DNA of 64,000 nt, from NCBI GenBank assembly GCA_001643675.2, contig LSRY02000016.1:248001-312000 (forward strand), read 5' to 3'. Source of the stretch: Monocercomonoides exilis PA203 (taxonomy: Eukaryota > Protista > Preaxostyla). Made by a program: the position numbers and the translations under genes. Positions 1-64,000 of this stretch are shown piece after piece. How positions within the stretch are numbered: position 1 is the first letter of the stretch; each line of letters begins with the position of its first letter. The notes below the pieces were generated by a model. The model was not told the origin of the DNA. It saw only the letters and a program-made list of their open reading frames with translations, and did no database searches.

Positions 1-3000
1 AGGAGAGCCTGACACATATGCTTCCGAAGGCGAACGAGTATCCTGAAGAGAAGTATGTGGCGAATTCGAGTTTTCGCTGCCAATGTCACTGTGGAAGCTG
101 ACAGGGGCGGTTGCTGATGGAGGAATGCAGAAGGCAGCTGCTTGTACTGTTGGTGTGTACTCATCCTGCTTTGAGTAGTATTGGTCACCAGGAGAATATA
201 GAATGTTGCGAGAAGGAGCAGATGCATTGGCATTTCTGTTGAAAGCTCTTTTTTGCTCTTCAATCACACGCAGCATTTCTGACTCTGTCACAAAATTGAC
301 ATAGCTGAGTGGCACAGACGCGTCAAATGATGAATGAATGGAGAGTAGATCTTCATACTCCATTGGCTGATCTTTGAAGGCAGCGGCAGCATTGTCATAT
401 GGAGTCTCAACACCAAACTCATCTTCCTTTTCAATGCCACTCCTTATTCCTGATGTCGGCTGCTCTGCTTCTGGCATCATAAATCCCTGCGTTATGTTAC
501 TCTCATCAGGTTTCTCGACCACTTCGTGTGTCTGCTCAATCTTTGGCTCTGCTTTCCCTTTCCCTTTTGCCTTTTCCTGAGTCTCCGTGCCAGCGGAATC
601 ATTCAAATTGCTTTCATCCACAGCTTCTCCTGAATGTGTCTCTTTCTTTGCGATCTGTTGATCGTTGTTCTGAGGTATTTCTCCTTCTCCACTGGCAAAG
701 TTGTCTGCTCCAATGTAGTCCTTGCTCTGCACAGTCATCCGATCCACGCTGCCTCCCTGCTGATACGACGTATTCTGCTCGTTCAGCTGCTTGTTGTAGA
801 GCGATGCCAGCGAAAGAGAGTATCTCAGGATGAGAAACAGATCATCCTGGTTGATGGCTACCAGCGGCTGCGAGAAGAACTCCGGTGCAGACGCAAACAG
901 CTGCGTCGTCTGCGGCACGCCAAACGAGAAGAACGACAGGCGATTCAAAAGTGGCGGGAGAAACGTGCCGTTCTGCTGAGAACCTGCGCCTTCTGGTGAG
1001 TCCTTTCGGTCTCCGTGCAATTGTCGGGTGTTGCGCGACATGTCCACAAAGAGTGAGCTGATTGATGACTGTCTTTCTCTCTCTTCTGCCAGCCCATAAT
1101 ACGTGGCTGTATTGCCTGCCATGTAATTGTGCGTATCATTTGCATAGTCCACATATCCTCCATAATCAGACAGATCATCTTCGCTCCCAAAGTCATCGCC
1201 TTCTTTCTCGTTTCCGCTTCTTGTTTTTCCTTTCTCTTTGTGTCTTCTGCTTTCGTCAAGTGACTTCGTTGCATTGTCCTCGCTCTCTCTGTTTGACTCA
1301 CAGTCCGTATATGACTTCAACAGGAATCCTTTACCTGATTTGTGCCTCGTTTTCCTCTTTGGTTCTTCCGCAGGTGGAGGTGATGTTGAGGAAGAGAGGC
1401 GCTGTGATCTGTGCATTCTGGATGAGTGTGGATGGGTTGAGATGTCTGCAACACTTTGTGTCGAACGGCCTGTGCGAGAAGACCGATGGAGAGAGTGTTT
1501 GAGCTTGTTGGAGTGGGAAGAGGGGCTGGCGGGTGTGGTGACGACTGACAGGGCAGATAAAGCAGTGAGAGCAGTCATGGTGGGAGAAGGAGGCGCCTGA
1601 GAAGCAGAGTGTGACGCAACAGAGACTGAGGCTGACGCTGAAGCAGAAGCAGATGCTGATGCTGAGGCAGAGACTGATGCTGATGTAGTGGATGAGGAAG
1701 AAGAAGAAGAAGAAGAAGAAGAAGAAGAAGAAGAAGAAGAAGAAGAAGAAGAAGAAGAAGACGAGGAGGAGGAACTTGATAACAACGAAGAGGAAGAAGA
1801 AGAAGAAGATGATGATGAAGATAGCACCGATGACGAATAGGAAGAAGAGGAAGAAGAAGTTGACTGTGAAGAAGGTGAAATTGCAGGCGGAGGAGAATTC
1901 GAGTTGGAACGATAAACTTTTGAAGGAGCAGCTACATTTAATGAGGAAGATGAAGACAAAGCAGCACTTTCGCTCTTTCTCTGAGCATCGACCGAGTCTT
2001 TCATCGATCCCTTCTCGTCTTTGAGTGAAATGCCATCAGAAGACGAGTCACTTTCATCGTCTGCATATTCTTCTTCTTCCTGTTCGCTTCTGCTGGAGCT
2101 GCTTCTGCTGGAGCTGCTTCTGCTGCTGTTGGTGTTTGTGTTTGTGTTCTCTTCGCTCTCATCGCTCAACAAAGACAGTGTGCTTTGATCAGAAAACCAC
2201 TTTGATTGGGTTTGTGTGAACGCTTTTTGAGTGAATTCCTTCGAGTTTGTGTTGAGTGGCTGTGATGGGATGACAAATTGCTCGTTTGCAGTCGCTTTTT
2301 GTGGCTGGCTGGCGATTGGCGCAGAAAGACAGAGCTTGGTGAAGGAGAAAGTGGATGAAGGAGACATCGAAGATGAAGTATAAGACATCTGTGAAATGGA
2401 TGATGAAGAGGAAGATGAGGAAGAAGATGATAATTTAGATGGAGATGATGAAGAAGTGGTGGGAGAAGAAGAAGGAGAAGAGGAAGAGGAAGAGGATGGA
2501 ATCGATGCTGCAGAAGGAGAAGAAGTGATTGTCAAATAAGGTCCAGCTGGAGGAGACAGACTGGGTGATCCCGAGTGCTCAGAAAGATGAGCAGCAGCAT
2601 TTGGCGAAAGAGGCGAGGCAGAAAAAGCAGACGAAATGGAGTTTGGCTCAGCCAGCGAAAAGGCCATGCCAAACGGGCTGATCTGCGCGGAGTCGTTGTT
2701 CGAGGCGTTGAGAGAGGCATTGAGAGAAGCTGAGGAGCTCCTTTGAGCAAACATGGAGAAGCTCTGGTAACCGTCTGCAGCGGGCGTGTGGGAGGCAGAG
2801 GAAAGAGAGGGAGATGTGTTCTCTTCGAAGCTGGTGCTGTTTGAGGAAGGAGAAGTGAGTGGGGCAGGGAAAGGGGCAGAGTCTGGCTGGGCGGAAGAGG
2901 AAGGTGTAGATGATGGAGAAGAGGAGGAAGAGGATGATGATGAAGAGGGAGAGGAGGAAGAGGAAGAGGGAGAGGAAGAAGAGGAAGGAGAAGGAGAAGA

Positions 3001-5149
3001 AGTGCTGAGCTGCTGAAACTGACCGATGGAGAGCATTGGAGGAAGTTTTGGAAAGGGAATAGGATTTGTTGAAGTGTGTGGAGGGTAAGGAGAAGGAGTG
3101 AATGAAATATTAGGTTGAAATGCAGATTGTGAGATGAAGGGATAATTGATGGGAGTGGGATGCATTGAAGGAGAGGAAGCACTCATTGCGTGAGGCTGTT
3201 GGGGCTGCAATTGATAATGAGAGTTCTGCTGAGTGTATGGCACTTGCATATAAGGCGATGAAGGATAGAAAGCAGAGGAAGGAGAAGAAGGTGGTTGGGA
3301 TGAAGAGAGATGTGATGAGGAAAGATCTGAAGGCGAAGGCGAAAGAGAAGAGAAAGACAGCCCAGATGTTCTCTGCTGCTGTTGTGTCTGTTGCATCTGT
3401 TGTTGTTGTTGTTGAGAAGAAGAAGAAGAAGGATTCGAAGGATAACTGGATGGATAGGAAAAGACATATGGATTGGAGTATGGATAAGGTGCCTGTGGAG
3501 AAGTCATTCTATTTTTGGATGAGGCATCTGCTGTGAAAGATGAGGGCATTTGCATTGGCTGAGTGGATGAGTAAATTGGCTGAGGCAGGAAACGTTGTGT
3601 TTGGATGTTTTGTGGCTGGAAAGGCTGCCCGCTTTGCTGATAAGGCAGAGAAGAGGATGAAAAAGATGAGTTATAAGAAGAAGATGATGATGATAACGAT
3701 GATGAAGGATAGCGAAGTGGGGTGAGTGATGGGTTTTGAGGGCTATCTGGATATGTGTGTTGAGATTGGGCAAATGGAAAAGGTGGAAATGATGAGTGGC
3801 CAGAAGAAGAGAAAGAGCCCAGCTGTTGGCTCAGCACTGGCTGAAGCACAGGTCTCATCTGGTTCTGCCGAGAAAAGCAAGAATTTGCTCCAGCATTTGC
3901 ACTTGAGCTTGCAGCAGCGTGCATCTCTCTCAGTTTTGGGATTCTGATTGAAGGGTTTGTGAGGACGTTGGTGCAGAAGCAGAAGGTGACGGGGTCTGCT
4001 TTGATTCCTTCCTCAAACAGCTGCAGGGCGCGTTTCACACACAACATCGAATTGTATGTCTCCTTCTCCTCAGGAAACATCACAAAGCCATAATCCTGCA
4101 GCTTCCCGTTTTCGAACGGCAGATAGATGTCTTCGAGTGTCAGATAGAGCCTTTCTCGGGTGCTGGATGAGGAGGAGGAAGAAAAAGAAGAAGACAAATT
4201 AAGAGGAAAAGAATCAGAGGCAGCTGGAGAAGAAGAATGAGTCGATCCAGTTGAACATTGATCCACAATTTCCTTTGAAACATGGAACAGATTTTCCCAT
4301 AAAATCTGCCTAATCTCATTGCTTTTAACGGTGAGTGTATGTGGCTTCTTTATAACAAATACGAGTGTATTTTCACTTATCCCTACATTTGCCCAATGCA
4401 CTGTAAGCGGAATAGTGACTTGAGAATGTGTTACCAAAAGATCGTGGGCTTTCAGCGCTGATGAACGAAGCTCAAACTGATAAAAACACGTTTTGAAGTC
4501 GGTGGACAATGCTATACCAGTCAGTTTTCCATATTCTGATCTGTAATTGTTTATTGTTGAAATAAGTTTAAAAAAGAATAAAATCGTTAACATACTCACA
4601 AATTTGAGCAATTTTATCACAAATTTCGCGATCAAAGTTTCCGCGAACTACAACTGTTTTGTTGCGAAACGCAGGCTGAACTTTATACACTTTGTCCCCA
4701 AGAGTCTGAACAAATAAAAAGAAAAGAGTTCATCAAAATACTTCATTTTTCCATATTTTAGAACATACAACTGACTGTTGTTTGATGAAATGGACTGCTG
4801 TTTCTTCTTTTTTAAAGTAGACAAATATATATCCAGTTAAGGCTTTTGCTCTATTTTGCTTATGGATTCGAGAAATCTCATCAATATCTTTAAAGAATTC
4901 TTGAAGTTCTTCTTGTGTAAGTGACAGAGGTGCTTCTAGAATTTTAATTCCTCCTGAAGTAAAGTGATGTAAATGGAATATAATATATTTTAAAAACTAA
5001 ACAAAACAAAAAAAGAGAAAAAGCAAACGAGGCTCATCGTCAAGCGTTGGAGCATCTAAAAACAGCGATAATACGTTGAATAGCTTCAAGAAAAAATGTT
5101 TATACAAACCTCTGTTTGCGTTTAGGAAATTTTCATTACCAACGTGCAT
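1..5149 (-). CDS. Multi-RRM RNA-binding protein with very long Ser/Pro-rich low-complexity C-terminal region (3' end outside window)
   Basis: Manual splicing of GT-AG exons (about 5149-5110, 5055-5029, 4954-4770, 4705-4597, 4540-<1) gives RGIKILEAPLSLTQEELQEFFKDIDEISRIHKQNRAKALTGYIFVYFKKEETA (RRM with RNP1-like GYIFVYF), a second RRM-like unit (KTVVVRGNFD...YGKLTGIALSTDFKTCFYQFELRSSALKA) and a third (DIYLPFENGKLQDYGFVMF). The frame from 4540 was open at every point checked down to base 1, so the ORF track misses it. Start codon uncertain. Confidence 0.75.
1696..1760 (+). repeat. (GAA)n microsatellite, about 21 units, encoding poly-Ser in the minus-strand gene
   Basis: Perfect gaa run seen directly; reads TCT in the frame of the RRM gene. 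Confidence 0.9.
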
Positions 5150-5409
5150 TTTGAAGATTTCTCCAAGTCTTGTACCATTATACTTTATTTTTCTTAGATT
5201 TTTTGTTTATGAGTATTTCTTAAGTATGTTGAAAATATTGTTAAAAAGTTTATCAAAGTGTTCGCTTCAGAACTTAGAAGCATAAATACAAAGAAAAAAT
5301 GAAATTTTTAAAGTTATTTGATGTGAATGGAGAAGTGAATTTAATAGAAAAAAAAAATCAATTCAAATTCATTTTTCAACATGAAATGATTGCATGTTCA
5401 TCTTAAAAC

Positions 5410-6134
5410 TCAGCTCTCGAGTAATTTTCTATCTTTGGCATCTTCTGCCACAGCTTCTGCAAGATTCATTAAAAACATCAGAAGACTTGGGAAATTCGAG
5501 CGTTGTTGCAAAACATCGATTTTCTGTTCGGAAGCTGCCTTTGCATCCAAACTGGAGCTTTGCAGAGAAGACGAGGAAGGAGTTGTAATTGTGGAAGAGG
5601 AAGAGGAAGAGGAAGAAGAAGAAGAAGAAGATGATGATGAAAGTATTTGATTGAAATAAGGAGACAGAACTGAAAGAAGGTCAGATGAAGTTTGCAATGG
5701 CGCAGAAGAAGAAGAAGAAGGTGTCGATGAAGATGCTGAAGAAGGGCTCTGAATAAGCAGCGAACGCAGATGAGCCGAGTGGGAGTACAATGAATGGGCC
5801 AGAAATGGAAGCTTTCTGAGTGTCCTTCCACTCAATCCCTTGAGAATCAGAGGGAAATTTAAATTATTATGAAATAAAATAGTGAAGCATTTAGTGAAGA
5901 ATAAATAAATTGTAAATTAACAACAAAAAAGATGATTAAAAGTAATGAAAAAGAAGGCAGACATCTGTGTGCTGTGCAATTATCGCCAAAATTAACGAAG
6001 CAAGATTTGTCTCTTCAGAAGAAGATGAAACATTCTCTGATGGAATGACACGTTGTGCTTGAATAAAAGGCAACAGACAAAAAGAAGTATCAGTCGAGGC
6101 AATCTCCATCTGAATTGAAGAGGAAGAAGAAGAA

Positions 6135-6167
<33 letters not shown>

Positions 6168-7893
6168 GCTTTTGGATAGTTCTGAATGACAAGCCCTTTC
6201 CTCACAAGCTCTGCCACACACGAGCTGAGGATGGAGTAGCGCCCAGCTGCTGTTGGCGGGCCGATGTATTGTTTGATGTCTGCTCTGTCGAGAAAGGCAG
6301 AGTCTGTCCATTTTCAATTGAATGATAGAGATTTGAATGGAGTTTTAAGTCGATTATATAAAAGTCATGTGAGGTTAATGTGTTGACAGGATAATCCAAT
6401 CATAGAAAGATTTATAATCACATTGAAAAAAAAGAAGAAGAAATATTATTTTCGTTCAACAGCTTGAAAGCACACCAATCGCCTTTGTGATGTTTGATGT
6501 TGTGAAGATTATCACATTTCGTTTTGTTTTCAGTGCATCTATTTGTGTCAAAAGTGCGTTAACAACCTGAAAGTCATTTAAACAGAATGAAATGAAGAAA
6601 AGGTGTTTGATAGAGCATTCAAGAGTGTCAAAGCAAACAAGAAAGAAAAAAAATGAGTAGAAACGAATGTTAATAGCAATACAAACTCGAATAGCGTCAG
6701 ATGGCTCGCTTCCGCTCATGGCTGACTTTCTTGAGGCAGACAATGATTCAACTTCATCTGATACAAAATTTATTCAATTTGTCAAAAGAAAAAAATGTTC
6801 AATATGAAAGCATCAAAAGGAGAAAATTGTTCAGTTAAAAAAAAAAATTATATCCGCATTCCACAAACCAATCAAAACGGCTACGAAAATCTCTTCTTCT
6901 TCAACCAGCTCTTGAATGTGCTGGAACATCTTCATCACTAACTTTCCACTTTCACTAAACCACTTTGAAAACAACGAATGTGCATTGATCTCCACAAGAA
7001 CACCTCCAGCCGGATATCTGTCATTCAGAAAAAGGAAGCCAATGGTTTGTTCATTATTCAGATTCATTGTTAAGCATGATACAAAAAAATCAAAAAATAG
7101 TCAAATATTCCAAATTGAAGAGCAAAAATCTTTGACTTCATACTCATCTCCAAGGCGAATTGATAATTTGTGCGCTAAAGCACGGCAAAGAGAAGTCTTT
7201 CCTGTACCTGGAGGACCATGAAGCAGTACGAGGCGATTGCATCCGATGATATTTGGATCAACTCCGCGTTCACTGAACAAAAGTGATGTTTGAACAAATG
7301 ACAATAACCTCCCCTTCAATCCTGGCTCATAAATCAAACTGAAACATTAAAATCAATATATAAATAAAGTTAAATTTTACGCGAAATAAAATTCGTACTT
7401 TTCCCAACTTCCTTCTAAGCTTCCATTCGGTAAAACCCATTGAGTGCAACTTGGAGTATCGTCATCAGCTCCTTCAGAGTCCTCGGTTGAGCCACTTTCT
7501 TCACAGCTATAAATCATTACTTTTATATCTGCTTGCCAAAAAGATACAAGTTCAATGCTCCCTTCCCTTTCCTCTATTTAATCACAAAAAGTGAAAATTC
7601 AGAAAGCAAACAAAGAAACAGTAAAAACCTTCATCAATAATAATCACCTTCTCAACATTTTGCTTTAAGAATAAATTGCTACTAAAATCAACAGGTCCAG
7701 TACGCAAAATAGGGCATGTTCGGCTGAACAAATTGATAACCTCTGTTCTAATTTGAGTTCTGCTAACTGATATTCCAGGCTTCAATCGAACTTCCACTGG
7801 TTGAAAGGCAAAGAAAAAAATATATTAATTAAAATAATTTGATATTCTTGATATAATACCTTCGACTGGATAAAGAACACGATTTTTTAACAT
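5410..7893 (-). CDS. PCH2: Pachytene checkpoint AAA+ ATPase PCH2/TRIP13 (multi-exon)
   Basis: Exons give [30 protein letters not shown] (Walker A), [34 protein letters not shown] (Walker B), [31 protein letters not shown] and [15 protein letters not shown], all characteristic of TRIP13/Pch2. ATG at 7893. Confidence 0.95.
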
Positions 7894-8006
7894 AATGAAT
7901 TGATCATATACATTATTTTTTTATAAAAAATCATTTTTCATAATAATTGTTTTCTGCCACTTGCAATTTTTTAAAATCAAAAATTTCGTTTGAAAACAAA
8001 TAACAA
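7894..8006. promoter_or_regulatory. Putative bidirectional promoter between PCH2 and LRR-PP2C (113 bp)
   Basis: Divergent ATGs at 7893 (-) and 8007 (+); AT-rich spacer. Confidence 0.5.
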
Positions 8007-11000
8007 ATGGGGCCAACACAAAGCATCAAGCTTGATGGGCCGACTTTAAACTTTTCAAACAAGAACCTGATGAGTATACCAGAAAACGTACTCACGACTA
8101 AAAAGACAAGTGTCAGGTCCATCATCGTTTCTTCAAACCTTCTTGAGGATCTTCCACGCATAGATGAAGTTTTTCCTAGTGTTCATTCAGTTACCGCTGC
8201 TAAAAATCGCTTTCATGTAATCCCTGCTCATCTAGCAAATCTTGAAGGATTGGACAAGCTTGTATGTTGCAATGTATTTAACTTTAATTTGAAGTTGATT
8301 TGTTTTGTTTGTGCGTGTCAAACGCAATTTATGGCTTTTTTCTGCAGGATTTTTCTGTGAACCATTTGGAAGAGTTGCCTCATGCAGTTTTTAAGAAAGT
8401 GTTGGAACTTCAAATTGGATTAAACAAGATGTCATATTTTACTCATGATTTGGGAGTTACTTTCCCTGCTTTGATGTATCTTAGCTCATCAAAGTCATGG
8501 TTTGAATTGTTATTCTGTGCTCTTTTAAAAAAAATTGTATGTTAAAAATTATTTTTTAGGATGGTAACTCTTCCCCCAATAAATCACCAAAATCTAAAGA
8601 AGATCGATTTTGAAGCAAGCAATCTTCATAAAATAATATATCCAATAACATCTCCTCGGTTGACTCAATTGACTCTAATTACGAATGAATTTGAAGATTT
8701 TGGATTTCCAAAATCTTCTTTTGTGAATTACTTGGAAATTCTTGATTTGAGAATGAATGAAATTCAACATATTTCTCGATATGTGTGCATATTTTATTTG
8801 GTTATCACTTTATATTTTTATTTCGTTTGAAGACATTTAAAATTATGCCAAATGCGAAGCAATTTTATATGCAAGGAAACGAACTGCGTTCTCTTCCTGA
8901 TGACATTGCAATGCTTATTCCCAACATTCTAAGCTTGGAGCTTAAAATTAACAAACTTTCAAAGCTGCCTCGATCAATTTCTTCATTCAAAGTGTGAAAA
9001 GTCAATGTCACTAGAAATATTTTAACTTTTAAATGAGAAAATGATACTCAAATATAAGTTTTTTATTGAACGATGAGCATCATGATTTTAATTTTTCCCG
9101 CTTTTTTTTAAAATTCACAACACATTTCAAATTTATTCACTATATTTTTTTTATCCCATTGAATTATCTGTTATTTAATCCTTCCCTCTCCCACCCCCTC
9201 CCCCTCACCCAGCAAATTAATTCCCTCTCTGCCACCAACAACCTGATTACGCGTGTCCCTCCTCTTATTTTCAACCGCGAGCAGTTCAAAGTGCTGCTCA
9301 CCGACAACTTCCTCACTCGCTTTCCGGACGTTGGCGACACCCTCCCCTTCATCTCCGTCGACCGCAACCGCATCACCGAATTCCCCGACCCTCTTCCGCC
9401 CACCTGGAAAGTGCAGTCCATCCTCATGCGCTTCAACCAGCTTGAGTGTTTTCCTCACTCGCTCGTCGCCACATCCATCTACAACATCCTCCTCGCTGCC
9501 AACCAGATCAGGGAATTAGACCCTGCCGTCTTCCAGATGAAGCACCTGCACACTTTGGATCTCTCCTTCAACTACCTCACCGAAATCCCTGTCTGCATCT
9601 CTGGCCTTGTCGAGCTCTACACCCTCAACTTGGACTTCAACCGCATCGCTGAAGTGCCCTGCTGGGTGTTTGCCCTCCCCAACCTCCGCAAGCTCACTCT
9701 CGAAGGCAACTGCCTCAGCCAGCTCCCGTCCTACAGAGACATCGAGAGCTACTTCTTCGTCCGCCTGCCTGGGCAGAAGCCTGCCATCCGCACTGCTACC
9801 GAGACAGACCCTGGCCCCATCATCCCCGGTGGCCGCCCTTCGTTCGCCTCGCTCGACTCCCTCAAGCTCAACAGCAACAGACTCACCACATTCCCATCCA
9901 TTGTGCTGAAGTTCACTGACCTCCAGACACTGCTTCTAGCACACAACCGCATCAAGACAGTCCCTGACGACCTGTTCCGCATCTGCACCTCACTCCTCCG
10001 CTTGGACCTCTCCTACAACCAGATCTCTTTCCTCTCCCCGCACTTCTTCCCAATGACGATGAAGGCAGTGTATGTGGACTTGTCCCACAACAGACTACGC
10101 TCGGTGCCCTGGCGCGCTCTCCTGCACGACAAGAGACTTCATCCAGAGAACATGGCTAAGCTCGATGGGCCGCGGTGGGTGCTGCCTGACTCTTATCGAG
10201 CAGCTGCTGAGAAGAAAGAGGAGAAGACGCTGAGTGAGATGGCGCTGGAGGAGTATGCGAGGACGCCGGGACATGCACCACACTGCAAGTGCTATCGGTG
10301 TGTGGACATGCCATTCAACAGGAACTCGGCTGAGCTCACGAAGGCGATTGAGAGTGAAGCACACAATAAGAAAAGCAGTAAAAACAACAAGGGAAAAGGG
10401 AAGAGTGGAGAAGAGGCAGATGAGATGGATGAGGATGACCAGTGGATTCTGGATGGCTTCTACAGAGCAACAGACGGGTCAGACGATGAAGGCGAGGGAA
10501 AATCAAGAGCTGTGTGCTTTTCGTGCTTTTGTGTGTTGAGCTCTTCATCGAAGAAGAAGAATAAGAATAAGAAGACGAAGGAGAAATCTTCTTCTTCATC
10601 ATCTTCCTCTTCTTCTTCCTCCTCACAAACATCTAATCGTCCACGTGTGATTGAGATGCAGAGCATGCTGGTGGCACTGAAACAGAGAGAGAAGCTGGAG
10701 ATGAAAGACTACACACCTGACAAGACACAGAATGAAGGAGCATGGCTGATGTATCTGGACATCTCCTTCAACTTCATCGGAGCAACAAAATGGGGCGAAG
10801 AAATGAATGTGTACTTGAGAGGCGCCAACAGAGAAGAACTGGAAAGGATTGTGGGGCAGATTAATGGCAATGATGATGACAGCGATGATGAGAATGGCAA
10901 TGATGATGATGATGATGATGACGGAGAGTCAAGCAAACCTCTTCCAAAGATGGACTTCACCCTCACAGATGAAGAGCCGAAGATTCCAGTGGTGGAAGAG

Positions 11001-14000
11001 AACATGCAGCCAACCCCACTGAAAGATGAAGCAGCATCTTCTTCTGATTCATCATCTTCTTCTTCCTCTTCCTCCTCCTCTTCTTCTTCTTCTGCCCTTT
11101 CAACTCCCACAAAAACGCCTGCTTCCACAGCATCTTCCACTCCAATCACAAAAACACAGTCCCAATCGTCTCTTGCTCTTCTCCAGCAGAATATTCTGGC
11201 TGATCTCCACAGCAGACAAAACACTCCTTCCTCTCTTTCTTCTTCTCTTTCTGTCTCTCTCCTCCCTTCCTCCTCCTCTTTCTCTCTCCTCTCCCGCTCT
11301 GCCTCTTCATTCTCTTCCTCCTCTTCCTTCTCCCCCTTCTCCCCCTTCTCCCCCTTCTCCTCTGCCTCTTCCCTCCGCTCCCGCTCCCTCGCCCTTCGCA
11401 TCCCCTTCACCCGCCGCAGCGCAGGCGAGCTGGCTGAAGCACGCCGGCTGTTCCTCGTTCATCAGCCCAGCAAAGTCATCCAAGAGCGTCTGAAGCGCCT
11501 GGAGCCGAAATTCTTCTCTTTCTTGAGGGGATCCCAGACATACTACAACATGGTGTTCATGGGGTATGTCTCGAGACACCCTGTCTTCATCCGCAACGTC
11601 GGCTGCTCGTTCATCCCGCTCAACGGAGCGCCATGGCTCGTCCACACGCCGCTGATGCTGTTTGAGGCAGAGCTGGCGAGGAAAGTGAAGATTAGAAAGG
11701 AGATTGTGCTGAGGAACAAGATATTGGCAAAGAGGCTGAAACCGTCTGATGCGCAGTACAACCAGAGGCAGCTGCTGATGCTGCTGAAAAGGACAGACGA
11801 GAAGATTTCTGTGCCAAATTGCTACGAAAGAGCACTCGACGCCTCGTTTCTGCCACTCGCAGAGGGAGACAATCCAATGCCATATGCTTCAATTGCTGGT
11901 GGGAGTGCTGCTCAGTCTTCTTCTTTGGCTTCTTCTTCCTCCTCCTCATCTTCTTCTTCTTCTCTTCTTCCTCTCTCAATGTCCCTCTCCTCGTCCATGT
12001 CTTCTCTCTCTCTCTTCCCCAGTCCTCTCCCAGAAACTGAGCTTATTCATCAGATAGGCACAGGAATGGCTGACCGATATGAAGAAGACCAGGCGTGGTT
12101 CGAGTGGACGAAGTATTCGATGGGCGAAGAGAAAGAGCAGAGCAAGGAGCAGAGCAAGAAAGAGGCAGAGGAAGACGGGTTTGAGATCATGGATGCAGAC
12201 GAGACGGCAGAAAAGACAGAAGAAGAGAAGAAGAAAGAAGAGTACTTGGCGAAGAAGAAAGAGCCGTTCAAGCAGCGTGTGCCTTTGGTGGAGGGGATGT
12301 TGGAGGGCATCCCAAAGGAAGCGCTTTGTCCGAAGTGCTTTCCGCCGACGATGAATCCATTTTTGTCGGTGAACGAGCAGGATGATGTGGTGAGGCAGAA
12401 GAAGAAGGAGAAAGAGGAGGAGAAGGAGAAGAAGAAGCTGAAGAAGTCGAAGAAGGGGAAGAAGGAGAAAGACAAAGACAAAGACAAAAGCGAAAAGAAG
12501 AAGAAGAAGAATAAAAAGAACAAGAAGAAAAAGCAAGGAAATGGCGATGATTCAGATTCCTCTCCTTCGTCCTCAGGCGAAGAAGAGGAAGACAACGAAG
12601 AAGAACTGTCACCACTTGAACCTTCGCCCGTAGACACACCAGACGGGATGAATTCTCCACCAATGCCAATGTCCACACCTGGAATTGATGAAGACGCTCT
12701 CCTTTCTGCTTTTGACCCGCCTTCTTCTGCTGACTCTTCTTCTTCTTCTTCTGATTCTCCTGTGCCTCCAATTCCTTCTTCAGATGAAAAGAACGATGAA
12801 GAAAACGACAAATTTGCTGAAGAAGACATCTTCGACCCACCTGCCCCTCTTCCTTCTCCTTCTCCAGACTCTTCAGACTCTTCAGACTCACCAAGCATCC
12901 TCCCTCTCTCTCCTGAGGCTCCTGCCCTTGTCCCTCTTTCTCCTCCTCTTGTTCCTCTCTCTCCTCCCCTCGTCCCCTTATCCCCGCCCCTCTCCTCTCC
13001 CAAATCTCCTCCTCTGTCTTCCCCTCTCCTCACTCCTCTTTCTCCTCCCCTTGTCTCTCCCTCCATCGCTGACACTGATGCCTTCCCTGATGTACTCGAT
13101 GAACCTCCTCCTCCACTCGACGAGCCTTACACCCCGCCCCTCGGCCCCATCCTCTCGCCTTCTCTGCTCGAACTGCCTGAGCCCCCGCCCATTCCAGAGG
13201 AGATTGAGATCAACTTCGACATGCTGGATGAACTGGAGGAGGAAGAAGAAGGAGGAGGAGGAGGAGTGCCGAAGCTGCCTACACCTCCACCTCCGATGCT
13301 GAGTGACAGCTTTGATTCGCTTCCTGACCCAGCAGCTGCTTCTCTTCCAAGGCCATTTCCGTTGGGCGATGTGAAGGAGAGTGTGAAAGTGAAGCCGAAT
13401 GAGAATGTGGAGACACCAGAAGAGGTGCAGAGCAGGATGGAGCAGATGATCATAGGCAGCCAGTCATCTTCGGGCCTTCTGCCTCATCTGACTGCACCCA
13501 CTGCCCAAATGGCCTCTCAGTCAAATTCCCAAGCAAACATCGAAAGCATTCCGAAGTATGTTGTCCCAGCACATCCATATCCCATCCCGAAAGTCAAGCC
13601 CATCGAGATCCCAGCTGCCCCTTCATTCACAACTGATCCTGTTCCCCCGACCTCTCCTCCTCCTGTGCACCCCTCACTCGCCATCCACAACGTGGCGTGT
13701 TGCGAAACAAACGGCACCCGCCCTTCGATGGAAGACGCGGTTCTGCTGGTGCCTGTGGGCGGGTGGGACATCGAGGCGCTGATCTGCGACGGAGAAATAG
13801 GAATTCTCCGGAGAATTCTGAGGTACCCGCAGGAGCTGCGGATGACGGTGGAAGGGATGCGGGCGATGAATGCGCGCGAGCAGAGCATCTGGAAGAAGCG
13901 GATGAGAGAGGCAATGAAGGAAAAGGCAACAGAACTGGCTGCGGCAGAGGTCGCTGCCCAGAGCGGGTTTGCGGGTGTAACTGCCCTTCTTGGCTCGTCT

Positions 14001-16676
14001 CCCATGTCTTCCACCACAAATCTGCTAGCCACACCGCTTTTGTCACACAGCACATCTGAGACAGGAGGGCTGCCAATGACTGAGAGTGTGCTTCCATTTT
14101 ATGAAGGTGAGCCACCTCCTCCGTCTGTTGTGCAGCGGCATCTGAACGAGCTGGTCAGGCACAATCCGTGTCCCTACTTCCACCCAGGTGTCAACGGGTG
14201 TGGCCTCTACTGTGTCTTCGATGGGCATCACGGGCCAGCCACTGCGAATTTCTTATCGGCGCATTTTATTGAGGCGTTTCTGCTGGTGGTGGAGAAGGAG
14301 TGCGAGAAGAGGAGGAGGATCAGAAGAGAAAGAGATGAGAAGATTAAAAAGCTGATACAATACTCAACTGCTCTCAAAGTGCAGGAAAGATACAATGCTC
14401 TTTCTACACCGAATCTCCACTCTTCAATAAATGCTCTCTCTTCTTCTGCTTCTTCTGCTTCTTCTGTCACTTTACCATCTTCCCCTTCTTCTTCATTATC
14501 TTACCCCTCTTCCTCATCTTTCTCTTCCACTTCCTCACCTTCCTCACCTTCCTCTCCTGAAACCCCCGGCAGTGCCAAGCACCCTTGTCTGTCTCGTCTG
14601 TTGGAAGAGACATTCGACTTGTTGGCAACAAAGTTGGATGTGCTGATGGTGCCTGATGGTGCCTGTGCTGTCTCTGTCATCATCACCCCCACACGCGTCT
14701 ACACTGCAAATGTGGGCGACAGCAGAGCTGTGTTAGTGTCACGCTTTTACGACAAGCGGATGTTTGGCGCGAGAAAAGAGGTGAAAAGGACAGCGGGAAT
14801 GGTTTTGACTGGCAGTCAGCTTGTGGGCAATGGAGGAGGAGGAGGACGAGGAGGACAGACACTGAATTCTTCAGCGTCTGTGTCTTCTTTGGCTTCTTCT
14901 CCTTCCACTTTCTCCCTTTCTTCTAATTCTCCCTCTCCTTCTCCTTCATCTGCCAACTCGAAGCCCTCTCCTCTTTCCATCTCCACAACCAGCCAAGCAA
15001 ATTCCTCTCCTTCCTCTTCTCTTTCTTCTTCTCTTTCTGCCTCTCCGTCAGAAGCTGTCGTTCCCACATGCTTCTGCCCAACACTCTTCCACAACAGCTC
15101 TGCCTCCACACTTCCTGATCTCATACACTCATACACATTCACCACATCATACAACTCTGAATCACCTCACCCATACTCTCTCCCTAAGAATAATACCACC
15201 TCAGATCTTTCTCTCTCTTCTTCTTCTTCTTCTTCTTCTATTGTGAGTTCATTGACATCATCATCTTCCTCTTCCTCTTCTTCTTCAACAGCCACTTCAG
15301 CTGTTGTTTCCTCTCATCACTCCAAAATCAAGTATTATGACCCTTCCCCAACTGCCTATCTTCAGCCCCACATTTACCCCGAGATGCCTTTAGGTGTGTT
15401 TGTCGCCAGCAAAAACATCACCTTCGACCACAAGCCAGACGTGAAGAGGGAGCTGAACTACATCAAAAGCGTTGGCGGCTTCCTGAACGGCGACAGAAGA
15501 GTGAATGGAATACTTGCTGTGGGGCGGGCGATGGGCGATAAAGACAACGGCCCGGCCATCTGCAAGGAGCCTGATGTGTATTGCATGGCGCTCAACAGGT
15601 GGCGAGGACTCCACATCGGGTGCCGGCCTGAGCGTGCGAAGAGGATTGTGAATGCAGTGAGGACGGAGGATGTGGAGATTCCAGATGACAACGACGAGCC
15701 AGATATATACGAGGAGCAGCTGCGCATTGAAGAGGAGATAAGGAAGCAGAGGGAAGAAAGGGGGAATGGCGCAGATTATGACCCAGATGAAGAAGTGCCA
15801 AAGGACGTGCTGATGAAGCTGCCTGACTTCTGCCCGCAGGCGAAGAAGAAGCCGTACCGCATCCACGACAAGAGCTTGGCGCAGACGCTGAACAGCTACT
15901 TGCTCCAGCTGGCGCCTTATCCTTCAGCCAACCACGATCCACCGCCAGGGCGGAACCCGAATGCGAAGCCAGTCTCGTTTGAGACGTACTTCGACTCAGA
16001 CTCGTTCACATACTCCACCAGCAACACATACGACACGCAGACAGAGAAGATCATCAACTGCTCGCTGGACGAAGGGCTGCAGCTGCTCTCCACTGCCTCA
16101 TACATCCCTGCTGCATACTCTGCTCTTCCCTCTCTGACTGCCACGTTCAACTCGATGAAGTTTCCTCCGCTGACAGCGTGGTCGGACTCGTCGCAATACA
16201 CACACGCCAACTGGGCCAGGGAGGATGTGGCAGTCGTCATCTGCTGCGATGGGGTGTATGATGTGCTCAACAACCAGCTGATTGCGGAGCTGGTGTGCCC
16301 GTGGGCGCAGTCTGGCAACCACGATGTGTTCAATGATCCTTTGTTTGACGACGATCAGAGCGAGTTGGAGCTGGAGGACGAAAGAGCGTCTGGAACGGAG
16401 GAGCAAGCGAAAAAGAGCGAGGAGTCGATGAAGGAATCGAAAAAACGGAAAGGAAAGAAAGAAATCGAAATGGAGGAAGACGGTGGAGAAGGAGGTGCAG
16501 GCAAGGAGAAGAAAAGGAGGAAGAAGAGAGGGATACGGGGTGTGGAAGGGGTTGGATGCAGATGTCATCGCATTAACAAGGGCCATCTTGCAGAGTTGGC
16601 TGCTCTTCGACTCAGAAATGCAGCAGATGCGTTGGAGACTCAAGATAACGTTAGTGTCATCGTGGTAATGCTTTGA
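8007..16676 (+). CDS. Leucine-rich-repeat + PP2C (PPM) protein phosphatase, PHLPP-like architecture, with large low-complexity insertions
   Basis: Four short 5' exons plus a ~7.5-kb last exon. Many LxxLxLxxNxL repeats. PP2C motifs in order: GTRPSMEDA, VFDGHHG, YTANVGDSRAVL, TFDHKPD, RVNGILAVGRAMGD, CCDGVYDVL, DNVSVIVV. Confidence 0.9.
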
Positions 16677-17248
16677 TTGCAGATAATAACATTGAGTCAC
16701 ATATACAATGTTCAAACTTTATATCTTCGATTTACCAAAAATTGAAATGTTGAAAATAACAATAATCAGAATTTCAAGTTGTGATAAAAATTTATATTTT
16801 AATTATTAATTTCTCATATCCACCAAAAAGGTTGTGTTTCCGATTTTCATTAATTTTCAGCATATTTCATAGAATTTTTGCAAAATATTAATTTTTATGT
16901 TCCAATTATTTTCACTATTTGAAATAAACAATTCTGTTATATTTAATTCCCTTTGTTTGATGTATGCAAATCTATTTTCTATTCTCACATTCCTGTTTTT
17001 AAGTTTCTCGTTGTTTTCATTAATTCATTTGTTTATTTTTATCACATCACGTTACATCGATCCCCTTTTTCTACATTGTGTGTTCTCCTCCCATTTTGAA
17101 TTTTTGTTGAAATTTGTGAATTATGCATGCAAATCCAACTACTATTCTATTTTCAGCACTGATGGATTTTTTGAAATTTTTTTCTTTTTTGAAATGTAAA
17201 ATAAAAGTTTTAAAAAATGTGAAAATTCAACGAAAATAAAAATTGATT

Positions 17249-17733
17249 TCAATGTGCAAGCTTCACAGCAGCATCGAACTCTTTCATCATTGAAATTGAT
17301 GTAGTCTGCAAATCACGGAAAGCTTTTAACAATGCATCTTTGGGAGATATGCTTCCGTCTGTCTGGATTCTGATGATGCATTCATTTTTAAGAGGATGTG
17401 GCATTTGGTAGCCAGCAAATTCTATTTCTGGGTATTGCAGAAGCTGCCTAAATTGAGAAGCATATTTATGAAAAGAAAATTTTGCAGTATAAACAATTCA
17501 AAAAGATAAATATGTTTAAAAATATTTTTTGATTAATATTTCACAATGAAATACAGTAAATACAATCGTATAATTGTTAAATAAGCACACATTCTAACAA
17601 GATTTCCAATAGTATGATCTTCCAATTGCAATGTGTATATAGCTGCATTTGGAACACGTTTATCAATCTGTACTGTAACCTTTTCAACTCCTGATGGTAA
17701 TGCAACTAAAGCGCCTCGATCAGGAGCGTTCAT
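17249..17733 (-). CDS. RPB11: RNA polymerase II subunit RPB11 (2 exons)
   Basis: MNAPDR...PNAAIYTLQLEDHTIGNLVRM, then a GT-AG intron, then QLLQYPEIEFAGYQMPHPLKNECIIRIQTDGSISPKDAL; stop TGA at 17249-17251. Confidence 0.95.
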
Positions 17734-17808
17734 TCCTATGTCACACTAATTAAAAAATTATAAATAATTAATTATGTTTTGAGATCATAATTTAAGTCTG
17801 TGTAGATT

Positions 17809-18499
17809 ATGGAGCTTCTGATTAGAGTTTCTACCGTGTTATTTACGGAATTTTTCGTTGCAAGGAAAATTGACTGGGAAATGGGAAATTATCGGGAAAA
17901 TTTAGCAAAGATATTTTACATTTCTCAGTTTTTTTACTTAGGAATATATTTCATTCTTATATTGAAAATAATGAAAACAAATCCATACATAAAATCTGTA
18001 CCAGTGATGAGGACATCTGTTGAAGCGTTATTAAGCGGGTATTTTTATTGCCCTTTTGTTATTTATAAATAGAAAATTTGTTTCCTTTAAAACCATCAGA
18101 AGGCCATCATACGACATGCAAAGCGTGCAGTCGTATGATCTTAGCAAATGGAAATCGAGTTTGAGCATGTTTGTTGTGAATTTTGCAGTGTGCTCGATCA
18201 TGCGAAGGCAATACGATATTGTTTCATTAACGATAGTGCAAACTATTTTACCGTTCTTTAATTTGCTACAGCATTATTTGGTGAAAGAACATATTTTCAG
18301 AAGAAAGCAGCAACGTCCAACGCCTTTTGGAATTTTTGAGCGGTTCTTCTTGAAAAAACTGTATGGAGAATCAGTGAATACTTCTTTTGTTGTTGAACAA
18401 ACAAAAACATCAAATGCAACGAAAGGAAAAGCGAATGCGGAAGAAGGCTTAAAGAAAAAGCATAAAAAATCAGTGGGAATTGGAAAGGCTCCTTCATGA
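17809..18499 (+). CDS. PHO88/SND3-family ER membrane protein (2 exons, ~33-nt intron at about 18040-18072)
   Basis: Joining ORF 17809 to ORF 18056 gives ARKIDWE...IFYISQFFYLGIYFILILKIMKTN...SVQSYDLSKWKSSLSMFVVNFAVCSIM...IVQTILPFFNLLQHYLVKEHIF...RP. This matches the Pho88 pattern as recalled (RIDxE, TM, xYD, TM, xQxIxP, LVKxHxF, RP). Confidence 0.7.
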
Positions 18500-18806
18500 A
18501 TTTCGAAATCACATATTTTGAACTGGACTCGTTTATTCACCGACAATACAAGTTGTTATTGAAGTCTTCGTTAGAGGCTTGAAAAAGTATATCATTTTAT
18601 GATTTCTATTTGTGATCGAGAGTTCATAAATTGTAGATTCTTTGAAATTGATGTTTTCTTCACACATTTTGCAATTATTTTTGATGAAAAAAGAAAACTT
18701 TTATTAAATATAAAAGGATTAAGGAATATTGAAGGTTACGCATTTGTAGTAATAACCATAAAATTGAAGAAATGAATTAAAAAAAGTGAAATGTATTTAA
18801 AAAAAC

Positions 18807-19596
18807 TTAAAAGAGTTTTGCCCTCAAAAATAAGCCTAATGCTACTCCAAGAACAACTACTGCATAAGGAACATATTGACGAATTCCTGCTCCCTTGCTA
18901 AGCTCAATTGAACGGTTCCTAAAGGATTTTGAATCAGCAACAAGATTAGTAGAAAGTTGTGTTACAACATCGATTTTCTCTCCTCTTCCGATAACATCTT
19001 CAAGACTTTTTGTTAATACTCCTCGAACATCTTTCAATTCTTCATTCAATTCATCAAGTTTGTGTTGTTGCTTCATTTCACAGTATCTTCTCCGCTTTTT
19101 TTCCATTTCCATGTCATAAGATACAAATGCGAATGGCCTTATTGCTGCTTCTATTTCAGTTGCATGAAGCCTTAAAAAATCACGTGATATGTCTTCCAAA
19201 TAGCTAAATGCGATTGAACGAGGAAAAGACGAAGAACAAAGAGCAAGAAATACAACATTATGATCGATAGAATAGCTAAATTGAAAAATATAGTTGTTAT
19301 TTTATTGGCCTCAAATTGAAACAAACTAGTATATGAATCTTCCTTCTTCGATAGCAAGCTGTTTGGGTGAAGAAAATGTCAATGTTTTAAGAATTTGTTT
19401 TGCTTTGTTTTTTTGAGGTTCAAGATCGTATGCTACGGGTTCAAAGGATTGTATTTATTCATAAATTATTAATAAATACATATTATAGTGTATTCAAAAA
19501 TAACCGAAAAAAATGCAGACAAGTATCATCCATCATTGATCCTGCAAGAATGAGTCCATCTGACAGTCTTGAAATAAAAGTTACATAAATTGTCAT
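18807..19596 (-). CDS. SEC22: Longin R-SNARE SEC22
   Basis: MTIYVTFISRLSDGLILAGSM (longin start), FPRSIAFSYLEDISRDF, IRPFAFVSYD, SNARE motif LNEELKDVRGVLTKSLEDVIGRGEKID, C-terminal TM; short GT-AG introns. Confidence 0.9.
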
Positions 19597-19999
19597 CGTC
19601 TAAAAATGCAATAAAAACGATAATTTTTCTTGTTAAAGGTACACCGCACATAAAGGTGTTGCAAACACTCAAATGATAATAATAATAACTTGATTTTTTT
19701 ATTATGGATGAACAAAATTTTTTCAAATAAAATAAATAAATAAGTTAAGAAATTAATTAATTAATTAAAACTTTGCTCAACTTTTTGTAATTTATATTTC
19801 AAATAATAAATCGTACAAATCACAAAATCAGAAAAAAAAAAATCAAACAGTTTAATTTGTTAAATATCGAAAAAGTGTTTTAGTGTGAATACGTATTTTT
19901 TTAAAAATATCTTCAAATTATATTGCATTTGGTCAGCTCATTTTAAAATTAAGTTACTGAATCGAGAAAAATTGTTGAAAAAAAACAATAATGATATCC

Positions 20000-20283
20000 A
20001 TATGGTGCGAAATATTTCTCTTCATGCATTTTCTTTGAAAAATTGTGAACTTTTCATTTTCTTTTTGAGAACAAAAAACACAATCAGAATTGGTCCATTT
20101 TTTGACATTCGTGAAATGTTGGAAGACTTTATGTTTTGATTACAACAATACCTGTTTCAGGATATGAAAATCAAATTTATTTTGAAATCTGAGAAAGTGA
20201 AATAAAGTAATGAGTGAAGTTGATTTTTTTTTTTTTGTGTTTTGTGCAAAAAAAGCTTGAAAGTCCATATTTTCCCCCATATT
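20000..20283 (+). repeat. Old dispersed repeat copy (family also at 50819-51094 and 51749-52024)
   Basis: Colinear similarity, e.g. ATGAAAATCAAATTTATTTTGAAATCTGA...AAAAGCTTGAAAGTCCATATTTTCCCCCATAT here versus ATGAAAATCTAATTTATTTTGTAATCTGA...AAAAGCTTGAATGTCCATATTTTCCCCCATAT at 51.9-52.0 kb. Confidence 0.75.
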
Positions 20284-20440
20284 AATAACTTCTTCATAAA
20301 TATTTTTAACTTTTCGTTTTGTCCCCACTTCCCGATATGATTTCATTTCAAAAGTGATTGAAACTAATTTCTCGAAGGATAATCAACAATAACGAAAATA
20401 TCAATCAGAAAAATCCTTTCTCATCAAGGTGAATTCATAA

Positions 20441-21399
20441 GGGTCAGTAATTTATCATATCCCCTTTTTTAAATCGGGACCCAAATTTTCTGGCTCACAG
20501 GAGCACTTTCAGTAAAAAATAAATAACAGGAAACCTTTTTTAAACTTTTATATACTATGCCAGAAAATATTTTTTATTTTTTTTATTTCTGTAAATAGAT
20601 CTGGAATTTTTTGTTTTATTTTTCTGATCAAAGACTTGCTCATATTTTCACGAGCTTTTTGTTTTGAGTGTTTTGAGTTATATCATTGTTTATAAACTTA
20701 ACTTCTTTGCAATTTTGGTTATTTTATATTATTAAACACTTCGTTTTTTTATTATTTTTTCCATTTCATGATTTTTTGACAAAATTAGAAACAATAGCAG
20801 AGTTTGAAATTGTTATGGTTTTTCGTATGAAAGAAAAATTGAAAAAATGATTGTTTTGTGCGTTACAAAGATTTTGAAATGAAAGAATGTGATTTGAAGC
20901 AAAAAATGCAAAAATAAATTAAAACGTTTTTTTTTTTTTGAAAAAAAATCTCGATCATAAAAAACTAAAGATTTTCATCCTTTTGAATACCTTTGTTAAT
21001 TGATAGTTTTCATATTTTCCCTTTTGAATTAACGAAAAAACTTATTTATTCAAATGTATTCTTCAATTTGTTGAAATTTAGTGAAATGGAAAAAATAATA
21101 AAAAAACGAAGTGTTTAATAATATAAAATAACCAAAATTGTAAAGAAGTTAAGTTTATAAACAATGATATAACTCAAAACACTCAAAACAAAAAGCTCGT
21201 GAAAATATGAGCAAGTCTTTGATCAGAAAAATAAAACAAAAAATTCCAGATCTATTTACAGAAATAAAAAAAATAAAAAATATTTTCTGGCATAGTATAT
21301 AAAAGTTTAAAAAAGGTTTCCTGTTATTTATTTTTTACTGAAAGTGCTCCTGTGAGCCAGAAAATTTGGGTCCCGATTAATTTTTTGGGTACCGAAAAA
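20441..21399. mobile_element. Non-coding foldback/MITE-like element with 296-bp near-perfect inverted arms (20473-20768 and 21082-21377)
   Basis: The arms are reverse complements with one mismatch seen. Degenerate inverted similarity extends outward to GGGTCAG (20441) / CTGACCC (21399). The AT-rich 313-bp spacer has no ORF. Confidence 0.8.
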
Positions 21400-21727
21400 T
21401 TTCTGACCCTATTAGAAAAAAAAGTTGATAGCATTGAATTGTTTGAAATAATTGGCGAATAAAAGAAAAAACAAATCAAGAAAGTGTTTTTAAAAATAAT
21501 GGAGATCCTATCAGTACATCCACATAATCTTTTTTTGATTCGTGGCTTCATTTTTTGGATGCGGTTGAAGGGATATTTGTTTCATTGATGCTTTCCTAAA
21601 TTTCTCGCAAAAGGTTCTCATTTTGATGATTTTTGATGAATTGCCCCAAATGAAGTGAGGAAAAGTTATAATTTTATTTGCCATTCAATATTCATTTCGG
21701 CCAATCAAAAGGAACCTAAATCCAAAG

Positions 21728-21773
21728 AAAAAACAAAGCAAAAAACAAAGCAAAAAACAAAGCAAAAAACAAA
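21728..21773 (+). repeat. Short tandem repeat (AAAAAACAAAGC-like) x ~4
   Basis: Seen directly, downstream of the giant receptor gene. Confidence 0.7.
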
Positions 21774-21936
21774 TAACCCGAAAAAATTGCACCACACAAA
21801 CGGAATACTCGTCAAATTCATCGAGTGATCCGTCAATAGTGAAGCATCGTATCCAACGCTCCATATCCGTTCATCCATCCCAGCTGTTGTTTCAAGGCAG
21901 TTGTGCTAATCATCTTCTTTCTCTGCTTCCTCCTTT

Positions 21937-24900
21937 TCATCTATTGCTGTATCCACTCCAGCTTCTGCTCTGTCGAGTCGCAGCCTCGCTGCCTCCATCA
22001 TCGCTCCTTGCTTCAAAATCGATGGCGTCTGATGCTGTGACAAACACAGCTCCTGCGGGAAACCGACTGAAGAATTCTCGCTTCAAAGTTATCAAGCCCC
22101 ACCTCTCCGATGGCGATGCAGACAAGCATGCTTTTATCATTTCTCCATATTCCTCACTCCCTGCTTTCTCGGGTTTCGGCCTTTCCCCATTCACAATTTT
22201 CTGCCCGGCTGCTTCTGCAGAATAGTCTCCAAACGGGATCTTCAGAGTCAGGCATTCCCACAACATCATCCCCACAGAAAACACAACTGACTCCTTTGTC
22301 GCTCTCATCTTTTTCTTCCCCATCAGCTCCGGCGCCTTCCATCGCTTGTATTCGTCTCTGCAGCCTTCATCATCCTCAAATGCCGATGAGGGTGGCGGTG
22401 AGTCTACGAATCGCTCACTCATCAATGAAACATCAGAGGATGATGTGACAATCGTGCATGATGAAGCAATGGATGAGGAGTCTGAATCCGACTCATCAGA
22501 GCAGTCAGAGTGAAGCGCTATGACAATCACCATCTGCTCAGAGAACAGCACAATGTGCGGACTCAGATTCGCCAATGACTGAAGTGGGTTTTCCATCTCA
22601 TTGAATGAGTGCAGCGCTCCATTCACCACCCAGAACAGGATCTGTGCAGCTGTCATCTCCCGCTCCTTCAATGAACCAATCGCCATCTCCTTCTTCTCAT
22701 TCTTCCCATGCACAAGCATGAATAGCGAGTCACGAAGATCCGCTATCAGCTTCTCATGCGGCGACGAGCATGCCATTCCATCCACCAGATTTGACATTGA
22801 CGAGGTGGTTGGGCACAGACTCTCTGATCGAACAAATGTTGAATCTGAATCAGTTGTCGAAGTGGTGGAAGTGGATGAAATGGATGGCGATGGTGTTCTC
22901 TTCTGAATCTCTTCTTCTTCAACCTTCTCCAGTGCCCACTCCGGAATCTTGTCTGAATCTCTCCCAAGTATGTATTCGGTGGAGCCGCTCTCACTTAACA
23001 AATGCTCGGATGATTCAGAATGTTGCATATTCGTATCATATGCTCTTTTCTTGATCCTCTCTTCATTCTTCTTCTCTGCCTCCCTCTCTGCTCTCTTCCA
23101 TTGTTCCTCAGGCGACATCTCCATCGTCATCATCTCAATCAGCTTCGGATCCTTCCTCACTGTATCTTCCACAATCTCCTCCAGTTCTTCTGTTCTTCTT
23201 TTTTGCTTTCTCCATCGAACAGTTGTAACCACTGCTATAATCAGAATTACAAAAAGAACAACAGCCATTATTATAACAACCAATGGCCATGATGATTTTT
23301 CTTTGTTTCCTCCTTCAACAAGTTTTTCGTTTCCATTCACCTGTGCTTCTGTTCTGTTCTTCACAACAAACCATTTCGTGCCCTGCCGCCTGGCTGCATC
23401 TCCAAACTCAATCCTCACCCTCACCTCTGCTGTCTCTGCCGCTCCTCGAGCTGCTGATGCTCCTATTCTGCTGCACACCTCCTCCTCTGACACATAGTCA
23501 GATTCCACAAACTCATGCCGCTCCACTGCTTCTGCGTTCCCATCCCATACGCTCACCCCAAATGAAAGATTGCACGGAATTAGCTGTCGCCCCACAAACC
23601 TCACCTCCAGCTCCTCCCCTGCTCCCCTCATATGCGCCTCCTCCACAACTGGCACAAACAGCGCCCATCCCCTTTCCCCTGCAATCCCTTCCAGTGTGCA
23701 CCCTTCACTCAGAATCCACAGCGAGCTGTTCTCCTTTGCACCGTCCCCTCCTTTCAGGCTCACAACATTAACCTTTCCCAAACCGCTGCACACCACATTC
23801 CGCCGGATGGATCTGTACTTCTCCACTGTCCCATTGTTGTTCTCAAACATCCCCATCTCAATCCTCACATCCCCACCATCCACCCCAGCCCCTCCACAGC
23901 TGCTGTTTGCAATCACTGTGTCTTTCATCCGGCTGCTGCAATTCTCCATCTCAACAACAGATCCATTCCAAAAGCATATCCCTTCCTCCGCTCCCTCCCA
24001 GTTTGTCTTCTCCAACAATCCACATCCATCAAACGTACAGCTGTCAAATGCAATGCTCGAAGCACACAAAACCTTCACTCCGCTCCCTCTTGCCGATTGC
24101 GATGTGCATCTTCGGAATGTGCAGTTCACAATTTCTCCCATCTCTTTCCCTTCCCCAGCTCTTAGCAATATGCACGATGCTCCTCCAGAGAGGCGTGTGA
24201 TGTTTTCAAAGCTGCACGATCCAATTCGTGGCAACAGCTTTGCTCCAGAGCAAATGATGCTCCCATCTTCCACGCTAATATCCGCCACGCTCACATTGTT
24301 CACGCTCGTCTCTTGCTCCGGCCCTGATGCCTCAATCACTCCATTCACTGTTTCCAAGAATCTGAGACCTGCAACCTGAACGCTTGACACAGCACAGCCA
24401 CCGCCTCCAATCCATATCAGCGAGAACCCAATTCTCGCCTTCCCATTCTCCTCCTCCCCATTTTGCATCGTGCTGAACGAACACAGCTGTATCCTGAGCA
24501 TCCCGCTCTGCACTTCAATCAGCCTTGCATGGCCCCATTCTGCTCCTTCTGCAAACACAAACCCCAATCCTGTCACCTCCACATTCCTCTGTGTCGCAAT
24601 AACCCCTTCCCTTCTCTGCTCTTCAATTCCCTTCACAATTATTTGCGCCATACCGCCTCCGCTCGATAGAACCCTCATCTCCACAAAATCGCACTCCCTC
24701 TCAATCACACTCTCTTCCTCCACAAACATCTGGCTCACATAATCCCATGTCACATGCTCCACCCCATAGTCGATCGATCGGCATGGAACTTCAGGCATTC
24801 CACACGATCTCTCATTTTTGCCTCCCTTCTCTCTGCTGCTCGACACCACAATCGTGTCCGACTGGAATATCGTAATGATTCCCATCAGATCAATCGCCTC

Positions 24901-27900
24901 CACTGTGTGCTGTGTCCTGTCCATCCCACACATCCCGTTTTGACGCACATACACACTTTCCCGCAGATCCAACCGGAACTGTGTCTCGTTGATCTGGTTC
25001 TCGATGCTGAAGCACTCCACAAATACATCCCGACCAGATGCTGCATCATTTCCACGAAACTCCATGCTCCGCAGCTCAAAGTCCAGCTCCCCTGTCACTT
25101 CAGAGTGCAGATATAGCCCTCCTCCCTTTCCTCTCTCTGCAGAACATCCACTCTGCTTTATTGTCGATTCGCTCATCCGCAGCCGCCCCCCTTCGTTCAA
25201 CGAGAAATACACAACCCCTCCTTTCTCGCTTTCCGACGATTTGCACGACTCAAACACGCACCCGCTCACATTCACACAAATCCCGCCATCACACTTACAC
25301 TCAACAATCCTCGGCCTATTCCCTTGCCCTGCCACAAACAAAAACGTTGAATTTTCCATTTCAACCACACTTCCCTCATCACCGTTTCCAACATCACCAT
25401 CCACAACTTGAACAACTGCCCCATCTCTAATTCTTCCTGTCTCCACACGCATTCCAAACAGAATGCATCTGCACCCACCATTCACCTCAAATAATCCTTT
25501 CCCTCCATTCATGCTCCTCGACTCCAGCTCATCCACCCTCAGCTCTCCATTCAACATCCTCACAAACACACTCCCTCCTCCTTCCCCTTCTCCTCCCTCT
25601 GTGCTCTCTCTTGTCTCAAATACACACTTATCCAGCCAAAGTGTTCCTCCATTGTTTTCAACTGCCCATCCTCGTCCGTTCTCAAACCCTGCTGCCATGC
25701 ACACACTCATCTCCTTCAGCACAAGCATCTTCGTGTTCACAATCACCCCTCTGCCTCTCTTCTCTCCATCTCCTCCAAACACCAGTGCAGATCGAGACAG
25801 CTTCTCCTCTCCATTCCTCCACCTCTCCACACTCAAGCTCGACAGATCCCACTCATCCTCCACTCCCACCTCTCTTCTGATCATAACCCTTTTCTCCTCA
25901 TTCTCTTTCTCAATCTGCTTCATCCCTTTCCACAGCGTGCCGCACGGATCCCTCTCGCTTCCACATCCCATCACATCAAACCCATCCTCGCTTATGTACA
26001 CCACCCCCGACCAGTACTTCACCACAAGTCGGAGCAGATTCGTCTCTCCAAGTTTCTCATCCTTCCCCACAAACAAGTTCTCATCCTCTTTCAATTCTCC
26101 ATATATTACTCCAAACGACTGCTCGTTCACCGTCTTGTTCAGATCCACTCCTTCTATGTATATTGCCTTCCCTTTTGCTCCTCCAACCGTTCCCTTGAAT
26201 TCCGTGTCTGCAAAACGCAATCCATCCTCTTTCAACCCTTCCCTGCTGTCCACATATATCACCACTCCACACCCTTCCTCCCACTCCCATCCGCACCCTT
26301 CAAAATAGCTATTCGATATCCCAAACATATCCTCTCCTTTCAGCTTCACCCTCATCACCCCTCCTCCTTCCCCATCTCCATCCCTTCCATCCCTTCCATC
26401 CCCTCCAACCCTCTTCACATCCTCAAACACACACCCGCTCATCTCCACACTCGAGCAAAATTCAAACACCACTGCCCCAATCTCCATTTCTTTCACCAAG
26501 CATGAAACTGCCATCACTTTTCCCCCACTGCTCTTCACCATGCTGTATTTCACTATCCCTGCTCCCTCCACCTCAAACTCACACAAAACCAGCCACAGCT
26601 CTGCATTCCCTCCCCCACTCCACACAACCTCGTTCTTCCCCCCTTCAAGTCTCACTGGCACAACCATCCTCACCCTCTCAACATTCAGCACCTTTTCGTT
26701 CTTCACCACCCAGCTCTCCCCATCTCCTTCGATCTTTTCCCTTATCTCAACAACACTTTTCTCCTCTGCCGAGCTCCCTTCCACCTTCCATCCGGACAGA
26801 TCTTCCACCTTCCTTATCCCGACCGTATCTATGATCTCCATCTCAATCATCCCATCCTCGTTCTCTCCATGCTCAACCCCTTTCTCAAACGACTCACACG
26901 GATACTCCTCTCGCCCACACCCCATGATGTCTGCCCCATTGCTTCCCACCACAATCCTTCTTGAGCGATATCCCACCAAAAAATACATCAGATCATGCGC
27001 CTTCTCCGAAAACCGCCCTTCATCCCTGCCCATCATCCTCACTCCTGCCTCGCCTCCTTCTTTCACCAGCTCCAGCTCAAACCGCTCCCCAACAACACTC
27101 TCCTTCAGATCTCTGCACTTAACAAACACATCATCCCCTTCATGAGCCGCATTCCCCTCAAACACCATCTTCGATATTCCAAACCTGTTCTCACAGTCTG
27201 CATGGATCCACATAAACACCCCACCTCCTCTCCCTCCTGTCTCGTCTGCCCTGCAATTCTTCACTGTGCAATTCTTCACCAGCACTTCGTCTTGCCCACT
27301 CATCTCCCAGCTTACTGCCCCGCCATCTCCCCTTCCTGAGCAGCACCCAACAAATTCACACTCCTCAGTCAATTCCACCTTCCTTCCATTTATCACCCTT
27401 ATCACTCCCCCACTCCCACCCCAGCAGTCCCGTGCCTTCATTCTCTTCACCACTATCTTCGTCCCTTTCTCTCCAACCACCAGCCCACCCCCATCTGTCC
27501 TTGCTCCATTCATATTCACATCCTCGCACAACAACCCCCCTCCCTTCATAGCACACATCCCCCTTCCATCTCCAAATTCCATCTGCTCCACACTCACCTT
27601 CTTCAGCTCCACTGACCCTCCTCTCCCACAAACAATCCACATGTTTGTCCTCCTCTTCTCTTCTCCTTTCCCTCCAAACACACACTCCACAACATGAACC
27701 TCTCCCACTCCCATCTCAAAAAGCTCCGAGTGCACAGACTTCTCTGCCACTTCAAACTCGATCCACTCAATCGTCAGCGTCGTCGACCAGCTCCCCACCA
27801 TCACACTCACTTTCCCTCTTTCCCCCACCACCACCTTCGACTTCGCCACCTCGTCTCCTCGGATCGTCAGCGACTCTCCTTCTCTCCTGATCTCCTCCCC

Positions 27901-30900
27901 AAGCTCGCTCTCCTCCATGATGTGCAGAATCGTCTTCTCCTTCCCCAGCTTCTCATTCCCTCCCTCCACCGTGTTGCACGGCAGCTCATCGCTCCCGCAG
28001 TTTTCCTGCCCAGTCACAGTCCTGTTCACAAAGATGATGTCTCCCTTCGGCGGAAACAGATATTTCAGCAGCGTCACATCGATCCCCGCATTCCCCGGAT
28101 CCACCACCCACATCGTGTTGTTGTACTCCTCCCCTTCCTTTGCCGACCCCTCCCACTTCCTCCGATCAATCACCACTCCTGGCTCTCGGCACACCAGATA
28201 CACATCCACCCCAATGTGCCCCTGATTCCCTTCAAACACATCCCGCCTCATCGAGTAGCTCACATCCACATCTTCAAACTCCATGAACAGCCCTCCTCCC
28301 TTCCCTCCGTTTCCATCCACTTTGCTCTCCCGCACTTCGTTCTCCTCAAACACCCAGCTCCCTCCTTTCCCCACACGAACATGCACACTTCCCCCTTCCC
28401 CCGTTCCGCTCTCGCACCGAATCACACTCACAACGCATCTCTCCACCACACACTCCATCCCTTCTCCCACACTCCCCACAATCACTGCCCCATTCCCTTC
28501 CATACGCGTCACCCCGCTCACATTGCTTTCTGCCATCCTCACACTGCTCGTCCTATCAAACTCCCACACACACTGATCCCCAAATCTCACTGCTCCGCTT
28601 GCCGATGTGTTCCCCACCTCCAACGACGACCCCTCTCCAACCCATATCAGCCCTTTCTTTCCTCCACTCGCCACTCTCTCAACCACAACCCCTTCAACAC
28701 TTCCTTTCGATCCCTCTCGCAATTCAACCATGCTCCCACTCTCAAACTCCTGCTCCCTCACCTCAACACTCTTCAGCTCCATCCTCCCCCCAACACACAC
28801 CACAAAGCTGAACCCCACTTTTCCACTCCCCATCCTCATTCCGCACCTCTCCATCACCAATCCCGACAGCCGGCTCACCACCACACTCCTCTGCCCTCTC
28901 ACAAACGTCTTCTCCACCACAAACACCACATCCGCAAACCCTGTATCCTTCCTCGTCTCTATCACCCCTTCGCTTTCTTCTCCCAAATCTCCTCTCACTT
29001 CGTATTCTCTCCTCTCTTCACACCCCTTCACATCCATCTCTTGCGTCGATATATCAATCACCGAGCAAAATGCAAATCCCCTCTTCAGCACTATTTCTGC
29101 TTTTCTCCCGAAAAACCTCGCCCTCCCGCAGTGCTCCATCGTCGCACACCCAAACCACTCAAACCCACACAACGAATAGTCCATTCCTCTTTCCCCTTCC
29201 ACATACCCTGGACTTCCCCACTCCTGAACAAACACCCCAAGTGGAACTCTCATCTCCTCTGCCTCATCATACCCCACAAATTCCAACCCATCCAGCTCCC
29301 CACCTCCCACATCCACCTTCAGTCTCTCCGAACTCACAACACCCCCCAGTCCTCTCCCTCTCACAAACATCTTCCGACCCACCCATGCCCAGCACTCCTC
29401 AAGCTCAACTTCTTCAATCTCAAACCCATCTGCCACACTGCACTCCATGAACATCCACCCTCCTTTCCCTTTCGTTTCCTTTTCTGCACAGCACCTCTCC
29501 CCCTTGCAGTTCCCCACAATTACATGCCCTTTCCCTTCAATGCGCACCTTCAGCGCTCCCCCTTCTTCATTCGCCCTTCCATCCACATCCGTCATGTTGC
29601 ACCACAAAAACTCCAGCTTCCCTCCAATCACGCTCGACACAATGCACGCCCCATTCCCCCCCAAGCACCCAACACTCCCAAACGAACAGTTCCAAAACTC
29701 CACCCCACTTCCCTCAACCCTTTCTTCTCCTCCTGATTCAAATTCCAGATCAAACATTGGCTCCTCCACCACAAACCCCTCAAACCGTGTTTCTTCCACC
29801 TTCAGCACTTCCCCGCTGAAACGGATAATCGCATACCCCACACTTCCTTGCACCCCGTCCTCCAATCCAAATCCACACTTCCTTATCCAAAGCTCACCGC
29901 CTTTCGACTGACAATTCATCAGCTCTGTGACCCCTTCCATCAAATCTGCTTGGCATCTTCACATCCAGCCACTCCAACTCCGTCACCCCTTCCGTCTTTA
30001 TCGCTGCGCTCCATTCCCCGCTCAGCATCCCTCTCACACTCATCTCCATTGCAATCTCCTCCATCCCTCCCAACCTCGCTCCGCTCACATCCACCTCTTC
30101 TCTCAGCTCTGACCCTCCTGTCAGCACCACCCACTTCTCCCCATCCTTCCCTGCATGCCCAAGCCCATACTCCACTGTCATGCATGGATATGCGCTCATC
30201 CCGCAATACACCTCATTCCTCCCTCCCTCTTTCCGAACTTCCACCCTCCCTGACACATATCCCGTGATAAACACATACAAATCCGTATCCTCCCTCATCG
30301 CCTTCCGGTCTCGCCCAACCAGCGAGTTCCCCCTCTTCCTAATCGACAATCCAAACCCAAACCTCAAAGGCGTCACATACTCGCTCAGCTCATCACATAT
30401 CACATACACATCTCGTCCAGCTTTTCCTCCGTTCCCTGCAAACTCCACATCCCCAAACACAACTCCATCCCCTTCCACCCCCAGCTCCACAAACACTCCT
30501 CCCCCTCTTCCTCCAACCCCTTCCTGTTCCCCTGCTTCACACATCTCCACCACGCTCTTCTCCCCACTTTTCCCACTTTCCCCACCCTCCCCTATCTTCA
30601 CCCTTCCCCCTTTCTCCACAACCACCTTCATCATCCCCCCATCCCCTTTCCCGCTTCTGCACCTGCTCGCTTGAACATTCACCACCTCCACACTCCCTCC
30701 GCTCCCCACAACCCCATTCACACCAACCCCATCTCCTTTCCCTGCTCCTATCGAACTCATGTTGCACCCACTCACCTTCACATACCCTGCCCTTTCGCTT
30801 CTCACCACACTTCCTTCTCCAAGCACACACTCATTCGCCTTCGAATTGTTCATCTTCAGCCTGCTTCCACTCTTCACCACAATCATCGACCCTGATTTCT

Positions 30901-33900
30901 CGTTGCATCCTGTCATCCCCACATTCTGCAGCTCCACCCTCGACCCATCTGCTCCTTCAATCAGCCCATCCCCAGACACCCTCGACACATTCCTCAGTTC
31001 TGCATCCTCCAGCACAATTGATGCCTCGCTTCCAGCTGCGATGCACATCCCGTACCTGTCGAAGTGCACAGACTCCAGTCTCAACGACGGCCAAACCACA
31101 CTCCCGCATGTCACTTTCACCAGCGAAAATCTCACAACAACCCCCGGAGCTTTCAGATCAATCGCACACTCCAAAACACTCAAGCTCCCTCCCCTCACCT
31201 CAATCAATGCTCCTCTTCCTGATAGAATCGCCGGAATCCACATCTTCACTCTCTTCAGCACCGTGCTCTTCCACACACAAAACACCCCTTCTCCTTCTCC
31301 TTCTCCTTCTCCTTCTCTCCTTGCTGCATTGTTCACCACTGACAGCACTGTCAGCCCTTTGTCTCCAGTCACCTCATAGCTCCCCGATGTCATCTCCACC
31401 TGCTCGCTCACTTCCACCAACTCGTGCACCTCCACTTTGTGCTTCTCACCCCCTTGCCGCTCAAGCGAATACTTCAGTGTTCGGCATGTGAAATACTCAA
31501 ACCCACAGTTTTCGTGATCAGCCCCTCCTCTGCTCGCATGCACAGTCTCCCCAACCTCCTCAAAATACACTTTCACAGGGATCACCAGCGACCTCCACTC
31601 TCTGTCTCCTATCCCCGCATAATCCTCCCATCCCCATCCTCCTCCCCGAAGAAACCCAAACTTCTTCACACAGCTCTCCTTCAGATCTGCAGAGCAGATA
31701 AACATCATCTTCCCGCTTTTCGCTTCATTCCCCACAAGTTCCATATCCTCCATCCGAACATCGTCTTCCGCATTCCTCATCTCCACATACAGCCCTCCGC
31801 CCCTTCCTCTTCCGCTGCTCCCGCTGCCGCTTCCTTCTTCTGCCTTGCAACCCTCAATTTTCGTGCTCACGCTGCTCCCCCCCAAAACTGCCACACTCCC
31901 TTCCACAACCCCCACATACACTCCACCCCCATTCCCACTGCTGCACCTGCACCCCTTCACTGTGGTGTTACACACAATCACAGTCTCTCCTTCCCTCAGT
32001 GTTTTGCTCATCACTGCTCCATTTCCCCTGCTTCGCACAATGTTCCTTATGCTTCCCCCGGAAATCCTCAGCTCTCCCGGATATCTCGATTCAAGCAGCG
32101 CACAGTCTTCCATCTGTATCCCCTCTATCTCGCTGTCTTCAATCTCACACACCCCGTTTTCAACAACAAACATCGATCTTCTGCAAAACACTCCTGCTGC
32201 TTCACTCCTCACACTGCACCTCACCAACCGTGCCCTCCCTCCTGCTTCCCTCACACTCATCAACGACCCCTCTCCAGATGCCTCTCCATCCATCACAAAC
32301 ACAATCGAGTCCGCTTCAATTGATCCGCATGTGATCCAGACAAGCGCATCCCCTGCTGCTGCCCATCGTATTATCGGCCTTTCTCCGCTCCCCTTCACCT
32401 CAATCACAATCACCCTATCTTCCACCCCAATCCCTCGCTCTGCAAAAGTGCTTCTGCTCAGCGATATCTTCTGTTTCAGCTCTGGATTCCACTTCGTCAC
32501 TCCATACCCTATTGTCTTGCACTCATCTTCCATTGTCCCACAGTGTATCTGGTCTTCCTTCGTCGGATTCACATTTATCTCCCCTCGAATGGTGTTCGGT
32601 ATCCAGCTTGGCCTGCTCTCATTTATTGGGCATGTCCATTCATTCGGTGTGAAGCAGTGCCACACCCTTGGTTCCGCACTCGTGGAGCTGCATGTTGCGA
32701 AATCATTCGCTGCATACAGCGTCTCATGATCTGTTCGGAATGCCACATCATGTCCGTTGCCCAATGTGCATGTGTTATTCTCAAATAGCAAAAATCTCAG
32801 TTTCACAGGTTTCACAGTATTTTTATTTCCTTTAAAAATCATAGCCCCTCCGTAATAATGAGCTGAATTGTTTGCTAATGAACAATTTGTAATTGCTTGA
32901 TTCAATGATATTGCGTTCCAAACAACAAGGCATCCTCCATATCTCGGATTGGCGCAATTATTAAGAAACGTGCAAGATCCAATGAATAATGCATCGCTAA
33001 CAGCTGACGAGAACAATCCAGAATAATGTCCTCCAGTATTTTCTGCAAATATTGAAGAAGTGACATATACAGTACCTGCTGCCTTTGTTGTTATATAAAC
33101 ACCTGCACAATAACTTCCACCAGTTTCTTCAACAGAGCAGCTTATAACAGAACTATTTACCATGTTTATGAAACCTGTTCCAGTCGCATATACTGCACCT
33201 CCATATGAAAGTCCTGTAATGGATTCCAACGAACAATTTCTGAATGTTGTTCGCAATATTGAAAGTGTGGCATTCCCTCTGATGCACACAGCTCCTCCAT
33301 AACTCCCAGTTGTGTGCACTGTGAAAATCGAGTCTTCAAGAATCACATCTCCTGTTGAGTTCTCTTGCCTCGTCGAGTTCACATTTTGCTCGCACCTCTC
33401 AAACGATGTGTTCATCACAAAACAGCATTCTTGCGTGTGATACCCATCATAAAGCATCCCGCTGTCTCCATTTTCCACCCTCTCAAATATTGAAGAAGCA
33501 ACTCCAATCCTTTCAGCACTGTTCTTCCTGACTCCGTTTTTTGCTCCATCGCATTTGCCATCCACTCTGTCTCCACTGATTCTTCCTGATATGTTCCTGA
33601 ACAGGCAGTTCTCCACGAAAATCTCTTTCAGACTCCCTCTTGCCAAAACCATCCCTCCCTCTGCCCTCAAACACTCAAATCTGCTTTCCTTCAGCTTCAT
33701 CTCGTTGCCTCTTCCAAATCCCTCCACAACACCGCCTCTCCAAATTCCTTTCTCTTCCCTCATTTTCACTGTCATCTCCAGCTCAACCCTGCTGTCTTCG
33801 CACCAAAACATCCTCTCATCTTGGCCCCCAATCGCAATCTCGCACCAAACAACCTCCAGCACTGATCCATTCAACCTCCCGATCCATTCAAATCCTTCCC

Positions 33901-34192
33901 TGCTCCTCAGCTCTGCAGATCTTACAACTAACGAGCTGTTGCAACAATCAAACCTTGTGGAGATTCTGCTCCGCATCACATCTCGCATCTCGTGCTTTTC
34001 ATGTGCATTCTCGCTCTTTCTTTCTTCCCGCTTTCCATCTCCAATCAAATTTGTGAACAAGCTTGTTTGCATCATCAGCCTCTCTTCTTCTTCTTCTTCC
34101 TGAAAATCTTTCATTTGAACTCTCTTTCCACTCGTTTCTTCACAAACACCACAAAGCATGGCCAGCACCCCCAACTCCAGAAATAATATCAT
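21937..34192 (-). CDS. Giant single-pass surface receptor-like protein (~4,100 aa): signal peptide, repeated pectin-lyase/Pmp-like beta-helix modules, TM, C-terminal tyrosine-kinase-like pseudokinase; one frameshift near 29940
   Basis: ORF 29894-34192 (signal MILFLELGVLAMLCGVC) overlaps ORF 21937-29943 in a different frame, with continuous domain style. Eight CG-x6-C-x-[ST] modules, GG[AG][VIL] and FxxN motifs, TM WPLVVIIMAVVLFVILIIAVVTTV followed by RWRKQKRR, kinase C-lobe RWKAPE...VFSVGMMLWECLTLKIPF...CL...PSER. No introns seen. Confidence 0.8.
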
Positions 34193-36188
34193 TTCTCAAT
34201 CAATCGCACTCCTTCACAGCAGTTCAAATTTCGAATCACAAAAATTTACGAAGGAACCAAGATCACAGACCCCAATTTTATCAGATTCGAAATTAAAAAT
34301 TATATAACAAAAATATTTCAAATTTCTTTTTCACAAACTCTCTTTCCTGTGTCTTCCTTCTTCAACAAGTTTCAATTTCTTTTCTTTTTTTTTCTTTTCA
34401 GATTTCATGGTTCATTTTGTTATTTTTCCCCCCTGTTTTTTCATTCAAGTTAATAGCAGGATTGTTCACTTTTCAGTCCTTGTTCAAAAAAACAAAAATC
34501 AAGATTATATAAGAATAGTTGAAAATAAAAAATCATCAAACGTTTTTTTTGATGCTGGAGCATTCATAGGGGAATATTCAATCTTTTTCTCAGAATCTCC
34601 TTCGCTTGGTCTTTTGCTTCCATTTCTCCAAGAAGATCCAAGTTAAATGCTTTCTTCATCACGAAAAAAGTGCTGAAACTCTGAAACGAGATTTCCGCAC
34701 AGCCTGCAAAAATAAATGCATTCGTTTTGTATTTTTTTCGTAATTTCAAAAGAAAATGAACCAAAAAAGAAAACAGAACTTATAAAAAAATAGTCTGCCA
34801 AAAATACAACAATTCTGAATTTTCTTTTCCAAAATTGAAGCAGCTATCCAATAAATATCTTTACAAAAACATCCTCCACAACAATGGATTTTGACAGAAC
34901 AATTTGCACAAAACCAGAAAAAAAAAGCAGAAAAGCACTCAAGGCATCAAATGCCCTCTCATTTTCATAAAAACAAAACAATAAATCCATGAATTTGTTC
35001 GCACAGCCATGAACACACTTTTCATTTCGTCCTTCTTGCCACATCTCCGGAGCGCTCATCCTGCCACGGCCCTCAGGCAATTTCCCTGTTTCTGATTCTG
35101 TTTCTGCGTTATTGCCTCCTCCATCAACTCAAATCCTTCTTTGTCTTTGTTCAGCTTGCCTCCCTTCCCTTGTTTCTGTGCTGGCTGTAGACTGATGCTT
35201 CTGCTTCCTTTTGGCCATAATCTTTATTTTCTCTCATCCATCGGAGCCTGGTTGATGCTCTGCATCGCTCGCCTGCAAGCCATTAAAGATAATGGATCTC
35301 GAATAATACTGGCTGTTTTGCATGCAGCATATCTTCATTTGCTCACAGCAAAAACAATTTGTTCCCCGCTGGTGATAGAAACAGTAGTGGCGCTGCATCC
35401 TTCAGCAATAAGCAGTCAGCAAAGTCATCCTTATTGCGCATTTATCGCTTCAAAAAAATGTGCATTGAAGTGTTTTTGCTTGCTGTGCTTTTTTGCTTTC
35501 TTCCATTCCACTTTTGCTTGATTTGCACATGCTTTCTTCTTTCTTTTTGCCCAATGGCATTGAAATCAAAAAATAAGATGCTCAATGCTCCTGGACGCAA
35601 TTAATTCTATTTTATGGTGGAAAGCAACACATTTCACACTCTTGATAGCATCGCCTAAAATGGAGTTTACCTTTTCACAAAGTATTGTCGTGCACCAGCT
35701 GCATCAAAGCGTCTGCTCTGTGAATAATGTTTTTTTAGCTCATTGCTGCAATGAAAATTTGCAGCTGATATATTTATATCTGAAGCAATATAACATTTCA
35801 GAGCAGTTACGCCCCTTCTTAGGATAATTGATTCTAATTCTTCTCGGCTCTTCAAAGCTTTCTCAAAAAGTCGATATGTTTCTTTTTTAATATTGGGTTT
35901 TTGTGAAAAAGATTATCTCTGAATGTGCAAAACAACATATAATACTGCTATCGAGTTTAATTCATTAAACCGTTTCGTTTGTTGTTTTTCAGGAATATGC
36001 TAAAAAATTTTTATTCATTTTTGGAGCAATTTTTATCTGTCAAAAGTCTTTATTTGTTTATGTACATATATATTTTCATTAAGATCAATTTTTCGAAAAA
36101 ATTCATTAAATCTTCTTTTTTTCATGAAATATATAAAAACAACAAAAATTAAAAGAAAAATTTCTAAAATGAAATGTGATCACAAAAA

Positions 36189-37610
36189 CTATTCAGATTT
36201 TTCTTTTTCTGTTAAATTATCTGAAAAATGAAATTCTTCTTCTTCACATAATGACAAAGCTTTTGAAATATTGACAAGTATATCAGAAGCAATCATGCCA
36301 CGTCCCTTTTCCAAAAAAGTTAATTCACACGCTTTTCTAACAATGCAAATTGAAGCATAGCAAGCCAACACAGTTGGATTCCTTTAATCAAAATATTTGC
36401 AAGAAAAGTTAGTATAATTTAAGGATAAATTGCATAATTTTGAAGAGATGATAATTTGCTCAAATAATAGAAAATTTATGTTCAAACACTTGGAATCTTT
36501 GAGTTATATCGCTTTCAAAAGAAACATCTTCCTTCTTCACAGAAATCTTGAGTTTGTTAATCCAGCATAAAAATGTTGAAGTGACTCCGGATAGAATATC
36601 ACCAATTCCTCCGCAACGTCTTGGAGAACCGGGGAAGTGGAAAGGAAAGCAAACTAAAAAGTAATATAATTTAAACAAAATATAACTATTTTTTACTGAA
36701 TGATGAGCTACCTGTTCCGTCACAAACAATGTCAATCTCACCTTTTTTAAGAATTGTAGGTCCATCCAAAAGTTTGGCAATTTGCATTAACGATTCATTT
36801 TGGTCACTAATTGACGGTGTTAAAGCTTTCTGCCTGTAATAAAAATATTAACAAGTCTGCTTTAAATTGAATAATAAATAAACATTCTCATAAACTCCAT
36901 TTGATTTGGAGTAATAATACATTTTTTATATCCTATAAAAACATCAGGATTAGACGATACAATTCTTGTTGCATCCTTACTCACATTTAATTCAGTAAAT
37001 ACATTATATTTCATACAGCATCAATTACACATGGAATTTCATTTTCCTTCAGCATAAAAATGAACTCCCTAATGCAGTCTAACCTAATTGGATCTGTTCC
37101 AAGTCCAGATCCAATTGAGCAGCAATGTATTTTGGGCAAATACGATTTGAAAGTTGACAAGGCTTGTTCTTGAGCTATTTTTATTCTGAAAAAAACATGA
37201 AAACAAAATGTGAAATTAAAAATAAAGCACAACAAAAAATAAAATAAATAAAATAAAATAAAAATCAAACTGCTCTTCAGTTGCTGAAGATTCCAATTCG
37301 GGTAGACATGGATTTGTCATCATATCAGGACTATATGACTTTATTGGAATTGACGCATGCTCTGTGCAAAGAATAAATGCCATATCAATTCCCTTCAAAT
37401 TAATGAGGGAAAGAAATTATTGCAAACAAGTTGACATGGTTGTTATTTTCCTTATAAATGTGTAATAAAAGATATTCACACAGAACGTAAAGATGACATT
37501 GCTGCAAAAAACGGTGCCCCTGTATATAGCTTGCATCCTCCTACCACAAGCAATTTACCATTTAAGCCTTTATGGCTACCATATTCTGGAATTAAGTCTT
37601 TAATTTTCAT
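36189..37610 (-). CDS. NAXD: NAD(P)HX dehydratase (YjeF C-terminal / CARKD family), multi-exon
   Basis: Spliced: SHKGLNGKLLVVGGCKLYTGAPFFAAMSSLRSGIDMAFILC...IKSYSPD, IGSGLGTD, VIDADA, IITPNQMEF, GSPRRCGGIGDILSG, RGMIASDI. Confidence 0.92.
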
Positions 37611-37690
37611 TTTATTCCTTATTTTTAATTCTTAGTAAACAATAATTTCTTATGGTGCAACCACAATAATTTAATTATTTTCCCGAAGCA

Positions 37691-39923
37691 ATGCTTGCAT
37701 CAGGATACGCTTCAGATTTAAGCATACAAAGTGCACGCATTTCATCAAATAAAGTAGATGATTCTAATGTTAATAAATGGGTAATTCCTGAGGAATATTA
37801 TCGGCTTCTGGAGGAGTCAACAGAATATTCTTTTAATTCGGTTCATTATCGATGTCCAATGTATATTGGAGGTATTATTTTTTTTGAAACATATATAACT
37901 GGAAAAAAATTGTCGACTTATTATCTTTGTTAGGTCGAGATCTTGAAGGAAGAAGAATAGTTGTTATCATTCCAGCATATTTAAAAAAAGACATTGATAA
38001 AGAAACGCTAATAAGATATTGGATTAACAAAATTGATCCAATAGTTTGATATTTTCTCTTATTTTTATTCATTTATTCAATTGTTTTGAACTGAATCGAA
38101 GAAATTTGAGGAATATATTGTTGTGATAAACTGTACCAATGTGGTTGACAATGGAGATATTCCTATCGGGTGGAATTATTCTCTTTACAAAGTTTTGCCG
38201 TATGCGGTATGAAAGAACCGATTTTTTTTTTCTGGAATAAAGAATAAAAATTCACATAAATCTTTAGTACAAAAAGAATTTGAAGCGATTATTAATTGTG
38301 AAACCCACAAAAACAATACGTGCTGCTTTGAAAATGGCGCGATCGTTTGTCAGCGGAAAGTTTTTCCAGAAAGTTGAAATGCTGAATAAAACTGAAGAAC
38401 TAGATGCATTTGCGCATCCAGAGCAAATTCAACTACCCGCAATGTATCATCGCCCTTCTTTGGAGTTACGTTCTTTGCCAACATTTACAGGCATTCCACT
38501 TGACATGGCGCTCACACTTGAACTTTCAACTATTTTTATATCTGGAGCAGCGCGCCCGATTCCTCCTCATACTTTTATTCCTTTATTTATTTTGAACGTG
38601 ATATCCACTTTAATAAGGACAAACAGTTTGCAGTTTTTCATTTTTTTTTAAAAAAAGTTTGACATGACAACATCCATTTCCACACATGTTTTGTTTTCTT
38701 CAATTATTTGCACTTTAAATTGAATGATTTTTTATTCATACAAAAACACATATCAGCTCTGGCACAAAAAATGATATTTACGCTAGATCCAAATGAAGTC
38801 ATCTTTTCGTCGATGTGCAATGACCTCAATTATGGTGTGTAAATTTAATTTGAGTTAACAACAGACTGTTGAATACTTTTTATCTTCTTGTCTTTTCAGA
38901 TCCTTTCCACATAATTGTTGATGACACACCTGGAGAAGTGTTAATATCTCTTCTAAAATGGTATTTGCGGAGGATTCGCAATGGCCTCATAACATCTGCT
39001 ATTGTCGAGCGCTTACAAAAGGAGTGGGCTTACCCAGCTGATGGTGTGACATAATATATCTCAATATTCTCTTATTGATTGCCTCGCGCGCATTATTTAT
39101 GTTTGACGACAATTTTATTTTCTGTTTTCTAGAAAGCGAAGAATCTGTTAATGCATCAGCTGCATCTGCAATTAACATCCTCCTTTCGCTGCCTCGCGAG
39201 AATCGGGCGACGTTCCTTCTGCTGTTGGATCTGATGCGCGAGGTGTCCATCGCCCACAAAGAGCAGACCAACATGTCTCCTCTGCAGATCGCTGCTGTCT
39301 TCACACCTTATCTCCATCCCACTGAGCCTCTTTCCGCACCTCAATTTCTTGTCGCCTTCATCGAATTCATGATCGTGCATCTGGACACAGTTCACCCTCG
39401 CATCCTTTCTGAAAGCCTGAAGGAAGGCAACCCTTACGGAGCATTCCCACAGCGCCTCTTGCTCTCTGACCTGCCTGTTCTCCATGCCATGCTCAACAAG
39501 CTTATCCGCCACACGCAGTCTCCCCCAAACAAAAACCCGTTCATGAGCAGGCCTCTCACAGCTGCTGACCCAACGCGCTTCCACCAGGTGTACATCTTCA
39601 CTGCAGACGAGGTGAGGAGGCAGAGCATAACACCATCGATTCTGCTGATTACGAAGCTGAACAGAGATTTCAGGAGAGCAGGCACTGCTGCCAAGCAGAG
39701 CGTGAAAGTGGAACCTCCGCTGCCTCCGCCATCACAGCCGGGGCTGTCTTTCACTGATGATTTTCCTTCTTCGTCTTCTTCTGCTTCTGCTTCTTCCTCT
39801 TCCTCATCGTCTTCTTCTTCGTCTTCCTCAGCAATCTCATCAAGTGAATCTGTTTCAACCTTCTCGTCTTCTGCTTCTCCTTTAAGCGAACCAGATATTT
39901 CTGAGCATTCTGGAAGAGAATAA
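37691..39923 (+). CDS. BCH (CRAL-TRIO-like) + RhoGAP-domain protein, ARHGAP1/p50RhoGAP-like
   Basis: GRDLEGRRIVVII, YKKNLKRLLIVKPTKTIRAALKMARSFVSGKFFQKV (BCH); FTGIPL, LISLLKWYLRRI, LLSLPRENRATFLLLLDLMREV, TNMSPLQIAAVF (RhoGAP fold); GT-AG introns. Confidence 0.8.
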
Positions 39924-41121
39924 TTTTGTGATGTTAGATTATGTCAAGAATATTACAAGAAGTTTCAAAACTTTGTCATAATTATTTATCCACTTCTTCA
40001 TTTCGCTTCTTGATTTTTCTTCATAACATTTTTCGTGGTTCAGATATTCATTTTTCCTTGAACAATCATTGAAATGGCTTTTGTACAGCTTTTCTTGTTT
40101 CGTTTCTATTGATGCTATTGTATGTATATATTACATGTCATTTCGCTCTTCTGACAAATCTTTTTTATCTTGGGTTAAAGCAACTTCAACCAATATTTAG
40201 ACTTCACCTTCGCCATTCATTTCATCATAACCAAAATGCTAAAAATGACTTCTCCATTAGCAACTTTTTCTTTTCTTTTCTTTTCTTTTTTACTGATGAT
40301 ATTTTATAAAGAGATTCATTGTGCATTTAAAAAAAAAACGTTAATGTTCAAAAAGCATTTTATTTTATCAATTTTTATGTCTGTTTAATACTTTTAAAAA
40401 GATATTAACACTGACGATGCAAAATACAAAACTGAGTATGAAAATGAAAGGATTGAAAACTTCTAAAAAATTATAAAAGAAAAAAAGAAATATACAAATT
40501 AATAAAAAGGAATAAAAAGAAATAAAAAAAAAAGGAAAGAAAAAAGAAATAAAAAGCTTTAATTGTAATGAAAAGATGTTAATTAATAAATGTTTAAAGA
40601 GAGACAACGGAATTGGAAGATAAGCAGCAGATATACTTTTGGCCGAATCGCATTTGGCAAGTATAAAAAAGAACAATATTGTTAGTATTGCAAACGAAAA
40701 CTCCTCCAAGTAGAATTTAGTGTAAAGTCATAAACATAAATTGTTACATAGAACTGTTAATAAAAATGTTATTTTTTTTTTTTTTGAATACAGAGAGAAT
40801 ATAAAGAAAAGGCAAGAAGTTTATCTAATTACGATTAAGAAGATAACAAACTGAAGATTAAAAAATAATAAACCAGAATATCTCAATCAAATACGAAAAA
40901 CGGCCAAAAAGAAGAAAATATAAAGAAAATACATAACAAATCGCAAAAATAACCTGATAAAGAAAGAAAGAAAGAAAGAAAACCAACTTTCATACAAATA
41001 ATCAAGAGATTGAAATGGAGGCAAACAGATGCCATATAAAAACCAATTGGTTATTAAACAAAGTCATCATCTAACTTTTTTCGTGAGGAAGCAGAAAAGA
41101 AAGGAACGGGAAAAAAGGAAA

Positions 41122-41181
41122 TAGAGAAAAAGAAAAGAGAAAAAGAAAAGAGAAAAAGAAAAGAGAAAAAGAAAAGAGAAA
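41122..41181 (+). repeat. Purine-only tandem repeat (GAGAAAAAGAAAA)n
   Basis: About four 13-nt units seen directly. Confidence 0.7.
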
Positions 41182-41431
41182 ATATCAAGTTCAAAAAAAA
41201 GGTATCAAAATGGATAGTTTCATCAGGAAATGAAAGAATAATGCAAAAAAAGAAGAAGAGATCCACATAATGAATTGTTACAATGATATGCATAAAAGTG
41301 CTACAAAACAGTTGCAACACAAAAATACATGTTTTCTCATTGCAATTAAAAAATAACAAAAGTTTACATCAAAATAAAAAATAAACATACGTTGCTACAT
41401 TAAAAAAATCCAGTAAGATAAATAAACAAGT

Positions 41432-43091
41432 CTACAGAATAACACAGCACAGAAAACCTTTCTGGTGTTGGTGTTGAGAATAAGAAGGGGAGTGTGCTTC
41501 AGCAGGCGAATCAGCATAGTCAGATGCATCATTCGCATGGAGCGCTGACGATGTGGACTGTGCTTGGGGATAGCCTGCTGAAGGCCTGGGAGAAGCTAAA
41601 GATACAAATGAAGAGGAAGAGGAAGAAGAAGAAGATGATGATGATGATGAAGCAGAAGTAGATGAAGAAGAGGAAGAGGAAGAAGAGGAAGAGGAGGAAG
41701 GTGCGTGTGGCGTAGTGGGAGTGGAAGGATATGCCTGCATCGACGCATCCAGTGGGTTGAGTGTCTGCTGGTTGATCTTCGCTGACACGCCGCTCTGCTG
41801 CGATAGAAGAGAGGCAGAAAGAGGCGTCGACGAAGACGAAGACATCACCGTCGCATATGTCTGCAGATCTGTCTGCGATGCCTCGTGTCCATCGCGTCCA
41901 TCGTGCCCATCGCTAGCCCCTTTCCACAGCTCCTTCTGTGTGTCGTTGTCTGCCCCTGTCCTTCCCGGCAGCTCTTCTGTGTCAAACAGCTGCTTCGCCT
42001 GGAGCGAGTAGATCACCTCTGCCTCGCTCAGGCTGAGCACATCGCCCCGCCCGCTGAACGGGTCGTGCGAGTTGAGCGAGTCGAAGTGGAGGATGTCTCT
42101 GTTTGTGTGCGAGAGAACGCTGTCAATCGACGGCGAGCAGCATCCAGGCAGCATCTGCATGTCGATGTTGAGCCCTTCTCTCCTGCCTTCGTTGTCATAC
42201 GGGAGAGAATAGAGGGATGAGTATGTCTGACACTTGTGTGACTGACTGGATGTTGGCTGGATGACGGAGGAGCAGTGGAGCATCGAGCTTGTCTCGTTGG
42301 AGGTGCTGTGTGGAGAAGGAGATACAATCGAGATCTGATGAGAAGGAGGAGACATCATCGGCGAGCGCTGGGAAGAAGACGGGCAGTTGGACTCCTCACC
42401 TGCTGAGAAGGTTGTCAGCACTCCGACTGACTGGAAGGAGGCTGGGGACATGATGCGCATAGATGGCCCAATCTCAGAGTTCTGCGGAGAGAAGAGGAGA
42501 GAGGGCGCGAGGGACGGGCAGTTCGGCATGATAGAGCCAGCAGAGACTACAGCAGAGGCGCCCACGACGTTGTCGGGAGAGGCACAGAGTGAAGGCAGGA
42601 TGGGGCTGTGGATGGAGGAGAGCGGGGAGATTGGAGGGAGAGGAGAGAGGGAAGTGTGGCGGGTGCTCTGATAGTTGGAGAAGGAGGAAGGAGACTGCAG
42701 ATGAGGGTAGAGAGATGACTGGAGAGTGGCGTGCTGGTGGAGCTGCTGGGGCTGCTGTGTCTTCTGCTGCGAAGTGTTACTGCTGCTGCCGATGCTGTTG
42801 ATGTTTGTGGTACTTCCGTTAAGTGACGGAGGCAGTGAATAAGGATAGAAGGAGAGCGAGCGGTGGCCCTGGAGAGCCTTTGGCTGGATGGGTTGAGGAG
42901 AAGTGGTGGTGCTGGGTGAGGTGGGGAGGTGGCCGAGGGTGCTGGAAGAGAGGTAGTGTGAGGAGCTAAGCTGAGAAGGATTGGATGTGGAAGACAGCTG
43001 AGAGGCAGGGAGTGAAGAGGAAAAGGTATTTTCTGAGGCAAGGGAAGAAGAAGAGGAGGAGGAAGAAGAGGAAGAGGATGATAATAATAGC

Positions 43092-43127
<36 letters not shown>

Positions 43128-46100
43128 GACGATGAAGAGGATGACGATGCCAAGCCAGGATTAGCATTAGCGCTAGCACTGAGTTTTTGACTCGAAGAGG
43201 AGACGGCCGAGTGAGACGGCTGCTGGAGAGAGGAGAAAGAGGAAGAGAATGCAGGTGAGAGAGGCAGATCGCCCTGTCTGGAGGCGTCGTCGTGTGTGTG
43301 CACACCGCTGGAGTCTGATTCTTCCTTGATCGGCTGCATCATCGGCGCCTTGGTCTCAGCTGGTGTCCACAAAGGAGTTCGTATTGGATGATGCACGGCA
43401 GGTGTGTTGAACTGGGGAAGTGATTGCTGATCGTCTTCGAAGTCGGAGGAGGAGTCGCTGAAGCTGGAGGAGGCAGAGATGACAGACTGAGGGGGCATAA
43501 GGGAGTTGATGACGGGTGACATGTGAGGAGGGAGCGGGAGTGGTTTGGATTGGAGATAGGAAGGAGAGGAAGAGGAGGAGGAAGAGGAGGATGAGGATGA
43601 TGAAGAAGATGAAGAGGAGGAGGAAGAGGATGAAGAAGAAATGGATGATGACGAAGATGAAGAGAATGCATGCATATACGAAGAAGAAGAGTAAGGGGAA
43701 AGAGGAGAGAGAGGGATGACAGGAGAAGGAGAGCAGGGATCCGGAGGTGTTGAAGTGGATGTCTTGTAGTTGTAAGGGAGGATTTTTGTCTTGGTGACTT
43801 GGTGAGGTGGCTGGAAGAGGCTGATCTCAGACGGCATGCTGTTCCTCCTGGCCTGCGTGTCAAACACAGGCGTCGTCGGCTGGTTGGTGCTTCTGTCGGT
43901 GTCGAGGTATGTCAGAGACTTCACGTCCTTCTCGACGGGAGGGAAGCTGTGGCCGTTTGGGAGGGCTGAGTCCTTGGTGGGTGTGCTGGCGAAGAAAGGG
44001 CAGAAAGGAGGAGGAGAAGTGGGAGTGACAAAGGCAGGCGACATGGCAGGGGAGAAGGTTTGCAGATAGGACACATCTGTCTCTTTCCCTTTGGAGATGT
44101 CAATCGCATCGCTGGGCTTCTTAGGCGGTGTTGTCTGATGTGTGGAGGAGACTAAGTGTGGCTGTTGGGTGCCAACAGGAGGAGTAGAAGAAGAAGAAGA
44201 AGATGATGAAGAGGATGATGACGAAGAAGGGTTGGAAGAAGACGATGTGGAATAAGTTCTTGAGAGCGATGTCGAAAAAGGGAGGGAAGGCGACTGCGAG
44301 CGATGGCCAGACACAATCTGCTGATGTTGCTGTTGTTGTTGTTGTTGGCGATATGGCTGCAGAGGAGGCGGTGGAGAAAGCACACGTGGCGGCGAGAGAG
44401 ACGAGAAGAAAGGGCCTTCCTTTGCAGACGGCAGCACCAGCGCTCCTTTGGGCAGTCTGGTGTTGTTGGCTGTTGTGTTTGTGGCTGTGTTGGCAGCTGT
44501 GTTTGGGTTGGTGTTGAGGATGTCAGGTGTCATCAGCACTTGCTGTGTGTCGTTGGCTACAGGCTGAAATGACAGACGCCGCACATTCTGCTCATTGGGC
44601 TGTTTCTTCTCGAAGTCTGAGTTCTGATCACGTTGCTGCAGTTGTTGCTGTTGTTGCTGTTGCATCTGTATCTGTTGCATCTGTTGTTGTTGTTGTTGCT
44701 GCTGCTGATAATTCACCTGGCCCCGCATGCTCCGCTGGATCTGTTGGTTCTGCCGGTCTGTCGATTCGTCTGGTGGGATGTCCAACTCTGCCCTTTTCCC
44801 TTCCTCTTCGTTGGAGATCACGTCGTTCAGCCGCTGGTGGATGTGCTTGTTGATCTCTTCTGCGCCTCTCTTCTTCAGAATCTCCAGCTGCCTCTCGTGT
44901 GCCTTCGCTTTCGCCCTCTCTCGCTCCATCTCTGCCTCCAGCTCCCTCATCTTCTGCTTGAACCTTTCCCTGCTCACTCGCTCTTTCTCCGCCTCGTCGA
45001 TTTCTTCCCACTCAAACGGTCCGCTCACGTCGCACTTCTGCGTCAGCGCGTGCCGCCGGATGTTTTCGCGCATCGAGTCGTATGGAATGGGCTCTCCGTC
45101 ACGCAGTGCAAAGATCTGCCTCAGGAGAAGATGCAGAAGCACCGAAAACGAAGGCGGCACCCGGTTGCAGATCGCAAAGGTGGGGAGATACTGCTGCTTC
45201 AGGGCAAATACCTCATCCTTTATTTTAAAAATTGTTGCATTTACGTTTTAGTGGAAATGGAATTCATTGAATATGTTGAGAAAAAATTACAAATGATAAA
45301 ATCCAAAGCAAAAAAAGAGTTTAAAAGACACTAAAAAAAGTTACATCACACTTTATCAGTTACATTTGTCCAAGGAAATTTACCTGCTAATAGCTCGATC
45401 ATCATTAAGATTAATGAAAGAACATCATCTGCTGGGCCAAGCTCCTTTCCAAGATGAGCATTTACAGAAGCATATCGAGTCGTTCCTCGAAAAGGGCATC
45501 CGTACATTAACTATTGAATAAATATAATTGGAAAATTGTGTACAAATGAACCACAAATTATTGAATGAACAAAATTTTATTTTCTGAAGCATACAGGAAG
45601 CGGAACGCCATTTTCCATTCTGATCTTTTTTGCTAGACCCAAATCAATCAAATATAATGTTCCTCGCATATTTCTTTTTCTTCCAATAACGAAATTTCCC
45701 TTCAATAAAAGTCAAACAATAAAATAAAAAAATAACATTGAATTAGCCAAGAAAAAAAAAACTCTTCATACAGGTTTTATATCTCTATGAACATAGCCTG
45801 CTTTATGCATGGATTCAAGAGCGCTTAACCCCTGCATTCCTATTTTCAAGCAAGTTTGCAGTGTAAATCGATAAGGTGGCTTTGCGTTCACCAACTCTCT
45901 TTTGGGTAAATAAAAAATACAAAAGGATATATTTTGAATTTTTTAAAATTGTCAATAACAAATCGCAAACAAAAGACTTGGCCCCAAAAGTTCCATTGAT
46001 AAAAATTTATAATTTTTGTGACTTCCATATCCATAGTACTTTGCGAAATGAGGTTGATCTAAAAAATGTATTAAAAAAGAAATTGAAAACATAATTCTGC

Positions 46101-46518
46101 TTAAACTCACTTTCAAATAAAAACCTTGCAATTCTTTCAATACATATGCTTCTGTAGCTAAAAGTATTCTCTGATCATGGACTTCTTCAAATTTCAATGC
46201 GACTTGCTTTTGGGATGTTGGTGAAGAAAATTGCGCTTCAAAAATCTCTCCAAATGATCCAGCACCAATTCGACGCACCAAAGTATACTGGGATTTAATT
46301 ACTTCGCCAATTTGTAATTGCAAAGAAACTGGCTGAAGGGCCATTTGTTCCTTGGATACACCAACTCCAACCGCCTTTTTGTTAAAATCTATTGTTATGG
46401 TTATAAAATCATTAACCATATATAGGGCTGGATCACGGCTCTTTGTGGTTATTCTTTTCTGCTTTCTGCTCCGTCTTGACTGACTAATCTCGTCTAGGTC
46501 TGCATGAATGTTACACAT
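41432..46518 (-). CDS. Casein kinase 1 / tau-tubulin kinase family Ser/Thr kinase with ~1,200-aa disordered tail ending in CCVIL
   Basis: IGAGSFGEIF, VALKFE, SMELLGPS, GYVHRDIKPGNF, LYLIDLGLAKK, FRGTTRYASVNAHLGKELGPADD across short exons; large last exon ~45220-41432. Start is either ATG 46518 or ATG 46344. Confidence 0.9.
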
Positions 46519-46574
46519 ACAATTTTTGCTGTTCGATTAATTATATTTTTAACTGTTTATTAAATGCAGAAAAC

Positions 46575-48085
46575 ATGAGCTTTACAAATTCAACGCGTAG
46601 TCCTGTTTCCTCTTCTGAACGTCCTCAGAATCCTCCATCTAAAGTTGTTCATTTTCGTAATGTTAGCTCTGATATCACGCAGGTTTGAAGATCTTTCGTA
46701 ATTCTTTTTACTCAACAATAAATATTTTGAAATGTTTTTAGTCCGATCTTACTGAGCTCTGCTCAAAGTATGGTGCTGTTACTGCTGTTCTTATGCTTAA
46801 AGCAAAGAATCAAGCACTCGTCCAATTTCAAGATTTAGCTGGAGCTGTTAACTTTATCACTGCGTGCTCAAAATTCGCTCCTTCAATCAGGTATCTTTTT
46901 TTTTTATTTATATAAACATCTCACAAACCCATCGTTGATAAAAATAGAACTGTGCCAGTTTATCCACAATATTCAAACCACAGTGAAATACAAACACCTG
47001 CTCCAACTCCAGGATCGGAGAATTCACGAATCCTTTTATGTACCATTCAAAATCCATACTATTCAATTACTGTTGATGTTCTCAACACCATCTTCTCCCC
47101 ATATGAAACTCAGCATACAACCGTTGAAAAAGTTGTTATCTTTCAAAAAACTGCTGGTCTTCAAGCTCTCGTTCAGTTTAGCAACCCAGAATCCGCAATG
47201 AAAGCAAAAACTTTATTAGATGGAAAGAATATTTACAGCAATTGCTGCACCCTCCAAATTCAATTTAGTAACTTATCTGATCTGACAATTAAAGAGAATT
47301 CTGAAAAATCTCGTGATTTTACCAATCCATCATTGCCAGAAAGAGGAAGCACGGGTGATGGGTTGCTCGGAATTGAGGGCACAGACGGAAGAACAAGAGG
47401 AGTTATGGGATTAATGGGTCCAGCTGCGTTTGGTCGCAGTGGTATGGGTGGAATGGGTGGAATGGGAGGTATGGGAAGTGGAGTTCCTTCAACAAGCGAG
47501 AGATGCGTTCTTCTTGTGTCTGGCTTTCCATCAGACCGTGTGGGATGCGAACAATTGTTTAACTTATTTAGCAATTATGGAACAATTATTCGTATTAAGA
47601 TTTTGTTTTCAAAGGCAAACATGGCACTTGTGCAATTTGCGGAAGGTGGACAGGCAACACAGGCCCTGAACTTTTTGCGTAATGTGCGTATGTTCGGATC
47701 AACTTTGGAAATCAATTATTCCAAATTCCCGTCCATTACTGAACCATCTCGTCCCTCTTCAGATGGAAAGACCGTTACATATGAAGGATCTCACCAAAAC
47801 CGCTACCAACGTTATGGACAGGCAAATCTGAGGAACATGACAGCACCAACGGACGTGTTACATATAAGTGGACTTGCAACAGGAACAACGGAAGAAGATT
47901 TGGTTCAACATCTTCAAAGAGTGTCACCTGTTGTTGGAGCAAAAATATTTGAGCATTCTGATAAACTGATGGCATTGGTGCAATTTGACTCGGAAGAAAG
48001 TTCAATTAATGCAATGTGCATGCTTCACAACACAATATTGAATGGAAAACATATCCGTCTTTCGTTCACACGCAGCCGCATTTAA
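46575..48085 (+). CDS. Polypyrimidine-tract-binding protein / hnRNP L-like protein, 4 RRMs
   Basis: PSKVVHFRNV, KNQALVQF, VYPQYSNHSEI, YSITVDVLNTIFSPY, GLQALVQF, LDGKNIYSNCCTLQIQFS, LFNLFSNYGTIIRIKIL, PTDVLHISGL, IRLSFTRSRI; two short 5' introns. Confidence 0.92.
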
Positions 48086-48971
48086 GTTCGTTAAAGCAAA
48101 GTCCACTCTCCGATGGGAGAAGAGAATACAAAAGATAAAAAGGAGGGAAAAAATGAAGGAGAATGATACTTGATAGAATGGGGAAAAGTGATTACTGAAT
48201 TTTCTTTCTTTTTATCTTTGGATTTGATTATGTTTTGCAATGTATTCTATTTGTTGCTTTCATTTTTGAAACCTTTCCACTAGTTGCTATTTCAGTTGTT
48301 TTGCCACTTTGTTTTCTTTTAAATATTCGTCACTTTCACAGTGCTTTCTTCTGCTTATTCATAAAACTGCTTATATCATGTAGAATTAAGTTCGATTTCT
48401 TTTATTATGTTGTTATTACCAAATTTTTTCATCAAAAATAATTGTTATTCGAAAAAGAATAATTCAAATTCAAAAGACACAAAATTTTTCGCTAACAAAT
48501 TAATAATCATTCAAATTTTGCCTGAAAGGCATTTTATATGAATTGTATTTTTTATTTCAATAAAAACCACCATTTTTTGCTGAATATCATTTTCTTTAAA
48601 AGAAAGAAAGAAGAAAAGAAGAGAAAAGAGAAAAACGTGTTCTATTTCAGAAACTTGAGAAATCATTTTGATGTGATTCTCAAAACTGACTACAAACAAA
48701 AAAGCGCTTTTTGAAAATGCAAAACCAGATAAAAAAAAAATCATTCAGCCGTCGTCCTCAAAGATTCAGCGATGTGGATGGTCGACGGGCGATAAATGAA
48801 AAATTCAACCAGAAAAAACAAATCAAAATAAAGGTAAATAAAGTTTCCTCTTCCCTTTATAAGAAGAGTGCATCAACAAGCCATCTGGAAAATACAATCT
48901 GCTTCATTCTCAAATATCTCAAAAATAATAAAGCATTTCAAATCAAATCAAATAAATATGTATTTTTGAGC

Positions 48972-50310
48972 TTACAAATATATAAAATATTTTGATGCAT
49001 TTTGACCTATCATGGGCATAATACACATGAACGCATATTTCTTCATTCCATGATAGCTTGTGATGGCATCTTCGTATCCTTCTTCTTCCAGCCAATCATA
49101 CAATTTCCTTTTTATCATCTCTCTTTTCACTTCGAGTCTGATATCATACCTCATTCTTTTCAAACTACTGAAAAGTTCGCAAACAACTTCTAAACAATTT
49201 TCTATAGCATCACGTTTTAATGTCCATTGAAATAGTTCTTCCATAATGTAATCAAAAGCACCTCCATTCAGAAGGCCATCAATTCTTAAATAAAAAGTAT
49301 GTGCAATTTGAGTTAAAGGAACAAAACTAATGTTAAATAGTCTCGGTTCATTTTCTCCTGCGACTTTGCAAATCCCGATAAGGCTGTGAACAAGTTCTTG
49401 GTCCTCTTTCCAAAAATCACAAAGTGATAAATAGTCTCTCGCTTCCTCAATCCATTTAAAGATTAAACGAACTTTGAACGCTTCTTCTCTACTTCTTTCT
49501 TCTTCTTTCTTCTTCCAATCCACTTCTTTTGTCAGCACTTCCAATTCTCTAGCTATTTCGCTTGCAATATTAAGCTCATTTGCTACTGCTTCTTTAAATT
49601 TTCGATCTAGATTTAATCTTTCTAATAAGAAATTCCAAGCAGAATGGTAGGCTACATGCGTCAGATTTCTATGCTCCCCATGATATTGTATAATTTCTAT
49701 CATCTCATTCAGGAATAACCCTTTTTCTACTGTCTATCATTAATAAATCCAAAAATCAATGAACATAAAATAATAACAAAATCATTTATACAGCGTATTT
49801 TCCTATGTTACTCAAAGCAAATAATGCTATTTCTACTTCCATTTGAGTCATCTCGTTTTTTTCTTTCTTCAGCGCAACTTTCAAAACGTAACGCACGCAA
49901 ATCGGTACCAATTCCGATGAACTGAAATAATCATCCAGTATTAGATAGCATATGCAAAGATCAACAAGAAGCTTTTCATCCTTTTCAAATTTCTTCTTAT
50001 CTTCTTCAATTATCATCTTCTCAAATTTTTGCTTCAAGTAAGAATTGCATATTCTCGTCTTGAACATGGATTTCTTCGTTTCGTAACATTCAATATGCTT
50101 CAGCAACATAATCACAGTTTCCGTTGTCATTTTCTTCTCTTCAAACATTTTGTTGATTTTGCCTAAATTTTTATTCCAAAGCATTTGAATCAATTCATCT
50201 TCATTCATTTCTTCCATTATTTCATTTATTTCTTTAATTTTCTGTTTCTTTTCACTCTCATCGCAATCTTCTGGTTCAGAAAACAATTCTGAAAAGATAT
50301 GAATAAACAT
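48972..50310 (-). CDS. Lineage-specific alpha-helical (ARM-like) hypothetical protein, probable multicopy family, 2+ exons
   Basis: ORFs 49786-50358 and 48972-49703 join through a short GT-AG intron. Motifs FSELFSE, FEKMIIEEDKK, LLVDLCICY, EVEIALFALSNI, HRNLTHVAYHSAW, LEEEGYED resemble an expanded Monocercomonoides family (from memory). 5' end uncertain. Confidence 0.65.
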
Positions 50311-50818
50311 ATATTTTCTGAAAAGAAAAAAATTAAAGCAAACTTGAAAACTTTTCAATATATGTTATTATATGAGTTTTATCATTTATTGCACTCATTT
50401 TATTCATTATATATTCTACACTCATGAAAACACAACGATTCATCAAGCAAACAAGATTATTGACAAATACAAACATCTTTATATATCAAGCAAGAGTATT
50501 GAGAGAAAAATAACAAATTAATATGCTTTGTTTGATAAATATATGCAGTCCAAGAAAAAATAAAGATAAAACCGCTCTATAGGTTTTGCCTAAAAGATCA
50601 AGCAAATCTTTTTTTCTCGTAGTGATCAATACCATTTTATGAAATTTATTGTGATAAAAAATCCACAATTAAGGATGATGTTTTCGTTTTTGGAATTTTA
50701 TTCCATACAATGTATTCAAATATTTTTCTCAATTTTAGCCCGGGTAATTGACTGTCCTGGATTGAAAAAAAGGATATTCGATTAATTTGATGGGAAACAA
50801 TCATGGAAGAAAATTAGG

Positions 50819-52024
50819 ATATGGAGGAAAATACGGACTTTAGAGCTTTTTATGCACAAAGCATGAAAAAATTGTTTCTCTTATCACATTATTAAACTTT
50901 ATCAGATTTCAAAATAAATTTGATTGTCATAACTGTCAACAAACATTATTGATTTAACAACAAAATTGTTTGTAACCTCACATGTATGTTAAAAAAATAA
51001 ACCCATTTTTTTCAAATTTTTAGATCACAAAAAGCTATCTTTGATGCTTAATTTAACAATGAAAATGCCTGAAGTCAAATATTTTGTCCCATATGGGTGA
51101 TTATTTTTGAAATCATATCTTTTTTCGGGGTGTTGATTTTTCAAAGATTGTTTTTTATTGGGAAGAGATTTTGAATTCAAATATAAAAACTATTATAACT
51201 GTTTCAAAAATAAATGTTTTTGCTGAAATAAAGATGAAGATGTCTCAAACATACCATTTGACTTTTTTTGTGTTCATTTATTAATATTCAAGAAATATTT
51301 TTTAACCGAATTTTTTGTATGAAATAATATGATTTCAAAAATAATCACCCATATATTTTAAGTTTTTATTTCAAATAAAGTCTTTTCAACAGACCTTTAT
51401 TTTTTTCACTTTTTGAAAAGTCAACCATTAAAATAATCAGCTTGTTTTTTGTTTTGTGATTGACAAGAAACTTTAAAATTCTAATATTGTTTTTCAATTT
51501 TCATTCTATTATTTTAATATTTTTATTTATATACTCGATTTTTGCAAAATTTGAACTCATCCATATATAACAAAATTCTTGCATTCATGAAAAGAAACAT
51601 GGTTTTTTCCAAACTTTTTGTGAAAGATTTTTGTCACAATTCTCACATTTTCATGGTTAAAAAATGCTCATATTTAATACAGTTGAGGGAAAAAATTGAA
51701 AGTATTTTCAGGAATAAAATTAATTAATAAAAATATTTCTTTCCAGAGATATGTGACAAAATATTTGACTTCGTGCATTTTCATTGAAAAATCATGCACT
51801 TTTCATAGATTTTTTGAAATCAAAATATATGAATAAAATGTGTATATTTATTGAAATACATGTGAAGTCACATAATAATTTGTAATAACATCAATGATGT
51901 TTGTTTTCAGTAATGAAAATCTAATTTATTTTGTAATCTGATCGAGTTCAAAAATGTTATAAGGGAAACAATTTTTTCATGATTGGAGCATAAAAAGCTT
52001 GAATGTCCATATTTTCCCCCATAT
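50819..52024. mobile_element. Old, diverged foldback structure: inverted copies of the ~275-bp repeat at 50819-51094 and 51749-52024
   Basis: GAAGTCAAATATTTTGTCCCATAT (51071-51094) versus ATATGTGACAAAATATTTGACTTC (51749-51772), with patchy inverted similarity outward; same family as 20000-20283. Confidence 0.6.
51095..51350. mobile_element. 256-bp MITE with perfect 24-bp TIR GGGTGATTATTTTTGAAATCATAT, flanked by ATAT on both sides
   Basis: 51091-51118 is the exact reverse complement of 51327-51354. Confidence 0.75.
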
Positions 52025-52389
52025 GGCATTTCAGCTATAGAACCATCTCGGTTAAGATCAATCAATATTATCTATTAATGTATATCTGATTGTAGTTATC
52101 ATCTTGTATAATAAGTTGAATATGCAACGATAATAAGATAGAGATCGAGGGTTATTGCTGACACTCTTAGGGGTTTATCATGATTCTATTTTCAGTGATG
52201 TTCTATAAAGAAGGAGTTATTGATTGGTGTAATCGAGATATATCTATAGCTGATATACCATACCTCCAAGGAGAAGAATTAGCTAAAAGATTAGCTGAAA
52301 GTGTCGAAGATGGTGATGTTACCGTTGATGTTACCGTTGATGGAAATCGCAAATAAAAATAATTGATTTTGTTTTTTGTTTTATAGTAA

Positions 52390-52971
52390 ATGGGTCGGAA
52401 GAAGATTTACGCGACTGTGGAAGAAGCGAAAGCGGCTCAACAAAAACAAATTAAACAGTTTCAGGAAAAACGTAAGGAAGAAACTAAGTACAGTCTAAAC
52501 CGGATATAATCACGTCGAATATAATCACATTCGCCTATAGTCACATTTATCGATGCACCGACATTTTTTGCTTATTTTTCATTCATTTTTCATCGCATAT
52601 AATCACAGTGATGAAAACATAAAATCTCATTTTTTATTATTATGTGTGGATTTTTCATTGAAAAATCGATTTTTTGATCAGAAATCTCAATTTTTCGCTT
52701 TTTCAAAAATGTTCACAAATTTGTCAAAATCATGTGTAATAATGAAAAAAATTAATTTCGCAAGTGAAAAAAGTGTATTTGTATAGAATTTCCAAAAATA
52801 AAGAAATCGACCCAAAATTAATTATTTCAAAAATTATTTTTTTATTTTTTTCTGTGTTTAACTGCATCGTATATTATCACAATCATATACAGTCACAAAA
52901 ACTTGTGCAAAAACCGATGTGATTATATCCGGTTTAGACAGTATGTGGACAAACTGGCAAAGTTAGCATAG
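52390..52971 (+). pseudogene. Small basic ORF interrupted by a MITE (reconstructed MGRKKIYATVEEAKAAQQKQIKQFQEKRKEETKYVDKLAKLA, 42 aa)
   Basis: Removing 52491-52941 plus one TA restores a continuous frame from ATG 52390 to TAG 52969-52971. Confidence 0.6.
52491..52941 (+). mobile_element. 451-bp Tc1/mariner(pogo)-type MITE, TIR CAGTCTAAACCGGATATAATCAC, TA target duplication
   Basis: TA|CAGTCTAAACCGGATATAATCAC ... GTGATTATATCCGGTTTAGACAG|TA (22/23 match); internal subterminal ATAATCAC/ATAGTCAC repeats; no credible ORF. Confidence 0.88.
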
Positions 52972-53066
52972 AAGTCTAAATACATTAAATATGAAAATTT
53001 ATTAATATCGGTAATTTTTTAATATAAACCTCAACTTCATCTTCCCGGTGAATTAATGTTTCAATA

Positions 53067-55382
53067 ATGAATCTGTTTCAAAAAAAATATGTTTTTTTTA
53101 TCTGTGAAAAATTGGCAACTATGAGCAAAAGCATAACCAAAATAATCAGAAACAACAACAAAACGGTTCAACTCCTTATTTGCATGGATGAAAAAACATT
53201 GAACGAAAGAATTGATTCAACGTTGTTGATTCATTCAATTTTCAAAAGTATGATGGAGGCAGTGGCTCTGTTGTTACCATTAGAGCAGAATTGGTAAACA
53301 AAGTGTCAAATTTTACTGTTTTCGACATTGACATTAACAAATCGTTTGACGATGAGTCCAAACAATCTGCAAGATCAAGAATATTATATAAACAAGACGA
53401 AGACGATGTTGTTGTTTAAACAGCTTCAGGGGGATTACACATTTATGCTAATACCGATGACTTTTTCACCAACTCCAACAGAATGATGATTGAATGTTAC
53501 ACTTGAGACGAATTTGATGTTGATATCATGACATCTTTGGATGAGAACAAACTATCATTAATAGTATAACCAAACAGGAAAGTACGTAAGGATCATCGAT
53601 CAAAGACAAATGTTTATCAGCTTGTTAGAGGTTCGTTTGGCTCGCAATTACACGAAATGTTAAAGAAATGTTGAACGATCTCTCATTGAAACTGTACATC
53701 AAAACATCTGATCAAATCGATAATATTGAAAAATTGGACAACGACAATGACAAAATCAGTGATGAATTAGCTTATGTTTTTGTCAACGTGTTGGAGTGTT
53801 TTGTCATACATAACGATGCGTGAAATATGCCAATCAACAGAGAAGTCACGTTTTTCACACTGTTTCAAGCTATTAATTCATTACCGAATGAACATATCGA
53901 ATTAGCTTACGACAGAGGACAAAACAGTGACAATTTGACAACTTACGCACGAGATAACCATTATACTGCAAAACAACGATATAGATGTTTGAGATCATCT
54001 CCATTTGTATTCGTTAAGATGTTCAAAATATGGAATTATGACTGTTAGACAAACGAGATATTGCCGTTACTGAGAAACGACAGCAATATTGTTAAACCAT
54101 TAGATATGTCTGATTCGTTTTCCATGACAGACATTCGACGAAAAGTGGAGACAAAACAATACAAAACAGCTGATAATATAATTGGTGATTTGTCGAGAGT
54201 TATTCGATTTACTGAAACAGGAGCGATGAATAAACAAAAAGATTTCAATATAATCGATAAACGTTGGGGGATAACGTTTGTCACAAACACTGATATGACA
54301 ATTAATTTTAAGATGATTAATCTGTTGAAAACTGAACATAAAACAGCAACAGCATATGACATTCTACTGTCTTGTTTGTTGAAACTAACATTGCAATGTG
54401 TAATGTTTAATGCAATAGATGCAGCTGATGTATTCTCAATATTTCAAGGTTTCAAGTACAATTTACGAGAACATGTTGATATGGAAACAATCTCAATGTT
54501 TCTGGACTTTGTTTGTGAGGAAATTGCTGACTCCAACGACGATGGATATGAATATGTTATTAACTGGATTGCCAACATTGTTCAACACCTGGAATAAAAA
54601 ATGAAACAGCATTAATATTGAAAGGCATTCAAGGTATTGGGGAAAACAGATTCACAGATGTTATATCATAACTATTCGCTGGTTATTTTAGCAGAAATGT
54701 CACAGAAATAGGAGAATTGACTGGAAACTTTAACTCTGTTGTTGAAAGCAAAATGTAGATTGTTTTGAATGAACTGAAAAATTGTGGAGACGACAGATTG
54801 GTAAATGACAATGCATTGAAGTCTGCAATAACACAAAACATTATTTGAATAAACGAGAAGAATCAACCTCGTAGAACCACCGAGAATGTGGCTAATTTTA
54901 TATTTGTGACTAACCACTCATTCCCAGTAAAGATTGCAACAGACGATTGCAGATATGTTGTTCTTGCATGTAGTGGAAAATACAAGAACAATTTCGAATA
55001 TTTCGAACAACTATGTTCTTCATTTACGACAGAGTTTAATGACAATTTGCTTCCATATTTGATGAACAAAGATCTTTCATGATTTAACTTCAGGTCAATA
55101 CCAATGACAGAAGCAAAAATTGATATTATAGAAGCGAGTTAAAGTCCCTTGGAAATGTGGATTTGAAATCATTACGACGAGCTATGTGTCGGAATGAATT
55201 GAACAGAAGCTCTCCTCTGCAAACATGTTGAAATAAAAGACATGAACTTCCAACTGCAACTGAAAGATAAATGAGAGCATAAACAGAAATCAATAAATGG
55301 AATACGTTCAAGGCATTAAAAATTGAAAGATGAATGCAAACTATTGTTCAAACAAACGGTATTCGATGAAGAGGATAATTAA
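53067..55382 (+). pseudogene. Degenerate primase-polymerase (AEP/Prim-Pol) fused to D5-like superfamily-3 helicase
   Basis: Across stops and frameshifts: FTVFDIDIN (53324-53332, motif I), VVV*TASGGLHIY (53420-53446, motif II), FDVDI; then YEYVINWIANIVQ, ETALILKGIQGIGENRFTD (Walker A with K>E, 54624-54647), GNFNSVVESKM*IVLNE (Walker B), INEKNQP, NFIFVTNH (motif C), DDCRYVV, IPMTEAK. Confidence 0.85.
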
Positions 55383-55715
55383 TAATAACAGAAATGTTAC
55401 TGTCTTGTTTTTGCCAAGTAAATGCATTCTTCCCAATTTTCTCACTTTGCCCTTTTGCCCACATATTTTGGAGAATGAAATTGACTTGGTGCACTCGGTG
55501 CACCCAGTTCAGGCAAAATGCACGTGAATTAAATTCAAAATTTCCACGCCACAGCATCACTCACATAAACTGTCCAGCTTAACCTGTCCACCCTGTACAG
55601 GCAAATAACCATTAACTTTTTCCATCATCTCATCTAACAGCTTATCACATTCGATAAGCTTTCTCCTCAATAACTTAATCAACATCAATTTCTCAGTAAC
55701 ATGTTCGTTGTTACA

Positions 55716-56166
55716 CTGTCTAAACCGGATATAATCACATCGGTTTTTGCACAAGTTTTTGTGACTGTATATGATTGTGATAATATACGATGCAGTTAAA
55801 CACAGAAAAAAATAAAAAAATAATTTTTGAAATAATTAATTTTGGGTCGATTTCTTTATTTTTGGAAATTCTATACAAATACACTTTTTTCACTTGCGAA
55901 ATTAATTTTTTTCATTATTACACATGATTTTGACAAATTTGTGAACATTTTTGAAAAAGCGAAAAATTGAGATTTCTGATCAAAAAATCGATTTTTCAAT
56001 GAAAAATCCACACATAATAATAAAAAATGAGATTTTATGTTTTCATCACTGTGATTATATGCGATGAAAAATGAATGAAAAATAAGCAAAAAATGTCGGT
56101 GCATCGATAAATGTGACTATAGGCGAATGTGATTATATTCGACGTGATTATATCCGGTTTAGACTG
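55716..56166 (-). mobile_element. Second, inverted copy of the 451-bp Tc1/mariner-type MITE
   Basis: Mirror of 52491-52941, including the same TIR mismatch. TA is present on the outer side (56167-56168) but not at the inner junction. Confidence 0.88.
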
Positions 56167-57917
56167 TACTTAGTTTCTTCCTTACGTTTTTCCTGAAACT
56201 GTTTAATTTGTTTTTGTTGAGCCGCTTTCGCTTCTTCCACAGTCGCGTAAATCTTCTTCCGACCCATTTACTATAAAACAAAAAACAAAATCAATTATTT
56301 TTATTTGCGATTTCCATCAACGGTAACATCAACGGTAACATCACCATCTTCGACACTTTCAGCTAATCTTTTAGCTAATTCTTCTCCTTGGAGGTATGGT
56401 ATATCAGCTATAGATATATCTCGATTACACCAATCAATAACTCCTTCTTTATAGAACATCACTGAAAATAGAATCATGATAAACCCCTAAGAGTGTCAGC
56501 AATAACCCTCGATCTCTATCTTATTATCGTTGCATATTCAACTTATTATACAAGATGATAACTACAATCAGATATACATTAATAGATAATATTGATTGAT
56601 CTTAACCGAGATGGTTCTATAGCTGAAATGCAATATCTCTCGTTTCATACACACTGTTAAGTTTTTATTTCTTTTATGGATTGTCGATAGATGTTAGTCA
56701 AGATCATTTTGTCAAAAAGATCCATCTATCAAATGGATTTTTCTATTTTTTGTATTTTATTCTTTGAGAAAATATTTTTAATAATGATTTAATAATGAAT
56801 TACATTTTTTAATTGAAGTATTGAAAGAATTCAAAAGATTTAGAATTTTTAATATGAACAACATAAATTTATCATTTGTCAAAAACCATATTTTGCATTG
56901 AATACATATGCATTCAGATGTTTTTGTTATTTTCCTTATAATCAAATAAAAGTTTTTTTAAAGAATTCCATATTAATCACACATTTCGAGTTTAGCAAAC
57001 AGTCATAAATTTTTTGGAAATAAAAGTGGAACAGCAAAAAAGGAATGACTGGGGAAATTTAAATTATTATTGAATTCAATGAATAAGGAAAGAAGTTTGA
57101 TAGGATTATTTCTGCTGATGATATACCAAAAATAATTCATTTTCGAAATGAAAATTTTGTTGATAAGTGGAATTATAAAATATTGTTTTACTGTCAAAAT
57201 ACTCTTGGTTTTAATCAATTGAGCACATTTTGTTCATGAATATTTAAAAAATGATGTATTTCCTTTATTAAAATTTCATTCATTTTGATTGAAAATTTTA
57301 TAATTCGAAGTTTATTTGAAAAGAAAATGAATTCATTTTCATTTTTAAAAAATTCAAGTTTTTCAAAATTTCATCTAAGAAACAAAAAAATTATCAACAA
57401 AAAATTTTTATCTTTTGTTATTCGATAAATTGTAATTGATTATTTGCAGTTTTTTATTGGGAATAATATAGAATGAATTTTCTTTAATATTTTTATCTTT
57501 TGAGTGATGTTTTTCGAAAATGAAAAAAAAATATTTAAAAAATTGATTTATTGATTGATTCATTTTTTTAAAAACAGTTTTTTTTAAGTAATAATATTTG
57601 ATTGGTTAAAAAATAACTTGAACTTTTCTGAAATCCATTTTCGTGAAAAATTAAAAATTTCAGTTTTAAATGAATTTCGAAATTGAAATAATCATTTTCG
57701 AAATTGAATTATTTTTTTTCGAATTAGAATTATTTTTGGTGTAATAACATAATTGGAAATTATCATTGTGCGTGTCTGTGGAAAAATGTTCCCTTCAAAC
57801 GAAAAATAGTGTGCGGACAAGAAATTTAGGAGAAATGCTAAATTCAAACGTTATTCAGGAATTATGAAAAGAAAAAGAAAAAATTTTTTTGGTTTTGAAA
57901 TAGAAAGCAGAATTAAC

Positions 57918-57920
<3 letters not shown>

Positions 57921-57963
<43 letters not shown>
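57921..57963 (+). repeat. Poly(A) tract, 43 nt
   Basis: Seen directly. Confidence 0.9.
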
Positions 57964-57965
<2 letters not shown>

Positions 57966-58009
57966 GTACAGAGCATATTTAACTACTTTTGAGGTTATTT
58001 TCTTTCATA

Positions 58010-58490
58010 TATGAAAATACAACAATTTGTACCAAACTTTTCCCACAACCTTATCATGAGAAATCTTTCATTCCCACATCAAAAACACAAAGGAAATTTT
58101 TCATAATTTTCAAACTTTATTAAATGTGCAGAATGAAACAAAATTCATAAAGTGAAAAATATCGCCCCATTTTGAAATTGTGCCTCCTCTCAAAAAACCC
58201 AAACAAAGTTAATAATGTTTATAAATAACATTTGGGGCAAAATTTTTGTAATTATGAAAAAAACTGAGATTTGTTTCAAACTTTTTCTGCAATCATTTCA
58301 TTATAAATCAACCGTAACAATGCAAATAATTACAGAAAAATTCAAGAATTGAGATAAATATTTGTTAGAGAAGAATGGAACAAAATTCATAAAGCAAAAT
58401 ATTTTTTCCCATTTCTTCAATTGACGACTTTTCTCAACAAGAAAATAGATAACTGAATTAATGACATTGCTGTTTTATACATGCAAACAT
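58010..58490 (+). repeat. Degenerate tandem duplication, unit ~243 bp
   Basis: GAATGAAACAAAATTCATAAAGTGAAAA (58131) versus GAATGGAACAAAATTCATAAAGCAAAA (58373); ATTTGTACCAAACTTTT versus ATTTGTTTCAAACTTTT at the same offset. Confidence 0.55.
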
Positions 58491-58597
58491 AATAAAACTT
58501 CATTTGTGATCATTTATTAATTTTTCGAATTAATAATCATTGATCATTTCCCATTTTCATTACGTGACTGAGCCGTTTATAATTCTTATTTGCTTCA

Positions 58598-61500
58598 ATG
58601 GCTCAGAAACTACTTGAAGAGAAAAAATATTACGAAAAACTTGTTTCTCCCGTTGCTCACGAAATGACTGTATGTATTCATAGTTATTACTTGTGTTATG
58701 TGAAAATAAACAAAAAATTGATTTTATCATTGTTAATAATGAAATATGTTAATGATTAAATACTTATTTGATACACTAGGCTGGAATGCCCCCTGCTGTG
58801 AAAACAGCTTTTGAAAAGCAACATAGGATTTTCAATCGTTTAAAGGAACAAAATGACTTTTTAGTTTCTGAAATAGCAAAGGTGAGAGGAATATTGATAT
58901 TTTTTTTAACTCAATTTACATTGCTATGCTTTTGTCTATTTGATGCATTTGTAGCATTCTTCTCCAGAAGAAGTTAAGACGACAACTACAAAAATTAAGC
59001 CTCCAACAAAAGCAAAGACCAAAAGCACAACACATTATTCAATTCGCATACCACCAACATTAAAAACTATAACATCTGTTTCTATGCCTTCGCCTGGACG
59101 TACAGTCAGAGGGTATTTTTGCTTATTTATTAGTTTAATTTTTAAAAACAATTATTTTTTCATTAGTGATCCTGTAAACACGTTAGATCCATCCCAACCA
59201 CATGGATCAACAAAATTTGGTCTTTCGCAAATATCTGGTCCTTTACGTCCTGTTCGAACACCCGAACGATCGTCATTTCGAAAAGATCCCCAGAAACCAT
59301 CTCCTCAAATCACGCCCATTTCACATGAGCCTCTTCCACCAATTCGAAGCTCTTCCGCATCTCGGAGACCGCTAAGTTCTGACAATCAAAGCGTACATTC
59401 AAGATCATCACAAGCAGATCATTCTCACACAGGATCAAGGACTGGTTCACGCCCAGGGTCTGTCGGAAGATCTGAACGGTCATCTGTTCATTCGATTGGA
59501 AGCAAACACGAAGGTTCGGCGTCTCCACAGGATAGAATGTCTCCAAAGGAGATGGGGTCAATACAACAAGAAAACGTGCAAGCTGCTGGATTTGAAGTAG
59601 AAACAAGAGAAAGAGAGATAAAGAGGGAGGATATAAAAGGAGAAGGAGAAGAGGATGATGAAGATGAAATAAACGGAGAAAGCGAAGGAAATTTCAACGA
59701 AGGTTATAAAATTGAAGTTAATTCTGAATACTGTGTTCAGCAGCCAAGACAAAAGAGAATTCTTCCTTCAGTTGCACCCCCATCGTCTGAAGGGAAAGGA
59801 GAGATCCAAGCAATGCTTCCTTTAGAAATGTTTGACGAAGAAGAAGAAAGAGACGAATATCTTAAAAGGCAGATTGCTATCCAGAAAATGTTTCCTTATC
59901 ACACTGGTGTGCCTGTGATACTAACTTTTATTGATGATTATAATAACTTTTCATATGATGATTTTTCAACATTAATATTTTTCGCAAATTTTGTTATGTG
60001 TTTAACACTAAATGAAAACTGTGCTTCTTTACTAAATCGTCAATTACAGGTGACGTGAACGGAGATGTGATGGAAATTCCTGATCATCCGTCAATTAAAC
60101 GATTGAAAGCATACAGCCGCTTTTTTGCTGCTGATGGAGAATATGCTTGGCGTCCATGTACTGTTTTGCACTACGACGACACAGAAAGGACATATTTGAT
60201 TCAGTGGGACAATCAAGGATCAGCAAGTCTGTGCAACTCTCCTTCTATTATCATTTAAACAGTTTTATTATTATTATTCGTATAAATTTATTCTTTTGTG
60301 ACAGACGCAACGTCACGCAGTCGAACGAAGTTTGTGCGCCGTCTCAATCTGTTCTTCGAGGGCGAAGATCCCGACCTCTTCGAAGACCGTATCCGCCACG
60401 CGAAGGAGCTCCGGGCGCAGATGGAGGCACAGATGCGGCTGCACACTTTCATCGACTCGCGCCCGTCGGAGGACATCCCGTCGATGCCGGCAGATGTGGC
60501 TGAGCGCGTCATGTGCCTAGCTGCGTGCGCAGTGCCAGGGAGATTCGTGCCAGCAATGCGCTCGGCGCTGGAGGAGGCGCGCAAACATTACATCTACTCG
60601 AACAAGAAGGCTGTTGTGATGGAGCTGCTGCGGAAGGACAAGACGAGAGTGCAGCTGGAGCCACTCCATCTTCCGCTTCCTCCTCCTCCGCCACCGCCAC
60701 GTGAGTGCGGGGTGCTTCCACATGCGCCGTATGACTATCATCCTCTTCGGAAGGCGATTGCGTCGCGTGCTCTGATGGGCCAGCCGCAGTTTGTGAAGGC
60801 GCAGCAGCAGCTGAGATACATCTGGTTCTCTTTCAAGTCTGCGCTGTTCTTTGCTGACGGAAAGGCAATGCAGGACATCTTCTCTCTGTCTCCACCGTAC
60901 GAAGCGAAGGACTACCTGCAGAAGCAGCAGACTACGATTGCCCGCACACGAGACGCGCTGCTGTATCAGTGGATCCCTTCTGTGGCAAAGGCATTCAGAG
61001 AGATCATCCCGAATCCCGAAGAGGCGTCAGGAATGGTCGATCCGAACCAGAAAAACAGCAAGAAAAAGAACGACACATACGCCGGAACCAGATTCCATAC
61101 GCTTTCTTCCTCTTCTTCGTCGAGCTCCCTATCATCATCGTCATCTCTCACTTCAGCAGGCAATGACGCCATCCGCTTCACCAGTGGGGAAGGATCTGTC
61201 CCGTCAGGCACTTTTCCAATGCTCTACCAGCTTACTGGCGAAGAGAAGGAGGACGAGAATCCCGAAGACAGGCTCAGCGAACTCACAAATTCTGAGCAGA
61301 TTTCTCGGCTGAGGCGCTTCCGGGCAACAGATCTGGGGAGGCTGTCGCGCCTGGCTGATGCAGTCATGAGAGAGCAAGTGCATCAGCTTATTGTGCACTC
61401 GGTGGAGGCGTTTAGAGATGTGATTGTGGAGAACTATAGAGACTATGCGATGCAGAACTTGTATCACTTGGAGGAGGTCAGGATCAGGTTTGTGGACTCA

Positions 61501-64000
61501 CTTATGCGGCACAGACAGAAGTACATCATCATTCCACCACCACCAAAGAAAAAGAAAGAGAAAAAGAAGGCAGAAGAGGAAGAAGAAGCAGAAGAAGAAG
61601 AGAATAACAAGGTGAAAGGAAAGAAAGCTGCAGCAGGAAAATCGCAAAAGCAGCCAACACGGGGTGGAGACAAAAAGAAAGGAGCATCTGCCTCGTCTTC
61701 AGTGAATGAAAGAGAAGACAGCGAGACAGAGTCGCACGGCAACAGCGAAGAGCAAACACAAAAGCAGCAGCAACAGCAACAAGCACAGCAGTCTGACATC
61801 ATCGCAATCACCTCACCGAATTTCGTGTGCTCCGCGTCAGACTTCCCAACGCTCGGCACAATGCTCTTCCGAACGAACGAGCTGATCGAAGTGTCACGCT
61901 GCGCCATCGACGACCAGATGGAGCAGGACATTGCTGAGAAGAAGCGGATGGAGAAGATGGGAATTGTGCTGTATTCTTCGGGTGCTGGCGGAGCACCCGG
62001 CACTGCCGGTGGTGCGAGAGGTAGCTCAGCCAGGCGAAGTGCATCGGCTGGAAGAGGCTCACGTGCAAGCTCTGCAGCAAGACGGTCCACCACAAAAGGG
62101 CCACTTGCACTGAACTCGCCTGCAACACCGTCTGCTTCTGCCTCTTCGTCTGCTGCGACACCTTCAAGCACTGCATCTGCTGAGAATAACCAGCTCTCTG
62201 GACAGCAGCAACCAAACACGCCTTCATCTCCTGCTGGAGCATCTGGCCTTCGCAGGTCGAATTCGCAGGTGTCGTTTGCTGTGGCAAACTTAGTCACAAA
62301 GGAAGGAATGGGCACAGACGGCAGAGGGAACATCATATCAATCCCTGCTGCATCGATGGGAATTGGCAACGTGACTGGAGAATCAGTTCCACACGCCCCT
62401 CCACCCGAAGGCCCTCAGCTGCCAACACTCGAATCAGATGCCAACGACACACCTGTCGCAACCGCTGAGAAGCAAAGCGCTTTTTCACTGAAGAAGGCAA
62501 TCTACACAGACGATATTCTGCGAGAAGCTGATCCATATTACTGGAAAGGTCGGAGTTTTGTACCGTTCCCATGCTCTGCTCCTCCTCTGTTCATATTTGG
62601 GCTGCATCTGATGGACACAACAGCTTCGCTGCCTGACGACCCAGACCAGCTCTTTTTGTCATCTCTTTCTGTACCTGCACCAAAAGCTGTGGAACAAGGA
62701 GCCATTGGCCACCGTGTGGTGATTCTACCTCCTGTGGAATCGATCTACCAGATGGCCACATCCACTCTGTCTGCCATGCACATCTTTGCTGGCCGCAACA
62801 TCCCGAAGTTTGAGTCATTTTTCGTGCCTGATCTCAACTTGCCTGTGCTTCCCAACTGGGATATTGCTCATATGGACTCAGACATCTGTGCCATGCAGGA
62901 GCAGGTGAGAGAGACACTCCGTCTGTCGATGGAGCCACCGCTGCAGCTGAAGTCTCTCTACGATGCAATCCACGAAGAAGTCATTCAAAGAGCAAAGCAG
63001 CCAATGATGAAACTGAAGCCGCATTATATGCTGCTTTCTGGTGCAGGAGGTGCGCAGAAGGAGAAAGGAAAGAAAGAAGGAAAAGGAGATAAAAGTACAA
63101 GAGACAATAAAGGAGACAACGAAGAAGAAGGAAAAGAAGAAGGTGCAAAACAAGAAGAACGAGAAAGGGGGAATAACGAAGAAGTTAAAGACGGTAACAA
63201 CAACGAGAATGAGGATGAACCAGAAAAGCCGAAGTATCGTGTTGAAGGAAAGAATAAGATCAGAGGAAGACAGCGGAAGATGAAGAAGATCACTCAAAAG
63301 GGATCGTCATCATCGACTGCACAGCTGCCAGCAGCTGAACGTGGAAAGGGAGGAAATTCAGGGGCTGGAAAGGACGGAGCAAAAGGCGGAGAAAAAGCAA
63401 AGTCTTCGATAAAGAGGAGCCCATCAAAGGCAAGACTTGGTGGAAGGAAAGTTGGAGCAAGCGGAAATGCTCTGCAAAAAGATAAAGACAACAAAGAAGA
63501 TGGTGAAGGAGAAAAGGAAGGAGGAGAGGAGGAGGAGGAAGAAGAAGATATTTACGAGTACGAAGATGAGAACGGACGTTTCCCAGGTGAATCAGAATTG
63601 GATGCGTTGGAAAGGCATCTTCAGGAAGAAATGAAAGATCTTGAAGTGGAGATCCAGCGCTTGGAAGATCTGAACCAGCGTATTCGCACATTGACTGAGG
63701 ATGTGGTGCCTTGTGGAATGATGGCTGTGAACACAGTTGCTGTGAAGGACAAGCTGTGTGAGGTTGTTCAGGGAATGTTGAAAAAGATGCTTGACAGAAT
63801 ATTGAAACAGGTGAACAAGAACAATGAAACAACACTGAAGCGCTTCCAGACACTTACTGAAATGGCTGGGAAGAAGCCATCAAATGTGGAGGAGCTGTTT
63901 GAGTTGCTGAATGAGAAAGACAACAGCGATGCTGAAATTCCTCGTTTGGAGCACGAAATCGCTCGCTCGTTTGCTGTTCTTGAGCTTCTATCGAAGCGGA
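58598..64000 (+). CDS. Axonemal inner-arm dynein heavy chain, DNAH1-like, N-terminal tail (3' part outside window)
   Basis: Spliced: LPLEMFDEEE, WRPCTVLHYDDTERTYLIQWD, KFVRRLNLFFEGEDPDLFEDRIRHAKELRAQMEAQMRLHTFIDS, and at the edge GMMAVNTVAVKDKL...KKPSNVEEL. These resemble the DNAH1 tail as recalled. Large exon from 60305 runs to the window end; the motor domain is not visible. Confidence 0.8.

Follow-up and report, generated by a model that had tools for sequence, protein, structure and literature searches.

A palindromic element of Monocercomonoides exilis is probably a dead, internally deleted remnant of a Maverick-type provirus

Results

A Perfect Palindrome between Two ATAT Copies

The element occupies positions 52025..56632 of the window, the 64,000-nucleotide stretch of M. 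exilis DNA analyzed here, and reads 5'-GG ... C(A)-3' between two copies of ATAT, its last base being mismatched to the left end. The left arm (52026..52942, + strand) and the right arm (55715..56631, - strand) are exact reverse complements of 917 bp each, with 0 mismatches, and form the longest of the 150 inverted pairs in the window. The palindrome of the original prediction is thus real and perfect, with arms of 917 rather than 916 bp; these make up 39.8% of the 4,606 bp from 52026 to 56631, as against a predicted 40%. The left ATAT (52021..52024) is common to the right end of an adjoining miniature transposon (MITE), and the right ATAT (56633..56636) is the sole direct repeat longer than 2 bp at the flank lengths of 2–10 tested. 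Over the same lengths, also when read past the adjoining MITE, the element ends show AT/ATAT repeats only and no 5- to 6-bp target duplication. An Rfam search of 50500-57500 gave 0 matches.

All four arm junctions are present in exact short-read contigs. The left outer end is spanned by record 51745-52158 (run X1), the left inner junction by record 52913-53369, 30 letters of which lie in the arm, and the two right arm junctions by records 55613-55744 and 56602-56717, each reaching 30 letters across. At three of the four junctions the records include just 30 letters of arm, and no record covers a whole arm. These features, the zero differences in 917 bp next to a heavily decayed gene, and a warning about false consensus in endogenous viruses (in the accessible part of PMC10120064) are what an artifact of assembly or polishing would account for, whether in the identity of the arms or in the second arm itself. 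Such an artifact is nevertheless very improbable, given the exact contigs at every junction and an exact 133-bp terminal arm record that stops at 56631, where the flanks diverge, and has about twice single-copy depth (175, compared with 53–115 for single-copy exact records in run X3). In run X1 an exact record from the MITE interior has a depth of 6.65, compared with 3.2–9.9, which does not discriminate; summed contig depth is not taken as copy number.

The Interior Carries a Dead Prim-Pol-SF3 Helicase Gene

Between the arms lies a + strand pseudogene of a Prim-Pol (AEP) and SF3 helicase fusion (53121..55370, with 53121 the likely start). Homology to intact proteins of ~750–770 aa covers 53219-55370 in three frames, at 50%, 45%, and 64% identity to T. 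vaginalis P0019, with frame changes near 53218, 53643, and 54587. The reading contains 14 in-frame stops in 716 codons, and substitutions have removed the lysine of Walker A and an arginine of DRRY. Of 140 highly conserved columns, the window copy violates 22, whereas the median for 64 intact members is 1; two intact members, both without stops, nevertheless violate 20–21. The gene copy has no intact frame and is dead, and this copy is unable to replicate itself. Assembly error is ruled out for 13 of the 14 stops, which lie inside exact short-read contigs. Reading TAA/TAG as Gln leaves the gene closed, as TGA stops and the frame changes remain; long host ORFs are open in the standard code.

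The rest of the interior is about 0.6 kb of small-ORF or non-coding DNA, with no room for pPolB or ATPase. Primase pieces aside, stop-to-stop frames of the standard code reach 92 codons at most in 52026-56631. No transposase, integrase, pPolB, or capsid gene was found in the element, as the original prediction had reported, and no ATPase gene either.

The assignment to the family of Prim-Pol and NrS-1/D5-type SF3 helicase fusions, made originally from the letters and their translations, is borne out. The helicase part matches PF19263 (E 1.2e-15) and the NrS-1 helicase 6k9e (E 8e-16). The AEP part of the window piece has no match in Pfam; the evidence for it comes from conserved motifs and from the fold that an intact relative shows in its model. 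In alignment A1, DxD and GG occur in 64/64 members and the H of GGxH in 63/64, and these motifs are also present in the window piece. The model of relative P0004 (pLDDT 87) aligns through its C-terminal part with the NrS-1 helicase (Z 27.1, 364 aligned, rmsd 4.3) and through residues 25-281 with the Sulfolobus primase-polymerase 3m1m (Z 9.6, 150 aligned, rmsd 3.5), and it also resembles 1ro2 (Z 9.5); a single-sequence model of the N-terminal domain (pLDDT 41) was left unused. Domain order and folds are the same in the phage NrS-1 primase-helicase, ASFV PrimPol, poxvirus D5, and pRN1 ORF904, but identity to these is ~9–20%, and they are intact and come from phage, large viruses, or plasmids.

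The family comprises 80 relatives from 1,068 candidates, and the 9 of the 80 that are named all come from metamonads (T. vaginalis, M. exilis, H. meleagridis, S. strix); P0019 itself belongs to a 198-member cluster. In a tree made by a quick method from 83 rows (P0074, P0080, and P0082 left out as short; L084, described below, not included), the window copy has no firm position within a weakly supported 30-row group that includes T. vaginalis and M. exilis proteins, and it is not sister to the latter. Searching a viral collection with P0004 returned nothing, and with A1 three distant loci at 28–33%. A metagenome scan gave 353 relatives, of which 80 were kept and the best 6 read for gene content. 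In two of these 6, L005 and L007, the helicase has an A32-like ATPase as its neighbor; L005-L007, of A32/HNH type, encode ~500-aa helicases without an AEP part, and L004, another locus of this type, is broken off at the AEP end.

The Arms Are Composite

Each arm consists of an outer ~465 bp, the end of a high-copy family, and an inner 451 bp, a TA-flanked miniature transposon. This nested MITE (52491..52941) has ~28-bp terminal inverted repeats and TA on both sides, and its mirror copy (55716..56166) has TA outside and CA inside. Numerous contigs run from it into unrelated flanks; TA duplication, short terminal repeats, and presence at many loci are all found together. By its ends the MITE is probably Tc1/mariner-like, a superfamily that we take from the end signature, no transposase having been seen in it. 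The nested MITE that makes up half of each arm, the pseudogene state of the gene, and the ATAT direct repeat at the ends all add to the first description of the locus.

At the outer tip, a terminal 235-bp unit (52025..52259, + strand; mirrored at 56398-56632) has its own 43-bp inverted repeat (79%), with ATAT outside and ATAC inside; its DNA fold has a z of -2.99, equaled in stability by 2 of 200 shuffles. The MITE cuts a small ORF, whose 5' half (52390..52488, + strand, 33 codons, MGRKKIY...) is mirrored at 56169-56267 on the - strand. Its 3' half (55557..55712, - strand, 51 codons, open) is high-copy in the short-read runs and probably belongs natively to the inner portion of the terminal repeat in this family. 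None of the three small ORF pieces belongs to a Pfam, PHROG, or NCBIfam family, and searches for protein relatives found none. Some short-read contigs of other copies lack the MITE and go directly from 55710, or from 55682, to 56167. Others run from the 235-bp unit past its inner edge and on into the small-ORF segment, which makes the arm a single longer unit with an ORF of about 85 codons. The joint 55464-55578, found in 3 of 4 runs, suggests that other copies also connect the 3' side of the gene to the arm, with no single record covering both.

The original prediction had allowed that the palindrome might be a one-off. This holds for the 917-bp form, which looks specific to this copy, but not for the outer ~465 bp, common to many copies. 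If one end of a larger provirus fragment, from a parent without this arm at both ends, had been duplicated locally in inverted orientation, this would fit the inner boundary, which lies at a MITE end, and the matches listed, in which the MITE-free sequence continuing from 56167 is right-hand in type and no left-type junction appears. Such an event is highly unlikely, however, since an ATAT is found outside each end, family-type sequence follows on from the right arm, and the two outer ends lie at one and the same family terminus.

The element ends, ATAT/GG...C(A)/ATAT, resemble those of two neighboring host MITEs. One adjoins the element as separate context (50823..52020; 276-bp arms, 76%; ATAT/GG...CC/ATAT), and the other, also of GG...CC type, is nested inside it (51095-51350; heterogeneous flanks at 51091 and 51354). 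ATAT is present at 6 of the 6 ends of these three units, at 5 distinct sites, a motif chosen post hoc with a background of 0.014 per base. Mavericks make 5- to 6-bp target-site duplications, which are not found here. Together with the MITE-like ends, this suggests that the last move was made by a cut-and-paste transposase in trans. Some piggyBac subgroups use ATAT as their target. Our literature search, which left most subscription papers and Repbase outside its range, gave no ATAT-targeting GG...CC superfamily and no description of this element.

These ends might instead belong to a host transposon that cuts at ATAT, moves by cut and paste, has long terminal repeats, and captured a Maverick primase in the manner of Pack-type elements; the arms would then be the transposon. 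The left and right ends match both ends of the two MITEs, the terminal 235-bp unit is itself MITE-like, and summed contig depth, which is not copy number, is about ten times as great over the arms as over the gene. In contrast, the contigs crossing the 235-bp edge mark the arm as one longer unit carrying the ~85-codon ORF, and joint 55464-55578 suggests a link of arm and gene beyond this copy. On balance, we regard a capture of this kind as unlikely.

A Distant Locus Links the Gene to Mavericks

One long locus, L084, was found with a full-length relative of the gene, 56% identical to P0004. This relative adjoins a DUF4108 gene (E 5.7e-6) and an A32-like ATPase gene (E 0.0023, below the curated cut-off). 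Beside the primase lies an 837-aa ORF whose Atlas neighbors are PF03175 pPolB (0.92, 178/256 features), with no sequence match in Pfam, PHROG, NCBIfam, or PDB. The locus is broken off, and the sequence present holds no terminal repeat, integrase, or capsid gene; the viral collection returned nothing for its ATPase and primase. With these neighbors, the locus has the set of genes found in Trichomonas class-3 Mavericks (TvMav3), given in the available text of PMC12289875 as primase (91.8%), DUF4108 (58.8%), pPolB, and A32 ATPase. Judged from this single locus, the primase-helicase of the element is a native gene of TvMav3-like Mavericks, and P0019 would be a TvMav3 primase. None of the other genes of L084 has a match in the element. 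Neither the arm sequence nor the small ORFs match anything in L084 or the other loci, and the ORFs have no match among proteins either, so a viral origin of the arms is only putative.

TvMav3 elements share with the element long terminal inverted repeats and the primase/D5 gene family (45–64% identity to P0019), but, according to the same portion of PMC12289875, they measure 15–26 kb against 4.6 kb, and their repeats are 100–130 bp long (500–900 bp in classes 1 and 2) against ~465 bp or more. The long terminal inverted repeats of a complete Maverick/Polinton are thus present, whereas pPolB, integrase, packaging ATPase, and capsid are not; the gene is dead and the flanks are ATAT. Endogenous Maverick-Polintons and Polinton-like viruses (PLVs) of Metamonada have the host range of the named relatives, and AEP-SF3 fusions are described as common replication modules of PLVs, but the group is defined by capsid genes, of which the element has none (PMC10120064 and bioRxiv 10.64898/2026.06.19.733378, as far as their accessible parts go).

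Discussion

Because the neighborhood of L084 is the TvMav3 gene set, the best reading of the element is an internally deleted provirus of Maverick type. We consider it probable that it is a dead remnant of a Maverick/Polinton-type provirus related to the Trichomonas class-3 Mavericks, whose size and gene content would be those suggested by one distant locus, L084. Of the two origins first proposed, a deletion derivative of an undescribed endogenous virus family is upheld as a deletion derivative, though of a known kind, the TvMav3-like Mavericks of metamonads. The other, a minimal linear replicon, fails for this copy, which has no functional replicase and owes its 917-bp arm length to a nested MITE that others lack at the junction. 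Composite arms and a broken gene make a shrunken dead relic likelier than a new minimal replicon.

The history may have run as follows. A provirus with long terminal inverted repeats, made of the outer 465 bp and ~160 bp now on the right side only, would have carried the gene. A TA-targeting MITE would then have entered one repeat and been copied to the other. A deletion that began at the inner end of the left MITE and reached a new TA on the upstream side of the primase would have taken out the inner left repeat together with anything beyond it. At the left inner junction a clean MITE end is followed by TA, and such a deletion explains why the palindrome ends exactly there. Long after gene decay had begun, one arm may have been recopied from the other, which would give 100% arm identity including private variants. 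Whether the last insertion was made in trans, through the 235-bp terminal units, by an ATAT-cutting transposase that also moves the GG...CC MITEs is about evenly balanced; no such transposase was found.

A compact family without capsid genes could also be imagined, its live members copying themselves by Prim-Pol/SF3 and borrowing a transposase or helper virus, with this copy dead. Other copies in the same short-read runs lack the three frame changes, the arms are family-wide, and the gene almost fills the interior. Yet the same full-length gene stands in the multi-gene, Maverick-like L084, no short-read contig holds an intact short element, and the left inner junction looks like a deletion from a MITE end, which would yield small size with no need of special biology. 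We find such a family doubtful. Slightly less so, but still improbable, is a hybrid family in which a Maverick-derived Prim-Pol/SF3 replicase sits between ATAT-transposase ends without capsid, polymerase B, or integrase, copies itself off the chromosome, keeps its arms identical by strand-displacement copying, and re-enters through a borrowed host transposase. Should there be live short members whose ends are cut at ATAT, such virus-to-transposon hybrids would be of real interest, a virus gene having become a new kind of small self-copying transposon.

For the preferred reading, a Maverick-type remnant, the meaning is more modest: primase Mavericks of TvMav3 type would extend to another gut-protist genome, and the element would show how a provirus, through nested MITEs, deletion at a MITE end, and copying from arm to arm, becomes a neat palindrome that looks like a minimal replicon. 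Since the Mavericks of metamonads have yet to be placed among PLVs (accessible part of bioRxiv 10.64898/2026.06.19.733378), a mapped family would help.

Transpovirons and linear plasmids resemble the element in small size, terminal inverted repeats, and a helicase gene, but the element is integrated with a duplicated target, its gene is dead, and its helicase is of SF3 type, whereas that of transpovirons is SF1. A 17-base end motif gave 11 matches in the viral collection, none longer than 24 bases. ISL2EU (PHIS) elements target A/AT/T, unlike the ATAT flanks here, where no transposase was found, but in the available text of PMC4482050 they share with the element GG termini (the right terminal base being mismatched here) and AT beside each end.

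The primase-helicase gene is a decayed member of a Prim-Pol/SF3 family

The element (52025–56632) holds a primase-helicase pseudogene (53121–55370) between its inverted arms, and three frames within 53219–55370 match intact proteins of ∼750–770 amino acids. A search with the helicase piece yielded 80 proteins from 1,068 candidates. Nine of these carry species names, namely T. vaginalis, M. exilis, H. meleagridis, and S. strix; the other 71 do not. Judging by these named relatives and by similar gene families, the host is probably a metamonad gut protist. In an alignment of the 64 of these 80 relatives that are near full-length, the DxD, GGxH, Walker A, and DRRY motifs are almost invariant. The window helicase is of the NrS-1/D5-like type. 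In structure comparison, the confident model of P0004, an intact full-length relative, resembles the NrS-1, SaPI, ASFV, and poxvirus D5 helicases, and its residues 25–281 resemble archaeal plasmid primase-polymerases at a moderate score (Z about 9.5). The Prim-Pol/SF3 protein of the original prediction is therefore borne out by relatives, motifs, and model matches alike.

The window copy of this gene is dead. It contains 14 in-frame stops in 716 codons, changes frame near 53218, 53643, and 54587, and violates 22 of the 140 columns that are 95% conserved among relatives, whereas the 64 aligned relatives violate a median of 1 column and at most 21. Since stops in such genes can be assembly errors, as PMC10120064 warns, they were compared with short-read contigs. 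Of the 14 stops, 13 are contained in contigs matching the window exactly, as are the three frame changes, which other gene copies in the same four runs lack. A compact family that is still live is an improbable source for the element.

The inverted arms are composite

The inverted repeat is perfect over 917 bp (52026–52942 and 55715–56631), with 2,772 bp between its arms, and is surrounded by an A+T-rich tract amid eukaryotic genes readable with the standard code. Information on copies comes from four DNA runs of one sample, in the form of short contigs. The identity of the arms is probably genuine and of recent origin. The two arms agree at positions where almost every other copy in the runs differs, so one arm was copied from the other once those changes had arisen. 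In run X3, an exact record ending at 56631, spanning just 133 of the 917 bp of the arm, has a depth of 175, versus 53–115 for single-copy exact records. All four arm junctions occur in exact contigs, three with merely 30 letters on the arm side. An assembly artefact is a very unlikely source of the palindrome.

Each arm comprises three parts. The terminal unit of 235 bp itself contains a 43-bp inverted repeat, the middle segment of 231 bp carries the beginning of a small ORF, and the third part is a miniature transposon (MITE) of 451 bp with ∼28-bp ends and TA flanks. This MITE is present at many further sites in the four runs, and at one end passes into unrelated flanks in 8, 26, 21, and 13 contigs. 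MITE-free copies of the element end join 55710 or 55682 straight to 56167 and, among the matches listed, continue as the sequence that lies inward of the element's right arm. The right-side continuation completes the small ORF (51 open codons); the left-side continuation has a clean TA start and meets a stop nine codons in. We infer that the family terminal repeat originally exceeded 465 bp and that both terminal repeats received a copy of the MITE. A deletion starting at the left end's MITE would then have taken away the inner left part, and the palindrome boundary would coincide exactly with the MITE end because the deletion began there. A one-off duplication is a highly improbable account of the palindrome. 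Another foldback element lies at 20472–21378, with 312-bp arms, 98% complementary, and a 283-bp spacer.

The gene derives from Maverick/PLV-type viruses

Among 71 candidates from prokaryote-collection contigs, one locus, L084, bears a relative, with 56% identity to P0004 and 38–58% to the frame fragments of the window pseudogene. L084:1–9384 encodes the primase-helicase, DUF4108, an A32-like ATPase, and a pPolB-like ORF, which has recognizable motifs and Atlas support and no match in profile searches. Filed in a bacterial genome bin, L084 is likely a mis-binned, Maverick-like protist virus. For 1,705 copies of the class-3 Mavericks of T. vaginalis, PMC12289875 gives primase in 91.8%, DUF4108 in 58.8%, and “Poxvirus D5 protein” in 8.6%. 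A32-like ATPases adjoin shorter helicase relatives in two of the six loci read. From the L084 neighbors, the class-3 Maverick content, and these ATPase-adjacent helicases, it follows that the window gene is native to Maverick/PLV-type viruses of gut protists. Arm sequence has no match within L084 or the other loci examined.

The element itself is not a complete Maverick, because it lacks the polymerase, integrase, ATPase, and capsid genes as well as the duplication usual for Mavericks. It probably descends, as a dead derivative, from an endogenous virus of a known kind; no prior description of it was found in the literature searched. Loci L005, L006, and L007 encode related ∼500-amino-acid helicases without a primase domain, near A32-like ATPase or HNH-type genes, and L006 also encodes a repetitive ORF of >1,280 amino acids.

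The element ends resemble those of neighboring MITEs

The element ends read ATAT/GG...C(A)/ATAT, with no 5–6-bp duplication. A MITE at 50823–52020 adjoins the element, has one ATAT in common with it, and shows the same ATAT/GG-type end pattern; the MITE nested within it (51095–51350) has GG...CC ends and ATAT flanks too. A Pack-type transposon is an unlikely reading of the element. For the ends, the most plausible reading, at about an even chance, is that a host ATAT-cutting transposase moved the viral remnant as a composite transposon via the terminal 235-bp units. ISL2EU is alike in its GG ends, but its A/AT/T target, as given in PMC4482050, does not fit the ATAT flanks, and this identity was rejected. 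The literature searched offered no named match for the ATAT/GG...CC signature. In the runs, the two MITEs bordering the element on its left seem to be present in many copies, and a partial copy of the 50823–52020 MITE arm, at 70% identity and with ATAT beside its ends, lies at 20004–20282.

Other genes in the window

A gene fragment (49789–50364, −) belonging to a multi-copy host family has raised depth in all four runs and no clear Pfam match. A multi-RRM protein (46916–48082, +) appears PTB/hnRNP-L-like from its Pfam matches. Two long ORFs encode leucine-rich repeats with a PP2C domain (9045–16673, +; 2,543 codons) and a β-helix, a transmembrane-like segment, and a C-terminal tyrosine-kinase-like domain (21940–29958, −; 2,673 codons).
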